DNA of 56,121 nucleotides from an uncultured virus (IMG/VR IMGVR_UViG_3300044530_000636). Taxonomy: Duplodnaviria > Heunggongvirae > Uroviricota > Caudoviricetes. A model generated the notes under the pieces. It was not told the DNA's origin. It was given only the letters and a program-made list of their open reading frames with translations, and ran no database searches. Below are positions 1 to 56,121 of this stretch, in pieces. A program made the translations under genes and the position numbers. The DNA lies in the IMG/VR virus record IMGVR_UViG_3300044530_000636; one strand, given 5' to 3'. Each line of letters begins with the position of its first letter. The first letter of the stretch is position 1.

Positions 1-568
1 AGATAAGGCATGGACAAAAATGACAAACGATAGCGCCGAGCTATATTGCAGCCCGATCGATCGTTTTGATTTCAAGGAATTTGTTTATACTCTTCCAACA
101 TCTGTAGGTTATTCTTCGTATAACATTACAGCTAATACAACTGGTGTAAGCAATACAAACGAAACAATTGCTCTTGAAGCTGCTAATTCTACATTTACTG
201 TGGGCGATAAGGTATACTACGCTGTACCAGCATCAAACACTGCAATTGGTGGACTAACAGCAAATAGTTATTATTATATCTCTTTTGCTAATTCTTCGGC
301 AATTGCTCTGGCAAACACTCCAGGCGGCGCTAACGTTAATTTGACTGAGTCAAGAACTGGCGCAGGAGAAGTTCATACTATTTCTGGTCCTCGTGTTAAC
401 AGAGCATTTGCTAACGCTGCTAATTTTGGTCAGATTGAGTATTACAATGACTCTGGCGCTAGATATATTGATTATAAAACTTTCGCCATCAAAATCGTTC
501 TACTAAGTACAAGCGGAGTCTTTGTACCTAAGATTGACGATCTTCGTGGCATAGCCCTAATGGTGTAA
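1..568 (+). CDS. Virion structural protein, C-terminal part (5'-truncated by the window)
   Basis: Frame is open upstream of the ATG at 20; C-terminus YKTFAIKIVL..VPKIDDLRGIAL resembles large structural proteins of T4-like phages. Confidence 0.6.
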   Translation, partial: DKAWTKMTNDSAELYCSPIDRFDFKEFVYTLPTSVGYSSYNITANTTGVSNTNETIALEAANSTFTVGDKVYYAVPASNTAIGGLTANSYYYISFANSSAIALANTPGGANVNLTESRTGAGEVHTISGPRVNRAFANAANFGQIEYYNDSGARYIDYKTFAIKIVLLSTSGVFVPKIDDLRGIALMV

Positions 569-571
569 TAA

Positions 572-772
572 ATGGAAACTAAAGAGTACATTAGACAGAA
601 AAACAATCCAGGCGCTCTGATAAATGTGGATAATACTGGATTGGCTGCTTATAAACGTCAAAGGGAAATCATGAGAAATGTAACCACTCATGAAGATAGA
701 ATTAAGAAAATTGAGTCTAGCATAGACGAAGTTAAGAATCTTTTACTGCAGCTGGTAGAAAACGGAAAATAA
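572..772 (+). CDS. Hypothetical protein, short coiled coil
   Basis: 66-aa ORF packed in operon; PGALINVD motif then heptad-like C-terminus. Confidence 0.6.
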   Translation: METKEYIRQKNNPGALINVDNTGLAAYKRQREIMRNVTTHEDRIKKIESSIDEVKNLLLQLVENGK

Positions 773-775
773 TAC

Positions 776-1366
776 ATGTCAATTACAGTAGCTAATACCG
801 CCAATACGAATACTTGGGAATACTTTATTAATAGAGTAAACGAATTAGCGTATCATACTTCTGGCGCTGTATTAACTTCTGATAGCACCGGAAATAATAA
901 CGTTACTTCTGGTAACGCTGTTCTTAGCGGCACATTTACTGCTAACGTTGTTTCTGTTGGTAACTCTTCTGTCAACGTAGCTATTATTCCTGCCAACTCA
1001 ACTATTCAGAATGCTGGAAAATATTACCTAAACGCTAACGGAAGTTGGGTGGAAACTGGCGGATCCAAAATAACTACAGCTGTTTCTTCTACAGGTTGGA
1101 CTCTTATTGACTCATTTTCTGCAGCTGATTATTCCGCTGCCGACTACGTTATCGCTGTAAACGATTCTTCTAACAGCAAAGTTATGGCAACCAAAATAAC
1201 TTTGGTACAGGATGGATCTGGCGTTTATTCTACAGAATATGCTACGATAGGTTCTAACACCACATTCGTTGTATTTAATGCTAATATTAGCGCTGGTACT
1301 GTAAGACTATATGTTAATACAGCTGTGACACCATTAACAGTCAAGACAACAAGGTTAACAGTGTAA
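776..1366 (+). CDS. Putative virion structural protein
   Basis: 196 aa, N/S/T-rich, beta-rich C-terminal domain, in structural module. Confidence 0.55.
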   Translation: MSITVANTANTNTWEYFINRVNELAYHTSGAVLTSDSTGNNNVTSGNAVLSGTFTANVVSVGNSSVNVAIIPANSTIQNAGKYYLNANGSWVETGGSKITTAVSSTGWTLIDSFSAADYSAADYVIAVNDSSNSKVMATKITLVQDGSGVYSTEYATIGSNTTFVVFNANISAGTVRLYVNTAVTPLTVKTTRLTV

Positions 1367-1698
1367 TGGCAACAAAAGCTAATCTAGTAATAGACCAAGG
1401 CGCTACATACGAAGTTACTCTAGATTTGACCGACGAGAACGGCGATATTTTAAATCTAGCAGGATACACTGCTAATTCTCAAATGAGAAAATGGTATACT
1501 TCTTCTAATTCAATATCTTTTTCTTCTTCTGTTAACACAGTGGCAGGAACTATAACTCTTTCTTTAACAGCCGGACAGACTGCAAACCTAACCGCTGGAA
1601 GATATGTCTACGATGTAGAAGTCACCGAAGCTGCGGGAAATACAACTTCTAGAATTATTGAAGGTATCGTAACTGTAACGCCTAATGTAACGAGATAA
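1366..1698 (+). CDS. Virion structural protein (Ig-like, IDQGAT...GRYVYDV family)
   Basis: ANLVIDQGATY and AGRYVYDVEV..RIIEGIVTVTP motifs common in T4-like phages; TAATG coupling. Confidence 0.7.
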   Translation: MATKANLVIDQGATYEVTLDLTDENGDILNLAGYTANSQMRKWYTSSNSISFSSSVNTVAGTITLSLTAGQTANLTAGRYVYDVEVTEAAGNTTSRIIEGIVTVTPNVTR

Positions 1699-1700
1699 AG

Positions 1701-1961
1701 ATGTCAATAAACAAAACCATAAACGTCTCTATTTCTAGAAAATCTTCTACTGGGGTGATTAACCCCACAAACCCAGTTACGTTAAAAAGCGTCCCTACTA
1801 TTAATTCTGGAGTCGATAGACTAGATGCGCTTAAAGACGTATCTCCTAGCGGAGAAACATCTGGAGCGGTTCCAGTATACGATTCTGTCACCGACAAATA
1901 TATAGTCCAGAAATTGAATATGACCGATATCGTGGGCGACCTGGACGGTGGGACTTTTTAA
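1701..1961 (+). CDS. Small tail-associated protein
   Basis: 86 aa ending LDGGTF, like the next gene's LDGGSF. Confidence 0.55.
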   Translation: MSINKTINVSISRKSSTGVINPTNPVTLKSVPTINSGVDRLDALKDVSPSGETSGAVPVYDSVTDKYIVQKLNMTDIVGDLDGGTF

Positions 1962-1997
1962 ATAATAAATAGATAAAAATAACAAAAGGACCATCTA

Positions 1998-3638
1998 ATG
2001 GCTAATAATAAGATTCAAATCAAACGTTCGGTAGCTAACGCAGTTGTATCAGGCTTATCAAACGGTGAATTGGCGTTCACGCAAGCCTCTAATACGCTCC
2101 ACATTGGTCTTCCAGATGGTTCTGGTGTTCTTCGTATTGGTGGTGCTCAGTATCCAGGTACACTTACCAATTCTCATGCTCTAGTAGCTAATGCTACTGG
2201 TGGTATCGATAAAGTTATTGTAGCTAATGCAGTCGTTGGCGCTCTTTCCGCTAATGGATCTACTGGAACAGCTGGTCAGGTTCTAGTTTCTAATGGCTCT
2301 ACAGTTTATTGGGGAACTGGTACTACTGGTTCTAACACGCAAGTTCAGTTCAACGATTCAGGCGTAGCTAATGCTTCTGCTGGATTTACTTTCGATAAGG
2401 GTTCGAACACTCTTGCAGTTTCGAACACAATTCTAACAACTACTGTTAACGCTGCTACATTCCAGGTTGGTTCTTCCCTTGTAGCTAATTCTACCAGACT
2501 ATTCATTGGTTCTTCTGTTGGTATTGACGCCAACGGTTCTATCGGTTCGAACGGTCAAGTTCTTCATTCAAATGGTACTAGTGTATACTGGAGAGATCCA
2601 GCATCTGATGTTATCACTGCAGTTGTAGCTGGTGACGGTCTAAACGGTGGTGGTACAGAAGGCACAGTAACTCTAGATGTTGGCGCTGGTAACGGTGTTG
2701 AAGTAAATGCTTCAACTGTTGCAGTTAAGGCTGGTCTAGACGGTGGTCTAGTTTCTAACTCTTCTGGTGTATGGGTTGATGCCGGAACTGGTGTTACAGT
2801 AAATTCTACTGGTGTTAGTATTGGTCAGCCAGTCGGAACTTCCGATAGTGTAACATTTGCTAATGTTGTTACTGGAAAACTATCAACAACTGGTAACGTT
2901 GTAATTGGTGATTCTTTCTCAGATATTCTTACAATTACTGCAGCAGTTAATACAAACATCATTCCTTCCGCTAATCTAACATATAATGTTGGTAACAATA
3001 CGCTTAGATGGAATGAAATGCATGCCGGTAATGTTCACGGTGTGGAAGGTCATTTCGATAATTCTGTTTACGTTGGCGGAGATATCTTTGTTACTGGTAA
3101 TCTAGTAACAACTAACGTTCAATCAGTCGTTATCTCTGATCCTATGATCTACCTAGCTGGTAATAACTATACTAGCGATCTTGTAGATATCGGTCTTGCT
3201 GCTAATTACTTTGACGGTGTTACTGAAAGACACACTGGTTTCTATCGTTCTTACACTGACGGTGAATGGCGTTTATTCACTAATTCTGAGCAAGAGCTTT
3301 CAGGTAATAACCATGTTAATACTGCTGCTAATGGATTTACACTAGCAGTTCTACATACCTATTTAAATTCTGGTGGTCTAACAACCAATTCATCATCAGC
3401 AAATCTAGTAGCTAATTCTACTTTTGCTGTTGGTATTGTTGCTAATACCCTAACCCTATCTACTGCTCTTGCAGGAACAGAGGGTGGTACTGGTTGGAAA
3501 AATACAGTAAGTCAGTCTATCCTAGTAGGTAACACATCAAATGGTTACGATAGACTAGCTCTTGGAACAAGTGGATATGTTCTACAATCTAATGGAACAG
3601 CATTGATATATGACGTACTAGATGGTGGTTCTTTCTAA
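1998..3638 (+). CDS. Tail fibre protein
   Basis: N-terminal IQIKRS..L.NGELA fibre motif; repeated GQVL.SNG..VYW modules; ends LDGGSF. Confidence 0.7.
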   Translation: MANNKIQIKRSVANAVVSGLSNGELAFTQASNTLHIGLPDGSGVLRIGGAQYPGTLTNSHALVANATGGIDKVIVANAVVGALSANGSTGTAGQVLVSNGSTVYWGTGTTGSNTQVQFNDSGVANASAGFTFDKGSNTLAVSNTILTTTVNAATFQVGSSLVANSTRLFIGSSVGIDANGSIGSNGQVLHSNGTSVYWRDPASDVITAVVAGDGLNGGGTEGTVTLDVGAGNGVEVNASTVAVKAGLDGGLVSNSSGVWVDAGTGVTVNSTGVSIGQPVGTSDSVTFANVVTGKLSTTGNVVIGDSFSDILTITAAVNTNIIPSANLTYNVGNNTLRWNEMHAGNVHGVEGHFDNSVYVGGDIFVTGNLVTTNVQSVVISDPMIYLAGNNYTSDLVDIGLAANYFDGVTERHTGFYRSYTDGEWRLFTNSEQELSGNNHVNTAANGFTLAVLHTYLNSGGLTTNSSSANLVANSTFAVGIVANTLTLSTALAGTEGGTGWKNTVSQSILVGNTSNGYDRLALGTSGYVLQSNGTALIYDVLDGGSF

Positions 3639-3656
3639 CGACAGGAATATTATACT

Positions 3657-4184
3657 ATGGATGAAGTGGAAGGTCAAGTAAAAAGATTAGAAGAACTAGT
3701 AAATACTTTACAGAGATATATCCAGAAGCAAGAAAAAATGCTTCTGGACCATCTCCGAAGAAATATTGAATATGAATTAAAAACAGAAGATTTGTCAAGA
3801 GCTGTTAACGAGCTTTCTAGTAAATACGAAGAATCTCAGAAACAGGTCGAAATACAAAACGATTTGATGCAACAAGCCGCCAATGGTGTCGAAGCTGTTA
3901 CAGTTGAAAAACAAAAATTAGAAAAAACTGTTTCTAATTTAGAAATTATGCTTTCTAATAAAAAGAAAGAATATGACGATTTGATGAAAAAACTTTCTGA
4001 AATTAGAAATGATTCTGAGAAATGTAAAGAAGAACGATCCAACCTTGTTTCTGAAATAAACGAATTAAAACAAGAATATAAAAGACAAACCGAAGAACTA
4101 AATATATTATTCAAAGAAAATGAAGAATTGAAAGGGAAGAAACCTAAGATTAAGGAATCCCCGAAACCAATTGACGAATTTTAA
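3657..4184 (+). CDS. Coiled-coil protein
   Basis: 175 aa, E/K/Q/L-rich heptads; AGGA RBS. Confidence 0.6.
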   Translation: MDEVEGQVKRLEELVNTLQRYIQKQEKMLLDHLRRNIEYELKTEDLSRAVNELSSKYEESQKQVEIQNDLMQQAANGVEAVTVEKQKLEKTVSNLEIMLSNKKKEYDDLMKKLSEIRNDSEKCKEERSNLVSEINELKQEYKRQTEELNILFKENEELKGKKPKIKESPKPIDEF

Positions 4185-4218
4185 TCTCAGTATATACTGA
4201 GTTATTGGAGAGCCTAGA

Positions 4219-6135
4219 ATGGCAAATACAGTTTTTAAACTGCGTCGCTCATCAGTCGCAGGTAAATTCCCTAATACTTCTACGCTCGCAACTGGCGAGC
4301 TTGCAATCAATCTCACAGATAGAAAATTATTCTCTTCGGATGGAACCACAGTTTTCGAATTAGGTTCAAACGTTGGTATTATTCATACTGGTCAATTGAC
4401 TGCTAATTTGATTTATAGCGTTGATTTGAGAGCGAATAATAGCGCTATAATTAAAAATTTAGATTTATCAGGTTATTTAAAAGCAGCCAATTCTTACGGT
4501 AATACTGGATTATTTCTAACTTCAAATGGTTCTGCTGCTTACTGGGCTAATCCCAGCGCCACAATCGATATCCCGCACATCAATCAATCAGAAATAAGTA
4601 ATGGAGTAAAAACAGAATACTCTATTACTGGCGGTTACGACGGCGAGAATTTAAGCGTTTACGTCAACGGTATTAGGTTAAATGATTCAGAAGCAAACGT
4701 TTTCTCTGGTTCAAACGTTTCGTTTACTACTGCTCCAGCAAATGGAGCTTTAATTGAATTTTTTGGTTATAAATTAGACGGCACAGACGGAACTCACGTT
4801 AAATATAATTTTTCTGGCGACGGTTCAGAAACAACTTTTTCTCTTCCTAGCGGTTTCGACACTGGTAAATTAAATGTTTTCTTAAACGGCGTTAGAGCTT
4901 CTAACTCTGAAATTGATGTTTCTTCTGGTAATAGTATTATTTTCAATACCGCTCCTACTAGTGGATCTGTAATTGATGCATTTGGAATAAAAGACCTCAG
5001 CCCTCTGGCAAGTTATGTTTCTGACGTATTTACTGCAGACGGTGTAACAACGGTATTCAATTCTTCTAATACATATAACGCAAATCGCCTTTCTGTTTAT
5101 CTGAACGGCGTTAGAATGTCAAGTGTAGAAGCAAATACTGCTTCTGGATCTAGTATCGTGTTCTCAACAGCTCCAGCAAATGGCGCTGTTATTGAAACAT
5201 TCGGAATTTACACAGCCCTTGAAGTTGCTATTGCTAACGCTGATATTGCTTATACTTGGACAAACGTTCACACGTTCAGCAACACTGTATCTTTCAGTTC
5301 TGTTTCTGCTAATGGTTCGTTAGGTTCTCTTGGACAAGTTCTTCTATCTAATGGTTCGGCTGTTTATTGGGGTTCAAACCCTGCAGCTTCTGGTGCAAAT
5401 ACAGACGCTCAGTTTATCTGGACTAATACTCATACGTTCACAAATACAGTAACGTTCAATCAGACTATTAATGGAACAGCGAATTCAACTCTATTTGTTG
5501 GGTCTCTACCAGCTGCTAACGTAGTTTCTAATGCACAACTAAGTTCTAATCTAGCTAACTACCAAACAACTGCTGGGTTGTCTTCGAATGTTGCCACGTT
5601 AACATCTAATAATACTAGTTTCGTTGGTTCGGTATCAGCCGCCAATGTTGTATCTAATGCACAACTAAGTTCTAATCTAGCAAATTATGTTGCTAAGAGC
5701 ACTATAGTAGCGTTCTCGGCGGCTCCGAATTCTAGTATAACTCAAACTATAACTTCGGGAAGTCAGCAAAAGGCATTGTTCCAAGTAGAAGATTATGATA
5801 CCAACAATAATTTTGCCAATTCGAGATTTACACCAACAGTTGCTGGTTATTATCAACTAAATTCTACAGTTCGATTCGATGGAAGCACTGGAACTGGAGA
5901 ATGTATGATTGTTATTAGAAAAAATGGTTCCGAGTATAAACGTGGATGGAACTCTTCTGGAACAAATTTTGCAAACGATTTTTGGTCTATGAGCGTCAGC
6001 ACTTTGGCTTATGCTAATGGAGCTGGAGATTATTTCGAAGTTTTCGTTCAACAAGGGTCTGGTTCAGATAGAAATATTACTGTTGCTGGTGGAAACATAA
6101 CGTATTTTAATGGATTCTTGGCGAAACCAGAATAA
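4219..6135 (+). CDS. Tail fibre protein with three internal repeats and a C1q-like C-terminal domain
   Basis: KLRRSS..GELAINLTDRKLF N-terminus; 3x L.V(Y/F).NG(I/V)R..G..I.F.TAP..G..I repeats; C-terminal RFTPTVAGYYQLN..TYFNGFL. Confidence 0.7.
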   Translation: MANTVFKLRRSSVAGKFPNTSTLATGELAINLTDRKLFSSDGTTVFELGSNVGIIHTGQLTANLIYSVDLRANNSAIIKNLDLSGYLKAANSYGNTGLFLTSNGSAAYWANPSATIDIPHINQSEISNGVKTEYSITGGYDGENLSVYVNGIRLNDSEANVFSGSNVSFTTAPANGALIEFFGYKLDGTDGTHVKYNFSGDGSETTFSLPSGFDTGKLNVFLNGVRASNSEIDVSSGNSIIFNTAPTSGSVIDAFGIKDLSPLASYVSDVFTADGVTTVFNSSNTYNANRLSVYLNGVRMSSVEANTASGSSIVFSTAPANGAVIETFGIYTALEVAIANADIAYTWTNVHTFSNTVSFSSVSANGSLGSLGQVLLSNGSAVYWGSNPAASGANTDAQFIWTNTHTFTNTVTFNQTINGTANSTLFVGSLPAANVVSNAQLSSNLANYQTTAGLSSNVATLTSNNTSFVGSVSAANVVSNAQLSSNLANYVAKSTIVAFSAAPNSSITQTITSGSQQKALFQVEDYDTNNNFANSRFTPTVAGYYQLNSTVRFDGSTGTGECMIVIRKNGSEYKRGWNSSGTNFANDFWSMSVSTLAYANGAGDYFEVFVQQGSGSDRNITVAGGNITYFNGFLAKPE

Positions 6136-6164
6136 GCTCAAACCATTAAGTTAAAAAGAATAAA

Positions 6165-6172
6165 TATAAATA
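6165..6172 (+). promoter_or_regulatory. T4-type late promoter
   Basis: TATAAATA upstream of the fibre gene at 6201; gp55 is encoded in the window. Confidence 0.65.
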
Positions 6173-6200
6173 AAACAGAATTTTATGGGAAAAGGAAGCC

Positions 6201-8447
6201 ATGGCTCAGAATCAACAGTTAGGTACTTTTGGACAGGTAGTTTCAGTAAACACTGCCGCTAATACCGTAACCATAACAAGTCAAATAGCTGTCGGCAACG
6301 TCAGCATTAACTCTACTGGTATTTCGATCAGCGGTGGAAGTGTTAACAATACTAACTACCCAGGAACTGCTAACAACGCCAATAATTTAGGCGGCGTTGC
6401 AGCAGCTTCTTATGTGAACACTGCTGGTTCTTATACTATAACAGGCGTTCATACTCATGACGCTAATATTATTATCGGAACTTCAGCTGGGCTTTCCGCT
6501 AATGGTGGATTTGGATCTTCTGGGCAATCTCTTCTTTCAAATGGTTCTAGTGTTTATTGGGCGACTGCTGGTGCTACTCTTAACGCTAATAACACTGATG
6601 GAACAACTTATTATATTGGACTTTCTAGCGGAACTTCTGGGTCTTGGACCAACGCTGTAGTCGCAACTTCTGGATTATCCTTTGTTCCAAGCACAGGAAC
6701 ATTAACGGTTGGTAACACTATTGTCGGCGCTACTTTTACTGGTACTGCCAACGTAGCAACCTATCTTGGTAATTCTTCAGCTACTGTGGCTAATGTATCT
6801 TCTTGGATTACTACAAACGCTGCATCTGCATATTCTAACGCTGTAACGTATACTGACACTAGTATTGGAACTGCCAATGCTGCTATAACTGGTAACGCCG
6901 CTACTGCTTATACCAATGCTGTATCGTACACCGATACAAAGATTGGAACTGCTAATGCAGCGATTACTGGCAACGCTGCTACTGCTTATACTAACGCTGT
7001 TTCTTATGTAGATGGCCTAAAACTTGACTCCGTTACCAACACTTCAATTAGCTTAATTCCAGTCGCTAATACTGTTAAGAATGCATACGATAGAGCTATC
7101 GATGCTAACACTCGTGCTGCTTCTGCTCAAACAGCTGCAGCTGCTGCATACACTAACGCTGTTTCCTATGTAGATGGCAAGATTCTAACAGCAAATGCTG
7201 CGATCACAGGTAATGCTGCAACAGCATATACTAACGCTACTACCTTTGCAGCCAATGCTACTAATATTTCTAGTGGAACTCTTGCTGAAGCTAGACTTCC
7301 ATATCGTATGGACCAGAACGTAAGGTCTACTGATAGTATTACAGTCGGTAATATTACTGTTTCTGGTAATCTTTATGTTGGTTCGAATGTTAATATTATC
7401 GGCTCGAACGTAGTGTCATATGTCGACGCCATGATTTATTTGAACGCAAATAACACTATTGCGAACCCAGATATTGGTTTTGCTGGTAATTATAACGATG
7501 GAACTTACCAACATACTGGATTCTTTAGAGATGCTTCTGACGGTATCTGGAAAGTTTTCGATAGTTATCTTCCAGAACCAGACGCTAATACCTATATTGA
7601 CACCACTAATACTTCTTTTCATTTAGCTAATTTCCAAGCCAATAACTTTATTGCTGGTAATACAAGTTCTGTATGGTTCAGAGCTAACACTTCTGGTGTG
7701 TATGTCAACTCAACTCTTATCGGTAATGCCACTGGTCCTTACGGTAAGACAGAGGCTTCTCTGAGCGTTGCTACTGCTAATAACTCAACATACGCTTATG
7801 GTAAGACAGAGGGTAATCTAAACGTTAATAATGCTACTACTGCATATGGCAAGACAGAAGGCAATCTAAATGTTAATAATGCTACTACTGCTTATGGTAA
7901 GACTGAAGGAAACTTGAATGTTAATAGTGCATTAACTTCGAACAATTCTTCTTATCTGGGTGGAACAGCGGCTGCTTCATACGTAACAACCTCAAGTATT
8001 GGTGGTTTAACTGCTAATAACGCTTCATATCTTGGTGGAGTTGCAGCAGCTTCTTATCTGACTACATCTTCTGCTTCTTCCACTTATGCTCCATTGGCTT
8101 CTCCAACCTTTACTGGAACTGTTAGCGTTGCACAGGCAAACGTTCTCAATCAGACTCTAACAGATGGAGCCACTATTTCTTGGAACACTGCTTCTGGACA
8201 GGTAGCAACAGTCACTATTGGAGCTTCAAGAACCATGGGCGCTCCATCGAACCTTAAAGTGGGAACCTATATACTACATGTAATCCAAGGCGGTTCTGGA
8301 AGTTATGGAATTACTTGGAACTCAGTGTTCAAATGGCCAGCTGGTGTCGCTCCAGTTCTATCAACAGCAGTTGGTGCAAGAGACGTATTCTCGTTTATCT
8401 CTGATGGAACTAATCTTTATGGCTCATATCTAACGGATGTAAAATAA
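6201..8447 (+). CDS. Tail fibre protein with internal repeats
   Basis: 748 aa; TAYTNAVSY..IGTANAAITGNAA and YGKTEGNLNVNNATTA repeats; C-terminal ITWNSVFKWPAG..P.LST..D.FSF.SDGTNLYG domain. Confidence 0.7.
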   Translation: MAQNQQLGTFGQVVSVNTAANTVTITSQIAVGNVSINSTGISISGGSVNNTNYPGTANNANNLGGVAAASYVNTAGSYTITGVHTHDANIIIGTSAGLSANGGFGSSGQSLLSNGSSVYWATAGATLNANNTDGTTYYIGLSSGTSGSWTNAVVATSGLSFVPSTGTLTVGNTIVGATFTGTANVATYLGNSSATVANVSSWITTNAASAYSNAVTYTDTSIGTANAAITGNAATAYTNAVSYTDTKIGTANAAITGNAATAYTNAVSYVDGLKLDSVTNTSISLIPVANTVKNAYDRAIDANTRAASAQTAAAAAYTNAVSYVDGKILTANAAITGNAATAYTNATTFAANATNISSGTLAEARLPYRMDQNVRSTDSITVGNITVSGNLYVGSNVNIIGSNVVSYVDAMIYLNANNTIANPDIGFAGNYNDGTYQHTGFFRDASDGIWKVFDSYLPEPDANTYIDTTNTSFHLANFQANNFIAGNTSSVWFRANTSGVYVNSTLIGNATGPYGKTEASLSVATANNSTYAYGKTEGNLNVNNATTAYGKTEGNLNVNNATTAYGKTEGNLNVNSALTSNNSSYLGGTAAASYVTTSSIGGLTANNASYLGGVAAASYLTTSSASSTYAPLASPTFTGTVSVAQANVLNQTLTDGATISWNTASGQVATVTIGASRTMGAPSNLKVGTYILHVIQGGSGSYGITWNSVFKWPAGVAPVLSTAVGARDVFSFISDGTNLYGSYLTDVK
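7794..7925 (+). repeat. Coding tandem repeat, 48-nt period (AYGKTEGNLNVNNATT), about 3 copies
   Basis: Direct repeats visible in DNA with synonymous differences. Confidence 0.8.
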
Positions 8448-9799
8448 TGTTTGTTGTACCTTTACCAAGACCAACTAAAGTTGTTAAGATTAGCGCCGCT
8501 GAAAACAACGTTGATTTGTATTCAAAGGCGTCAAATCCTGCTTTCCCCGTAGCAGTTTATTGTTTCGTTGATGCAAACGTTGCTAGTTCTAGTTCTGCTA
8601 ATCCAGCATTTAAAACAGGAACTTCTTGGAAAAGTGGTTCTTGGCTTTACATCAAAAACAATGCTGTTATAACTGGCGCTACTGGATCTTCAGGAACAAC
8701 AGGATCTTCAGGAACTACTGGAACTACTGGAACAGCGGGAAATGCAGGAGCCACAGGAACACCAGGAAACGCTGGAGGTACTGGTTCTACAGGTTCAGTC
8801 GGTGCTGGTGGTGGCGGAGGCTGGGGTGGTTGGAATGGTCCAACAGGTCACCATTGGGACGGAGATTGGGAAGGTCATAGACACAATACCGATGTTAACG
8901 CAGGTAATGCTGGTGGCGGTGGTGGTGCTGGTGCTGCTGGTGGAACAGGTGGTACAGGTAATGCTGGTGGCACTGGAGGCACTGGTAACGCTGGCGGACC
9001 AGGTGGTACAGGTAATGCTGGTGGTCCAGGTAATTCTGGTGGCACTGGTGGTGTTTCTTTACAAGCTGATACAGTTTCAGGTATTAAAATTCTTTTGAAT
9101 AACACTAACACTATTACTGGCGGTTCAGGTGGTTCAGGTGGATCTGGAGGCGCAGGTGGTCCAGGTGGTCCTGGTGGATCAGGTGGTGCTGGTGGTCCAG
9201 GAGGTCCAGGAGGAGCAGGTGGTCCAGGAGGTCCAGGCGGCACCGGAGGCGGTGGCGGTGGTGGTGGAGGCGGCGGTGGTCGTCACATCTTCAACGCTGG
9301 CGGAGGCGGTGGCGGCGGTGGTGGTGGAAGCCCTGTCGGTGGTGGCGGTTCATCAGGTCGTGGTGGTGGACATGGTTCTTCTGGTAGCGGTCACTCAGGT
9401 GGTGGCGGTGGTGGTGGAGCACACTCCCACGTCAACGATCATGGTTATCACTCGCATGGTGGCGGTGGTGGTCACGGTGGCAGCATCGGCGGTGCTGGTA
9501 ATGCTGGTGGTCACGGAACTTATTCAGATTCTACTTGGTATGATGCTCACTCATTCTATGTTGGTGGAGGTGGTGCTGGAGGTGGTGCTGGCGGAGCAGC
9601 TGGTCCAACAGGTGCAACAGGGCCAACAGGTGCAGCGGGTGCAACAGGGCCAACAGGATCTGCTGGTGCGACAGGGCCATCAGGATCTCCTGGTGCGACA
9701 GGACCAACTGGAGCTTCAGGATCTCAAGGTTCTGCAATCAGCGGAAACTCAAATATCATTTACGTAAATTCAGGAACAATTAACGGTCCGAAGGTGTGA
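8447..9799 (+). CDS. Glycine-rich, collagen-like fibre-tip or adhesin protein
   Basis: 450 aa; (G-X-Y)n runs such as GPTGATGPTGAAG, GGPGG repeats, poly-Gly with His/Trp loops reminiscent of T-even gp38 adhesins. Confidence 0.65.
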   Translation: MFVVPLPRPTKVVKISAAENNVDLYSKASNPAFPVAVYCFVDANVASSSSANPAFKTGTSWKSGSWLYIKNNAVITGATGSSGTTGSSGTTGTTGTAGNAGATGTPGNAGGTGSTGSVGAGGGGGWGGWNGPTGHHWDGDWEGHRHNTDVNAGNAGGGGGAGAAGGTGGTGNAGGTGGTGNAGGPGGTGNAGGPGNSGGTGGVSLQADTVSGIKILLNNTNTITGGSGGSGGSGGAGGPGGPGGSGGAGGPGGPGGAGGPGGPGGTGGGGGGGGGGGGRHIFNAGGGGGGGGGGSPVGGGGSSGRGGGHGSSGSGHSGGGGGGGAHSHVNDHGYHSHGGGGGHGGSIGGAGNAGGHGTYSDSTWYDAHSFYVGGGGAGGGAGGAAGPTGATGPTGAAGATGPTGSAGATGPSGSPGATGPTGASGSQGSAISGNSNIIYVNSGTINGPKV

Positions 9800-9800
9800 T

Positions 9801-10151
9801 ATGAAAATTAATTATAGGGTTCTTAATATAGATGAGGCTCAACATTCTATAGTTGTTAGATATTGGACAGATAAAATAACTGAAGAAATGTTAGCCTCAG
9901 AATACGAATCAAACGGCAAAATACGTTTATCTAGACATGGTTGGCCAACTAGATGCGTCACCGACTATAATTTAACCTTTTATGAAAATAATATTCCTAC
10001 AGAAGAGGAAGTAGATTTTTTCATAAAGAAAAATGCACCAGTTAATTGGTTAAAACTCAGAGAAGAAGTTTTAGACCCACAAGTTAAAACAGACCTCATT
10101 TCAGCAAAACCTTTATTAAACAAAGATAATAGTTTCGAAGCAATGGTATAA
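9801..10151 (+). CDS. Hypothetical protein (possible fibre accessory)
   Basis: 116-aa ORF directly after the Gly-rich gene. Confidence 0.5.
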   Translation: MKINYRVLNIDEAQHSIVVRYWTDKITEEMLASEYESNGKIRLSRHGWPTRCVTDYNLTFYENNIPTEEEVDFFIKKNAPVNWLKLREEVLDPQVKTDLISAKPLLNKDNSFEAMV

Positions 10152-10166
10152 AAAGAAAGTTTTATC

Positions 10167-10793
10167 ATGCAATATAATATGATTTATAATAACCCGATTG
10201 ATAGAAGAAAATCTACATATCCATACGTTTTATGGAATATTCCTTTTTCCGATGAAGAATTGGAAAATATCATTTCTTTAGAAAAAAATTTTAATTTTAC
10301 AGAATCAAAAACTTTTGGGTCTGAAGAGTTAAGAGAAACACCAGATATAAGAAGATCAAAGATACATTTCATTCAAAGAAATCAAGAAACTGGTTGGATA
10401 TTCGATAGATTTAATAACGCTATAAAAGGAATAAACGACGAGTTTTATGGTTTTGATTTAAACGGTTATAATCAAATTCAATACACTGTTTATTCTGCAG
10501 AAGATCAAGGAATGTATGATTGGCACATGGACACCTTTCTAGGTAGAAATGACAATAAAACTGAAGACACTAGAAAAATGAGTTTAGTGATGTTATTGTC
10601 TGACCCAAGCAAAGATTTCGTGGGCGGAGATTTTTTGTTGAATTATTCCCGTGAAGATAATGCAGAAGTATTACCTTTGTCTAAAGGAAGAATCGTCGCT
10701 TTTCCTTCGTTTCTTTTGCATAAAGTCAAGCCAGTAATTAGAGGGGTCAGAAAATCTTTAGTGATTTGGGTAGAGGGACCAAAATTTAAATAA
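10167..10793 (+). CDS. 2OG-Fe(II) oxygenase (prolyl-4-hydroxylase/PKHD-like)
   Basis: WHMD..RKMS..FVGGDF..FPSFLLHKVKPV..GVRKSLV: complete HxD..H..R set. Confidence 0.85.
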   Translation: MQYNMIYNNPIDRRKSTYPYVLWNIPFSDEELENIISLEKNFNFTESKTFGSEELRETPDIRRSKIHFIQRNQETGWIFDRFNNAIKGINDEFYGFDLNGYNQIQYTVYSAEDQGMYDWHMDTFLGRNDNKTEDTRKMSLVMLLSDPSKDFVGGDFLLNYSREDNAEVLPLSKGRIVAFPSFLLHKVKPVIRGVRKSLVIWVEGPKFK

Positions 10794-10808
10794 TTAGAGG
10801 ATTTTATT

Positions 10809-11399
10809 ATGAGATATAATTGTATATCTAACGAACCTTATGAAAGAAGTCATGTAACTTATCCTTATGTTTGGTGGGAAAATTCTTTTAACGAAGAAGA
10901 AATAGATTCTATAGTTGGTATTTGCGATAATAAAAGGTCAAATAATTATTTCAATAAAATAAATTTCTTCCATAAAGAAGAAGACACTTTTTGGATCTTT
11001 AATCGTTTAAATAATGTAATATCATGTATCAATAATGAGTTTTATGGCTTTGAATTGAATGGTTATAAAACGTTTCAATACGGGGTTTACGATCAAGAAA
11101 ACAAAGGTAGCTGCGATTGGCATATGGATATTGTTTTAGAAGATTTTCCAAACGCTGAATCTCTAAAAAAAGAAACCAGAAAACTTACTTTGATCATGGC
11201 TTTGAATCAGCAAGATATAGATTTTGAGGGCGGAGAAATTGAGTTAATTATGGGCTCTGTAGAAAGACCAGTAAAGATTAATTTAGACAAAGGTAAAGTT
11301 ATTGCGTTTCCTTCTTGGATGAATTACAGAATAAAACCTGTTACCAAAGGGGTCAGAAAATTTATCGCTGTTTGGGTGGAGGGTCCAAAGTTTAAATAA
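10809..11399 (+). CDS. 2OG-Fe(II) oxygenase paralogue lacking the distal His
   Basis: Paralogue of the upstream gene (same W.EGPKFK end); WHMD present but FPSWMNYR replaces FPSFLLHK. Confidence 0.75.
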   Translation: MRYNCISNEPYERSHVTYPYVWWENSFNEEEIDSIVGICDNKRSNNYFNKINFFHKEEDTFWIFNRLNNVISCINNEFYGFELNGYKTFQYGVYDQENKGSCDWHMDIVLEDFPNAESLKKETRKLTLIMALNQQDIDFEGGEIELIMGSVERPVKINLDKGKVIAFPSWMNYRIKPVTKGVRKFIAVWVEGPKFK

Positions 11400-11432
11400 A
11401 TACATTAAAAGAACCATAGGGGAAAGGGAACC

Positions 11433-12398
11433 ATGGCTAATAACGATTTCGTAGTAAAAAATGGTCTTATTGTAAATACCAGCCTTCTTTCTGTTAGAAA
11501 CGGGAAGGTTGGTATTGGCACATTGACTCCAGGTCAAGTCCTGACAGTTAATGGTAATTCTGAAGTTTTCGGATGGGCCAATGTTGTTGGTAATTTCCAA
11601 GCTACAGGAAACGCTACTTTAAATGTGGCAACAGTTTCTACTGCAAATGTTACTGGTAATTTAAATGTTGTTGGCGCTACTACGTTTGCTAATTCAATAA
11701 CAGTTACTGGTCAAGCCACTTTCTCCAATCAGATGAGTTTCAGTGGTAATGGTTCGTTTAGTGGACCTTTGAACGTAAACGGGGCTGCAACTTTCGCTAA
11801 TACATTAACAGTTACTGGAGCTGTTACTTTCTCCAATCAGATGAGTTTTAGCGGTAACGGTAGTTTCAGTTCTGATATTAATGTTACTGGAAGCGCTGTT
11901 ATTGGCGGAACTCTTAACGTAACAAGTTCTACTACAAATCTTAGACTCGTTAATATGAGTAACAACGTCACTATTTCTGGCGTTACGACTATGAACACCT
12001 CAGTAACAACTGGTGTTTCTCAGATTCAGTCTCTTGGCGTTGGAACACCAGCCTCTGGAACAACTGGCGAAATTCGTGCCTATAATAACATCACTGCTTA
12101 TTATTCTTCAGATGCTTCTCTTAAAGAAAACGTGTCAAACCTTTCAAACGCACTAGAAAAAGTTCTATCTTTGGATGGTGTGGAGTTCGATTGGACAGAC
12201 GAATATATTAAAGAGCACGGCGGCGAAGATGGTTATTTCGTTCGTAAACACGACGTTGGTGTTCTTGCTCATCAGATCGAAGCGGTTCTGCCAGAAGCAG
12301 TCGCTACTAGACCAGATGGAACTAAAGCCGTTAAATATGAAAGAATCGTTCCTTTGTTAATTGAGGCTATCAAACAATTAAACGAAAGAATCAAGTAA
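11433..12398 (+). CDS. Tail fibre/spike with C-terminal intramolecular chaperone (peptidase S74-like)
   Basis: YYSSDASLKENV..GVEFDW..GVLAHQIEAVLPEAV..VKYERIVPLLIEAIKQL. Confidence 0.85.
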   Translation: MANNDFVVKNGLIVNTSLLSVRNGKVGIGTLTPGQVLTVNGNSEVFGWANVVGNFQATGNATLNVATVSTANVTGNLNVVGATTFANSITVTGQATFSNQMSFSGNGSFSGPLNVNGAATFANTLTVTGAVTFSNQMSFSGNGSFSSDINVTGSAVIGGTLNVTSSTTNLRLVNMSNNVTISGVTTMNTSVTTGVSQIQSLGVGTPASGTTGEIRAYNNITAYYSSDASLKENVSNLSNALEKVLSLDGVEFDWTDEYIKEHGGEDGYFVRKHDVGVLAHQIEAVLPEAVATRPDGTKAVKYERIVPLLIEAIKQLNERIK

Positions 12399-12399
12399 C

Positions 12400-13140
12400 A
12401 TGGCTGTACCAACATCAAGAGCAGAGTTCACCGAATATTGCCTTAGAAAACTAGGCAAGCCAGTTATTGAAATCAACGTTGACGAGGACCAGGTAGGCGA
12501 TCGTATCGACGAGGCTCTACGTTATTATTGGGATTATCACTTCGATGGTTCGGAAAAAACTTATTATAAAAAGGTAATTACCCAAACCGATATCGATAAC
12601 AAGTATATCACAATGCCAGAAAACATTATTGGTGTTGTTAATATATTCGATCTTGGTTCTGCTTTAGGGTTGAACAACCTATTCAATATTCGTTATCAGA
12701 TCGCTCTTAACGATCTTTACACCCTTACATCGGTTTCTATGGTTCCATATTATATGGCCATGAATCATGTTCAGTTCCTAGAACAGATGCTGGTTGGTAA
12801 ACAACCATTGAGATATAACCGTCATGTCAATAAACTTTATATTGATATGTCTTGGGATCAGGTCGCTGTTGACAACTATCTTATTGTTGAAGCGTATCAG
12901 GTCGTCGACCCTGCCGTTTATACTGATGCTTGGGGCGATCGTTGGCTTGCTAGATATGCTTCTTGCCTTATTAAACAGCAGTGGGGTCAGAATATGAAGA
13001 AGTTCCGTGGAATGAAACTTCCAGGCGGAATCGAGTTCAATGGACAGCAAATTTATGATGAAGCGACTGCAGAAAGACAGCAGCTTGAACAGGAAATGAT
13101 TTACACATACAGCTTGCCTGCAACTGATATGATCGGATAA
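12400..13140 (+). CDS. gp13: Neck protein
   Basis: YCLRKLGKPVIEINVDEDQ..YHFDG; KLPGGIEFNGQQIYDEA; T4 gene order. Confidence 0.92.
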   Translation: MAVPTSRAEFTEYCLRKLGKPVIEINVDEDQVGDRIDEALRYYWDYHFDGSEKTYYKKVITQTDIDNKYITMPENIIGVVNIFDLGSALGLNNLFNIRYQIALNDLYTLTSVSMVPYYMAMNHVQFLEQMLVGKQPLRYNRHVNKLYIDMSWDQVAVDNYLIVEAYQVVDPAVYTDAWGDRWLARYASCLIKQQWGQNMKKFRGMKLPGGIEFNGQQIYDEATAERQQLEQEMIYTYSLPATDMIG

Positions 13141-13142
13141 TC

Positions 13143-13865
13143 ATGGCCACTAATTTCTTCTTCAATAACTTCCAAGCATCGCAAGAACAACTACTTCTTG
13201 AAGATTTAGTTATTGAAGCAATTCGTATTTACGGTCATGATGTATATTATATTCCTCGTAAATTAAATAATTACGACGAAGTTTATGGCGCTGATGATGT
13301 TTCTAGTTACGAAGTCGCTTATCCAATAGAAATGTATATCAAATCTATTGATGGGTTTACTGGTGATGGAGAATTCCTATCAAAATTTGGCGTTGAAATA
13401 CGCAATCAAGTTGTATTCTCTATTGCTAGAAGAAGATTTAGCGAAGACGTTGGCGAATATACTACTCAAGTGAGACCAAACGAAGGTGATATTATATATT
13501 TCCCGCTAAATCAACGTTGTTTTGTTATTCGTTACGTTAACAAATATGAAATGTTTTATCAGTTGGGCGCTTTACAAACATGGGAAATGACTTGTGAAGT
13601 GTTTGATTACGCTGGAGAAAAATTCAGCACAGGCATACCAGAAATTGATATCATCCAACAGAACTATAGCACTAATGTTCTTGATTGGACAATTAATGAC
13701 GAATTCGGTGGAGAAATTAAGACTGAAGATGACGATTATCTAATTCTAGAAGGCAAATCTGCATCAGACCTTGTTATCGCTGACGACGGCGACGAGATCC
13801 AAAGAGAATCAGATCTGTTCGTTGACTTTACTTCGGCAGACCCATTTAGCGAAGGAAACATTTAA
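13143..13865 (+). CDS. gp14: Neck protein
   Basis: EQLLLEDLVIEAIRIYGHDVYYIPR, LSKFGVEI, RPNEGDIIYFP. Confidence 0.92.
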   Translation: MATNFFFNNFQASQEQLLLEDLVIEAIRIYGHDVYYIPRKLNNYDEVYGADDVSSYEVAYPIEMYIKSIDGFTGDGEFLSKFGVEIRNQVVFSIARRRFSEDVGEYTTQVRPNEGDIIYFPLNQRCFVIRYVNKYEMFYQLGALQTWEMTCEVFDYAGEKFSTGIPEIDIIQQNYSTNVLDWTINDEFGGEIKTEDDDYLILEGKSASDLVIADDGDEIQRESDLFVDFTSADPFSEGNI

Positions 13866-14731
13866 TGTTCGGCGCTCCGTTTTATTTCAGTTTAATGCGC
13901 AAATATGTTATCCTTATGGGTACTTTGCTTAATAATATTCGTATTACCAGAACGGATAGCTCTGGTAATACAACTGCACTTCTTAAAGTTCCAATTACAT
14001 ATGGACCAAAAGACAAAATGCTTGCTCGTATTATGCAGGATCCTGCCTTAGACAGAGGAACTGCAGTAGGTCCATTACCCATGATTTCTTTTGAGATGGG
14101 TGAAGTCAAATATGATGGTTCAAGAAAACTAAACACTATCGGAAAAAGCGTAGTTAATACTGCTATTGCTGGGTCTCCTAGCAAATTGAAATATCAATAC
14201 AACCCAGTTCCATATAATATTTCTTTCAAGGCATTTATCTACGTTAAGAACGTTGAGGATGGAACTAAAATCATGGAACAAATCCTTCCATATTTTACTC
14301 CAGATTGGACTACCACTTGTAATCTAATTCCGGAAATGGAAATTACAATGGATATTCCTATTATATTAACAAATATTAATTACGAAGATAAATACGATGG
14401 AGACTATAAAGATCGCAGAATGATCATATGGTCTTTGGACTTCGTATTAAAGGGGTACTTCTATGGACCTGTTAAAAAATCTGGTATTATTAAGTTCATC
14501 AATACTAACTTTTATATACCTCAAGTCGCAGATGGTAAACTCTCAGATGCAGTTGGCAACACTGAAATCGCAGAAAAGATCACGATACAACCAGGATTAT
14601 CGAACACAGGAGTGGCGATAAACTGGACTGGTGGTCCAAACACAAGCACTGGAACTATACCATATACTGAAATTGAAGCTGATGATGACTACGGTTTCAT
14701 TACTATGATTTATAACAATGATGAGATTTAA
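13865..14731 (+). CDS. gp15: Tail sheath stabilizer/terminator
   Basis: KVPITYGPKDK, PVPYNI, EQILPYFTP. Confidence 0.92.
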   Translation: MFGAPFYFSLMRKYVILMGTLLNNIRITRTDSSGNTTALLKVPITYGPKDKMLARIMQDPALDRGTAVGPLPMISFEMGEVKYDGSRKLNTIGKSVVNTAIAGSPSKLKYQYNPVPYNISFKAFIYVKNVEDGTKIMEQILPYFTPDWTTTCNLIPEMEITMDIPIILTNINYEDKYDGDYKDRRMIIWSLDFVLKGYFYGPVKKSGIIKFINTNFYIPQVADGKLSDAVGNTEIAEKITIQPGLSNTGVAINWTGGPNTSTGTIPYTEIEADDDYGFITMIYNNDEI

Positions 14732-15147
14732 TGAGCGAAGAAGATAAAGATCCAATCGGGAAGGCTCTCGGTCTTCCTGCAATGACGTTTGAAAAACAAG
14801 TTGACGATTTAATAGCAAAGGCTCACGATGATTCCGCAAGGAATGATTTCGAAGCGGCACGTGCTAATCTCTACGAAGTAATCTCAACAGGTCAAGAAGC
14901 TATGGACAAGCTAGCAGAAATAGCTGGCCAGTCTCAGCATCCACGTGCGTTCGAAGTTTTGGCTAAACTTATGGATACAATGGTAAGCACCAACAAAGAA
15001 TTGCTGGAACTTCAAACCAAAATTCGTGAGATTGATGCTAAAGATTCTCCGATCAGCGAGAAAGCCCAGACTATTCATAACAACCTATTCGTTGGCTCTA
15101 CAGCCGAATTGCAAAAAGTTCTTAAGGAAATGAAGAACAATGAATGA
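14731..15147 (+). CDS. gp16: Terminase small subunit
   Basis: HPRAFEV and NNLFVGSTAELQK motifs. Confidence 0.92.
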   Translation: MSEEDKDPIGKALGLPAMTFEKQVDDLIAKAHDDSARNDFEAARANLYEVISTGQEAMDKLAEIAGQSQHPRAFEVLAKLMDTMVSTNKELLELQTKIREIDAKDSPISEKAQTIHNNLFVGSTAELQKVLKEMKNNE

Positions 15148-16780
15148 TTTGAGTGGTGGTTATAAGGGTAATGTTCTTCTAAAGAAAACAAATCAGAATA
15201 TTGAATGGACTCCTGAATTACTCCAGGAATACGTTAAGTGTCAGAACGATCCCGTATATTTTACAGAAAACTATATGAAGATTATCTCGATCAACGAGGG
15301 TCTTACTAGCTTTCATATGTATGAATATCAGAAGGATATGGTTAAATCCTTCAAAGACAATCGTTATACGATCGTTACTACGGCTCGTCAGGCAGGTAAG
15401 TCAACTACTACCTGCGCTTTTATTCTTTGGTATATCATTTTCCATGCTGATAAAACTGTCGCTCTACTAGCCAATAAGGGCGATACGGCTCGAGAAATTC
15501 TTGGTCGTGTCCAGCTTGCCTACCAGCATCTTCCTAAATGGCTTCAGCAAGGCGTTGTTGAATGGAATAAAGGTTCATTCGTTCTTGAAAATAACAGCCG
15601 TGTTTTGGCTGCTGCGACTTCTGCTTCTGCTATTCGTGGTTACACCATCAACCTTCTATTCATCGACGAAGCGGCGTTCATTGAGAACTGGGATGAATTC
15701 TTCACCTCAGTTTACCCTACGATTTCTTCTGGTTTGGATTCTAAAATTATTCTAGTTTCCACGCCGAACGGTCTAAACCACTTCCATGCTACTTGGGCTA
15801 ACGCTCAACTTGGTAAAAATGGATATCATCCGATCTTGGTTCACTGGACTAGCGTTCCAGGTCGAGACGAAAAGTGGAAACAAGACACTCTTGCTGGTAT
15901 GAACTTCGATCTCGAGAAGTTCGATCAGGAATATAACTGTGAGTTCTTGGGTTCGTCAGGTTCGCTTATTGCTGGTTGGAAACTGAAAGAACTAGTGGCT
16001 CAAGCTCCTATTCTACAAAAAGATGGACTTACACAGTTTTTTAAGCCAGAAGAGGGTCGCATATATATGATGGTCTGCGACGTTTCTCGTGGTAAAGGTT
16101 TGGACTATTCAGCTTTTCAGTTAGTTGATGTTACTAAAATGCCTTATCAACAGGCGGCGGTTTATAGAAATAATAATATCACTCCAGTCGACTACGCCGA
16201 CGTTATCCACCGAGTAGCAAAAGCCTATAATAATGCTTCTGTTCTGGTCGAGGTAAACGATATCGGCGAGCAGGTTTCTCACTCGCTTCATTATGATTTT
16301 GGTTATGAGCATATTTTGTTTACCGAAAACGCTGGTCGATCTGGAAAAAGAATCACTGCTGGTTTCGGTGGAACGAATGTTGATAAGGGAATTAGAACTA
16401 CCAAAATCGTTAAGTCAGTCGGTTGTTCGATTTTAAAACTTCTGGTGGAACAGAATCAGCTTATCGTCAACGAAGTAAACACTATCAGCGAATTAGGAAC
16501 CTTTTCGAAAAAAGGAAATTCCTATGAAGCTGAACCAGGAAAACACGACGACTTGGTAATGTGTTTGGTTCTTTTTGCTTGGTTGTCAGACCAACAATAT
16601 TTTAAAGATTACACTAATATTAACACCCTCAATTCTTTGAGGGATAAAACAGAAGATGATATGGAGCAGGACATGGCTCCATTTGGTTTTATCGACTCCG
16701 GTAGAGACGATTTTATCGAAGAAGATTATGAGAAATATGTCCCTGATGCCTGGATGTGGAACACCCCTGACATGTTCTAA
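15140..16780 (+). CDS. gp17: Terminase large subunit
   Basis: ARQAGKSTT Walker A, FIDEAAF Walker B, DVSRGKGLDYS and HDDLVM nuclease motifs. Confidence 0.96.
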   Translation: MNDLSGGYKGNVLLKKTNQNIEWTPELLQEYVKCQNDPVYFTENYMKIISINEGLTSFHMYEYQKDMVKSFKDNRYTIVTTARQAGKSTTTCAFILWYIIFHADKTVALLANKGDTAREILGRVQLAYQHLPKWLQQGVVEWNKGSFVLENNSRVLAAATSASAIRGYTINLLFIDEAAFIENWDEFFTSVYPTISSGLDSKIILVSTPNGLNHFHATWANAQLGKNGYHPILVHWTSVPGRDEKWKQDTLAGMNFDLEKFDQEYNCEFLGSSGSLIAGWKLKELVAQAPILQKDGLTQFFKPEEGRIYMMVCDVSRGKGLDYSAFQLVDVTKMPYQQAAVYRNNNITPVDYADVIHRVAKAYNNASVLVEVNDIGEQVSHSLHYDFGYEHILFTENAGRSGKRITAGFGGTNVDKGIRTTKIVKSVGCSILKLLVEQNQLIVNEVNTISELGTFSKKGNSYEAEPGKHDDLVMCLVLFAWLSDQQYFKDYTNINTLNSLRDKTEDDMEQDMAPFGFIDSGRDDFIEEDYEKYVPDAWMWNTPDMF

Positions 16781-16792
16781 AGAGGCTTATTT

Positions 16793-16800
16793 TATAAATA
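16793..16800 (+). promoter_or_regulatory. T4-type late promoter
   Basis: TATAAATA upstream of gp18. Confidence 0.75.
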
Positions 16801-16843
16801 TAATGAAATAATAACCAAGTTCTCGCAATAGGGAGATATAGAG

Positions 16844-19420
16844 ATGGCATTTCAACTAAGCCCAGGTGTTAACGTATCAGAGATCGATCTTACAACAGTC
16901 GTTCCAGCAGTAGCCACTTCAGATGGCGCTTTTGCTGGCGTATTCCGTTGGGGTCCAATCGGCGAAAGAGTACTAGTCGATTCCGAAAATCAGCTAGTAG
17001 CAAGATTCGCAAAGCCAACCAATTTTAATGCTGAGACTTGGTTCACAGCTGCTAACTTCCTTTCATACGCCAACCGTCTATGGGTTTCACGTGCCGCTAA
17101 TACTAGTGGATCAACTCCATGGGCATTGGCTGTTGGTAATACTGCAATCAATGCTTACACTATAGCTAATTCTACTTCTCTTAATAATATTGAAGTTGGA
17201 ATGTATGTAACACAGTCTTCAAATAATACTGTTAGACCTGCTGGAGAAAACATCACAGTTCTTTCTAAGAACACTTCAGCTATCGTTCTTTCTGCAAATC
17301 CATTAGCAAACGGTATTACTTCTTTCTATTTTGGTCGTCCTGAAACTGCTTATACAGCGGTTGCATTCGATTCTAATACTGCTTCTTCTAACGGTATTGT
17401 CGCTAACCTAGTTAATCAAATCGTAAAAAACGAAGAACATTATCTAACAAAAGATGGTCTTTTTGATTACGATATTACCTATGTGGCGAAATACCCAGGA
17501 GCTCTTGGTAACTCTCTAAGAATTGGTGTTTGTGATAACGCAAGCAGCTTCCAGTCAAACATTGCTGTTACTAACTCTTCTATAACTACTATGATTGATT
17601 TTAGAGTTGGCTCTAATGCAGGTCTAGTTATGTTCACAGGAACAACTAACGCTTCGGCTAATGCTGTTTCTGCTCTAATTTCTGTTGGCGATCAGATTCT
17701 CGCTGGAAATGCTTCTATTGGTATGCAGTATCTACAGGTTACTGGTGTTACTGTTTCAAACACTTATGTCTTGAACGGCAACGTTGTAGCTAATGCTTCT
17801 GTTACTGGTACTGATACAGACATCAATAGCAATACTGGATTCATTACAGCTTCTGGACACCCATTCAGTAACGGTGAAACAGTTGTTTACGCTAACGCTG
17901 CAGGCAATTCTGAAATTACTGGTTTGACTTCAGGAACTAACTACTACATTGTTCATGCTAATAGTTCTGGATTCAAACTTTCAACTACTTCATATGGAAG
18001 CGTTGTTAGCGTAACAGCAGCTGCTTCGAATGCTTCTGGAACATTTGTATCAAACACTAATGTTCTAAAGATTAATTTCGAAGACCCATATAGACTTCGT
18101 GAGAATTATGTTTCAAACACAATTCAGCGTAATTGGGAGTTCTTCAACGTTGTTGAAACTGCTCCAGGTCAGTCAGATTGGCAGCTTTATAACGGTAACA
18201 CTTCTGCTCACGACGAACTTCACGTCGTAGTTGTTGACGAAGACGGTTTGTTCAGCGGAACTCCAGGTACAGTTCTAGAAACTTTCAAGGGTCTATCACG
18301 TGCTACAGACGCAAAGACTGCTGACGGTACATCTAATTATTATAAAGATGTAATTAATCAGGTTTCTGAATATGTTTGGTGGGCTCATGACCGTTCACAG
18401 GCCACTTCAAATACTGGTCTAAACCTAACAAATTCTTCAGCTACTGCTCCGTTGAACGCCAATTTCTCACTAGGCGCTGACGGTCTTAATGAATCTACAG
18501 CAACTCTGTCAATTGTCGGTGCTGCTTATGATTTGTTCCAATCAGCAGAAGATATCGATATCAGCCTAGTTCTTCAGGGTAAACCAATTGGTGGAACTAC
18601 TGTTGTTGGTGGTCAGACAATCCAAAATTATCAGCTAGCAAATTATCTAATCGATAACCTAGTTGAAACAAGAAAAGATTGTATTGTTCTGATTTCACCA
18701 GACAAGAATATGGTTCTTAATAACCTTGGTAACGAAGCATCAAGCCTAAAGAACTGGAGAAACGCTCTTCATAGTTCTTCATACGCTGTGATGGATTCAG
18801 GTTATAAGTATCAGTATGATAAGTATAACGATCTATATCGTTGGGTTCCGCTCAATGGTGATATCGCTGGTACATGCGTACGCACTGATAACACAAACGA
18901 CGCTTGGTGGTCGCCAGCTGGTTACAACCGTGGTCAGATCAAGAACGTAATCAAACTTGCTTGGAACCCACGCAAGGCTGAACGTGATGTAATTTATTCA
19001 AACGGTATTAACCCAGTTGTTACTTCACCTGGACAGGGAACTGTTCTATTCGGTGATAAGACTCTACAGGCTAAACCATCTGCATTCGATCGTATTAACG
19101 TTCGCAGATTGTTTATCGTTCTTGAAAAGGCTATCTCTGTATCTGCTAAGTACTCACTATTCGAGTTCAACGATGCATTCACTAGAGCACAGTTCAAGAA
19201 CCTTGTAACACCATACCTAAGAACTGTTCAGGGTCGTCGTGGTATCACTGACTTCCTAGTTGTATGTGATGACACCAACAATACTCCACAGGTTATCGAT
19301 AGTAACCAGTTTGTTGGCGACATCTATATTAAACCTGCGAGAAGCATCAACTTCATCCAGCTTAACTTCGTTGCTGTTCCTTCTGGAGTACAGTTCTCTG
19401 AAGTTGTTGGCAAGTTTTAA
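16844..19420 (+). CDS. gp18: Tail sheath protein
   Basis: MAFQLSPGV.VSEIDLT, WWSPAGYNRG, FDRINVRRLF, YIKPARSINFIQLNFVA. Confidence 0.96.
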   Translation: MAFQLSPGVNVSEIDLTTVVPAVATSDGAFAGVFRWGPIGERVLVDSENQLVARFAKPTNFNAETWFTAANFLSYANRLWVSRAANTSGSTPWALAVGNTAINAYTIANSTSLNNIEVGMYVTQSSNNTVRPAGENITVLSKNTSAIVLSANPLANGITSFYFGRPETAYTAVAFDSNTASSNGIVANLVNQIVKNEEHYLTKDGLFDYDITYVAKYPGALGNSLRIGVCDNASSFQSNIAVTNSSITTMIDFRVGSNAGLVMFTGTTNASANAVSALISVGDQILAGNASIGMQYLQVTGVTVSNTYVLNGNVVANASVTGTDTDINSNTGFITASGHPFSNGETVVYANAAGNSEITGLTSGTNYYIVHANSSGFKLSTTSYGSVVSVTAAASNASGTFVSNTNVLKINFEDPYRLRENYVSNTIQRNWEFFNVVETAPGQSDWQLYNGNTSAHDELHVVVVDEDGLFSGTPGTVLETFKGLSRATDAKTADGTSNYYKDVINQVSEYVWWAHDRSQATSNTGLNLTNSSATAPLNANFSLGADGLNESTATLSIVGAAYDLFQSAEDIDISLVLQGKPIGGTTVVGGQTIQNYQLANYLIDNLVETRKDCIVLISPDKNMVLNNLGNEASSLKNWRNALHSSSYAVMDSGYKYQYDKYNDLYRWVPLNGDIAGTCVRTDNTNDAWWSPAGYNRGQIKNVIKLAWNPRKAERDVIYSNGINPVVTSPGQGTVLFGDKTLQAKPSAFDRINVRRLFIVLEKAISVSAKYSLFEFNDAFTRAQFKNLVTPYLRTVQGRRGITDFLVVCDDTNNTPQVIDSNQFVGDIYIKPARSINFIQLNFVAVPSGVQFSEVVGKF

Positions 19421-19450
19421 TAAATAGATAAAACTCAAAGGAGTAACTAG

Positions 19451-20065
19451 ATGCCATTTAATATCGCAGCTTTCAAATCAAATGGTCTGGTATATGGTGG
19501 TGCCAGACCATCCCTCTTCAATGTTTTCCTATCAGTTCCTGTTGGGATTGGCATTGATTTGGTTTCAGTAGACAAGTTCCGCTTCGTTTGTCGTGCAGCG
19601 GAACTACCAGAATCAACAGTAAGCTCAATCGACGTTCCATATTTTGGTCGTAAGGTTAAGGTTGCTGGCGAAAGAACTTTCTCTGATTGGTCAGTAACTG
19701 TAATGAACGACGAAGATTTCGCTGTTCGTTCTATGTTCGAAGCATGGTCAAACGCTATCAATCGTATGGTTGCTAACGTTCGTGATCCAGCTGTCGCTCA
19801 GGAGCAGTATAAAGCCGATCTAGAAATTATTCAGTATAGTGTCGATGGTTCTGACATTCGTTCTTATCTTCTAGTTGGCGCTTTCCCAACTGCTATTAGC
19901 GGTATTGGTGTTGACTGGAATTCTGCAAACGCAATTGAAGAATTTACTGTCGCATTTGCTTACGATTATTGGGTTCCAGTAATTGAGGCTTCCGATAAGA
20001 AGGCTGGTGGCGTAAACCTATATGGTCCGCAGTCAGTCATCGACGGTCCAAACGGTCCATCGTAA
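19451..20065 (+). CDS. gp19: Tail tube protein
   Basis: GGARPSLF, PYFGRKVKVAGERTFSDW, IEEFTVAFAYDYW. Confidence 0.94.
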   Translation: MPFNIAAFKSNGLVYGGARPSLFNVFLSVPVGIGIDLVSVDKFRFVCRAAELPESTVSSIDVPYFGRKVKVAGERTFSDWSVTVMNDEDFAVRSMFEAWSNAINRMVANVRDPAVAQEQYKADLEIIQYSVDGSDIRSYLLVGAFPTAISGIGVDWNSANAIEEFTVAFAYDYWVPVIEASDKKAGGVNLYGPQSVIDGPNGPS

Positions 20066-20085
20066 TATTATAAGTATAAGATGAA

Positions 20086-20113
20086 GAGGGGAGTAACTCT
20101 CCCCTCGTTTTTT
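20086..20113 (+). terminator. Rho-independent terminator
   Basis: GAGGGGAG-taact-CTCCCCTC followed by GTTTTTT after gp19. Confidence 0.8.
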
Positions 20114-20123
20114 GGAGAAATAA

Positions 20124-21923
20124 ATGGCAGAATTTTTCGGTTTCGAATTCCGTAAAAAAGTTAAAGAAGAAGAACTCCCATCCTTTACCCCACCAAGTAA
20201 TACGGATGATGGAGCAGTAGTCGTATCTGCAGGCGGTGCATTCGGAACGTATGTTGACCTTGATGGTACAGTAAGATCAGAAGCAGAACTTGTTACAAAA
20301 TATCGTGAAATGTCTCTGCAGCCAGAATGTGACGCTGCTATTGACGAAATTGTTAATGAATCTATTGCGATTGACGAAGAGCATGTTGTAACTATTAATC
20401 TAGACGATCTTAAAATTGCAGACAATATTAAGAAAATGATTACTGATGAGTTTAATTATTGTCTTAATTTGTTAGAGTTCAACAAATATGCTTATGAAAT
20501 TTATCGTCGTTGGTATATCGACGGTCGTTTATATTATCATGTCGTTATCAACGATAAAACGCCAAATGAAGGTATCAAAGAACTTCGTTACGTTGATCCA
20601 CGTAAGATCCGTAAAGTCCGTGAAGTTCAAAAGAAACGTATTCAAGCCAATAATCCTGGCGATGCAGTTGTAACTAAGACAGTCAACGAATATTTTATTT
20701 TCAATGACAAGGGTTTCAACTTTGGTAATAAGGCAGTTGGTCCATCAACCACTGGTTTGAAGGTCGCAAAGGATTCAGTTCTACATATTGTGTCAGGTCT
20801 TACTGACAATCAGGGAACGATGGTTCTCTCATATCTACATAAAGCAATCAAGCCACTTAACCAGTTAAGAACATTGGAAGACGCTCTAGTTATCTATCGT
20901 CTTGCTCGTGCGCCAGAACGTCGTATTTGGTATATTGACGTTGGTAATCTTCCTAAAATGAAGGCAGAGCAGTATGTTCGTGACATTATGGTTAAGCATA
21001 AAAACCGTCTAATTTACGACGCACAGACTGGTGACATTCGTGACGATCGTAAGTTCATGACGATGCTTGAAGACTATTGGCTACCACGCCGTGAAGGTGG
21101 TAGAGGTACGGAGGTTACTACCCTACCAGGTGGCCAGACACTGGGACAAATGGACGACGTCCTATACTTCCAAAAGAAGTTTTTACAGGCGCTTAATGTT
21201 CCGGTGTCAAGACTTAATTCAGATGCTTTGTTCTCTATCGGTAGAGCAACAGAAATTACAAGAGACGAACTTAAATTCGAGAAGTTTGTTGTTCGTCTAA
21301 GAAACAGATTCTCACAGTTGTTCCTAAAGCTACTTGAAAAGCAGTTAGTTCTTAAGGGTGTAACAACGGTTGATGATTGGAAAATGCTAGCAGCAAATAT
21401 CCGTTTTGACTTCTCATCAGATAATTATTTTGGCGAGCTTAAAGACGCTGAAATGCTTAATGGTAGAATTCAGCTTGCTGCTTCAATGCAACCAATCGCT
21501 GGTCAGTATTATTCACATCAGTGGATTCGTAAGAATGTTCTTAAGCAGACTGATACTGATATGAAAGAACAAGACGGTCAGATTGGTAAGGAACAGAATT
21601 CTGGTGAATCTAGATGGATTAATCCAACTATTCTCAGCAACGAACAAATGGCAATGCAAACTGATATGATGGAACAACAAGGACAGCAAGGATTGCAGCC
21701 TGGAGTTGAAGGACAAATGGGTGGACCAGACCCAGAAACTCAGCAAAGAATTGAACAAGTTCGTCAGGCTGAAATTATCGTCGATCAGATGAAGAAAATG
21801 CCAAAGGGCAATAGAACTATGGCTGATGAAGCCAAATATAAAGCGGCTGTTCAAGTTATCGCCAAGAATCCAGGTTTAACTACAAAGGCGCTAGCTGGTG
21901 GTGCGCCGCAACAACAACAGTAA
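20124..21923 (+). CDS. gp20: Portal vertex protein
   Basis: IYRLARAPERRIWYIDVGNLPK, MLEDYWLPRREGGRGTEVTTLPGG. Confidence 0.96.
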   Translation: MAEFFGFEFRKKVKEEELPSFTPPSNTDDGAVVVSAGGAFGTYVDLDGTVRSEAELVTKYREMSLQPECDAAIDEIVNESIAIDEEHVVTINLDDLKIADNIKKMITDEFNYCLNLLEFNKYAYEIYRRWYIDGRLYYHVVINDKTPNEGIKELRYVDPRKIRKVREVQKKRIQANNPGDAVVTKTVNEYFIFNDKGFNFGNKAVGPSTTGLKVAKDSVLHIVSGLTDNQGTMVLSYLHKAIKPLNQLRTLEDALVIYRLARAPERRIWYIDVGNLPKMKAEQYVRDIMVKHKNRLIYDAQTGDIRDDRKFMTMLEDYWLPRREGGRGTEVTTLPGGQTLGQMDDVLYFQKKFLQALNVPVSRLNSDALFSIGRATEITRDELKFEKFVVRLRNRFSQLFLKLLEKQLVLKGVTTVDDWKMLAANIRFDFSSDNYFGELKDAEMLNGRIQLAASMQPIAGQYYSHQWIRKNVLKQTDTDMKEQDGQIGKEQNSGESRWINPTILSNEQMAMQTDMMEQQGQQGLQPGVEGQMGGPDPETQQRIEQVRQAEIIVDQMKKMPKGNRTMADEAKYKAAVQVIAKNPGLTTKALAGGAPQQQQ

Positions 21924-21934
21924 GGTGAGATGTA

Positions 21935-22186
21935 ATGTCAGAAGATAATAAATATGGAATAAATGATTTAATTTCTGCAGCTGTTCTTCAGAAACCATTA
22001 GAGTTCGAAACAGCGTTTGCTGATATTGTTACTGATAGAATTAGAACTGCAGTAGAAAATAAAAAAATCGAAGTCGCTCAGCAGCTTTATAATTATGAAC
22101 CAGAAGCTGAAAATGATGATGAGTTTGGCGCTGCTGATATGGACGTAGACAACTCAGAGGAAGAAGAAAATGGCGAAGCCGCTTAG
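21935..22186 (+). CDS. Putative prohead core protein (gp67-like position)
   Basis: Small acidic protein between portal and protease. Confidence 0.55.
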   Translation: MSEDNKYGINDLISAAVLQKPLEFETAFADIVTDRIRTAVENKKIEVAQQLYNYEPEAENDDEFGAADMDVDNSEEEENGEAA

Positions 22187-22952
22187 AGATATTACAAAGC
22201 ATGGTGTAAATGCTAGTAAAGAAGTACCAAACGATCTAACAAATCTCGCCATGTCACCTGAAGGTAACAAGGGTGAAATTGAGTTTGCAAAGAAACATAA
22301 AATTAGCAGAAAAGAAGATCCTGCTGGCAATGGCGACGAAGTGTTCAAAGGTAGTAACATAAAAGTTGCCAAATACGACAAGCAAGACGCTAAGGTTTAC
22401 GAAGAAGCCGAAGAGGAGCTTGACGAAAAATATTTGGGTTTTAAGAAGCTCAAAGCATCTATCGCTGCCAAAGGCGACGTTAGAGATCCAGGAGCCGTTG
22501 CTGCTGCTATTGGGCGTAAGAAATACGGCAAAGAAAAGTTTCAGGCAGCTGCTGCCAAGGGTAAAAAGTTAAGAGAAGCAACCTCTAAGTGCAATCATAC
22601 TGGTCTTGGCGTTATGTGCGAAATGCATGGCACAGAAAAATGCCCTCCAGGTATTGAACCAAAAGACATTCCAAAGTTTGGTCAGAAAGTTTTACTAGAC
22701 AAAAAAGCAACTGTTAAAGAAGAAGTTATCAGCGAAGTCGCTCCGCCAAATCCAAAGATTGAAGCATGGGTTAAGGCCAACAAAGAGCGTTTCGTAAAAG
22801 AATATGGTAAAGAAAAAGGCACTCAGGTTCTTTATGCCAAAGCGTGGAAAATGCATGGTCAGTCAGAATCAGGTTCTGCAACAAATACAGATTATACTGG
22901 ACCAGGAGCCTCTGGATGGACAACTGGTAGATTAGATGTGGGGACTCTATAA
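22170..22952 (+). CDS. Putative prohead core or internal head protein
   Basis: 260 aa, K/E/A-rich, in head module. Confidence 0.5.
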   Translation: MAKPLRDITKHGVNASKEVPNDLTNLAMSPEGNKGEIEFAKKHKISRKEDPAGNGDEVFKGSNIKVAKYDKQDAKVYEEAEEELDEKYLGFKKLKASIAAKGDVRDPGAVAAAIGRKKYGKEKFQAAAAKGKKLREATSKCNHTGLGVMCEMHGTEKCPPGIEPKDIPKFGQKVLLDKKATVKEEVISEVAPPNPKIEAWVKANKERFVKEYGKEKGTQVLYAKAWKMHGQSESGSATNTDYTGPGASGWTTGRLDVGTL

Positions 22953-23197
22953 TGTTTATTAAATTACTTGGCGCCGAAAGAGCAATTACTACAGCAAACA
23001 ATTTTGGCAACACTGCAAATCTTTGTAGAGTTGTAAACCCAACTACTGCTGCTGTTCTTAATATTGCATATGCTAATGGTGTTGTATATGCTAACACAAC
23101 GGTTACAAATACAGCTCCAATTTATGTTGTTAAATCATTAACAGATACACTTCAAGGTACTGGTTTATTAGCAACTCCAGTAGCATACAGAGGATAA
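22952..23197 (+). CDS. Small head-module protein
   Basis: 81 aa, TAATG-coupled, upstream of gp21. Confidence 0.55.
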   Translation: MFIKLLGAERAITTANNFGNTANLCRVVNPTTAAVLNIAYANGVVYANTTVTNTAPIYVVKSLTDTLQGTGLLATPVAYRG

Positions 23198-23200
23198 GAG

Positions 23201-23869
23201 ATGAAACTCATCGCCGAATTAAACGAAGATACTCAATATATTACTGAGAGATCTGAAGACGGTAAAAGAAGCCATTATATTACTGGTCGTTTCATGACCG
23301 CTGAAGAAAAGAATAAGAATGGTAGAATGTATAAAAAGGATATTCTAGAAAATGAAGTTTCTAGATATCTCAGAGAAGTTGTTCAGGCCAAAAGAGCTTT
23401 CGGCGAATTGAATCATCCTTCAGGACCAACAATTAACCTAGACCGTGTTTCACATATCATTACAGAACTATCATGGGATGGTAACTACGTAAACGGTAAA
23501 GCCAAAATTACATCAACTCCAATGGGTGAAATTGCTAGAGGTCTCCTTGAATCAGGTGGACAGCTTGGTGTTTCTACACGTGGTATGGGTTCTTTGAAAG
23601 AAGAAAAAGGTGTAATGGTTGTTCAATCCGATTTCAAACTTTCAACAGTTGATATTGTTTCTGACCCTAGTGGTCCTGGTTGCTTCGTAAATGGTATTAT
23701 GGAAAACGTTGAGTGGATTTACGATCCAGTCAAGAACACATGGCATGAAGAAAAACTTCATGAAATTAAAAAGACTGTTCATAAGATTTCAAAAGCGCAG
23801 TTAGAAGAAAAGAAACTTGCTATATTTGAAGCATATCTTACTTCTTTAGCAAAATCTAAATTTTTATAA
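23201..23869 (+). CDS. gp21: Prohead protease
   Basis: NKNGRMY, AFGELNHP, LGVSTRGMGSL, DIVSDPS. Confidence 0.95.
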   Translation: MKLIAELNEDTQYITERSEDGKRSHYITGRFMTAEEKNKNGRMYKKDILENEVSRYLREVVQAKRAFGELNHPSGPTINLDRVSHIITELSWDGNYVNGKAKITSTPMGEIARGLLESGGQLGVSTRGMGSLKEEKGVMVVQSDFKLSTVDIVSDPSGPGCFVNGIMENVEWIYDPVKNTWHEEKLHEIKKTVHKISKAQLEEKKLAIFEAYLTSLAKSKFL

Positions 23870-23872
23870 ATA
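23865..23872 (+). promoter_or_regulatory. T4-type late promoter
   Basis: TATAAATA upstream of gp22. Confidence 0.7.
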
Positions 23873-23904
23873 TATGTAAATTTCACTAATAGGAGACTAT
23901 TTCA

Positions 23905-25047
23905 ATGGATAACCAAGAATTCGATCTTGAAGATGTTGCTAACCTAGAGGATACTGCTGTATCCGAGGCAAAGCACGAAGAGGAAGAAGAAGAGGAAGAA
24001 GAGTCTTCTAAGTCTGAAAAGAAGGACAAGAAAGACAAGAAAGAAAAGATGGACGAGGAAACACTCGCTGCATCTTCACTTCATCCAAAGGCTCGTGGTT
24101 CAGAAGCTATGCCAAAGCTAAAGGCAATGACTGGCGTTATGAATGTCATGGCTGGTATGGGTAATTCTGACCTAATCAATTTCTTCAATCAGGTTCAGGC
24201 TCAGTTTGGTCCAGGTAAGGATCATGGTGTTGGCGATAAGTCAGCACAGAATCAGTCATCAATTGACATGACTACTGGTTCAGGTCCAAAGACTCGTGAT
24301 GCTATGCCAAAGCTAAACGTCAAGGAAGACATTGAAGAAATGTTCAATGGCCAGGATCTTTCCGAAGAATTTAAAGAAAACATTTCTACACTATTCGAAG
24401 CTGCAGTTTCAGCAAGAACTATTCTTGAGACTACTCGTCTTGAAGAAGAATTCGAAACTAAGCTACAGGAAGAAATCGCTAACTTCAATGAAGAAGTAAC
24501 TTCAAAGCTCGACACATATCTTGATTATTGTGTTGAAAACTGGATGAAGGAAAATGAAGTAGCTATTGAATCAACTCTACGCAACGAACTCGCAGAAGAA
24601 TTCGTTGATGGATTGAAGAGCCTATTCGCTGAGCATTACATCAATGTTCCAGAGAATAAGGTTGACGTTCTAGAGGCAATGGCCGAGAAGGTTGCTGCTC
24701 TCGAAGAAAAGATGAATGAAATAATTTCTGAAAATGTTGAGCTAAAGAATAATTTGCTAGTTTCATCTGCAAATGAAATCTTTGAGAACATTTCTTCTGA
24801 TCTTGCACTGACTCAGAGAGAAAAGTTCGCTGCTCTAGCAGAGGGAATTGAGTTCGACGGCGATCTAGAAGTTTTCGAAAAGAAGCTAATGATCGTTAAG
24901 GAGAACTACTTCAAGAATGACGCTACTGTAAGTTCTTCAAACATTGAAGAAGAAACTTTTGAAGGCGAGATTAATGAATCTGTTGTTAACGTTGATCCTT
25001 CGGTCAGCCGTTACGTTCAGGCTCTCGCAAGAACAGTTAAAAAGTAA
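23905..25047 (+). CDS. gp22: Prohead scaffolding protein
   Basis: LSEEFK..TLFEAAV, YLDYCVENWMKENEVAIE, LFAEHYI. Confidence 0.92.
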   Translation: MDNQEFDLEDVANLEDTAVSEAKHEEEEEEEEESSKSEKKDKKDKKEKMDEETLAASSLHPKARGSEAMPKLKAMTGVMNVMAGMGNSDLINFFNQVQAQFGPGKDHGVGDKSAQNQSSIDMTTGSGPKTRDAMPKLNVKEDIEEMFNGQDLSEEFKENISTLFEAAVSARTILETTRLEEEFETKLQEEIANFNEEVTSKLDTYLDYCVENWMKENEVAIESTLRNELAEEFVDGLKSLFAEHYINVPENKVDVLEAMAEKVAALEEKMNEIISENVELKNNLLVSSANEIFENISSDLALTQREKFAALAEGIEFDGDLEVFEKKLMIVKENYFKNDATVSSSNIEEETFEGEINESVVNVDPSVSRYVQALARTVKK

Positions 25048-25052
25048 TATAT

Positions 25053-25060
25053 TATAAATA
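25053..25060 (+). promoter_or_regulatory. T4-type late promoter
   Basis: TATAAATA upstream of gp23. Confidence 0.75.
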
Positions 25061-25093
25061 GAAAAGATATTTATTTCTTAGAAAGGAAAACAA

Positions 25094-26482
25094 ATGTATC
25101 TAGCTGAGGAAATTCAAAACAAGTGGGCACCAGTTCTTGACCACGACGCTCTTGGTACCATTAAGGACCAGCACCGCCGTTCAGTAACTGCAGTTATGCT
25201 CGAGAACACAGAGAAGGCTCTTCGTGAGTCAGCTTCACATGGTCAGTATCAGACTCTAACTGAAACTGATTCATTCGTTCATAACAACCTAATGGGCGCT
25301 TCATCTTCAACTCAGGGAACTGGTGGTATCGATACTTTCGATCCTGTCCTAATTTCTCTAGTTCGTCGTGCAATGCCTAACCTAATTGCTTACGATATCT
25401 GCGGCGTTCAGCCAATGACTGGTCCAACTGGACTTATCTTCGCAATGCGTTCACGTTATGCTACTGGCGGAAACTCTTCAGTCCAGTCATTCAACAACTC
25501 CGGCGCAGAAACATTCTACAACGAAGTTAACACTCAGTTCTCATCTGTTACTTCAGGAGCTAACACTCTTGGTCAGAAGCATGTTGGTACCATCCCAGGT
25601 GCTACTAACACTTCACCACTAACAGCTGTTAACACTTATAACACTGGTTACGGTATGTCAACATTCCAGGCTGAAGCCCTAGGAACTGATGCCAATACTG
25701 CATTCCCAGAAATGGCTTTCTCAATCGAGAAGGTTACTGTATCAGCTAACACTCGTGCTCTAAAGGCAGAGTACACTATGGAACTAGCTCAGGATCTTAA
25801 GGCTATCCATGGTCTAGACGCTGAAACAGAACTAGCAAACATTCTATCAGCTGAAATCCTAGCCGAAATCAACCGTGAAGTTGTTCGTACTATCAACATC
25901 ACTGCTGAAGCTGGCGCTCAGGAAAACACAACTACTCCAGGTATCTTCGATCTTGATACTGATTCAAACGGTCGTTGGTCAGTTGAGAAGTTCAAGGGTC
26001 TTATGTTCCAGCTAGAACGTGAAGCCAATGCTATCGCCAAGCAGACTCGTCGTGGTAAGGGTAACATCGTTATCTGTTCTTCAGACGTTGCTTCTGCTCT
26101 ACAGATGGCTGGTGTTCTAGACTACACTCCTGCCCTTAACTCAAACAACCTACAGGTTGACGATACAGGTAATACCTTCGCTGGTATCCTAAACGGACGT
26201 CTAAAGGTTTATATCGATCCATACGCTCTAGGTGGTAACTACCTAACAGTCGGCTATAAGGGTTCATCAGCATTCGACGCTGGTCTATTCTACTGCCCAT
26301 ACGTTCCACTACAGATGGTACGTGCTGTTGACCAGTCATCATTCCAGCCAAAGATCGGCTTTAAGACTCGTTACGGCATGGTTGCAAACCCATTCGCCGA
26401 AGGTACTAACCAGGGTCTTGGACGTCGTGCTATCAGCACTAACAAGTACTACCGTCGTCTTATCGTTAACAACCTTATGTAA
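25094..26482 (+). CDS. gp23: Major capsid protein
   Basis: LVRRAMPNLIAYDICGVQPMTGPTGLIFAMR, RALKAEYTMELAQDLKAIHGLDAE, FQPKIGFKTRYG. Confidence 0.98.
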   Translation: MYLAEEIQNKWAPVLDHDALGTIKDQHRRSVTAVMLENTEKALRESASHGQYQTLTETDSFVHNNLMGASSSTQGTGGIDTFDPVLISLVRRAMPNLIAYDICGVQPMTGPTGLIFAMRSRYATGGNSSVQSFNNSGAETFYNEVNTQFSSVTSGANTLGQKHVGTIPGATNTSPLTAVNTYNTGYGMSTFQAEALGTDANTAFPEMAFSIEKVTVSANTRALKAEYTMELAQDLKAIHGLDAETELANILSAEILAEINREVVRTINITAEAGAQENTTTPGIFDLDTDSNGRWSVEKFKGLMFQLEREANAIAKQTRRGKGNIVICSSDVASALQMAGVLDYTPALNSNNLQVDDTGNTFAGILNGRLKVYIDPYALGGNYLTVGYKGSSAFDAGLFYCPYVPLQMVRAVDQSSFQPKIGFKTRYGMVANPFAEGTNQGLGRRAISTNKYYRRLIVNNLM

Positions 26483-26512
26483 GAACCACATAAGCAAGGT
26501 GGCGAAAAACTT

Positions 26513-26538
26513 AGGGGGAGCTTCGGCTCCCCCTTTTT
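26513..26538 (+). terminator. Rho-independent terminator with UUCG tetraloop
   Basis: AGGGGGAGC-TTCG-GCTCCCCCT-TTTT after gp23. Confidence 0.9.
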
Positions 26539-27148
26539 AGTATATAAAGGTTGAATAAGAAAATCTTCCCATCCTATTGAATGGTGTTTTGTCTTTCATA
26601 ATTACTGGCTCTACTGTATGCATAGCCTTTGACGGAAATAATATCCCTGAATTATTTTTAATTTCTACCCGATAATCAATATCGTTCAGAATCAAATCTC
26701 CTCCAGTAAATTGTTTTGGTTCTTTGAACAGCCAAAATATAAAAGTAAATTCACTAGCGTCTCTGTGTGTTAAGTAATAATCATTATCTTGATAGTAGCT
26801 AAACAGAGTCCTAGTATTATAAAAGTTCTTCGAAAAGAATTCAAAATTGTTATCCTTTTCGTTTAATTCAGAAAAAGGAAGATACTCGAATTGTTTACTT
26901 GATAACCTCAGGTAATTTGAAAACTTCATAGGTTCAGAGTAGATATCTTCCAAGAATAATCCTTTGTTAGTTTTTAAAAGATTACCCTCTTTATCTCGTG
27001 CAGCGCCAGAATTAGCAGTCAATTCTAATTTCTTTTCATCGCATAAGAATATGCATTCTTTGTATATGGTTTGTAGTTCTTCATCGTCGTAAATATTTTC
27101 ATATAGGACGAAAGAAAATTTGTCAGTTTTTAGATGATTAAAGTCCAT
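26537..27148 (-). CDS. 2OG-Fe(II) oxygenase (prolyl-hydroxylase-like), inverted
   Basis: YYLTHRD..FTGGDL..FPSKAMHTVEPV..GRFS; start moved to ATG at 27148 with GAGGA RBS. Confidence 0.8.
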   Translation of the reverse strand: MDFNHLKTDKFSFVLYENIYDDEELQTIYKECIFLCDEKKLELTANSGAARDKEGNLLKTNKGLFLEDIYSEPMKFSNYLRLSSKQFEYLPFSELNEKDNNFEFFSKNFYNTRTLFSYYQDNDYYLTHRDASEFTFIFWLFKEPKQFTGGDLILNDIDYRVEIKNNSGILFPSKAMHTVEPVIMKDKTPFNRMGRFSYSTFIY

Positions 27149-27158
27149 TATATCCTCA

Positions 27159-27166
27159 TATAAATA
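27159..27166 (+). promoter_or_regulatory. T4-type late promoter
   Basis: TATAAATA upstream of gp3. Confidence 0.7.
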
Positions 27167-27182
27167 GTAGAAAGGAGTTAAA

Positions 27183-27704
27183 ATGACAGCGATAGATAAC
27201 ACACCATCTAATAAAAACTTTCTAAGTCCTCTGAATTTCAAGTTCACGATTAAGAAAGCACCGCATGTCAACTTCTTTATTCAGAAAGTTAATATACCAG
27301 ACCTAAGTTTAAAGCCTGTTATCACATCAAACCCAATGGTCGTTATACCGCAAATTGGGGATCACTTAGATTACGGTTTACTTAATATTACTTTTAAGGT
27401 CGACGAAGATCTACAAAATTATCTAGAGCTTCATAATTGGATGAAGGCTCTTGGTAAGCCTAAAGATTTTGTTGAAAGAAAGGCTATCAGAGAAAACCCT
27501 TCTTATACAGGAGATGGCGAAACTTCGGATATTTCTCTTATGGTTCTTTCTTCTACAAAAATGGCTAATTATGAAATCGTATTCACAGATGCACATCCAA
27601 CAAGTTTGACTGGTGCAGTTTTCAATACAACGGACGACGATGTTAATTATATCGAAGCGTCTGCTACATTTAAATATACTTATTACGACATTAATAACGT
27701 ATAA
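27183..27704 (+). CDS. gp3: Tail completion (tube terminator) protein
   Basis: NFLSPLNFKF, FFIQKVNIP, FKVDEDLQNYLELHNWM; follows gp23 as in many T4-like phages. Confidence 0.88.
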   Translation: MTAIDNTPSNKNFLSPLNFKFTIKKAPHVNFFIQKVNIPDLSLKPVITSNPMVVIPQIGDHLDYGLLNITFKVDEDLQNYLELHNWMKALGKPKDFVERKAIRENPSYTGDGETSDISLMVLSSTKMANYEIVFTDAHPTSLTGAVFNTTDDDVNYIEASATFKYTYYDINNV

Positions 27705-27709
27705 AGATC

Positions 27710-27738
27710 TTTACTTTTTTCCAGAATTATAGTATACT
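27710..27738 (+). promoter_or_regulatory. Sigma70-like promoter for uvsY
   Basis: TTTACT-N17-TATACT. Confidence 0.55.
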
Positions 27739-27768
27739 ATTGACAGTTTAAAAGTCAAAGGCGATAAT

Positions 27769-28203
27769 ATGAAGATTGATGAAATTTTTGAGCAGTGGGA
27801 AAAAGACACTCAGGTCGATAAGACCGAGCTAGGGGATGCTTCTTTAGACACCCCTAAACTCCACCATAAATATTTTCAAATTCTAGTTAAAGAAAGATTA
27901 ACTCTTCGCAAATACGAAGCAGAGTTAAAACAACTCAAGCTAGACAAATACGAATTTTTAACGCAAGGTCCAAACGAAGAGACAAAAGATAAAGGCTGGA
28001 GATTACCAGCAAGAGGAATGGTCCTTAAAGGCGATATTCCTATGTATCTTGATGCTGATGATGATATCATTAACATTACCTTGAAAGTTGGATTACAGCA
28101 AGAAAAAATAGAACTACTTGAATCAATCATTAAACTTGTTATGAATAGAAATTATATCATTCGTAATGCAATTGATTGGCAGAAGTTCACTATGGGAGCA
28201 TAA
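27769..28203 (+). CDS. uvsY: Recombination mediator
   Basis: PKLHHKY, YLDADDD, RNYIIRNAIDWQKF; adjacent to uvsW. Confidence 0.88.
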   Translation: MKIDEIFEQWEKDTQVDKTELGDASLDTPKLHHKYFQILVKERLTLRKYEAELKQLKLDKYEFLTQGPNEETKDKGWRLPARGMVLKGDIPMYLDADDDIINITLKVGLQQEKIELLESIIKLVMNRNYIIRNAIDWQKFTMGA

Positions 28204-29657
28204 TGGTAGATATTATCCAGGTCGAGAAATGCGACGAGACTTACATCAAGGTTAAATGCGAACCTAGTATTATGATGGAGATGAGTGACTTCTTCACCTT
28301 CTCTGTTCCAGGAGCGCAGTTCACTCCAAAGTTTAGAGCTAAAGTTTGGGACGGTAAGATTCGTTTGCTCAACACTATGACTGGACTTATCTATCATGGT
28401 TTGCTTTCTTACATCGAAGAATTCTGTCACAAAAGAGAATATCAAATAGAATATCTTTCTGATTTTTCTACAGAAGAATTTTCTATCAAAGAAGCAAAAG
28501 AATTTATCCAAAGACTAAAACCAACATTTCAACCAAGAGATTATCAGTTAGATGCATTCGTGCATGCAGTAAGAGAACGTAGATCACTATTACTATCACC
28601 AACTGCTTCTGGTAAATCGTTTATCATTTATTTGCTTGTGAGGTATTATGCGAAAAGAACTCTCATTATTGTACCAACTACTTCTCTTGTTAGTCAGCTT
28701 TCCTCTGATTTTGCTGATTATGGTTTCGACTCTTCCACTTACGTACATCGTGTATACGCTGGAAAAGATAAGGTCACAAAACGACCAATCACAATCACAA
28801 CTTGGCAGAGCATATACAAGTTACCTAAAGAATTCTTTAATAACTTTGATGTTGTCATCGGAGACGAGGCTCATCTCTTCAAAGCAAAATCTCTTACTTC
28901 TATACTTGCTAAACTCTCCGGATGTCGCTATCGTTTTGGACTTACCGGAACACTGGATGGTAGCCAAACCCACCGCCTCGTCCTTGAAGGGCTCTTTGGG
29001 CCAGTCAGAAAAGTCATCTCAACAGCAGAGCTAATTGAGAAGAAGCATCTTGCAGATTTTAATATTAAAGGTATTGTTCTAACATATCCTGATGATATTA
29101 GAAAGATGATTGCTCGTTCGAACAAGTATCAAGCAGAGCTAGATTATATTGTAAGATGCGAAGCAAGAAATAAATTTATTAAAAACTTAGCATTATCTTT
29201 AGAAGGTAATACTCTGATACTATTTCAATTCGTTGAAAAGCATGGTAAAGATCTCTATGAGAAGATTCTCTCAGAAGCAGGAGATCGTAAGATTTTCTTC
29301 GTTCATGGTTCAGTCGATGGCGAAGAAAGAGAAGAAATTAGGAGGATTGTTGAAAATGAGTCTAATGCTATTATCGTCGCTAGTGTTGGTACTTTTTCTA
29401 CCGGAGTCAATATTAAGAATCTCCATTCTATTATTTTTGCTAGCCCAAGTAAGTCTCGCATCAGGAATCTACAGTCAATTGGCCGTGGACTACGTAAGTC
29501 TGATACGAAAACTGCTGCTACCTTATATGATATAGCAGATGATATGTCTTGGAAATCAAAGAAGAACTTTACTCTTTTGCACTTCATGGAACGAGTAAAG
29601 ATATACAATGAAGAGAAGTTTAAGTATAAACTCTATAAAGTAGAACTAAAGCTTTAA
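28203..29657 (+). CDS. uvsW: SF2 DNA helicase
   Basis: PRDYQ, SPTASGKS, GDEAH, GLTGT, LQSIGRGLR; ATG overlaps the uvsY stop. Confidence 0.95.
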   Translation: MVDIIQVEKCDETYIKVKCEPSIMMEMSDFFTFSVPGAQFTPKFRAKVWDGKIRLLNTMTGLIYHGLLSYIEEFCHKREYQIEYLSDFSTEEFSIKEAKEFIQRLKPTFQPRDYQLDAFVHAVRERRSLLLSPTASGKSFIIYLLVRYYAKRTLIIVPTTSLVSQLSSDFADYGFDSSTYVHRVYAGKDKVTKRPITITTWQSIYKLPKEFFNNFDVVIGDEAHLFKAKSLTSILAKLSGCRYRFGLTGTLDGSQTHRLVLEGLFGPVRKVISTAELIEKKHLADFNIKGIVLTYPDDIRKMIARSNKYQAELDYIVRCEARNKFIKNLALSLEGNTLILFQFVEKHGKDLYEKILSEAGDRKIFFVHGSVDGEEREEIRRIVENESNAIIVASVGTFSTGVNIKNLHSIIFASPSKSRIRNLQSIGRGLRKSDTKTAATLYDIADDMSWKSKKNFTLLHFMERVKIYNEEKFKYKLYKVELKL

Positions 29658-29678
29658 TATTCAACTCTGGCACTAGTG

Positions 29679-29706
29679 ATTATACCTGTGTCTTGAAAAA
29701 TGTCAA
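29679..29706 (-). promoter_or_regulatory. Consensus sigma70 promoter facing antisense into uvsW
   Basis: Minus strand reads TTGACA-N16-TATAAT. Confidence 0.55.
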
Positions 29707-29716
29707 GGAATATATT

Positions 29717-30268
29717 ATGGAAGTAAAGAAGCCAAAAAGAAAAACAAATTATATCAACAACAAGACTCTCTACGGAGCTATGATTCATTATAAAAATGAA
29801 TTGAAAGAAGCCGTGGCTGCAGGAAAAGAAGAACCTATCGTTCCGAAATATATCGGAGAGTCTATTCTTTTGATTTGTAACAACCTTGCCAAGAAGCCAA
29901 ACTTCTCTGGATACACTTATAAATCCGATATGATCAGCGATGGCATTATGGATTGTATTGCAGCAGTTGATAATTTCAATCCTGATAAAACAAACAATCC
30001 GTTCGCATATTTTACCCAGATTGCATGGAACGCTTTCCTTCGTCGCATTCAAAAAGAAAAGAAACAGACTTATATCAAGATGAAGAATTTTGAGAACAGC
30101 TTTATCTTCTCTGAAATGCAAGAAGAAGGACATGCTACTCAATTGAAATCTAATGAGTATTCAGCTGATGTTGTTAGGTCGTTTGAAGATAAGTTGACAA
30201 AAAGCAAAAAACCTAGTAAGCTAGTTGGAGTTGAGAAATTTTCAGAGGTAGAAGAAAATGAAGAATGA
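29717..30268 (+). CDS. gp55: Late-transcription sigma factor
   Basis: NYINNK, KPNFSGYTY..DMISDG, NPFAYFTQIAWNAFLRRIQKEKKQ. Confidence 0.95.
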   Translation: MEVKKPKRKTNYINNKTLYGAMIHYKNELKEAVAAGKEEPIVPKYIGESILLICNNLAKKPNFSGYTYKSDMISDGIMDCIAAVDNFNPDKTNNPFAYFTQIAWNAFLRRIQKEKKQTYIKMKNFENSFIFSEMQEEGHATQLKSNEYSADVVRSFEDKLTKSKKPSKLVGVEKFSEVEENEE

Positions 30269-30431
30269 ACATCTCGTGCCTGTTAATATTCAGGATATTG
30301 TTAACAGATTAAACGATAAGACTATTAAAGAAAACGAAAAGGCTAATCTTCTATTACGTCTTGACGCTATTCGTGATTATGTCACCGCCGCAGTAGTGAG
30401 AGCAAATGAAAATCGCCCTTTTAACCGATAG
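30258..30431 (+). CDS. Hypothetical protein (57 aa, not in ORF track)
   Basis: MKNEHLVPVNIQDIV..RPFNR fills the gap between gp55 and gp47. Confidence 0.5.
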   Translation: MKNEHLVPVNIQDIVNRLNDKTIKENEKANLLLRLDAIRDYVTAAVVRANENRPFNR

Positions 30432-31464
30432 TCACGCAGGAGTCAGAAATGACTCTATTGCGTTCCATGATTATATGAAAAAGTTTTATGATGATGTGTT
30501 TTTCAAATACCTCGATACAAATGGCATTCGAAACGTGGTTCATTGTGGGGATATTGTTGACCGTCGTAAGTATATTAATATTAATACTGCTTATCGTCTC
30601 AGAAAAGATTTGATCGAACCTGCTATTGAGCGTGGAATTACTTGGCATCAGATTCTAGGCAATCATGATGTCATGCATAAAAACACTAATAAGATTAGTT
30701 CTTTTACAGAACTTTTTAATAAGTTTCCACTAAATATTTACGAAGAAGCAACAGAAGTTGACTTTGACGGTTGCAATATTCTTCTAATGCCATGGATTAA
30801 CGATGAGAACAGAGAACATGCACTCAAGTTAATTAAGGAAACTAATGCTCAAATTTGTTTCGGACATCTTGAAATTCAAGGGTTTGAAATGTTTAAAGGA
30901 TCAATCGTATCTCACGGAGACGATCCGTCTGTGTTTGGACGTTTTGATATTGTTTGTTCTGGCCATTATCATCATAGGTCACACCGTGATAACATTTATT
31001 ATCTCGGTTCTCCTGCAGAGTATACTTGGTCTGATTACGATGATCCTCGAGGCTTTCATATATTTGACACAGAAACGAGAGAACTAACGTTCATCGAAAA
31101 CCCTTATAAGATGTTTCATAAGTTCTGGTATAACGACGGCGATCCAACGTTTGTGGATTCCGACATTGACTACAACCAATTTGAAGGTAAGATAATTAAA
31201 ATTATTATTACTGAAAAAAATAATCCTTATTGGTTTGAAAAGTTTATTGAGAATATCGAAAAGAAAAACCCTATTGATATTCAGATAGTAGAAGATCATT
31301 TGAATCTTAATCTTGAAGACGATCAGGATATTATCGACGAAGCAGAATCCACTATTGATATTTTTAAGAAGTATATTCAGAATACAGAAGCTAAAGGTAT
31401 TGATAAGAATAAATTAGAAAATAAAATTGTTGACTTATACCATGAGGCATTGACCTTAGAATAA
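30406..31464 (+). CDS. gp47: Recombination endonuclease subunit (Mre11/SbcD-like)
   Basis: TDSHAG, GDIVD, GNHD, SGHYH, YLGSP. Confidence 0.93.
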   Translation: MKIALLTDSHAGVRNDSIAFHDYMKKFYDDVFFKYLDTNGIRNVVHCGDIVDRRKYININTAYRLRKDLIEPAIERGITWHQILGNHDVMHKNTNKISSFTELFNKFPLNIYEEATEVDFDGCNILLMPWINDENREHALKLIKETNAQICFGHLEIQGFEMFKGSIVSHGDDPSVFGRFDIVCSGHYHHRSHRDNIYYLGSPAEYTWSDYDDPRGFHIFDTETRELTFIENPYKMFHKFWYNDGDPTFVDSDIDYNQFEGKIIKIIITEKNNPYWFEKFIENIEKKNPIDIQIVEDHLNLNLEDDQDIIDEAESTIDIFKKYIQNTEAKGIDKNKLENKIVDLYHEALTLE

Positions 31465-31475
31465 AGGAGAATAAT

Positions 31476-31619
31476 ATGTTCGAACTAACAGAAGAAACTA
31501 GAAATAATGTAATTGCTCTGCTTAGAGAGAAGATGGAAATTAGTCACTATACAGACGATGAACTAAACAGCATTATTGACGACGTGGTTAGTATTGTAAA
31601 GCAGCAGTTCGGATTCTAA
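31476..31619 (+). CDS. Hypothetical protein (47 aa, not in ORF track)
   Basis: AAGGAG RBS; MFELTEETRNN..QQFGF. Confidence 0.55.
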   Translation: MFELTEETRNNVIALLREKMEISHYTDDELNSIIDDVVSIVKQQFGF

Positions 31620-31620
31620 T

Positions 31621-31986
31621 ATGAATCTATTCCAAGAAGGAAATTTTATATCCCACGCTGGTAATGAATTACAATGGAAAATCGAATGCGATGCATTATC
31701 TGATGCAGACTGGGATTGTTTAGCAAGGATTATTCATGAACGTACTAGATTTGGTAGTGTTTACGGTATTCCTCGTGGCGGCATTAAACTGGCTACAGCG
31801 TTAGAGAAGTATATTACACCTGGACATCCACTACGTTTGGTTGTTGATGATGTATATACTACAGGTAAGTCAATGAAAGATGTAATGAAAGGGACGGATT
31901 TAGGTTTCGTTGTATTCGCCCGTAATCGTATTCCGTTCGACCCCCAGCATTACATTCGTGCCATATTTACTATGGATATTATATAA
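31621..31986 (+). CDS. Minimal type I phosphoribosyltransferase (OPRTase-like)
   Basis: GIPRGG and the PRPP loop LVVDDVYTTGKS. Confidence 0.75.
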   Translation: MNLFQEGNFISHAGNELQWKIECDALSDADWDCLARIIHERTRFGSVYGIPRGGIKLATALEKYITPGHPLRLVVDDVYTTGKSMKDVMKGTDLGFVVFARNRIPFDPQHYIRAIFTMDII

Positions 31987-32016
31987 TTATTAACAATATT
32001 TTGATATGGATATTGA

Positions 32017-33723
32017 ATGATTTATTTTAAAAAGTTACGATGGAAAAACTTTCTTTCAACAGGAAACATCTTCACAGAGATCGATCTAGCGGGCAAGGAC
32101 ACTACGCTTATCATTGGTCAGAATGGGGCTGGCAAATCCACGATTCTGGATGCTCTGACTTTTGGTCTTTTTGGAAAACCGTTCCGAAAGATCAACAAGC
32201 CGCAGCTTGTGAACACAATCACACAAAAGAATTGTTTGGTAGAGATAGAATTCTCAATAGGCACGGTTAATTATAAAATTATTCGTGGTATTAAACCTAA
32301 CGTATTCGAAGTTTACCAGAACGATAGCCTTTTAAATCAGTCAGCTGAAATGAAAGACTATCAAGAAATTCTAGAAAAACAAATTCTCAAAGTAAATCAA
32401 AGATCGTTTTGTCAGGTTGTCGTATTAGGTTCGGCGACCTTTCAACCGTTCATGCAATTGCCAGCTGGTCAACGTAGAGATATTATTGAAGAACTTCTAG
32501 ATCTGCAGATATTTACGGTTATGAATTCGTTGTTAAAAGATAAGGTAGCAATCAATAACGACGCCATTAATAGTAAGTATGCAGAAAAAAATCTTGTTGA
32601 GTCTAAGATTGAGATGACCAACGAGCACCTTAAAGAGATTCATCATAACAATGAAAAACTTATTTCTGAAAAAGAAGTTCTCATTAAAGAAACTACAGAT
32701 CATATTCTAGAAATGAGAGAAAAGTATACGTTCTTTGAAGATCAGATCTCTTCTCTCGAGATGCAAATAAAAGACAACGAGAGCGTTAATAAGAAAATTG
32801 AGAAGTTAAAGAAACTTCGTCATCAAATAGAAGCTAAAGTGGAATTGATGAAGAAGGATATGAATTTCTTTAATGATAATGATAATTGTCCTACATGTAA
32901 ACAGACTATCAGTTCTGACCATAAAAAAGTTATGGTAAAGGATAATGAGACAGAAATAGAAAAGCTGAATGCGGGGTTGACTCAGCTAACTATTGAATTT
33001 AATACTACCAAAGATCGTTTAGATAAAATCTTAGAAATTCAGAGTAACATTCAAAGATTTGAAATTAAAAAAGCTGAATGTAAAACAACGGTTAATTCAT
33101 TATCCAAATATGTAAATCAACTTCAGGCTGAGATTGATAATATCAATCAAACTCAAGAAGAAGCCAAAGAAACTAAGATTGTTGATTTTGAAAACGAGTT
33201 GAAAGAAATAGAAATAAAGTATAACGAGCTTGTAGAAGATAAACATATTCTTATGGCGGCAGGAACTTTGTTGAAGGATGGCGGTATTAAATCCAGAATT
33301 ATTAAACAATATATACCAGTAATCAATAAACTTATTAACAAATATCTTTCGGCTATGGACTTTTTCGTTTCATTCGAACTTGATGGTGAGTTTAACGAAA
33401 CCATTAAATCAAGATACAGAGATAATTTTACTTACGCTTCTTTCTCTGAAGGCGAGAAACAGAAGATTGATTTGGCCCTTCTGTTTACTTGGAGAGCTAT
33501 CGCTAAGATGCGTAACTCTATCAACACCAATCTATTGATTATGGACGAGGTGTTTGATTCTTCTCTTGATCAGAACGCTACGGATTATTTGTTTAATATT
33601 ATTAATGATGTTGCCAAGGATAATAATATTTTTATTATTTCGCATAAAGATCATATGAATGAAAAATTCAGTAATGTAATTAGATTCATAAAAAATAAAA
33701 ACTTTTCGCAGATGCAGGTGTAA
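32017..33723 (+). CDS. gp46: Recombination endonuclease ATPase subunit (Rad50/SbcC-like)
   Basis: GQNGAGKST, CPTC zinc hook, FSEGEKQKID, IMDEVFD. Confidence 0.95.
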   Translation: MIYFKKLRWKNFLSTGNIFTEIDLAGKDTTLIIGQNGAGKSTILDALTFGLFGKPFRKINKPQLVNTITQKNCLVEIEFSIGTVNYKIIRGIKPNVFEVYQNDSLLNQSAEMKDYQEILEKQILKVNQRSFCQVVVLGSATFQPFMQLPAGQRRDIIEELLDLQIFTVMNSLLKDKVAINNDAINSKYAEKNLVESKIEMTNEHLKEIHHNNEKLISEKEVLIKETTDHILEMREKYTFFEDQISSLEMQIKDNESVNKKIEKLKKLRHQIEAKVELMKKDMNFFNDNDNCPTCKQTISSDHKKVMVKDNETEIEKLNAGLTQLTIEFNTTKDRLDKILEIQSNIQRFEIKKAECKTTVNSLSKYVNQLQAEIDNINQTQEEAKETKIVDFENELKEIEIKYNELVEDKHILMAAGTLLKDGGIKSRIIKQYIPVINKLINKYLSAMDFFVSFELDGEFNETIKSRYRDNFTYASFSEGEKQKIDLALLFTWRAIAKMRNSINTNLLIMDEVFDSSLDQNATDYLFNIINDVAKDNNIFIISHKDHMNEKFSNVIRFIKNKNFSQMQV

Positions 33724-33724
33724 T

Positions 33725-34222
33725 ATGGAACTTGATGATAGATACCTTACAGAAGTATGTAAAGAGTTTGATTTTAATAACCCACAAATTGACCCTTTAG
33801 AGTTCGCACAAGAACTTGTAAAAACTATGTATGAAAAGAACGGTCTGGGATTAGCTGCTAATCAGGTAGGATATCCTTGGCGTGTGTTTGCCATGCGTGG
33901 TGCTCCAGAGAACTTTGTTTGTTTCAATCCAAAGATCGTTAAACCTAGTGAAGCAGAGATCTCTTTAGAAGAAGGATGCTTGTCTTTTCCTGGATTGTTA
34001 GTTAAGATAAAAAGACCTCAGCATGTCCGTGTTAGATTCACGACCCCTAATGGGGATACTAGAACACAACAGTTTACTGGTATGTCTGCTAGAGTATTCC
34101 AGCATGAGATGGATCATCTAGACGGTATTCGTTTCTATGATAGAGCAAATAGATTCCACAGGGAGAAAGCTCTGAACAAGTGGCGTCGTGGAGAGAAAAC
34201 AGAAATGAGGATTAGAGCATGA
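33725..34222 (+). CDS. def: Peptide deformylase
   Basis: GLGLAANQ, EGCLS, QHEMDHLDG. Confidence 0.95.
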   Translation: MELDDRYLTEVCKEFDFNNPQIDPLEFAQELVKTMYEKNGLGLAANQVGYPWRVFAMRGAPENFVCFNPKIVKPSEAEISLEEGCLSFPGLLVKIKRPQHVRVRFTTPNGDTRTQQFTGMSARVFQHEMDHLDGIRFYDRANRFHREKALNKWRRGEKTEMRIRA

Positions 34223-34353
34223 AGTATTTTGATTTTGATAAACTAGAACAATGGGCTGATTTGTTGGATCGTGGTCAACAAACAATTTTGCTTGCTATTA
34301 TTATATTTTTAGTTTATACTTGGGTTAAATTGTTCTTGTCTTGGGATAACTAA
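34219..34353 (+). CDS. Small membrane protein (44 aa, not in ORF track)
   Basis: ATGA/TAATG-coupled to both neighbours; hydrophobic ILLAIIIFLVYTWV. Confidence 0.5.
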   Translation: MKYFDFDKLEQWADLLDRGQQTILLAIIIFLVYTWVKLFLSWDN

Positions 34354-34916
34354 TGAATATCTTTTATCTTTCTGATAATCCTGTAGAAGCTGCCGAGTGG
34401 ATGGTAGATCGTCACGTTGTTAAGATGATCCTCGAATCTGCTCAGCTGCTTTCGACTGCACATCGTGTTCTTGATGGTAAAGAAATACAGTTAGAAGTTC
34501 AGATCGAACAAGAAGATGGCACTTTTAAAACGAAAAAGAAAAAATGGTGGTTACTTGGAGATGGTCGTGAAGACATACTATATTCAGCTACGCACATTAA
34601 TCATCCGAGTTGTGTATGGACTCGGGCAAGTGTCGAGAATTATAATTGGCTCGTAGATCATTTCTTCGCTCTTATGAAGGAATATACATATCGTTATGAG
34701 AAAGAACATAAGTGTTTTGGTGAGTTGAGTTTTGCTTTGTGCACTCCTCCCAAAAATTTAGAAGAATACGATATGACTCTTATGCCATCTGCTATGGCCG
34801 ATGAATATAAAATTTCAGAAGATCCTATTGTAAACTATCGTAATTATTATAAGATGGGTAAGACTCATCTTCATAGTTGGAAAAAACGTAACCCTCCGGA
34901 GTGGATGTATGTCTAA
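34353..34916 (+). CDS. Pyrimidine-dimer DNA glycosylase-like protein (DenV-related family)
   Basis: MNIFYL..HVVKMILESAQLLSTAH, THINHP..W, YRNYY. Confidence 0.75.
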   Translation: MNIFYLSDNPVEAAEWMVDRHVVKMILESAQLLSTAHRVLDGKEIQLEVQIEQEDGTFKTKKKKWWLLGDGREDILYSATHINHPSCVWTRASVENYNWLVDHFFALMKEYTYRYEKEHKCFGELSFALCTPPKNLEEYDMTLMPSAMADEYKISEDPIVNYRNYYKMGKTHLHSWKKRNPPEWMYV

Positions 34917-35289
34917 TATGTATCAAGATGTAAAAGAATTTCAAACAGCAGTTGGTCAGAATATTGGTCAGGCTCCAGTGTTCCCTGAACCCGCAGAACG
35001 TGAATTGCGTATTAAACTTTTGAAAGAAGAATACGAAGAATACATACAAGGTGAATGCAAAAATGACTTGGAAAACATCGCTAAAGAGCTTGCTGATATT
35101 ATTTACATTGTCTGTGGGACTGCTGCATCTTACGGTATTCCCTTGGATAGAGTCTTCGACGAAGTCCATAGATCGAACATGGCAAAATTAGTTGATGGTA
35201 AAGTTATTCGTCGTGATGATGGTAAGATTCTAAAGCCAGAAGGATGGACCCCTCCTGACATTAAATCTATTCTTTATGGAGTTGAGTGA
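34909..35289 (+). CDS. MazG-like (PRA-PH-type) NTP pyrophosphohydrolase
   Basis: LLKEEYEE..KELADIIY..FDEVHRSNMAK..RDDGKILKP. Confidence 0.85.
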   Translation: MSNMYQDVKEFQTAVGQNIGQAPVFPEPAERELRIKLLKEEYEEYIQGECKNDLENIAKELADIIYIVCGTAASYGIPLDRVFDEVHRSNMAKLVDGKVIRRDDGKILKPEGWTPPDIKSILYGVE

Positions 35290-36659
35290 TGGTAAGACGT
35301 ATTGTCGCCAAGAATAAAATTGATTGCGAACATCTTCTGGGTCAGTTTGTCGATGAAAGTAATTACGATATTCTAATCGAAGAAGACACTGATTGTTATA
35401 TGCCCCCGCTCTGCGATCCTCTCGAAAAAGCTGAGTGTGGTATGGCTGCTTGCGATACTTGTGAAAAGGGCAATGACGAATTGCGTATTGCTTTCAAGTT
35501 TCGTAAAAACTATTTCAGTCAAGAAGAACAGGATATGGCTTATCGTGGCTTGAGAGAAGCTGCGACTGAAAGCCAGAATCGTGGCCATGCTGCTGGTCCT
35601 CGTGGTGAAATGCTTGCAGCGCAAAGCCGTGGTGGTAGAGATTGGGTTACTCCATATCAGATGGAGATACTAGAGTTCCTTATGAATGATGGTGCATCTC
35701 TTATTGATGATACATCAATCGAATCCATCAGAGAAAAATATAAAAACGGTGGTCCAAAAGGTGCTGAAGAAACACGTGGTGTTGTTTGGTTGCGTTCAGA
35801 GGTAACAAAGGTTTATCCAGAATATCATGATTGGTTTGATAAATGGGTGGATGGCCTAAGTAATAAACCACAGGAGGAAATTCATGCCGAAGCAAGAATG
35901 GTCGCAGAAAAGTGGGCTTCTGCCACTAATTACGCACAATCCGTATTCTCAGGTGTTGCTGGTTGGTACGATCGTTACCCTCGCATTCCTTACGGGCGTG
36001 CAACGTCATACACTGAAAAGCATCCAGAACTTTTCGAACTGGCATACCCATTCCTCCAATCACTGAATAAGGGTTTCAAGGAATTACTACCTTGGCGTTG
36101 GGGTAATCAGCGAGCAGCTGCAGATAAGTTAGATCCTCGGTTCCTTGTACCAGAAACTGTATTTACCACAATTACAGTTAATAAAACTTTCCGCACTGCC
36201 TGTCATCGAGACGCTGGTGATCTTGATGCTGGTCTTTCTAATCTACTCGTTCTAGGCACAGGAGAATATACTGGTGGCTATCTCGTATTTCCTGAGTATC
36301 GTGTTGCTGTTAATGTTCGTCCCGGTGATTTGCTCCTTGTTAACAACCACGAAATCATTCATGGTAATACTCCTATTGTTCTTAACAATCCGGATGATTC
36401 TACTTGTGAAAGAATCTCAGTAATTTGTTACTTCCGTGAGAAGATGCTAGAACTAAAGTCTTATGAGTATGAAGCGTTACGTAAACAATATGTCGAAGAA
36501 CGTCGTATGAATAAGGCTCATCCACTTCAGCGTCCACTATGGAATGGCGTCTCTCCTGGAATGTGGGATGACAAAGAATGGTATGAATATCTTCATGCTC
36601 ATAATATGAAAGATCCATACGGTAAAGACGCTGCTGCTTCATTGGAGTCATTCTTCTAA
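35286..36659 (+). CDS. TET/JBP-family 2OG-Fe(II) nucleic-acid base oxygenase
   Basis: FTTITVNKTFRTACHRDAGD..GGYLVFPEY..PGDLLL..IHGNTP..RISVICYFRE. Confidence 0.8.
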   Translation: MMVRRIVAKNKIDCEHLLGQFVDESNYDILIEEDTDCYMPPLCDPLEKAECGMAACDTCEKGNDELRIAFKFRKNYFSQEEQDMAYRGLREAATESQNRGHAAGPRGEMLAAQSRGGRDWVTPYQMEILEFLMNDGASLIDDTSIESIREKYKNGGPKGAEETRGVVWLRSEVTKVYPEYHDWFDKWVDGLSNKPQEEIHAEARMVAEKWASATNYAQSVFSGVAGWYDRYPRIPYGRATSYTEKHPELFELAYPFLQSLNKGFKELLPWRWGNQRAAADKLDPRFLVPETVFTTITVNKTFRTACHRDAGDLDAGLSNLLVLGTGEYTGGYLVFPEYRVAVNVRPGDLLLVNNHEIIHGNTPIVLNNPDDSTCERISVICYFREKMLELKSYEYEALRKQYVEERRMNKAHPLQRPLWNGVSPGMWDDKEWYEYLHAHNMKDPYGKDAAASLESFF

Positions 36660-37342
36660 TGTGCGGAGTGCTAGGAATAGCGATCAAGAAGCCGAGCGAG
36701 CAGGAATTCGAACTTGTTCGTCGGCTTTTTGTTCAGTCAATGATCCGTGGTAAACATGCCACTGGTGTATCATATGTCAAAGATGGCAAGGTTCACACTA
36801 TTAAAGAACCTGTTAATGCTTGCACATTCATAAACAATCAAGATATTCCTAGTTGGGTTAATGAAGATGGCAATCTATATTGTATTGGTCATGTTCGTTA
36901 CTCAACTAGCGATCTTGCTTACAATCAACCAATGGCAACCGAAGAACTTTCTATTGTTCATAATGGAGTTATCTCTCAGGAGAATCCAGAACAATGGAAA
37001 GAAACATTTGGTTATGATGTTATCACAAAGAATGATAGCGAACTTATTCTTCGTTGTTTAGAGAAAGGCGAACTCCCTTTACATAAGTTCCATCCTGCAA
37101 GCATGTCGGTTTGCACTCTTGATAAAGATAAAGTAATTACTGCTTTCCGTAACGAAGCCAGACCATTGCATTATTCTTATGGAGCAAATGGTATTATATT
37201 TGCATCAACAGCAGATATTCTAAAAAGAAGCGGATTAGATATTCAAGTAGCTGCTCCTATGTTTGAACATTTCATTATTGATAATTTCAAAGTTATAAGC
37301 TATAATAGGTATGAGTTTCCATCAATCGAGGACTTACAGTGA
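36659..37342 (+). CDS. Class-II glutamine amidotransferase (Ntn hydrolase)
   Basis: N-terminal MCGV, RGKHATG, GHVRYST, NQP, HNGVI, NDSE. Confidence 0.88.
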   Translation: MCGVLGIAIKKPSEQEFELVRRLFVQSMIRGKHATGVSYVKDGKVHTIKEPVNACTFINNQDIPSWVNEDGNLYCIGHVRYSTSDLAYNQPMATEELSIVHNGVISQENPEQWKETFGYDVITKNDSELILRCLEKGELPLHKFHPASMSVCTLDKDKVITAFRNEARPLHYSYGANGIIFASTADILKRSGLDIQVAAPMFEHFIIDNFKVISYNRYEFPSIEDLQ

Positions 37343-37980
37343 TATTTTTAACAGCAGATCAAGTTAATGGTATAATTGAAAAGTCTCCAGAAGGTAGAAA
37401 CACAAACTTTTTAAAAGCTGCACATTCACTATGGTTCAGGTTTAAGAACTACGATAAAGCACCGCCTGTTGCTCTTGAAGTAGATAATGAAATAGTTTCT
37501 ATTATCTTTGCAACATACAATCGTTCTGGATATACTAACCTGTATGAGATTGTAACTGTCCAAGGTAAAGAAGGTAAGGGTTACGCTTCCAAGATTTGGG
37601 AAGAATATATCTCATACGCAGTCAAAGAAAAACGTTCTGATAGATTAAAGATATCTTGCACGCCTTCTTCTGTTACATGGCATATGAGAAATGGTCTTTT
37701 ATTTTGGGCTGTTGATCCTACTGGTTCTCTTCGTTCTGATCAAAAATTATTTCCTACAAGAAAAGAGCAATTAGAATATCAACAGTATGGAGTTAATAAC
37801 CCTACTCAGGTGTTGCCACCAGAAAAAGTCATCGAACAATTTCTTTCTGAAGGTTTAGAGAATCATAATTTTGGCACAAAAAAGAAAACAAAGGTAGAAG
37901 AAGCAATAAATTCTGTTGGAAAGTATTGGTTGCGCTCTGCATTATATAACAATTCGTCCCTTGAAAGTTTCTTGAGTTGA
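37339..37980 (+). CDS. GNAT-like acetyltransferase
   Basis: Acetyl-CoA motif A-like LYEIVTVQGKEGKGYASKI. Confidence 0.65.
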   Translation: MIFLTADQVNGIIEKSPEGRNTNFLKAAHSLWFRFKNYDKAPPVALEVDNEIVSIIFATYNRSGYTNLYEIVTVQGKEGKGYASKIWEEYISYAVKEKRSDRLKISCTPSSVTWHMRNGLLFWAVDPTGSLRSDQKLFPTRKEQLEYQQYGVNNPTQVLPPEKVIEQFLSEGLENHNFGTKKKTKVEEAINSVGKYWLRSALYNNSSLESFLS

Positions 37981-38954
37981 AAGTTAAACAAGACTTTATT
38001 AATTGGTATAAGTGGTCACTTTCCATTAAGGATTGCGATCCGGCGATATTCATGACCAATTATCTTTTCAAAAGATTTGAGCATAACAGAGAACAAAAAC
38101 TCTGGATTGCTTGGATCTACGGCACAACGTATTATTTTCCAACAACATGGGTGATATGGAATGAGTTTCCTGATATGGAACTTGTTGGTCTTGATCGCCT
38201 AAAGGATTGGAACAATAAGAATTATAAACGCCTACGTTATCAAACAGACACTAAATGGAACAAAGGACATTTACCTGCGCAGTTTGAATCGTATAAGAAC
38301 TGGGTTGGAGATCGTTCCCAGATAGAAGCGTTTCGTCCGTTTCTTACTGGAACGCCAAGAGAAAACTTTGATATGCTATGGGATGAAGTGAAAACCAAGT
38401 TCCATAAGTTCGGTAGATATTCTACTTGGTTCTATTTACAAACATTAAAACAGTGTTGTGATCTGCCTATTGAACCTGGTAATCTAATGCTAGAAGATCA
38501 TTCAGGTTCTCGTTCTCATCGTAACGGTTTATGCCTCGCTGTTGGATTAGATCAATGGTATGATCAAAAACTAAATGCCAAACAGATAAACTATTTGGAC
38601 GGTCAGGCATATTATATTCTAAAAGAAGTTCAAGAGGAATTTCCTGACACTGATTATTTCGATATGGAAACGTGTCTTTGTTCTTTTAAAAAGTTATTCA
38701 GAGTAAAACATGGTCGTTACCTGAGTTACTATCTTGATCGTCAGGCAGAAGAAATTGCTCAATGTGAAAAGGATGGCTGGGATGGTATTGATTGGCAACC
38801 AATGTGGGACGCTCGAAATGAAACTCTAAATAATAAACTGTTGACAAACAAGATTGACAATAGTAAAATGGCTTTATATATTGAGAATGGCGTTCTAGAT
38901 TGCACAGGTTTGTTTGTTGAACCTGAGAGTGTCGGTATTGAAAGGTTTATGTAA
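37977..38954 (+). CDS. Amino-acid:DNA transferase (aGPT-Pplase2/AADT-like, HhH-glycosylase fold)
   Basis: KFGRYSTWFYLQTL helix-hairpin-helix, METCLCSFKK, GRYL.YY; adjacent P-loop kinase. Confidence 0.72.
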   Translation: MKVKQDFINWYKWSLSIKDCDPAIFMTNYLFKRFEHNREQKLWIAWIYGTTYYFPTTWVIWNEFPDMELVGLDRLKDWNNKNYKRLRYQTDTKWNKGHLPAQFESYKNWVGDRSQIEAFRPFLTGTPRENFDMLWDEVKTKFHKFGRYSTWFYLQTLKQCCDLPIEPGNLMLEDHSGSRSHRNGLCLAVGLDQWYDQKLNAKQINYLDGQAYYILKEVQEEFPDTDYFDMETCLCSFKKLFRVKHGRYLSYYLDRQAEEIAQCEKDGWDGIDWQPMWDARNETLNNKLLTNKIDNSKMALYIENGVLDCTGLFVEPESVGIERFM

Positions 38955-39493
38955 TGAAAGTGATTGCGATTGGTGGTGAGCCAGGTGCTGGCAAGTCTAC
39001 GTTAATGAAAGAAATTCTTACTAAGTTTGTTTGGTCTAAGATTTATGATAGCGTGAAGCTCGTTCCCTATCTTCAGTATGGAAAATATTATATTCTTGGT
39101 AAGTATGACGAAGGCGAAACCTTCTCGGGTACAGACCGTATGTCAATGGCGGTTCAGCCAGAAGCAATTAAATTCCTAGCAAGTTTAGATAAAGATGCGG
39201 TCGTTCTTTTCGAAGGCGATCGTCTTTTCACGTCAACGTTCCTAGAACATTGTGTTGAGAATTACGATACTGAAATCATTTATCTAGAAACTGATAAGGA
39301 AGTTCGCCAAGAGCGATACAAGGAACGTGGTAGCAATCAGAACGAAACTTGGTTGCAGGGTCGTGAAACTAAGATTGCTAATATTATGACAAACATGACT
39401 CTGATGTTTAACACTAATAGATATAAAAATAATAACAAAGACGATCAGAAATTTATTATTGAAGATATTATGAATAAATTGGAGAACTCATGA
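38954..39493 (+). CDS. P-loop kinase (candidate hydroxymethyl-pyrimidine DNA kinase)
   Basis: GGEPGAGKST, LGKY..FSGTDRMS, FEGDRL, RYKERGS. Confidence 0.75.
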   Translation: MKVIAIGGEPGAGKSTLMKEILTKFVWSKIYDSVKLVPYLQYGKYYILGKYDEGETFSGTDRMSMAVQPEAIKFLASLDKDAVVLFEGDRLFTSTFLEHCVENYDTEIIYLETDKEVRQERYKERGSNQNETWLQGRETKIANIMTNMTLMFNTNRYKNNNKDDQKFIIEDIMNKLENS

Positions 39494-39933
39494 CCAAAAC
39501 TTATAGATTTGAGAATGGCGATTATTATGGTCAACCGCTTTCTGCGTCAGCGCAGGCAATTGGTGCAACTGGTCCTACTGGTGCTGTTGGTTCAAAGCGA
39601 CAAGAAGATCCTTATGTTGGAATGAGCATGGATCCGCCAATTGCTTCAACTTGGCCGCCTAAATATAAATATAAGGAAGACGAAATTATTCGTGACTTCC
39701 ACGCCTATATCGACAAGACATATGGGCAACATTATATGACTGAAGAGCAAAATATAGAATGTTTCGACGTGTGGCTCGCCCTCGGTGATTCTATGCCTAC
39801 CTTCCGAAACACAGCTATTAAGTATCTCTGGCGCTACGGTAAGAAGAACGGTAGCAACAAAGCAGATCTTATGAAGGTTCTTCATTACACTCTTATGATG
39901 TTATACAACGATCATTATAAGGATAAGAAATGA
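39490..39933 (+). CDS. DUF3310-like protein (T7 gp1.7 nucleotide-kinase-related)
   Basis: QHY..IECFD..AIKYLWRYGKKNG..DLMK. Confidence 0.7.
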   Translation: MTKTYRFENGDYYGQPLSASAQAIGATGPTGAVGSKRQEDPYVGMSMDPPIASTWPPKYKYKEDEIIRDFHAYIDKTYGQHYMTEEQNIECFDVWLALGDSMPTFRNTAIKYLWRYGKKNGSNKADLMKVLHYTLMMLYNDHYKDKK

Positions 39934-40139
39934 AAGAATTGAAAGATTTTCATGATCATAACGAGCGTAGACATAGAGAATATATGTCTCATTTTATTAA
40001 TCTAGGAACAGGCATTGCTTGTCCTCATTGTGGAGATGAATTACAAGATACAAATCCCTCAGTAGTAACAACTTCGCTTCCTCCACAAAAAGCAGTTCAT
40101 TGTAATACTTGTAAGTTTAAAAGTTTTATAGTAGCATAA
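39930..40139 (+). CDS. Small zinc-ribbon protein
   Basis: CPHC..CNTC. Confidence 0.6.
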   Translation: MKELKDFHDHNERRHREYMSHFINLGTGIACPHCGDELQDTNPSVVTTSLPPQKAVHCNTCKFKSFIVA

Positions 40140-40151
40140 GAAAGGTATATA

Positions 40152-41018
40152 ATGGAAATTCAGATCCCTATTGAAAAATTGAGAGAGCGTGGTCTATTCG
40201 TCGCCACGCCAATGTATGGTGGACAGTGTGCAGGTATGTTCGCAAAGTCGTCAGCTGACTTGTCTGCTTTGTGCACACAGTATGGTATTCCTCTACAGTT
40301 TTATTATTTGTTTAATGAATCACTAATTCCTCGTGCACGTAACTATTGTTGTGACGAGTTTATGCGTTCCAATATGCAGCACATGATGTTTATTGATGCT
40401 GACATCGGATTCAATCCACAGGACGTCATTGCGCTTATGGCTCTTCAGGTTCAGGAAGAAGATAAGTATGACATCATTGGCGGACCATATCCAAAGAAGT
40501 GTATTTCTTGGGAAAAGGTTAAGCACGCTGTTGATAAGGGTGTTGCTGACGAAGATCCAAACGTCCTTGAAAAGTTCGTTGGCGATTATGTCTTCAATCC
40601 AAAGGGTGGGCAGCAGTCTATTCCTCTTAGCGAACCAGTAGAAGTTCTTGAAATTGGAACTGGCTTCATGATGGTTTCTAAGAAGGCAATGCAGAAGTTT
40701 GTCGATTCTTATCCAGAATATAATTATAAACCAGATCATGTCCGTACTGAACACTTTGATGGCACTCGTGAAATCATGATGTTCTTTCAGGCAGAGATCG
40801 ATCCTAAGTCTAAGCGTTATCTTTCAGAAGATTATTGGTTCTGTCAGAAGGCTCAGGAAATTGGACTGCGTACATGGTTCTGTCCATGGATGAAGATGCA
40901 GCACGTAGGCACCTATATCTTTGGTGGTTCGTTGGCTGATCTTGCTTCAGTTGGTGCTTCTGCGACCGCCGATCCAGGTGCACTTGGTAAGTATAAAGAC
41001 AAAGGCAAAAAGAAGTAA
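40152..41018 (+). CDS. GT-A fold glycosyltransferase-like protein
   Basis: VATPMYGG, ESLIPRARN, MFIDADI (DxD), IGTGFMM, LSEDYWFC, HVG. Confidence 0.75.
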   Translation: MEIQIPIEKLRERGLFVATPMYGGQCAGMFAKSSADLSALCTQYGIPLQFYYLFNESLIPRARNYCCDEFMRSNMQHMMFIDADIGFNPQDVIALMALQVQEEDKYDIIGGPYPKKCISWEKVKHAVDKGVADEDPNVLEKFVGDYVFNPKGGQQSIPLSEPVEVLEIGTGFMMVSKKAMQKFVDSYPEYNYKPDHVRTEHFDGTREIMMFFQAEIDPKSKRYLSEDYWFCQKAQEIGLRTWFCPWMKMQHVGTYIFGGSLADLASVGASATADPGALGKYKDKGKKK

Positions 41019-41032
41019 GTGGAGATTATATA

Positions 41033-41686
41033 ATGAAGATTGATACTAATACAGTAAATGTTTTGAAGAACTTCTCAAAGATTAATCCTTCGATTGTTGT
41101 TCAGCAGGGTAATGTTCTTAAGACCATTTCCCCAAATAAGACCATTATGGCAAAGGCTACTGTTCCGACAGAGTTTACTAAGAAGTTTGCCATCTATGAT
41201 CTTAACCAGTTCCTTTCTAGCCTGAGTCTATACAATGACCCAGATCTAGAAATCGATGAGACTTTTGTTTATATGAAGGACTCTTCTTCGGAACAGGGCA
41301 AGTTCCTTCTTGCTGACGAGAGCACAATCACTAAGGCTCCAGAGAAGGATATTAACATTCCATCAACGGATGTTACCTTTACTCTAAAGAACGAAGATCT
41401 TAATAAGGTCGAGAAGGCTGCTGGTGTTTTGAGTCTGCCAGAAATCGTTGTTGCTGGTGACGGCAAGACTGTTTTCCTAAAGGCAGCTAACTCAAAGAAT
41501 CCAGGTAATGAGTTTTCTCTACCAATTGGAGAAACTACAAAGACTTTTAACGCAGTCTTTAAGTTTGAGAACATTAAGATTCTTCCTGGTGATTATGAGG
41601 TCACCATTTCAGCACGAGGTATTTCTAAGTTCATTGGTAAGGACGTGGAATACTTTATTGCAGTTGAGCAGCACTCAACATTCTAA
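41033..41686 (+). CDS. gp45: Sliding clamp
   Basis: LKNFSKINPSI, FAIYDLNQFL, ENIKILPGDYEV, YFIAVE. Confidence 0.92.
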   Translation: MKIDTNTVNVLKNFSKINPSIVVQQGNVLKTISPNKTIMAKATVPTEFTKKFAIYDLNQFLSSLSLYNDPDLEIDETFVYMKDSSSEQGKFLLADESTITKAPEKDINIPSTDVTFTLKNEDLNKVEKAAGVLSLPEIVVAGDGKTVFLKAANSKNPGNEFSLPIGETTKTFNAVFKFENIKILPGDYEVTISARGISKFIGKDVEYFIAVEQHSTF

Positions 41687-41693
41687 TTTGAAT

Positions 41694-41718
41694 GGGGAGC
41701 TTCGGCTCCCCTCTTTTT
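41694..41718 (+). terminator. Rho-independent terminator with UUCG tetraloop
   Basis: GGGGAGC-TTCG-GCTCCCC-TCTTTTT, same core as the gp23 terminator. Confidence 0.85.
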
Positions 41719-41737
41719 GATATGATGGAGTTATATT

Positions 41738-42028
41738 ATGAAAATGCCAAAACGCCCAAAGAACGGCGTTGTTACTAGAAAGACTGCTGATGATCTAGCT
41801 ACCACGACTATCTTTGGAACTAAAGAAGTTGTAAAGTTGAGATGTGTCACTTGTGGGAAATTGAAATTAAAATCAGAATTCTATCTTGAATCAAAGAGTA
41901 AAAGAAAATACGAAAATCAAGTTAGAAAGCAGTGCGTGATTTGTTGGGACGAACATAATGGTTATATGGGCGCTCCGAGAAATGTTTCTGGTAATACTAT
42001 TGTTATGTTTTGTGAAGAGGTAAAGTAA
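41738..42028 (+). CDS. Zinc-binding hypothetical protein
   Basis: CVTC..SEFY..CVIC. Confidence 0.55.
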   Translation: MKMPKRPKNGVVTRKTADDLATTTIFGTKEVVKLRCVTCGKLKLKSEFYLESKSKRKYENQVRKQCVICWDEHNGYMGAPRNVSGNTIVMFCEEVK

Positions 42029-42966
42029 TGAACGAAGAATTTCTTTGGGTTGAAAAGTATCGTCCAAAAACTATCGAAGATACTATTCTTCCATGTGACT
42101 TGAAAGCAACATTCCAACAGTTTGTTGATCAAAAGAATATCCCCAATTTGATTTTGTCTGGTACAGCAGGTGTTGGTAAGACAACTGTTGCACGTGCCAT
42201 GCTTGAACAATTGGGTTGTGATTATATCGTAATTAATGGATCTATGAATGGAAACATCGACACACTCAGAAACGAAATCCTTAACTTTGCCAGCAGCGTA
42301 TCTCTTTCAGGTGGAAGGAAATATGTCATCCTTGACGAAGCGGATTATCTTAATGCCAATTCTACTCAACCCGCACTTCGAAATTTTATGGAGGAATTCT
42401 CGAGGAATTGCGGCTTCATTCTCACCTGTAATTTTAAAAACCGCATCATTGACCCTCTCCATTCCAGATGCTCGGTAATTGATTTTAAGATCAGCAAGAA
42501 AGCTATTGCTAAACTTGCCACGCAGTTCTTCAAGCGTGTTACTTTTATTCTAGAATCAGAAGGCATTGAATTCGATCAGAAGGTTGTTGCCGAAGTAATC
42601 AATAAGCACTTCCCAGATTGGCGTCGTGTTCTTAACGAGCTTCAGCGTTATTCAGCAACAGGTAAGATTGATTCTGGTATTCTTGTAAACCTTCAAGAAA
42701 CTTCAATCAAGGAATTGGTTGGGCTTCTAAAGGAACAGAACTATACTGAGATCCGTAAGTGGGCGAAGAACAACATCGATACAGATGTTAATGCTCTCTA
42801 TAATCAGTTCTATGAGATCTCTTCTGATATTTGTTCAAAGAATACAGCGCCTGTTCTTGTGCTTAATCTTGCCAAGTATCAGTATCAGAACGCTTTCGCT
42901 GCCAATCCAGAAATTAACTTCGTAGCATTCTTAGTTGAAATAATGATCAACTGCGAGTTTGTGTAA
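42028..42966 (+). CDS. gp44: Clamp loader large subunit
   Basis: LWVEKYRP, GTAGVGKTT, ILDEADYL, LHSRC. Confidence 0.95.
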   Translation: MNEEFLWVEKYRPKTIEDTILPCDLKATFQQFVDQKNIPNLILSGTAGVGKTTVARAMLEQLGCDYIVINGSMNGNIDTLRNEILNFASSVSLSGGRKYVILDEADYLNANSTQPALRNFMEEFSRNCGFILTCNFKNRIIDPLHSRCSVIDFKISKKAIAKLATQFFKRVTFILESEGIEFDQKVVAEVINKHFPDWRRVLNELQRYSATGKIDSGILVNLQETSIKELVGLLKEQNYTEIRKWAKNNIDTDVNALYNQFYEISSDICSKNTAPVLVLNLAKYQYQNAFAANPEINFVAFLVEIMINCEFV

Positions 42967-43463
42967 TGTCTAAGAAGTTCGTCAACGTATTGGGAGAAGA
43001 AAGAGATTTCGAGAAAGAAGCAGTAGGATTCTTTGGTAATTGGGCCAAATGGGCAGAGGAACAGAAGCAACCCAAACCGAGGTATGATTGGCGTTATGAA
43101 AATTCAATTACGAGTGGGAAGAAGGTCGAACTTGACGGTGATTATAGTCAATGGAGAACCAATAACATACTTTCTAATTACAAGGAGTTAATATTTTACA
43201 CCAATGAAATGAATTGTCATTATGGCGTAACAGATCAAATGCATTATGACTACTTGTATAATAGTATTCGTAAAACAAAACGTTGGTCAAAAGCAGAAAC
43301 CAAGGAAGAAAAGAAAGCCAGAGAGAAGAAAGAAGCACTAATAGACCTTATTTCCACCCATTATAAATATAACGCAATCCGTGCAAAAGAAGCATTGAAA
43401 GTTTTAACGGAGGCGCAAATTAATGAAATAAAGAAAAAACAAGAAAAAGGTGGAATGAAATGA
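42966..43463 (+). CDS. gp62: Clamp loader small subunit
   Basis: NEMN..QMHYDYLYNSIRK.KRWSK, YKYN..AKEAL; between gp44 and regA. Confidence 0.85.
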   Translation: MSKKFVNVLGEERDFEKEAVGFFGNWAKWAEEQKQPKPRYDWRYENSITSGKKVELDGDYSQWRTNNILSNYKELIFYTNEMNCHYGVTDQMHYDYLYNSIRKTKRWSKAETKEEKKAREKKEALIDLISTHYKYNAIRAKEALKVLTEAQINEIKKKQEKGGMK

Positions 43464-43861
43464 ACGAACTCTTAGACTCTCTTGTAGAAGTCAAAATTGC
43501 AGAAGAAGAAGACTTCTTGAAGATTAAAGAGACGCTCACTCGTATTGGTGTCGCTTCTCGCAAGGAAAGAAAACTATATCAATCTTGTCATATTTTTCAT
43601 AAGCAAGGTAGATATTACATTGTGCACTTTAAGGAAATGTTTTTGATCGACGGTAAACCATCAGACTTCTCAGAAGAAGATAAAGGTCGTCGTAATAAAA
43701 TTGCCATGTTACTACAGGACTGGGGACTACTTAAAGTAGTAGAACCAGATCGCATAGGCGAACCACAAGCATCGATGAGTCAGATTAAGATTATCAATCA
43801 TAAAGAAAAGCATGATTGGACTCTAGAAGCCAAGTATAACATGGGTCGTAAGAAAAAGTAA
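43460..43861 (+). CDS. regA: Translational repressor
   Basis: DFLKIKETLTRIGVAS..LYQSCHI.HKQGRYYIVHFKE. Confidence 0.95.
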   Translation: MNELLDSLVEVKIAEEEDFLKIKETLTRIGVASRKERKLYQSCHIFHKQGRYYIVHFKEMFLIDGKPSDFSEEDKGRRNKIAMLLQDWGLLKVVEPDRIGEPQASMSQIKIINHKEKHDWTLEAKYNMGRKKK

Positions 43862-43877
43862 TTGAAGGGATTATATT

Positions 43878-44216
43878 ATGTGGCCGTTTAAAATTGAGAA
43901 AAGACCAAACACTCCGGCAGAAGAAAAGCTCGAGCAAATTAAACAGATTCTATTTCCTCCATGTAAACTTATGGAAGATATGGATGAAGGCGGAGAGTTT
44001 CATAAATGGCAAGTGGATTACTCTGCTGATTTAAATTTAAATGCTGCTTTGATCGATCTTCAAGAAGGTCATAATGATAAGGCGGTTCACAATACCATTA
44101 CTGATATTGAAGATCGTCTTATTAAAGTCAGGGATATTCTCGACGAGCATATGCAGATAAGTAAAGAAGCAGAATATATTGTCGTAGAGAACTTGAAGGA
44201 AGAGGTTGATGAGTGA
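43878..44216 (+). CDS. Hypothetical protein
   Basis: 112-aa ORF with RBS, in operon. Confidence 0.55.
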   Translation: MWPFKIEKRPNTPAEEKLEQIKQILFPPCKLMEDMDEGGEFHKWQVDYSADLNLNAALIDLQEGHNDKAVHNTITDIEDRLIKVRDILDEHMQISKEAEYIVVENLKEEVDE

Positions 44217-44415
44217 CAAAGTATTCAGCAACGGCGAAACATTTGTGAAAATGTCGGATCTACTTCCGTTAGTGATAGAGGCTGTTGTCGATTCTAGATT
44301 TAAATATCTTAAAGAATTAGAATACGAAAATCATCGTCATGCGAGAAAAATTCTCGACGAAGAATATAAACCAGCTGTTGAAAAATTAAAACAGATCATA
44401 GAAATATTGACGTGA
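44206..44415 (+). CDS. Hypothetical protein
   Basis: 69-aa ORF overlapping both neighbours. Confidence 0.5.
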   Translation: MMSDKVFSNGETFVKMSDLLPLVIEAVVDSRFKYLKELEYENHRHARKILDEEYKPAVEKLKQIIEILT

Positions 44416-45140
44416 TAAAAATAAAAGAATCGTTCGATGACAAATCGAAAACATATAACAAATATTATGTTTTTGACGAACAGATATATGAAAAAGAATT
44501 ATTCGGCGATCAATATAGAAATGAAATGGGGAACCATTGGGATTTAGATGGCGAAAAACAATTAAATATGTTGATAGATAATGGCCTGAAAAAAGATATG
44601 AATTTTTTGGAGATTGGCTGCGGGTATATGAGGGCAGGATCTCACATAATAAATTTTTTAGATCCGTTTAAATATTATGGAATAGACGTAAATAAAAAAT
44701 CTCTAATAATAGGTGTGAACAACGAGTTATATAAAAAAGGTTTAATAGATAAAATAACAGAAAACAATTTTTTAGCTACTGATAATTTTCATATCAACAA
44801 TTTCGATATAAAATTTGACATGGCTCTGGCAAATTCGGTTTTCACTTTTTTGCCTATAGAAAAATTAAAAATGTTTTTGAAAGATTCTTATAATAGCTTT
44901 AACGAAAAATCTAAAATCATTATATCTTTTTGGATCGTTGAAGATTCTTTTGATACATCTAAACCTTTTGAGTTTTCAGAAGAGAACTATTTCTCAAGAA
45001 CAACATATTATAACAGACCACCATATTATACAAAGATTTCGGATATTGAAAAAAGTTGCGATGGGCTTTGGAAATTCAAACAAATAAACGTTTTTCGATA
45101 CCAATTAGGACAATCTTTTTTCTTGTTTGAAAGATTGTAA
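44412..45140 (+). CDS. Class I SAM-dependent methyltransferase
   Basis: FLEIGCGYMR motif I, YYGIDV, FDMALANSVFT. Confidence 0.8.
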   Translation: MIKIKESFDDKSKTYNKYYVFDEQIYEKELFGDQYRNEMGNHWDLDGEKQLNMLIDNGLKKDMNFLEIGCGYMRAGSHIINFLDPFKYYGIDVNKKSLIIGVNNELYKKGLIDKITENNFLATDNFHINNFDIKFDMALANSVFTFLPIEKLKMFLKDSYNSFNEKSKIIISFWIVEDSFDTSKPFEFSEENYFSRTTYYNRPPYYTKISDIEKSCDGLWKFKQINVFRYQLGQSFFLFERL

Positions 45141-45172
45141 TTTTCTAATTTTGTAGTAGAATAGAAATTCGA

Positions 45173-45604
45173 TTGGAGATTTCTATGTCTATGCATATCT
45201 TACCTGCTTATTATACCACGACTGTTAGTAAACGTAAGCTCAACCGTAAGAGTAAGGCTAAGACTAAGCTAGTCTCTGACCACGATAGGTGGTTGTTATC
45301 GAAGGGTCTTCATCCCGATCAGATAAAGTTGAAAAAAGGTGTTGACAAAAACTGGAAAAAGAAGTATACTGAGGATATGAAGGTTGATCGTGAGGGTTAC
45401 GTTTCCTCAGGTTTGTCAGGTTCTAAGTCTGCCTGTGCTAAACGGGACATCATGACCAACCTTCATAAAGAACCAGAGCATGTTCAGAAGGAAATTCTGA
45501 AGAAGGCTAGTCTAGTTATGCCGCTCTATAACAAGGGCGGTCTGCAGTATGCTGGTCCAGACGTAGATCTTACTACTGTTGGATCAAAATCTCGAAGAGG
45601 ATGA
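45173..45604 (+). CDS. Hypothetical basic protein
   Basis: K/R-rich; PLYNKGGLQY motif. Confidence 0.55.
   Translation: MEISMSMHILPAYYTTTVSKRKLNRKSKAKTKLVSDHDRWLLSKGLHPDQIKLKKGVDKNWKKKYTEDMKVDREGYVSSGLSGSKSACAKRDIMTNLHKEPEHVQKEILKKASLVMPLYNKGGLQYAGPDVDLTTVGSKSRRG
45342..45370 (+). promoter_or_regulatory. Sigma70-like promoter (intragenic)
   Basis: TTGACA-N17-TATACT. Confidence 0.55.
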
Positions 45605-45612
45605 CTAAATAG

Positions 45613-45813
45613 ATGGCTACGAATATTAAACTTTCAGAAGTATTCATGAATGTTTCAGAGGGTATCACACTCAATCGTTATGAGAACGGTTGGATGGTGG
45701 AGGTCTCTGGCAACGATCACGACGATCGGTGGCAGAATAAAAAGTTTATCTTCTCTGATCTAAAATCAGTGTTGACTTTTGTGGAAGAATATAGTAAGAT
45801 TAATCTATCCTAA
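45613..45813 (+). CDS. Hypothetical protein
   Basis: 66 aa; RYENGWMVEVSG. Confidence 0.55.
   Translation: MATNIKLSEVFMNVSEGITLNRYENGWMVEVSGNDHDDRWQNKKFIFSDLKSVLTFVEEYSKINLS
45772..45800 (+). promoter_or_regulatory. Sigma70-like promoter
   Basis: TTGACT-N17-TAAGAT upstream of the ORF at 45826. Confidence 0.5.
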
Positions 45814-45825
45814 GAGGAGAAAACG

Positions 45826-46008
45826 ATGAGTGGTATGGGAAATATCTACATCCAGAGACAAGATGATACTGGTAACTGGAGAACCTATACTGTTACATCT
45901 AATAATGATTTGCTGATTATTTCGGCAATGAAAAGCCTCAAAGATCAGTTTCCGGACAGTCGTGTCCGTGCTATCGATGAGAAGGGTATGTTAGTTAACA
46001 TAATTTGA
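45826..46008 (+). CDS. Hypothetical protein
   Basis: 60 aa, GAGGAG RBS. Confidence 0.55.
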   Translation: MSGMGNIYIQRQDDTGNWRTYTVTSNNDLLIISAMKSLKDQFPDSRVRAIDEKGMLVNII

Positions 46009-46031
46009 CTTGAGAAAGAAAGAGGTATATA

Positions 46032-46295
46032 ATGGTTCAGAATGCAACTCAGCTAGATAAGGTTTTCGAGGCTCTTGTTAATCGTGGCGAGGAACTTACT
46101 GCAGCGCAGATTAAGGCTCGTTATGGTGCAGGCAATCCGCACGATCTTGTCTATAAGATTCGTCAGATGGGTTATGCTATCTATCTAAACGAATCGAAGA
46201 ATTCAAAGGGCGAAACTGTCGCTAAGTATCGCTGTGGTAAACCAAGCCGCAAGATTATCGCTGCTGGTTATCGAGCGTTGGCCGCTGGTCTCTGA
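46032..46295 (+). CDS. Hypothetical protein, possible winged helix-turn-helix
   Basis: GEELTAAQI..V.KIRQMGYAIY; GAGG RBS. Confidence 0.55.
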   Translation: MVQNATQLDKVFEALVNRGEELTAAQIKARYGAGNPHDLVYKIRQMGYAIYLNESKNSKGETVAKYRCGKPSRKIIAAGYRALAAGL

Positions 46296-46300
46296 TTAAT

Positions 46301-46330
46301 AGAGGGGCGGTCCTAGTGGCCGCCTTTTTT
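46301..46330 (+). terminator. Rho-independent terminator
   Basis: GGCGGTC-ctagt-GGCCGCC-TTTTTT. Confidence 0.75.
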
Positions 46331-46332
46331 AT

Positions 46333-46412
46333 GGGAGTGTGTGTCCGGAATTGGTTACGGCAAGGTCTGCAAAACCTAAAATATGTGGGTTCGAGTCCCA
46401 TCACTCCCTCCA
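46333..46412 (+). tRNA. tRNA-Cys(GCA)
   Basis: GGGAGTG/CACTCCC acceptor, CT-GCA-AA loop, GTTCGA, U73-CCA. Confidence 0.85.
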
Positions 46413-46420
46413 AAAAGTTG

Positions 46421-46449
46421 TTGACTTCTTCGGAAGTTTAGGTTATAAT
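46421..46449 (+). promoter_or_regulatory. Sigma70-like promoter for tRNA array segment 1
   Basis: TTGACT-N17-TATAAT. Confidence 0.75.
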
Positions 46450-46453
46450 GAAT

Positions 46454-46598
46454 ATATAATGCTTAGATAGGTACAGGCTCGTGCGAGCAAGGCGCCAGTA
46501 AATACTGATGCTCAAACCTTGTATCTTTATCCGTGGGCTCTGGTTGCAACCATCTCCGTCCGAGATATAGTAAACCTGTATCTTTCTAAGTGTTATAT
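46454..46598 (+). ncRNA. Candidate structured ncRNA A
   Basis: About 23-bp closing stem (ATATAATGCTTAGA.AGGTACAGG / CCTGTATCT.TCTAAGTGTTATAT, with G-U pairs) between the promoter and tRNA-Ile. Confidence 0.55.
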
Positions 46599-46673
46599 TG
46601 TTCCATAGCACAACGGTTAGTGCAAACGACTGATAATCGTTAGATCTAAGTTCGATTCTTAGTGGAACAACCA
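46599..46673 (+). tRNA. tRNA-Ile(GAT)
   Basis: TGTTCCA/TGGAACA, AACGA-CTGATAA-TCGTT, CCA. Confidence 0.9.
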
Positions 46674-46747
46674 AGAATACTCCCATATGCCGACCTACCA
46701 CATGCGGTTTTGGGGAAGGGCTGTGTGGTAGCAGCCCGAGAGTTTAT

Positions 46748-46822
46748 GGTCCCTTCGTCTATCGGTTAGGACATCAGACTTTCAATCTGAGAAGAGGAGT
46801 TCGATTCCCCCAGGAGTCACCA
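46748..46822 (+). tRNA. tRNA-Glu(TTC), mismatched stems (possibly degenerate)
   Basis: TCAGA-CTTTCAA-TCTGA and CCA; T-stem AGGAG/CCCCC and acceptor contain mismatches. Confidence 0.65.
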
Positions 46823-46828
46823 GTTTAT

Positions 46829-46904
46829 GGACGAGTAGCTCAGTTGGTAGAGCAGCCGACTCTTAATCGGCTTGTCGTGGGTTCGATCCCCTCCTCGTCT
46901 ACCA
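46829..46904 (+). tRNA. tRNA-Lys(CTT)
   Basis: GCCGA-CTCTTAA-TCGGC, 76 nt, CCA. Confidence 0.92.
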
Positions 46905-46999
46905 TTTGGAACATAACAACAGGACGCTGGCTCTGTGAAGTAAGATATCGGGTTGATCTCCGAGAAGGTATGGAGAGTGTTATGTTCCTACTTTATTTT

Positions 47000-47072
47000 G
47001 GACCCATAGCTCAATAGGTAGAGCAGTTGACTTTTAATCAATAGGTTCCCAGTTCAAATCTGGGTGGGTCTA
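47000..47072 (+). tRNA. tRNA-Lys(TTT), no encoded CCA
   Basis: TTGA-CTTTTAA-TCAA; GGACCCA/TGGGTCT-A followed by CAT. Confidence 0.85.
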
Positions 47073-47080
47073 CATAAGCA

Positions 47081-47129
47081 CTCCGAATCACTAAATAGCA
47101 ATGACAATAAGACTATTAGTGATTCGGAG
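47081..47129 (+). promoter_or_regulatory. RBS-sequestering hairpin containing a late-promoter-like ACTAAATA
   Basis: Perfect 14-bp stem CTCCGAATCACTAA/TTAGTGATTCGGAG covering GGAG of the Shine-Dalgarno. Confidence 0.7.
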
Positions 47130-47138
47130 GTTAGCGCA

Positions 47139-47798
47139 ATGCACTTTATTATTTATAAAGTTACAAACAAATTAAACGGTAAAGAATATACTGGAAAGCA
47201 TCAAACAGAAAACCTTAATGATGGTTATATGGGTTCCGGTAAATTAGTTAGATCTTCTATTAATAAATATGGAATTCAATTTTTTTCGAAAGAAATCTTG
47301 CATATTTTCGATAATGAAGAAGAAATGAACGCTAAAGAAAAAGAATTGGTCACAGAAGAATATTGTGATAGAACAGATACATATAATATATGTCCTGGTG
47401 GTAATGGTGGGTTTGGGTATATCAACAGAACAATAGATAGAACTTCTCTGAATAGAGAAATATCTTCTAAAAGAGACTATAAAGACGAGCAGTATAGATC
47501 TAAACTCTCTAGAAGAACTAAAGAGGGTATGAATACGCCAGAATTAAAAAAATATATTTCTGACAAATTGAAAAAACATTGGAAAGAAAATGGCCATAAT
47601 TGGGTTGGTAAATCACACAAACCAGAATCAATTGCTTTGATGAAAGAATCATCTAAGGGTAAACATGATGGTTCTAAGAACAGCCAGTATGGCACTTGTT
47701 GGATAACTAACGGTTCTATTAATAAGAAAATCAAGAAAGAAGAACTTGACTTATGGGTAGAACAAGGATATTATAAAGGTAGAAAATTGGGGGCGTAG
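47139..47798 (+). mobile_element. Free-standing GIY-YIG (Seg-like) homing endonuclease gene
   Basis: IIYKVTNKLNGKEYTGKH..DGYMGSG, YNI.PGG.GG, NUMOD3-like GKSHKPES; in a tRNA array like T4 segB. Confidence 0.85.
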
Positions 47799-47864
47799 CT
47801 CAATTGGGAGAGCGCAGCACTGTCACTGCTGAGGTAGCGAGATCGAAACTCGTCGCTCCCGCCA
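47789..47864 (+). tRNA. tRNA-Asp(GTC)
   Basis: CAGCA-CTGTCAC-TGCTG, G73-CCA. Confidence 0.9.
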
Positions 47865-47873
47865 CTTATATAT

Positions 47874-47965
47874 GGGGGATGGTGTTGGTACACAGGGAGA
47901 CCTTATAAGTCTTTCAGCGCCCGATTAGCGTTCTCGACTCGGTTCGAATCCGGGATCCCCTACCA
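47874..47965 (+). tRNA. Atypical tRNA with TAT anticodon (nominally Ile), long variable arm
   Basis: GGGGGAT/ATCCCCT-A-CCA, GGAGAC-CTTATAA-GTCTTT, 4-nt D-loop, GTTCGAAT. Confidence 0.7.
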
Positions 47966-47968
47966 AAT

Positions 47969-48058
47969 GGAGAGTTGGCTGAGTGGCCTAAAGCACTCGT
48001 TTGCTAAATGAGCGTAGGAGAAATTCTACCGTGGGTTCGAATCCCACACTCTCCGCCA
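47969..48058 (+). tRNA. tRNA-Ser(GCT)
   Basis: CTCGT-TTGCTAA-ATGAG, long variable arm, G73-CCA. Confidence 0.92.
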
Positions 48059-48067
48059 AAAAAGTTA

Positions 48068-48096
48068 TTGACTTGTTGATAAATTTTTAGTAAGAT
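48068..48096 (+). promoter_or_regulatory. Sigma70-like promoter for tRNA array segment 2
   Basis: TTGACT-N17-TAAGAT, followed by late-like ACTAAATA. Confidence 0.65.
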
Positions 48097-48111
48097 AACT
48101 AAATAGAATAC

Positions 48112-48274
48112 TTGATAATACGCCAACGGATTAGATTGCGGTTCGAAACGTGGACAGTAATACGGTTGCAGTCAATCCCGACTAACCTGCGATGGTTAGC
48201 GCCTTGATCGGTGTAGTAGGAAACGGTGCGAGGAGAGCCTATAGGTTATTTCTAGTCCGTTGGCGTATTATCAA
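48112..48274 (+). ncRNA. Candidate structured ncRNA B
   Basis: 24-bp closing stem TTGATAATACGCCAACGGATTAGA / TCTAGTCCGTTGGCGTATTATCAA (one G-U) enclosing several hairpins. Confidence 0.6.
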
Positions 48275-48275
48275 T

Positions 48276-48351
48276 GGGGGTGTAGCTCAACTGGGAGAGC
48301 AGCTGCCTTGCACGCAGCAGGTTGCAGGTTCGATGCCTGTCACTTCCACCA
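48276..48351 (+). tRNA. tRNA-Ala(TGC)
   Basis: G3:U70, GCTGC-CTTGCAC-GCAGC, CCA. Confidence 0.92.
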
Positions 48352-48354
48352 TTT

Positions 48355-48438
48355 GGAGGATGGCGTGCCTGGGGCACACACTGTCTTGAAAACAGCGCCA
48401 CCGAAAGGTTGATGGTTCGATTCCTTCATCCTCCGCCA
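48355..48438 (+). tRNA. tRNA-Ser(TGA), atypical D-arm
   Basis: GGAGGAT/ATCCTCC-G-CCA, CTGT-CTTGAAA-ACAG, variable hairpin ACC-GAAA-GGT. Confidence 0.75.
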
Positions 48439-48440
48439 TT

Positions 48441-48514
48441 ATCAGTGAAGTGTTACGGTAGCACGGGACTCTCCAAAAGTCTAGGCGTGGGTTCGACTCC
48501 TACCACTGGTGCCA
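48441..48514 (+). tRNA. tRNA-Trp(CCA)
   Basis: GGACT-CTCCAAA-AGTCT, G73-CCA. Confidence 0.88.
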
Positions 48515-48601
48515 GAGAAGTCAGAAAGGTGTCAACACAAACTCTTTAAAAGTCGTTTGTTGTCCGTGCCCTAAGAAGGTATATCGAAACGTATTCGGTT
48601 C

Positions 48602-48676
48602 GCTGGTAGGTCGGCAAGATGTCGAGGAGTCCTCATAAGGCTTTAAAGGTTGGTTTGATTCCAACTATCAGCACCA
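48602..48676 (+). tRNA. tRNA with CAT anticodon (Met or lysidine-Ile2)
   Basis: GAGTC-CTCATAA-GGCTT, GCTGGTA/TATCAGC-A-CCA; atypical D and T loops. Confidence 0.7.
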
Positions 48677-48681
48677 GAGGT

Positions 48682-48786
48682 GGTTGTCTAAGTTGTATAG
48701 ACATGCGAACGAGGCTACCTTGCCTCAACCGCTATCGGTTGTCTAAGTTGTATAGACATGTGAATGAGGCTACCTTGCCTCAACCG
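48682..48786 (+). repeat. Tandem duplication of a 50-nt structured unit (period 55)
   Basis: GGTTGTCTAAGTTGTATAGACATG(C/T)GAA(C/T)GAGGCTACCTTGCCTCAACCG twice, 48/50 identical. Confidence 0.9.
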
Positions 48787-48797
48787 TTTCTGTTTAT

Positions 48798-48873
48798 TGC
48801 GGGCGGGAGGTATAGTATCTCGCTGGTCTCATAAACCAGTAGAAGTTGGTGCAATTCCAACGCATCGCATCCA
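48798..48873 (+). tRNA. tRNA with CAT anticodon (Met-type), atypical
   Basis: CTGGT-CTCATAA-ACCAG, T-loop TGCAATT, bulged acceptor, CCA. Confidence 0.65.
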
Positions 48874-48880
48874 GTTTTAT

Positions 48881-48957
<77 letters not shown>

Positions 48958-49088
48958 ATTCGCCCGCTTCGGCGTAGAAAAATAGAGCGCATGTAGGACC
49001 GAGTGCAGACAGCGTATAAATTGAGCCAAACTGTGAAAAGTGCACAAGTAGCAGAAAGGCGAACGAGTCTTCGGTCCAGGGAATTTAT

Positions 49089-49164
49089 GGGGGATTAGCT
49101 CAGCTGGGAGAGCAACTCTTTTACACGGAGAAGGTCGGCAGTTCAATCCTGTCATCCCCTACCA
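49089..49164 (+). tRNA. tRNA-Val(TAC)
   Basis: TTTACAC loop, GGGGGAT/ATCCCCT-A-CCA. Confidence 0.88.
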
Positions 49165-49266
49165 CTATTCCAGTGAATCGCTATGGACGCATAGAGGGGT
49201 TGCTGGCAGGGTAACGATTAGCAGAGAGGCGTGTGCAAACCTGCTACCACGGGCCCGTAAGTTTAT

Positions 49267-49343
49267 GCCCCAATAGCCCAATTGGTAGAGGCGTTGGTCT
49301 TAGGAACCAAAGGTTGGGAGTTCGAATCTCTCCTGGGGCACCA
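49267..49343 (+). tRNA. tRNA-Leu(TAG), short variable loop
   Basis: TTGGT-CTTAGGA-ACCAA, 77 nt, A73-CCA. Confidence 0.85.
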
Positions 49344-49407
49344 ATTGTAGTATAGGAAAACATTCGGGACTGAGAGCCTATACCTCTGTGAAGTCCCAGC
49401 TCAATAT

Positions 49408-49482
49408 GCTCGTATCGTCTAGTGGTCAGGACGACACCCTCTCAAGGTGTAGAGTCCGGTTCAAATCCGGATATGAGCTCCA
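49408..49482 (+). tRNA. tRNA-Glu(CTC)
   Basis: ACACC-CTCTCAA-GGTGT, CCA. Confidence 0.88.
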
Positions 49483-49483
49483 T

Positions 49484-49559
49484 GCGTCGTTGGTGTAGGT
49501 GATCCGCACGTCGGTTTGAAGCTCCGAAGGACTTAGTTTGATTCTAAGATGACGCACCA
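49484..49559 (+). tRNA. tRNA-Phe(GAA)
   Basis: TTGAAGC loop, GCGTCGT/ATGACGC-A-CCA. Confidence 0.8.
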
Positions 49560-49563
49560 TTAT

Positions 49564-49665
49564 AGGTCAGTGACGGAAGAGTAGACGTGGCGCTAACGCT
49601 GGGCGCTGTTGTTTTTCGTCCGGAAGAAAGACAACGTGTAGGTGCAACTCCTACCTGGCCTACCA
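49564..49665 (+). ncRNA. tRNA-like RNA without a canonical anticodon loop
   Basis: AGGTCAG/CTGGCCT-A-CCA, T-arm GTAGG-TGCAACT-CCTAC, 10-bp variable arm, anticodon loop lacks U33. Confidence 0.65.
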
Positions 49666-49671
49666 AATCAT

Positions 49672-49749
49672 GCTCCTATATCCCAACTGGTAGAGGACGT
49701 TGACTCAAAATCATCGCTAGTGTCAGTTCGAATCTGACTAGGAGTACCA
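49672..49749 (+). tRNA. tRNA-Leu(CAA), short variable loop
   Basis: TGA-CTCAAAA-TCA, 78 nt, A73-CCA. Confidence 0.83.
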
Positions 49750-49753
49750 AATT

Positions 49754-50254
49754 ATGACTATCTTTGTTGTTAGTGATACGCACTTTGGTCATGCTAATAT
49801 ACTCAACTTCAAACAGGAAGATGGTTCTCCTGTTAGAAACTTTTCTTCTGTTGAAGAAATGGATGAGCATATGGTTGAACGTTGGAACAGTGTTGTTTCT
49901 GATTCTGACATTGTGTATCATCTAGGTGATGTCTATTTTAGTAAAGGTCATCAGCATCTTTACAGATTGAAAGGACGTAAGCGTCTTATTCTTGGCAACC
50001 ATGACAACGCTAAGAATGAACACATACAGAAAGTCTTTCAAAAGATTATGGTCTGGAGAATGTTTCCGGAATACAATTGCACTCTGTCGCATATTCCGTT
50101 GCATGTTTCTAGTCTGTATAAAACAAAGTATAATGTTCATGGACATGTGCATCGTAATAGTTTGCCCGATGAAGCATACAAGAATGTTTCTGTTGAGGTA
50201 ATTGATTACACACCTGTTCCATTACTGGATTGTCTGGGTAGCTCAACTGAATAG
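49754..50254 (+). CDS. Calcineurin-like metallophosphoesterase
   Basis: SDTHFGH, HLGD, GNHD, SHIP, HGHVH. Confidence 0.9.
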   Translation: MTIFVVSDTHFGHANILNFKQEDGSPVRNFSSVEEMDEHMVERWNSVVSDSDIVYHLGDVYFSKGHQHLYRLKGRKRLILGNHDNAKNEHIQKVFQKIMVWRMFPEYNCTLSHIPLHVSSLYKTKYNVHGHVHRNSLPDEAYKNVSVEVIDYTPVPLLDCLGSSTE

Positions 50255-50308
50255 AGCATCGGTCTACGAAACCGAAGGTTGAAGGTTTGAATCCTTTCCT
50301 GGACTCCA
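50232..50308 (+). tRNA. tRNA-Arg(ACG)
   Basis: TCGGT-CTACGAA-ACCGA, CCA. Confidence 0.88.
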
Positions 50309-50335
50309 TAATAGCGGATTAGAAATCTGCTTTTG

Positions 50336-50359
50336 TATAAATAAGTTCAGGAGGACTTA
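50336..50359 (+). promoter_or_regulatory. Late promoter overlapping an RBS hairpin
   Basis: TATAAATA at 50336; ATAAGT-tcaggagg-ACTTAT hairpin around the Shine-Dalgarno. Confidence 0.6.
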
Positions 50360-50361
50360 TC

Positions 50362-50787
50362 ATGATACAAAGACAGAATCAAGTAACCGACGATGAAATA
50401 ATACATGCTTATAATGAGTATAAACATCTAGGTAAAATGGCCGCCAAGTTTAAATTGCCTGTAATAGAAATTTGGAGAAAGTGTAAAAAACTAGATCTGA
50501 AATTCTCTGTTGGAGGAGCAAATCAAAAGGTTCCTCTTGCTGAAATATTAGATGGATTACATCCATATTTTCAGACAGGAAAGGTAAAAAAGAAAATTCT
50601 GCAAGAGAATGCTTTAGAATATAAATGCGTTGGATGTGGTATAACAGATAGTTGGAACGAAAAACCTATAGTTCTTCATTTAGATCATATAGATGGAGAT
50701 AGTTCTAATCATATGAAGTCTAATCTACGTTTCTTATGTCCTAATTGTCATTCTCAAACTAACACTTGGTGTGGCAGAAACAAATAA
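50362..50787 (+). mobile_element. HNH homing endonuclease gene
   Basis: CVGC..LHLDHIDGDSSNH..NLRFLCPNCHSQT. Confidence 0.85.
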
Positions 50788-50873
50788 GGGTCGGTATACA
50801 ACTAAGGACGTTGTGCGGTCTGTAAAACCGTTGCCTATGCGCTGGCCAGGATCGTTACCTGGGCGACCCACCA
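50788..50873 (+). tRNA. tRNA-Tyr(GTA)
   Basis: GCGGT-CTGTAAA-ACCGT, long variable region, A73-CCA. Confidence 0.8.
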
Positions 50874-50881
50874 AATTTTGT

Positions 50882-50956
50882 TCGGGGTTAGTTAAATTGG
50901 TATAACGTAGGATTTTGGTTCCTACTTTCAGGGTTCGAGTCCTTGACCCCGATCCA
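50882..50956 (+). tRNA. tRNA-Gln(TTG)
   Basis: TAGGA-TTTTGGT-TCCTA, CCA. Confidence 0.87.
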
Positions 50957-50970
50957 CTATTAGGAATGAA

Positions 50971-51561
50971 ATGCAATTTACATATTTGTTTCCTACATTT
51001 TTTGCAGAAGAACAAATTGATGTTGATAATGCAAAGATTGAACAGTATTGTTATCAACGCAAAGCTATAGATAGCGGTGTTGAGATGAGTAATGTTGGCG
51101 GTTGGCACAGTGAATTTTTTGATCCGTGGATTCCAGAACTTAATGAACTTACTACGATAGTTAAAACGAAATTAGAAGAAGTTTCTGATATTATAGATTA
51201 TGGTGTTAAAGCAGAAATACATAAATGCTTTATCAATATAAGTAAAAAAGGTGATTCGCATACAATACATGATCATCCTGGATCTTTTTTGTCTGCTGTC
51301 TATTATGTTAATACTGATTTGTCTAGAGGTAATATAGTATTTCATAATGATAACAGACTAATCGAATGGAACCAGGACAGTAAAAAGATTAAAAATTTTA
51401 ATGCATTAAACTGTTCTTCGTGGACAGTTATGGGTTCTACTGGTAAGTTGATAATTTTTCCTGCTTGGTTAAAACATCAAGTGACAGTAAATAATACTGA
51501 CAAAGATAGAATAAGTATTGTTTATAATTGTCCAATAGAAAAGAACAATTTGCTGGGGTAG
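50971..51561 (+). CDS. Putative 2OG-Fe(II) oxygenase (phage HxH type)
   Basis: SNVGGWHS, HTIHDHPGSFLSAVYY, LIIFPAWLKHQV, RISIVYN. Confidence 0.82.
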   Translation: MQFTYLFPTFFAEEQIDVDNAKIEQYCYQRKAIDSGVEMSNVGGWHSEFFDPWIPELNELTTIVKTKLEEVSDIIDYGVKAEIHKCFINISKKGDSHTIHDHPGSFLSAVYYVNTDLSRGNIVFHNDNRLIEWNQDSKKIKNFNALNCSSWTVMGSTGKLIIFPAWLKHQVTVNNTDKDRISIVYNCPIEKNNLLG

Positions 51562-51625
51562 TGTAATGGTAGCACCCGAGTTTGTGGAGCTCGGAGCCTA
51601 GGATCGATACCTAGTCCCAGTACCA
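51552..51625 (+). tRNA. tRNA-His(GTG), no G-1, A73
   Basis: CGAGT-TTGTGGA-GCTCG; GCTGGGG/TCCCAGT-A-CCA, preceded by T. Confidence 0.85.
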
Positions 51626-51630
51626 CTAAT

Positions 51631-51705
51631 GCTGCTGTGGCCGAATGGTAAGGCAATTCATTAGTAATGAATAGATTGGGAGTTCGATTCTCTCCAGCAG
51701 CACCA
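51631..51705 (+). tRNA. tRNA-Thr(AGT)
   Basis: ATTCA-TTAGTAA-TGAAT, GCTGCTG/CAGCAGC-A-CCA. Confidence 0.85.
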
Positions 51706-51715
51706 TAAAAAAGAC

Positions 51716-51751
51716 TTGACATTTTTTACATCTTGGGGTAATATATAAATA
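51716..51751 (+). promoter_or_regulatory. Overlapping sigma70-like and late promoters
   Basis: TTGACA-N17-TAATAT plus TATAAATA at 51744. Confidence 0.6.
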
Positions 51752-51939
51752 TGAATGATATGAACTTCCCCAACTACTATGTATGTAAAGAGTGTTCTCG
51801 AGTTACTCGAACGTATCCTATTGGTTGCGATCGAGTGATGTGTCAAGTAAAGAAAGATATGATCAATGATATCTGTTGGTCTTTAATCTGGATTGCCGCA
51901 GTCTGCGGAGCGTTGTATTATATTTTTATTCCCGTGTAA
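51751..51939 (+). CDS. Small Cys-rich membrane protein
   Basis: CKEC..C..C then a hydrophobic C-terminus. Confidence 0.45.
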   Translation: MNDMNFPNYYVCKECSRVTRTYPIGCDRVMCQVKKDMINDICWSLIWIAAVCGALYYIFIPV

Positions 51940-52005
51940 CTCAGTTGGTAGAGTAGGTCGCTGTTAACGATTTTGTCGGAGGTTCGAGTCCTTCCTCGGG
52001 AGCCA
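51930..52005 (+). tRNA. tRNA-Asn(GTT)
   Basis: GTCG-CTGTTAA-CGAT, G73-CCA. Confidence 0.9.
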
Positions 52006-52019
52006 ATTAGGTTGGTCGC

Positions 52020-52027
52020 TATAAATA
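52020..52027 (+). promoter_or_regulatory. T4-type late promoter
   Basis: TATAAATA upstream of two signal-peptide genes. Confidence 0.6.
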
Positions 52028-52073
52028 GACTCGTGTGGATCCACGGTTAGACCACTTCTTTTGGAGAGTCAAA

Positions 52074-52352
52074 ATGAAAAAGATCTTTGTTGCTCTAGCG
52101 TTAGTTCTTGGTATTAGTATCTCTCAACCAGCAAACGCTCAGTACTGGGGCGGATATGGTTACGGTTATGGTGCTGCTTATGGTGCTATGGCTGGCGCTG
52201 CCATCCTTGGTGGTGTAATTGGTGGAGCAATTGCTTCGCAGGGTTATGGGTATGGTTACGGCTATGGTCCTTATGGTGGTGGATACTACGCACCATATGC
52301 TCCTCCGGCTTATTACTACAACCCTCGTCGTGCTTATTACTACGGATACTAA
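52074..52352 (+). CDS. Secreted or membrane Gly/Tyr-rich protein
   Basis: Signal peptide MKKIFVALAL..PANA, glycine zipper GAAILGGVIGGAIA, GY repeats; GGAG RBS. Confidence 0.65.
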   Translation: MKKIFVALALVLGISISQPANAQYWGGYGYGYGAAYGAMAGAAILGGVIGGAIASQGYGYGYGYGPYGGGYYAPYAPPAYYYNPRRAYYYGY

Positions 52353-52353
52353 G

Positions 52354-52767
52354 ATGAAAAAGTTAGCAGTAGCATTGGCTCTTGTGTTAGCAACTCCTGC
52401 TATGGCTGGTAATTATAACATTGATTACTGTAACAACTGTAACATTAATGTTCAGAAGCCAGTCGTAAAGAAGGTAGTTAAAACAGTTCCTGTGGCTGTT
52501 GAGTATGTTCCTGCTGGCCCTGGACCAATTAGTTCAACAGTAATGGTTCCAGTAGCAGTTCCTGTTCAGCCTGCTCCGTTGGTTCCTGTTTATAATTATG
52601 TACCAACTCCAGAAGCATCTAACATTTATTCGCCTCCTGGTTACCCAACTAATGTTCCTGTGGCAGCTGCTGGTAACTGTGCGATGTATGTTGATCCTTA
52701 TGATCTGTTCGGTCAGTTGTTTGGTGGAGCAGATTTGGTTCAGAGTTGTTTGGTTCCTGCGTATTAA
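52354..52767 (+). CDS. Secreted Pro/Val-rich protein
   Basis: Signal peptide MKKLAVALALVLATPAMA. Confidence 0.6.
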   Translation: MKKLAVALALVLATPAMAGNYNIDYCNNCNINVQKPVVKKVVKTVPVAVEYVPAGPGPISSTVMVPVAVPVQPAPLVPVYNYVPTPEASNIYSPPGYPTNVPVAAAGNCAMYVDPYDLFGQLFGGADLVQSCLVPAY

Positions 52768-52768
52768 T

Positions 52769-52844
52769 GCCGGCATAGCTCAGACGGTAGAGCAGTTCAC
52801 TTGTAATGATCAGGTCGTGGGTTCGATTCCTGCTGCCGGCACCA
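52769..52844 (+). tRNA. tRNA-Thr(TGT)
   Basis: TCA-CTTGTAA-TGA, GCCGGCA/TGCCGGC-A-CCA. Confidence 0.92.
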
Positions 52845-52845
52845 T

Positions 52846-52920
52846 TGGGAAATAGTTTAATCGGTAAAACCACGGACTCTGACTCCGTTAATCTTGGTTC
52901 GAGTCCAGGTTTCCCAGCCA
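52846..52920 (+). tRNA. tRNA-Gln(CTG)
   Basis: ACGGA-CTCTGAC-TCCGT, G73-CCA. Confidence 0.92.
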
Positions 52921-52937
52921 TCTAAAGGATATATATT

Positions 52938-53042
52938 ATGGATCATAAGACTAGCGCCATCATAAAGATTGTTTGTTTCTTTGGAATAACAATCATGATA
53001 GGTTTTATAATTTCCGATATTCATATGCTTTCTAGTAATTAA
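52938..53042 (+). CDS. Small membrane peptide (34 aa, not in ORF track)
   Basis: AAGGA RBS; MDHKTSAIIKIVCFFGITIMIGFIISD.. Confidence 0.45.
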   Translation: MDHKTSAIIKIVCFFGITIMIGFIISDIHMLSSN

Positions 53043-53043
53043 T

Positions 53044-53118
53044 GCGGGTGTAACTCAGGGGTAGAGTGTCAGCCTTCCAAGCTGTTCGTCGCCAGTTCGA
53101 ATCTGGTCGCCCGCTCCA
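53044..53118 (+). tRNA. tRNA-Gly(TCC)
   Basis: CAGC-CTTCCAA-GCTG, U73-CCA. Confidence 0.92.
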
Positions 53119-53134
53119 ATTCTTATGGTATGTA

Positions 53135-53548
53135 ATGTCTCGTGATAAAAAATATATGGACTTTGTCCGTAGACTAGCTACCTCCAATAACATGAAAATG
53201 AAACTGGCAGCGTGTCTCGTTATTCGTAACGAGATTATCTCTGTCGGTTTCAATTCAGATAAATCTCATCCTCTGCAGAAAAAGTTCGCAAAGAATACTG
53301 ATGCGATCTTTAAACATGCAGAGGTAGATTGTATCATCAAAGCGTTGAAGATTGTTGATGAAGAAGATCTAAAAGATGCCACTCTTTATGTCTATCGTGT
53401 TAAGAAACAAAACAAAGGCGATAGTAGTTGGGTGAGTGGACTGGCAGAACCTTGTCCTGGCTGTAAGAAAGCCATAGAACATTTTGGTATTAAACGTACG
53501 GTATATTCTACCGATGAAGAAGGTCTAATAGGATTTATCGAGCAGTAA
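53135..53548 (+). CDS. Zinc-dependent deaminase (CDA/TadA superfamily)
   Basis: AACLV..IISVGFN, HAE, PCPGC; start moved to ATG at 53135, after the tRNA. Confidence 0.82.
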   Translation: MSRDKKYMDFVRRLATSNNMKMKLAACLVIRNEIISVGFNSDKSHPLQKKFAKNTDAIFKHAEVDCIIKALKIVDEEDLKDATLYVYRVKKQNKGDSSWVSGLAEPCPGCKKAIEHFGIKRTVYSTDEEGLIGFIEQ

Positions 53549-54197
53549 ATATATCTATCACTTTATTAACATAATCCCCACGATCCTTTACGAATAGCTG
53601 TGGTTCTTCATGATCTACTGCTATCATAATAGCGATCTGGGGAATTTGTATTTTATACATATACTCAAACATCATAGAATAGACTGTGGTCTGTAAAAAA
53701 TAACTGGTGATCCACTCTTCTTTTTTAAGTTTACGGCTTGTTTTAAAATCAACGATAGAAGGAACTCCATCAAATTCTGCGATAAGATCGCATCGCCCTG
53801 CTGTTTTTAAAGCAACAGAGTAGAGAGGAAGTTCGATACCTAGAATGTTATCAACGTGTTTATCTATGAGCGTCTGAAGGCTTTTAAAAGAATCAACTCC
53901 AGAAGGCATAGCACCCCGAAGATAATCTTCTTCGTTGAGGACATAGCGCTCGGCGAGCGAGTGTACGGCGGTTCCACGTCGAGCAGCCTGTGTAGAAATT
54001 TTCCTAGCTTCTTCCTCACCGACTTTAGCTCTCCATTCTAGTAGTGCGGTTTTGTCCATTGACTCTGAGATAACAGTTGTTACCGAGCGAAACTTTTCTC
54101 CACTCGGTAACACATAGTAACGGATACCATCTATAGAAGTTGTTTCAATTTCAACTTCTGGTACTAGATTATGTTTGAATATCTTTCGCAAATCCAT
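53535..54197 (-). CDS. PD-(D/E)XK exonuclease
   Basis: SVTTVI, RGTAVH, AGRCDLI..IVDFKTS, YFLQ..Y. Confidence 0.82.
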   Translation of the reverse strand: MDLRKIFKHNLVPEVEIETTSIDGIRYYVLPSGEKFRSVTTVISESMDKTALLEWRAKVGEEEARKISTQAARRGTAVHSLAERYVLNEEDYLRGAMPSGVDSFKSLQTLIDKHVDNILGIELPLYSVALKTAGRCDLIAEFDGVPSIVDFKTSRKLKKEEWITSYFLQTTVYSMMFEYMYKIQIPQIAIMIAVDHEEPQLFVKDRGDYVNKVIDIFTAR

Positions 54198-54879
54198 TTT
54201 CCATCTTGTACTTCGCATCCATACGATTGGTCACGACTATTTTATTGCCAGTTGGTTCTTTAACAGTAGCAATCCATTGAACAGCTACTGGGCCAATGCC
54301 TCTAGCCATCCAATATCTAGCGCCACCAATCTTTGAACCCCATGCCTGTTGATACACTAATGTAACAACATCCTTATATGTTTCGCCCATGGCATTAGTC
54401 CACTTGTCTATCTTTCTTTCATAAACAAATGACTGTGTGCCATTGAGCATCTGTGGCGGAGAACAAGCAAAGAAATCTGACTTTGGATTGTTCTCATATT
54501 TCTTACCGATCTCGCAGTAATCTCCCCACCAAATAGGTTTCTTATCTTGGAACACAACCTTGTTTCTGTTTCCGAAGATCTTAGTAGAGATACTTTCTTT
54601 CTCGATAATATTATCGTCTCGCCATTCAGCAATACCATAATTCAATTTGTATCGTAGATACCAAGTGTCTTTCCACTTCATATCCTTATCGTAATCAACA
54701 TAAAGAATAGAATTTGATGCATCATCCCAAACAAACCATGAATGCATATCTGGCATTGTCGCAGTAGCATTAGTATCTGGTTCTCTGCCAGCATCAACAT
54801 AATGGAACTTGGCAATTCTACCTAACGGTGGAGCAGGCCAATAGTCCCATGCTCTAATTATGTCTTTAGCTTCTGTCAT
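54169..54879 (-). CDS. Hypothetical protein
   Basis: 236 aa, Trp-rich, coupled to phoH. Confidence 0.6.
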   Translation of the reverse strand: MTEAKDIIRAWDYWPAPPLGRIAKFHYVDAGREPDTNATATMPDMHSWFVWDDASNSILYVDYDKDMKWKDTWYLRYKLNYGIAEWRDDNIIEKESISTKIFGNRNKVVFQDKKPIWWGDYCEIGKKYENNPKSDFFACSPPQMLNGTQSFVYERKIDKWTNAMGETYKDVVTLVYQQAWGSKIGGARYWMARGIGPVAVQWIATVKEPTGNKIVVTNRMDAKYKMENGFAKDIQT

Positions 54880-55637
54880 ACTTGAATCCTCATCTTGTCT
54901 TTAAGAATTATATATTCTTTTACAAGAGCCGATCTTACAATATCTTCAGCGTCAAATTCTACAAGTTCAAATGATCTCATGTTCTTAACAACTCTCATGA
55001 AATCGTTAAGCCCATTCTTCTCATGCTCTCTTGTGAAGTCAGACTGCCTAAAGTCTCCACAAAATATTACCTTACAGTTATGACCAACACGAGTAATGAC
55101 AGAATCTAGTTCGTGAAGAGTAGCGTTCTGCATTTCGTCGACAATAACTATACAATCGTTGAGAGTAATACCACGTATAAAAGATGTAGAAATAAACTCA
55201 ACGAGATTCTTATTTTTAAGATAATCGTATGCGTCTCCTCTGCCAAATAATTCATGACAGATTGCATAGTAAGGAGCCTCATATACCTTTGTCTTTTCCT
55301 TGTTGTTTCCTGGCAAGAAACCCATGTCTCTTGTAGGAACTACTGTTCTAACAATAACAACTTTCTTATAAACACATTCTGGGTTGTTTAGAATTTGTTT
55401 AAGAGATAGATACATGGCCATGAAGGACTTACCTGTTCCAGCAATACCATGTAACATTAGATTCATATCTTCAGAGAATGCTTTGAAAGTCCATCTTTGG
55501 TTTTCCGTCAATGGATCAAAGTGTCTCAGATTAAAATTTAATTTCTCTTGATAATTTTCCTTTGGTTGTTTACCTGATTGGCGAAGAAGTCTTTTCTCTC
55601 TACGAGTTAGTCTTTTTGTTCCGTGTTCTTCTTCCAT
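54876..55637 (-). CDS. phoH: PhoH-family ATPase
   Basis: GIAGTGKS, MGFLPG, FIRGITL, IVDEMQN, CGDFRQSD, DIVRS. Confidence 0.93.
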   Translation of the reverse strand: MEEEHGTKRLTRREKRLLRQSGKQPKENYQEKLNFNLRHFDPLTENQRWTFKAFSEDMNLMLHGIAGTGKSFMAMYLSLKQILNNPECVYKKVVIVRTVVPTRDMGFLPGNNKEKTKVYEAPYYAICHELFGRGDAYDYLKNKNLVEFISTSFIRGITLNDCIVIVDEMQNATLHELDSVITRVGHNCKVIFCGDFRQSDFTREHEKNGLNDFMRVVKNMRSFELVEFDAEDIVRSALVKEYIILKDKMRIQV

Positions 55638-55645
55638 TTTACCCC

Positions 55646-55888
55646 TTAGAATGTGTTAATGGTCGACCTACTTATACCTTTTTGGTTTCCCTTCTTGATA
55701 TGTTTCAACAGATCACGGAACGAAGCGTCAGGTTTCGCCATGCCTCTGCCAGAATGGATCATAGGAGCGCCATTTACGAGTTGAGTTACATGTGGGTTTT
55801 CTTCAAGATAAACTTCAAGAGCAGAGATGCTCATGAAGTCTTCATACTCTTCGCCAGTTTCATTGTTTAAGAACTTATACGTTGGCAT
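55646..55888 (-). CDS. Conserved small phage protein (MPTY..NETGE family)
   Basis: MPTYKFLNNETGEEYEDFMSIS..NPHV; start set at MPTY. Confidence 0.65.
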   Translation of the reverse strand: MPTYKFLNNETGEEYEDFMSISALEVYLEENPHVTQLVNGAPMIHSGRGMAKPDASFRDLLKHIKKGNQKGISRSTINTF

Positions 55889-56063
55889 CTTTGCTCTTTC
55901 CCATGTAGGAATTCTTGCCCATGGTGCCAGTGACCATGGGCGCTCCGTTAATAAGTAGCTCAACGTGAGGATGTTCTTCGATCTTCTGTTCCATCTCGGA
56001 GATAGACATTAGTTCTTCCCACTCTTCGCCAGTCTGTGTATTACGTAGCTTATAGATAGGCAT
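55875..56063 (-). CDS. Paralogue of the adjacent small protein
   Basis: MPIYKLRNTQTGEEWEELMSIS..HPHV..NGAPM. Confidence 0.6.
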   Translation of the reverse strand: MPIYKLRNTQTGEEWEELMSISEMEQKIEEHPHVELLINGAPMVTGTMGKNSYMGKSKDANV

Positions 56064-56121
56064 TAATATTTCCAATTGTTATCAATAATATCATCAGAAA
56101 TATCTTGCTCTTCATCTTCTA

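What the first reader, a model, noticed from the sequence alone, without database searches (positions are those of the whole stretch)
34909..41018. Candidate DNA-hypermodification operon: TET/JBP oxygenase, glutamine amidotransferase, GNAT, amino-acid:DNA transferase and kinase
Seen: five genes (35286-39493) joined by overlapping stop/start codons (TAATG, GTGA, TTGA, TAATG), flanked by MazG-like, DUF3310-like and GT-A genes, just before gp45/44/62. Known: TET/JBP enzymes oxidise the 5-methyl of T or 5mC in DNA; in phages such as ViI, M6 and PaMx11 a kinase phosphorylates 5hmU, an AADT/aGPT-Pplase2 enzyme swaps the phosphate for an amino acid, and PaMx11 ends with an acetyltransferase (5-acetylaminomethyl-dU), but those phages make 5hmU in the nucleotide pool. 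Inference: 5hmU is made post-replicatively by the oxygenase, and the amidotransferase supplies NH3 or trims a glutamyl/glutaminyl adduct before acetylation. No C5-methyltransferase is in the window, which favours T as substrate. Similar neighbourhoods have been predicted computationally; I know of no characterisation of this combination.
Basis: partly seen in the sequence, partly recalled or inferred. Interest (0 to 1): 0.88.

Follow-up and report, generated by a model that had tools for sequence, protein, structure and literature searches.

The report
Clamp-tailed phage thymine hypermodification cassette
An uncultured T4-like phage carries a tightly packed gene set of an already published kind that most likely oxidises thymine in its finished DNA and builds an acylated amino side chain on it, and three of its enzymes end in the short peptide that related phages' DNA polymerases carry for holding the sliding clamp.

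Summary
Window 34909-41018 holds translationally coupled genes for a MazG-like protein, a TET/JBP dioxygenase, a stand-alone class-II glutamine amidotransferase (GATase), a divergent GNAT, an amino-acid:DNA transferase (AADT), a P-loop kinase and a DUF3310 protein, just upstream of gp45/44/62.

The family calls hold. The catalytic residues are invariant, and the TET and GNAT folds were confirmed by modelling. No C5-methyltransferase or ThyA-type hydroxymethylase was found in four related records, including one that is 98% complete; the near-identical record G001 has ThyX. Thymine in DNA is therefore the likely substrate.

This cassette type is already in print (Lee 2021; O'Toole 2026), but its product base is unknown.

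Three points are added here:
- The GATase travels only with one AADT subtype (17 of 17 clusters against 0 of 8). This fits nitrogen feeding to give 5-aminomethyl-dU, which the GNAT would then acylate.
- TET, GNAT and AADT end in the tail that related phages' gp43 polymerases carry, so they may dock on the gp45 clamp.
- A homologous cassette in non-T4 phages has a ParB gene instead, and none of its enzymes has the tail.

No binding or chemistry has been measured. Earlier notes of this scan record the same cassette and tails on other genomes.

The parts
34353..34916 (+). Conserved upstream neighbour (phrog_624 'DNA binding protein'; weak Pyr_excise hit). It overlaps MazG by 8 nt. Not shown to belong to the pathway.
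   Evidence: Present only in the closer T4-like relatives.
34909..35289 (+). MazG-like (PRA-PH family) nucleotide pyrophosphohydrolase. A flanking gene with no shown role in the pathway.
   Evidence: Pfam PRA-PH 66.7 bits, phrog_671 E 1.2e-42. Absent from many relatives that keep the cassette.
35286..36659 (+). TET/JBP-type (5mYOX) Fe(II)/2OG dioxygenase, 457 aa. Predicted thymine-in-DNA hydroxylase that makes 5hmU.
   Evidence: Tet_JBP 82.8 bits. H307, D309, H359 and R376 are invariant in 25 sequences. AF2 pLDDT 81.5. Foldseek top hits are NgTET1, CcTet, TET2 and CMD1, E 3.6e-10 to 1e-7.
36639..36656 (+). C-terminal tail SLESFF of TET: candidate gp45 clamp-docking peptide.
   Evidence: 79 of 90 TET ORFs match the tail regex. 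gp43 of relatives ends NLEDFFND, TLEDFFS, ATLEDFFG, ATLDSFFA. Low-pLDDT linker followed by a short helix at 453-456.
36659..37342 (+). Stand-alone class-II (Ntn) glutamine amidotransferase domain, 227 aa. Predicted nitrogen donor for the AADT.
   Evidence: GATase_6 42.8 bits. C2, R80, N102-G103 and D126 are invariant in 15 sequences. It co-occurs only with the type-1 AADT.
37339..37980 (+). Divergent GNAT acyltransferase, 213 aa, from a small family. Predicted N-acylation of the aminomethyl group on DNA.
   Evidence: hhalign to the canonical GNATs of relatives: probability 79%, E 1.6e-5. 21 of 30 divergent family members pass Pfam GNAT cut-offs. AF2 pLDDT 96.2. Foldseek top hits are PA4794, SpeG and GCN5, E 4e-6.
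37957..37977 (+). C-terminal tail SLESFLS of the GNAT: candidate clamp-docking peptide.
   Evidence: 15 of 23 family ORFs match the tail regex. Of the 8 that do not, 7 come from the L102-L109 sub-lineage (in L104-L108 TET is short and untailed; for L102 and L109 no complete TET ORF was recovered) and 1 is L055.
37977..38954 (+). Amino-acid:DNA transferase (AADT, formerly aGPT-Pplase2), 325 aa, 'type 1' subtype.
   Evidence: Pfam ADDT 91.6 bits. E231 and C235 are invariant in 17 sequences including M6 gp51 and PaMx11 gp46, where the aligned Cys247 is the proposed nucleophile (PMC11472151 passages).
38934..38951 (+). C-terminal tail GIERFM of the AADT: a weaker candidate clamp-docking peptide.
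   Evidence: One of only 3 of 74 window ORFs that match the tail regex. Only 18 of 45 type-1 AADT ORFs match it.
38954..39493 (+). P-loop kinase (Ploopntkinase3), 179 aa. Predicted 5hmU-DNA kinase.
   Evidence: PF18751 49.4 bits. BLASTP to M6 gp54 (5-hmdU DNA kinase) gives E 3e-5 and 28% identity over 141 aa. P-loop GEPGAGKS. No clamp tail in 0 of 63 ORFs.
39490..39933 (+). DUF3310-like protein. A conserved neighbour whose role is unknown.
   Evidence: Pfam 23.9 bits (cut-off 24); phrog_480 E 2.6e-24. Also present in relatives that have only TET plus a glycosyltransferase.
39930..40139 (+). Small Cys-rich (zinc-ribbon-like) ORF, 69 aa. Role unknown.
   Evidence: phrog_30869 E 3e-7. Coupled to DUF3310 by an ATGA overlap.
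40152..41018 (+). GT-A-like protein (phrog_1574) with an invariant DxD (D82, D84). A conserved gene just upstream of gp45, not tied to TET.
   Evidence: No Pfam hit and no PDB sequence hit. Invariant columns. Homologues occur in phages that gave no TET match (Sinorhizobium phiM12/M7/M19, Synechococcus ACG-2014f).
41033..41686 (+). gp45 sliding clamp: the proposed docking platform.
   Evidence: gp45-slide_C 65 bits; phrog_223 E 7e-69.

Best explanation
This is a thymidine-hypermodification cassette of a T4-like phage that starts from ordinary thymine in polymerised DNA. Every chemical step below is inferred; none was measured.

1. The TET/JBP-type dioxygenase hydroxylates thymine to 5-hydroxymethyluracil. 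This follows from family, catalytic residues, fold and the lack of any other route to 5hmU or 5mC.
2. The P-loop kinase phosphorylates the hydroxyl, as in M6, ViI and PaMx11.
3. The AADT uses its conserved cysteine (C235) to expel phosphate and add a nitrogen nucleophile.
4. The stand-alone class-II glutamine amidotransferase is found only with this AADT subtype. It supplies that nitrogen, either as ammonia from glutamine or by cleaving a gamma-glutamyl amide. The product would be 5-aminomethyl-dU.
5. The GNAT, an optional add-on in this lineage, acylates the amine to give 5-acetylaminomethyl-dU or a similar N-acyl base.

TET, the GNAT and less clearly the AADT end in the same short acidic-hydrophobic peptide that closes the gp43 polymerase of related phages. 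They probably work from the gp45 sliding clamp on newly copied DNA. This would take the place of the ParB-like activator that the homologous cassette has in non-T4 phages.

Sub-odds: TET-primed thymine hypermodification 0.85; nitrogen from the GATase giving an aminomethyl base 0.45; clamp docking 0.6. The single confidence figure given (0.6) is for the statement taken broadly: the pathway type is right and at least one of the two added mechanisms holds.
For: Families, catalytic residues and folds.

Substrate. No PF00145 (C5-MTase) and no PF00303 (ThyA-like) match in 0 of 4 records, G001-G004, which are 86, 98, 87 and 82% complete. ThyX is present in G001 and a dCMP deaminase lies in the window. 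O'Toole 2026 shows T-to-5hmU activity for phage 5mYOX clades that lack a neighbouring C5-MT (PMC13229309, sections 5-6).

Module logic.
- Among 54 loci with complete TET and AADT ORFs, there are 25 AADT clusters at 90% identity. All 17 type-1 clusters have the GATase and 0 of 8 type-2 clusters do. At 70% identity the split is 7 of 7 against 0 of 4.
- The GNAT-like gene occurs only together with GATase, AADT and kinase, in 18 of 37 type-1 loci.
- Other type-1 relatives carry a canonical GNAT in the same slot: 3 of 3 scanned pass Pfam.
- The best structural matches of the GNAT are amine N-acetyltransferases.
- PaMx11 shows that acetylation of 5-aminomethyl-dU exists (PMC8989533).

Clamp tails.
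- The tail regex matches 3 of 74 window ORFs, and these are exactly TET, GNAT and AADT.
- In G002 it matches 2 of 229 ORFs, gp43 and TET. In 500 shuffles the mean was 1.16 for the loose pattern and 0.034 for the strict one.
- By family it matches 79 of 90 TET ORFs, 15 of 23 GNAT-like ORFs, and 0 of 46 GATase, 0 of 63 kinase, 0 of 65 GT-A-like and 0 of 52 DUF3310 ORFs.
- All 6 TAGT and all 3 group-1 GT ORFs next to TET in relatives end the same way, judged by eye.
- Tails follow the phage's own polymerase. DLP_6: ATLDSFFA and ATLGDFFV. C48C1: ATLEDFFG and ISLEEFFV. Cr30: polymerase ADLSSLFD, TAGT-like SDLSKLF, TET GATLF.
- Literature basis: T4 gp43, gp55 and gp33 bind gp45 by similar hydrophobic-acidic C-termini (PMC2988020 passages). 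The T4 motif is LDFLF (PMC6212786 passages). T4 alpha-glucosyltransferase binds gp45 (PMC13216743 passages).

Complex prediction, three copies of gp45 plus TET residues 386-457: verdict 'weak support', score 0.59, best of 3 controls 0.01.
- The mark was reached by 116 of 157 solved complexes and 2 of 215 mismatched pairs.
- At 0.60 or under it was reached by only 18 of those 157 solved complexes and by both mismatches that passed.
- The runs agree in 100% of contacts and the partner's pLDDT is at least 67.
- My own alignments and three clamp copies make the job unlike the calibration.
- Similar clamp-peptide complexes are solved, so the pass may come from memory.

Natural control. In L104-L108 the neighbouring genes are a repressor, a DnaD-like primosome protein, terminase and portal. 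There the homologous cassette has a ParB-like gene (phrog_620, E 7e-45) directly upstream of a short 318-aa TET, and TET, GNAT and AADT all lack the tail.
Against: No chemistry, binding or expression was measured.

The kinase must also act on DNA, yet it has no tail (0 of 63 ORFs).

Only 18 of 45 type-1 AADT ORFs match the tail regex. In G002 neither the AADT (ends GLERFT) nor the GNAT matches it.

The window's gp55 ends VGVEKFSEVEENEE and does not match the regex, although T4 gp55 is a clamp client.

The window's own gp43 was not available: G001 lacks it. The polymerase tail is therefore read from relatives (G002: TET 85% and gp45 90% identical to the window's).

The complex prediction is only 'weak support'.

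Some class-B T4-like relatives carry a 431-483-aa ORF with a sub-threshold ParB_N hit (14 bits in 1 of 4). Clamp tails and a ParB-like protein may therefore coexist rather than replace one another.

The GATase could act on an appended glutamine or glutamate instead of feeding ammonia. In class-B relatives it sits beside an Amidoligase_2-like gene (1 of 4 scanned passes the Pfam cut-off, 2 fall just below), which suggests carboxylate chemistry.

The window's GNAT shows no similarity to PaMx11 gp48.

The kinase falls in PF18751 and not in the 5-hmdU DNA kinase family PF18748.

One earlier scan note on clamp tails is flagged 'part of it fell'; the reason could not be retrieved.
Confidence: 0.6

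Rival explanations
1. The AADT appends a whole amino acid (glycine, serine, glutamine or glutamate), as in M6, ViI and PaMx11. The GATase then tailors it, either by deamidating an appended glutamine or, with a ligase, by amidating a carboxylate. The GNAT acetylates the adduct. The final base would be an acylated amino-acyl thymidine and not an aminomethyl derivative.
For: All characterised AADTs transfer amino acids or putrescine (PMC8989533 Table 1). The closest cultured AADT homologues are those of ViI-like phages, at about 30% identity. Class-B relatives put an Amidoligase_2-like gene next to the GATase, which suits carboxylate amidation. Lee 2021 lists amidoligase and glutaminotransferase domains as being of unknown function.
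Against: This window and 17 further type-1 loci lack the amidoligase yet keep the GATase, so the GATase must have a role of its own with the AADT. An Ntn amidohydrolase cannot cut the C-N amine bond of an N-alpha-linked amino acid. A GNAT needs a free amine, and its best structural matches are primary-amine acetyltransferases. No FAD lyase, PLP enzyme or radical-SAM enzyme lies in the cassette.
Confidence: 0.3
2. The dioxygenase acts on 5-methylcytosine, made by a host or an undetected phage methylase, and the cassette hypermodifies 5hmC and not thymine.
For: Phage TETs of clades A and B oxidise 5mC, and Burke 2021 proposed that P-loop kinases might phosphorylate 5hmC in some contigs (PMC8256090 passages). 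O'Toole 2026 reports that the two reconstituted enzymes also oxidise 5mC (abstract).
Against: No C5-MTase in 0 of 4 related records, including one that is 98% complete, and none among the window ORFs scanned. AADTs and their kinases are characterised only on 5hmU. O'Toole 2026 assigns 5mYOXs without a neighbouring C5-MT to thymine, and names those linked to GATase, kinase and AADT as T-hypermodification machinery.
Confidence: 0.05
3. The shared C-terminal peptides are not clamp-docking sites. They might bind another common partner (for example ssDNA-binding protein or a packaging or nucleoid factor), serve as a stability signal, or be shared through recombination between neighbouring genes.
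For: No binding has been measured and the complex prediction is only 'weak support'. The kinase lacks the tail, AADT tails are variable, and gp55 of the window does not match. One earlier scan note on this idea is flagged as partly fallen.
Against: In the 98%-complete G002 the only other ORF with the tail is the polymerase (2 of 229), whose tail is the established gp45 ligand in T4 and RB69 (PMC2988020). The tails shift together with the polymerase tail in Cr30. Unrelated folds carry the tail (dioxygenase, GNAT, AADT, two GT families). All tails are lost together in a non-T4 lineage. T4 alpha-GT is already known to bind gp45 (PMC13216743).
Confidence: 0.3
4. The pathway is wider than five genes. 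The GT-A-like protein, DUF3310 and MazG would take part, for example by glycosylating a share of the 5hmU (base-J-like) or by clearing a nucleotide pool.
For: The genes are stop-start coupled with the cassette. Glycosyltransferases are the commonest 5mYOX neighbours (31%; PMC13229309 section 12). GT-A-like homologues lie before gp45 in DLP_6 and Cr30, which also have the TET.
Against: The GT-A-like gene occurs in phages that gave no TET match (phiM12/M7/M19, ACG-2014f). It keeps its place before gp45 whatever the cassette type and has no clamp tail (0 of 65). DUF3310 and MazG are absent from many loci that keep the cassette.
Confidence: 0.15

Closest known systems
TET_JBP/5mYOX-initiated thymidine-hypermodification clusters of metaviromes (Lee et al. 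2021, NAR, PMC8989533; O'Toole et al. 2026, PNAS, PMC13229309, Clade C1 'ParB-dependent' subclass)
   Same: A TET/JBP dioxygenase takes the place of a dUMP hydroxymethylase and sits beside a P-loop kinase, an AADT and a GATase, with no C5-MT. A homologous cassette with a ParB gene directly upstream was found here in non-T4 contigs. Identity to the window's proteins there is TET 42%, GATase 47%, GNAT 48%, AADT 59% and kinase 40%.
   Different: No ParB gene was detected in the window (Pfam scan of the cassette and its flanks; the other window ORFs were scanned with Pfam or PHROGs only, and not all of them) or in G001. The TET is about 140 aa longer than the ParB-linked form, with an internal insert and a 60-aa C-terminal extension that ends in a polymerase-like tail. 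The cassette lies in the replication module of a T4-like genome. The product is not determined in either paper. I could not place this TET in their clades: none of six IMG identifiers of my contigs occurs in their 12 supplementary files.
PaMx11 pathway to 5-acetylaminomethyl-dU (gp49 kinase, gp46 glycine:DNA transferase, gp47 FAD lyase, gp48 acetyltransferase)
   Same: Kinase, AADT and GNAT are clustered. The same Pfam ADDT family and the same catalytic Cys/Glu columns are present. The end product probably has the same chemical logic, an N-acylated aminomethyl group.
   Different: In PaMx11 5hmU comes from the nucleotide pool through a ThyA-like enzyme; here a DNA dioxygenase supplies it. There is no FAD lyase here, and a class-II GATase stands in its place. 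The GNAT has no detectable similarity to gp48. The AADT is about 14% identical. The kinase belongs to a sister Pfam family.
gp45 clamp ligands of T4/RB69: C-terminal tails of gp43, gp55 and gp33, the internal LDFLF loop of T4 ligase, and T4 alpha-glucosyltransferase
   Same: A short acidic-hydrophobic peptide at the very C-terminus behind a flexible linker, of the same kind as the phage group's own polymerase tail. There is a precedent for a DNA-modifying enzyme (alpha-GT) that binds gp45 (PMC2988020, PMC6212786, PMC13216743 passages).
   Different: The motif here is L(E/D)xFF and not LDFLF. It sits on a dioxygenase, a GNAT, an AADT and two glycosyltransferase families. Binding is not measured. 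I found no paper that reports such tails on these enzymes (search: 45 papers held at least 3 of the 4 terms, 12 were listed, and two were searched for clamp terms).
Trypanosome JBP1/2 and base J
   Same: Post-replicative hydroxylation of thymine in DNA by a TET/JBP enzyme as the priming step for a bulkier base.
   Different: There is no J-binding domain or SNF2 domain; the GenBank 'SNF2 DNA repair protein' labels on the Cr30 and DLP_6 homologues are not borne out by Pfam for the window protein. The downstream chemistry is kinase plus transferase, not glucosylation.

Membership tests
TET/JBP (5mYOX) DNA dioxygenases | Match to Pfam PF12851 above the gathering score | tested here: met
   82.8 bits against a cut-off of 34.9, residues 239-385.
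TET/JBP (5mYOX) DNA dioxygenases | HxD...H iron triad and 2OG-binding Arg (residue roles recalled) | tested here: met
   H307, D309, H359 and R376 are invariant in 25 sequences; local sequence shown.
TET/JBP (5mYOX) DNA dioxygenases | Jelly-roll fold closest to solved TET enzymes | tested here: met
   AF2 pLDDT 81.5, pTM 0.72. Foldseek ranks 1-26 are NgTET1, CcTet, TET2 and CMD1, E 3.6e-10 to 3e-7.
TET/JBP (5mYOX) DNA dioxygenases | Oxidation of T (or 5mC) in DNA | not testable with these tools
   Needs expression and nucleoside analysis.
ParB-dependent 5mYOX subclass (O'Toole 2026) | Co-located ParB-like activator gene | tested here: not met
   No ParB family appeared in the scans of window ORFs; the cassette and its flanks were scanned with both Pfam and PHROGs, and the rest with one library only or not at all. 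No PF02195 match in G001 at E<=1. A ParB-like gene is present upstream of the short TET in the homologous non-T4 cassette.
Amino-acid:DNA transferase (AADT / aGPT-Pplase2, PF18724) | Pfam match above the cut-off, shared with M6 gp51 and PaMx11 gp46 | tested here: met
   Window 91.6 bits; M6 gp51 159.6; PaMx11 gp46 97.1; Cr30 179.3.
Amino-acid:DNA transferase (AADT / aGPT-Pplase2, PF18724) | Catalytic cysteine (PaMx11 Cys247) that attacks C6 | tested here: met
   C235 and E231 are invariant across 17 sequences, and C235 aligns with PaMx11 C247 (PMC11472151 passages).
Amino-acid:DNA transferase (AADT / aGPT-Pplase2, PF18724) | Identity of the nucleophile that is transferred | not testable with these tools
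   Only a co-occurrence argument is available.
5-hmdU DNA kinase (PF18748 HMUDK_HMUD1) | Match to the family model | tested here: not met
   The window kinase hits PF18751 Ploopntkinase3 (49.4 bits) and not PF18748. M6 gp54 hits PF18748 at 65.1 bits.
5-hmdU DNA kinase (PF18748 HMUDK_HMUD1) | Sequence relatedness to a characterised member, plus a P-loop | tested here: met
   BLASTP to M6 gp54 gives E 3e-5 and 28% identity over 141 aa. P-loop GEPGAGKS. It works like the family, but is filed in a sister family.
Class-II (Ntn) glutamine amidotransferases | Pfam GATase_6/7 above the cut-off and an N-terminal Cys after Met | tested here: met
   42.8 bits (cut-off 27) and 29.6 bits (cut-off 25). M1 and C2 are invariant in 15 sequences.
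Class-II (Ntn) glutamine amidotransferases | Glutamine-binding Arg and Asp and the oxyanion Asn-Gly (residue roles recalled from PurF/GlmS) | tested here: met
   R80 (GHxRYSTSD), N102-G103 (HNG) and D126 (NDSE) are invariant.
Class-II (Ntn) glutamine amidotransferases | Fused or partnered synthase domain that receives the ammonia | tested here: not met
   A 227-aa stand-alone domain. The partner is inferred to be the type-1 AADT from 17 of 17 against 0 of 8 co-occurrence.
GNAT acyltransferases | Pfam GNAT model above the cut-off | tested here: not met
   The window protein scores 17.3 bits against a cut-off of 20.7. However, 21 of 30 divergent members of its family pass, 2 fall just below and 7 have no hit.
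GNAT acyltransferases | GNAT fold and acetyl-CoA motif A (Q/RxxGxG/A; motif recalled) | tested here: met
   AF2 pLDDT 96.2, pTM 0.89. Foldseek top hits are PA4794, SpeG and GCN5, E 4e-6 to 5e-5. The sequence reads QGKEGKGYA. hhalign to canonical GNATs gives E 1.6e-5.
gp45 sliding-clamp ligands of T4-like phages | C-terminal acidic-hydrophobic peptide like that of the phage group's own gp43 | tested here: met
   The window's own gp43 was not available.
gp45 sliding-clamp ligands of T4-like phages | Physical binding to gp45 | tested here: inconclusive
   Complex prediction 'weak support': score 0.59 against a best control of 0.01, with the calibration caveats. There is no measurement.

The most novel reading that the evidence does not exclude
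In T4-like phages, post-replicative thymine hypermodification is carried out from the replication clamp. The T-dioxygenase, the DNA transferase and the acyltransferase (and, in relatives, glycosyltransferases) have each acquired the polymerase's gp45-docking tail. The tail replaces the ParB-like activator that the same cassette needs in phages without their own clamp, and it marks only newly copied phage DNA. Within the cassette, a stand-alone glutamine amidotransferase feeds ammonia to a dedicated AADT subtype, which would make that subtype an 'ammonia:DNA transferase'. This gives 5-aminomethyl-dU in one step, without the glycine and FAD-lyase detour of PaMx11.
Probability: 0.35. Interest if true: 0.8.

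Novelty: new variant of a known kind. Interest (0 to 1): 0.6.

Why it matters
The cassette type is published, but two open questions become directly testable with these genes.

First, what does the recurrent GATase do? Lee 2021 and O'Toole 2026 both note it, and neither assigns it a function. The comparison here points to one experiment: kinase, AADT and GATase acting on 5hmU DNA with 15N-amide glutamine.

Second, how is a slow, sequence-selective T-dioxygenase brought to phage DNA? O'Toole 2026 found a ParB-like activator and could not explain it. The same cassette occurs with ParB and no tails in non-T4 phages, and with polymerase-type clamp tails and no ParB in T4-like phages. That points to a common need to be held on DNA by a ring or clamp.

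If this is right, it would be a bacterial-virus counterpart of PCNA-tethered maintenance methylation. It would also offer a handle for using these enzymes as tools, for example by co-supplying the clamp and its loader.

Tried and rejected
- **Megablast of the region against 50,697 phage records:** no match.
- **The window's own assembly:** not held. I used the near-identical record G001 instead. G001 lacks gp43 and no longer matches the window at the two probes taken at 50,000 and 56,000, while the probe at 40,000 still matches.
- **ParB:**
  - No PF02195 match in G001.
  - In G002 only a 14-bit sub-threshold hit, inside a 431-aa ORF that the window does not have.
  - hmmscan found ParB_N in 1 of 4 members of that ORF family, at 14 bits.
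  - A profile search against PDB gave only chance-level hits.
  - I left this as inconclusive.
- **GT-A claim:** no Pfam family and no PDB sequence match. Homologues give only sub-threshold GT2 or Anp1 hits.
- **GNAT against PaMx11 gp48, and AADT against PaMx11 gp46, by BLASTP:** no significant similarity. Membership was settled by profiles and alignments.
- **Placing the TET in O'Toole's clades:** none of six IMG identifiers of my contigs occurs in their 12 supplementary files. Their sequences were not used.
- **Iyer et al. 2013 (the first computational prediction):** not held, so what I say of it is recalled.
- **DLP_6 paper (PMC5349666, passages):** it describes an 18-enzyme restriction panel, but the passages I saw do not state the outcome, so they give no evidence for modified DNA.
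- **Earlier scan note flagged 'part of it fell':** I could not retrieve which part.
- **Promoter scan:** 31 sites against 25.9 expected, which is not informative.
- **Not attempted:** sequencing-run and expression look-ups.

Full report
**What is there.**
The window is part of a T4-like myovirus. It carries the structural genes gp13-gp23, UvsY, UvsW, gp55, gp47/46, gp45/44/62, RegA, PhoH and a dCMP deaminase.

Between gp46 and gp45 lies a run of stop-start-coupled genes:
- phrog_624 protein (34353-34916)
- MazG-like protein (34909-35289)
- TET/JBP dioxygenase (35286-36659)
- class-II GATase (36659-37342)
- a 213-aa GNAT (37339-37980)
- AADT (37977-38954)
- P-loop kinase (38954-39493)
- DUF3310 protein (39490-39933)
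- a small Cys-rich ORF (39930-40139)

After a 12-nt gap comes a GT-A-like ORF (40152-41018), and then gp45.

**Are the families right?**
- **TET.** Tet_JBP scores 82.8 bits. The iron triad H307/D309/H359 and R376 are invariant in 25 homologues. The AF2 model has pLDDT 81.5, and its best PDB matches are NgTET1, CcTet, human TET2 and CMD1.
- **GATase.** It keeps the Ntn nucleophile C2 and the R80, N102-G103 and D126 motifs in 15 of 15 sequences. It is a stand-alone 227-aa domain.
- **AADT.** It scores 91.6 bits on PF18724, the family of M6 gp51 and PaMx11 gp46. E231 and C235 are invariant in 17 sequences, and C235 aligns with PaMx11 Cys247, the proposed nucleophile (PMC11472151, passages).
- **Kinase.** It falls in Ploopntkinase3, not in the 5-hmdU-kinase model that M6 gp54 matches. 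It is still related to gp54 (E 3e-5).
- **GNAT.** This was the weak point: 17.3 bits, below the cut-off, with no PHROG. It belongs to a small family of 79 representative clusters among 1.84 billion proteins. Of 30 divergent members scanned, 21 pass Pfam GNAT cut-offs. The family profile aligns with the canonical GNATs of relatives (hhalign E 1.6e-5). The model is very confident (pLDDT 96.2), and its best matches are amine N-acetyltransferases.
- **GT-A-like.** The label could not be confirmed by sequence. The family does have an invariant DxD.

**Substrate.**
The window's own assembly is not held. The near-identical record G001 shares 83% of sampled words and is 86% complete. It has ThyX but no ThyA-like enzyme and no C5-methyltransferase. 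The same two absences hold in G002 (98% complete), G003 and G004. Thymine already in DNA is therefore the only visible source of a 5-hydroxymethylpyrimidine. This matches O'Toole 2026, who showed T-to-5hmU activity for phage 5mYOXs that lack a neighbouring C5-MT (PMC13229309, sections 5, 6).

**What is already known.**
Lee 2021 described metagenomic contigs in which a TET_JBP gene replaces the dUMP hydroxymethylase next to thymidine-hypermodification genes. They also noted amidoligase and glutaminotransferase domains of unknown function (PMC8989533, passages of section 21). O'Toole 2026 state that their ParB-dependent subclass is 'consistently linked' with GATases, P-loop kinases and AADTs (section 5). 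The cassette is therefore a member of a published kind, and its product base is not known.

**Comparative anatomy.**
I retrieved 125 TET relatives from viral contigs (80 kept) and 24 loci for the GNAT. I then mapped all cassette proteins onto the 103 loci. The slot between gp46 and gp45 is a swap-shop with four classes:

| Class | Gene content between TET and the clamp region |
|---|---|
| A (this window) | TET-GATase-GNAT'-AADT-kinase |
| B | TET-GATase-Amidoligase_2-like-canonical GNAT-(431-483-aa ORF)-AADT-kinase |
| C | TET with a divergent AADT (22-33% identity) and kinase, no GATase, often with inositol-1-phosphate synthase or an N6/N4 methylase |
| D | TET with a TET-associated or group-1 glycosyltransferase only |

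These classes rest. On dereplicated data the GATase goes with the type-1 AADT in 17 of 17 clusters and with the type-2 AADT in 0 of 8. The window-type GNAT occurs only where GATase, AADT and kinase are present, in 18 of 37 type-1 loci.

The GATase keeps its place when the amidoligase is absent, so its constant partner is the AADT. An Ntn amidohydrolase cannot cut an N-alpha amine linkage. The simplest reading is that it delivers nitrogen, as ammonia or through a gamma-glutamyl amide, giving 5-aminomethyl-dU. The GNAT then acylates this base. In class B an ATP-dependent ligase may extend it instead. This is inference. A whole amino-acid adduct tailored by the GATase remains a serious rival.

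**Clamp tails.**
The TET alignment ends in a conserved SLExFF, the GNAT family in SLExFL, and the window AADT in GIERFM. I noticed this before consulting the scan's earlier notes.
- A regex for the tail matches 3 of 74 window ORFs, and these are exactly those three enzymes.
- It matches 5 of 232 ORFs in G001: the same three plus two looser matches.
- It matches 2 of 229 ORFs in G002: the gp43 polymerase and TET. In 500 shuffles the mean was 0.034 for the strict form.
- gp43 ends NLEDFFND in G002 and TLEDFFS in G003.
- By family the regex matches 79 of 90 TET, 15 of 23 GNAT-like, 18 of 45 type-1 AADT and 4 of 19 type-2 AADT ORFs. It matches 0 of 46 GATase, 0 of 63 kinase, 0 of 65 GT-A-like and 0 of 52 DUF3310 ORFs.
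- All 6 TAGT and all 3 group-1 GT ORFs beside TET in relatives end the same way, judged by eye.
- In cultured phages the tails follow the polymerase:

| Phage | gp43 tail | TET tail | Other |
|---|---|---|---|
| DLP_6 | ATLDSFFA | ATLGDFFV | |
| C48C1 | ATLEDFFG | ISLEEFFV | |
| Cr30 | ADLSSLFD | GATLF | TAGT-like: SDLSKLF |

In T4 the acidic-hydrophobic C-termini of gp43, gp55 and gp33 are interchangeable gp45 ligands (PMC2988020). The T4 motif is LDFLF (PMC6212786). T4 alpha-glucosyltransferase binds gp45 (PMC13216743; Sommer 2004 as cited there).

In both AF2 models the tail is a short helix behind a low-confidence linker.

A complex prediction of three gp45 copies with TET residues 386-457 gave 'weak support': score 0.59, best of 3 controls 0.01.
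- The mark was reached by 116 of 157 solved complexes and 2 of 215 mismatches.
- At 0.60 or under it was reached by only 18 of the 157 solved complexes and by both mismatches that passed.
- The runs agree in 100% of contacts, and the partner's pLDDT is at least 67.
- My own alignments and three clamp copies make the job unlike the calibration.
- Solved clamp-peptide complexes exist, so the pass may come from memory.

**A natural control.**
One sub-lineage of the class-A cassette (L104-L108) lies in contigs with a repressor, a DnaD-like primosome protein, terminase and portal. These are not T4-like phages. A ParB-like gene (phrog_620, E 7e-45) sits directly upstream of a short 318-aa TET. TET, GNAT and AADT all lack the tail. 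This is the architecture that O'Toole 2026 call ParB-dependent.

The window has the reverse arrangement: no ParB was detected, the TET is longer, and the tails are present. This suggests that ParB and clamp docking answer the same need.

**Caveats.**
- Some class-B T4-like relatives carry an ORF with a sub-threshold ParB_N hit.
- The kinase has no tail.
- AADT tails are variable.
- gp55 of the window does not match the regex.
- The window's own gp43 was not available.

**Earlier notes of this scan.**
Look-ups made after my own analysis show that other agents recorded the same cassette type, the ammonia-feeding idea and the clamp tails on other genomes. These are unchecked AI notes and are not independent support. 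One of them is flagged 'part of it fell' without detail. One note's remark on co-variation with the polymerase tail prompted the test.

**Verdict.**
The cassette is a new member of a published kind with an unknown product. The constant GATase-AADT pairing and the contrast between clamp tails and ParB make it a new variant that is worth an experiment.

Noticed in passing
window 46335-53118: An array of 25 tRNA genes on the + strand. A GIY-YIG-like ORF (47064-47798), an HNH ORF (50362-50787) and a metallophosphatase ORF (49754-50254) are interspersed. This explains the GC rise at 48-50 kb.
   Followed up: no
window 10167-10793, 10809-11399, 26537-27271 (-), 50971-51561: Four further small 2OG-Fe(II) oxygenase genes (2OG-FeII_Oxy_3 / Oxy_5; phrog_61). 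Two of them lie in tandem inside the tail-fibre region. Their substrates are unknown and they are unrelated to the TET.
   Followed up: no
L010:11488-12783 and homologues in L011, L031, L047 (relatives, not in the window): A 431-483-aa ORF lies between the GNAT and the AADT in class-B cassettes. It has a sub-threshold ParB_N hit (14 bits in 1 of 4) and a consensus ILDGNHTLxAA that resembles the ParB/Srx motif (recalled). It may be a ParB-like activator in T4-like phages that also carry clamp tails.
   Followed up: partly
window 37324-37339 (C-terminus of the GATase) and 15 homologues: The GATase family ends in an invariant D-x-Q (mostly EDLQ), unlike the clamp tail. It may be a docking motif for its partner enzyme.
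   Followed up: no
L002 (Cr30), L015, L034: Type-2 AADT cassettes carry a myo-inositol-1-phosphate synthase gene between the AADT and the kinase. This hints at an inositol-derived thymine modification, and one of the phages (Cr30) is cultured.
   Followed up: no
L003 (phage C48C1) 8323-10355; L001 (DLP_6) 5274-6965: The same TET clade sits next to a UDP-galactopyranose mutase in C48C1 and next to a 563-aa nucleotidyltransferase in DLP_6, which suggests sugar-based modifications of 5hmU. The GenBank label 'SNF2 DNA repair protein' on these TETs looks like a carried-over misannotation.
   Followed up: partly
window 40152-41018 and 65 homologous ORFs: The GT-A-like proteins mostly end in lysine-rich tails (for example KDKGKKK). 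The gene keeps its place just upstream of gp45 in all cassette classes, and it also occurs in Sinorhizobium and Synechococcus T4-like phages that gave no TET match.
   Followed up: partly
window 44412-45140: A class-I SAM methyltransferase-like ORF (Methyltransf_12 at 26.1 bits, below the cut-off of 30) lies downstream of RegA. Its target is unknown.
   Followed up: no
window about 45000-56121 compared with G001: The nearest held record G001 matches the window at probes taken at 1, 5,000, 20,000 and 40,000, but not at 50,000 or 56,000. The tRNA-rich right end differs between the two phages.
   Followed up: no
window 35412-35480 (TET residues about 43-65): A Cys-rich segment in the N-terminal part of the TET (CDPLEKAECGMAACDTCEKG) is present in some T4-like homologues and deleted in others. 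It may be a zinc site. The model has low confidence there.
   Followed up: no
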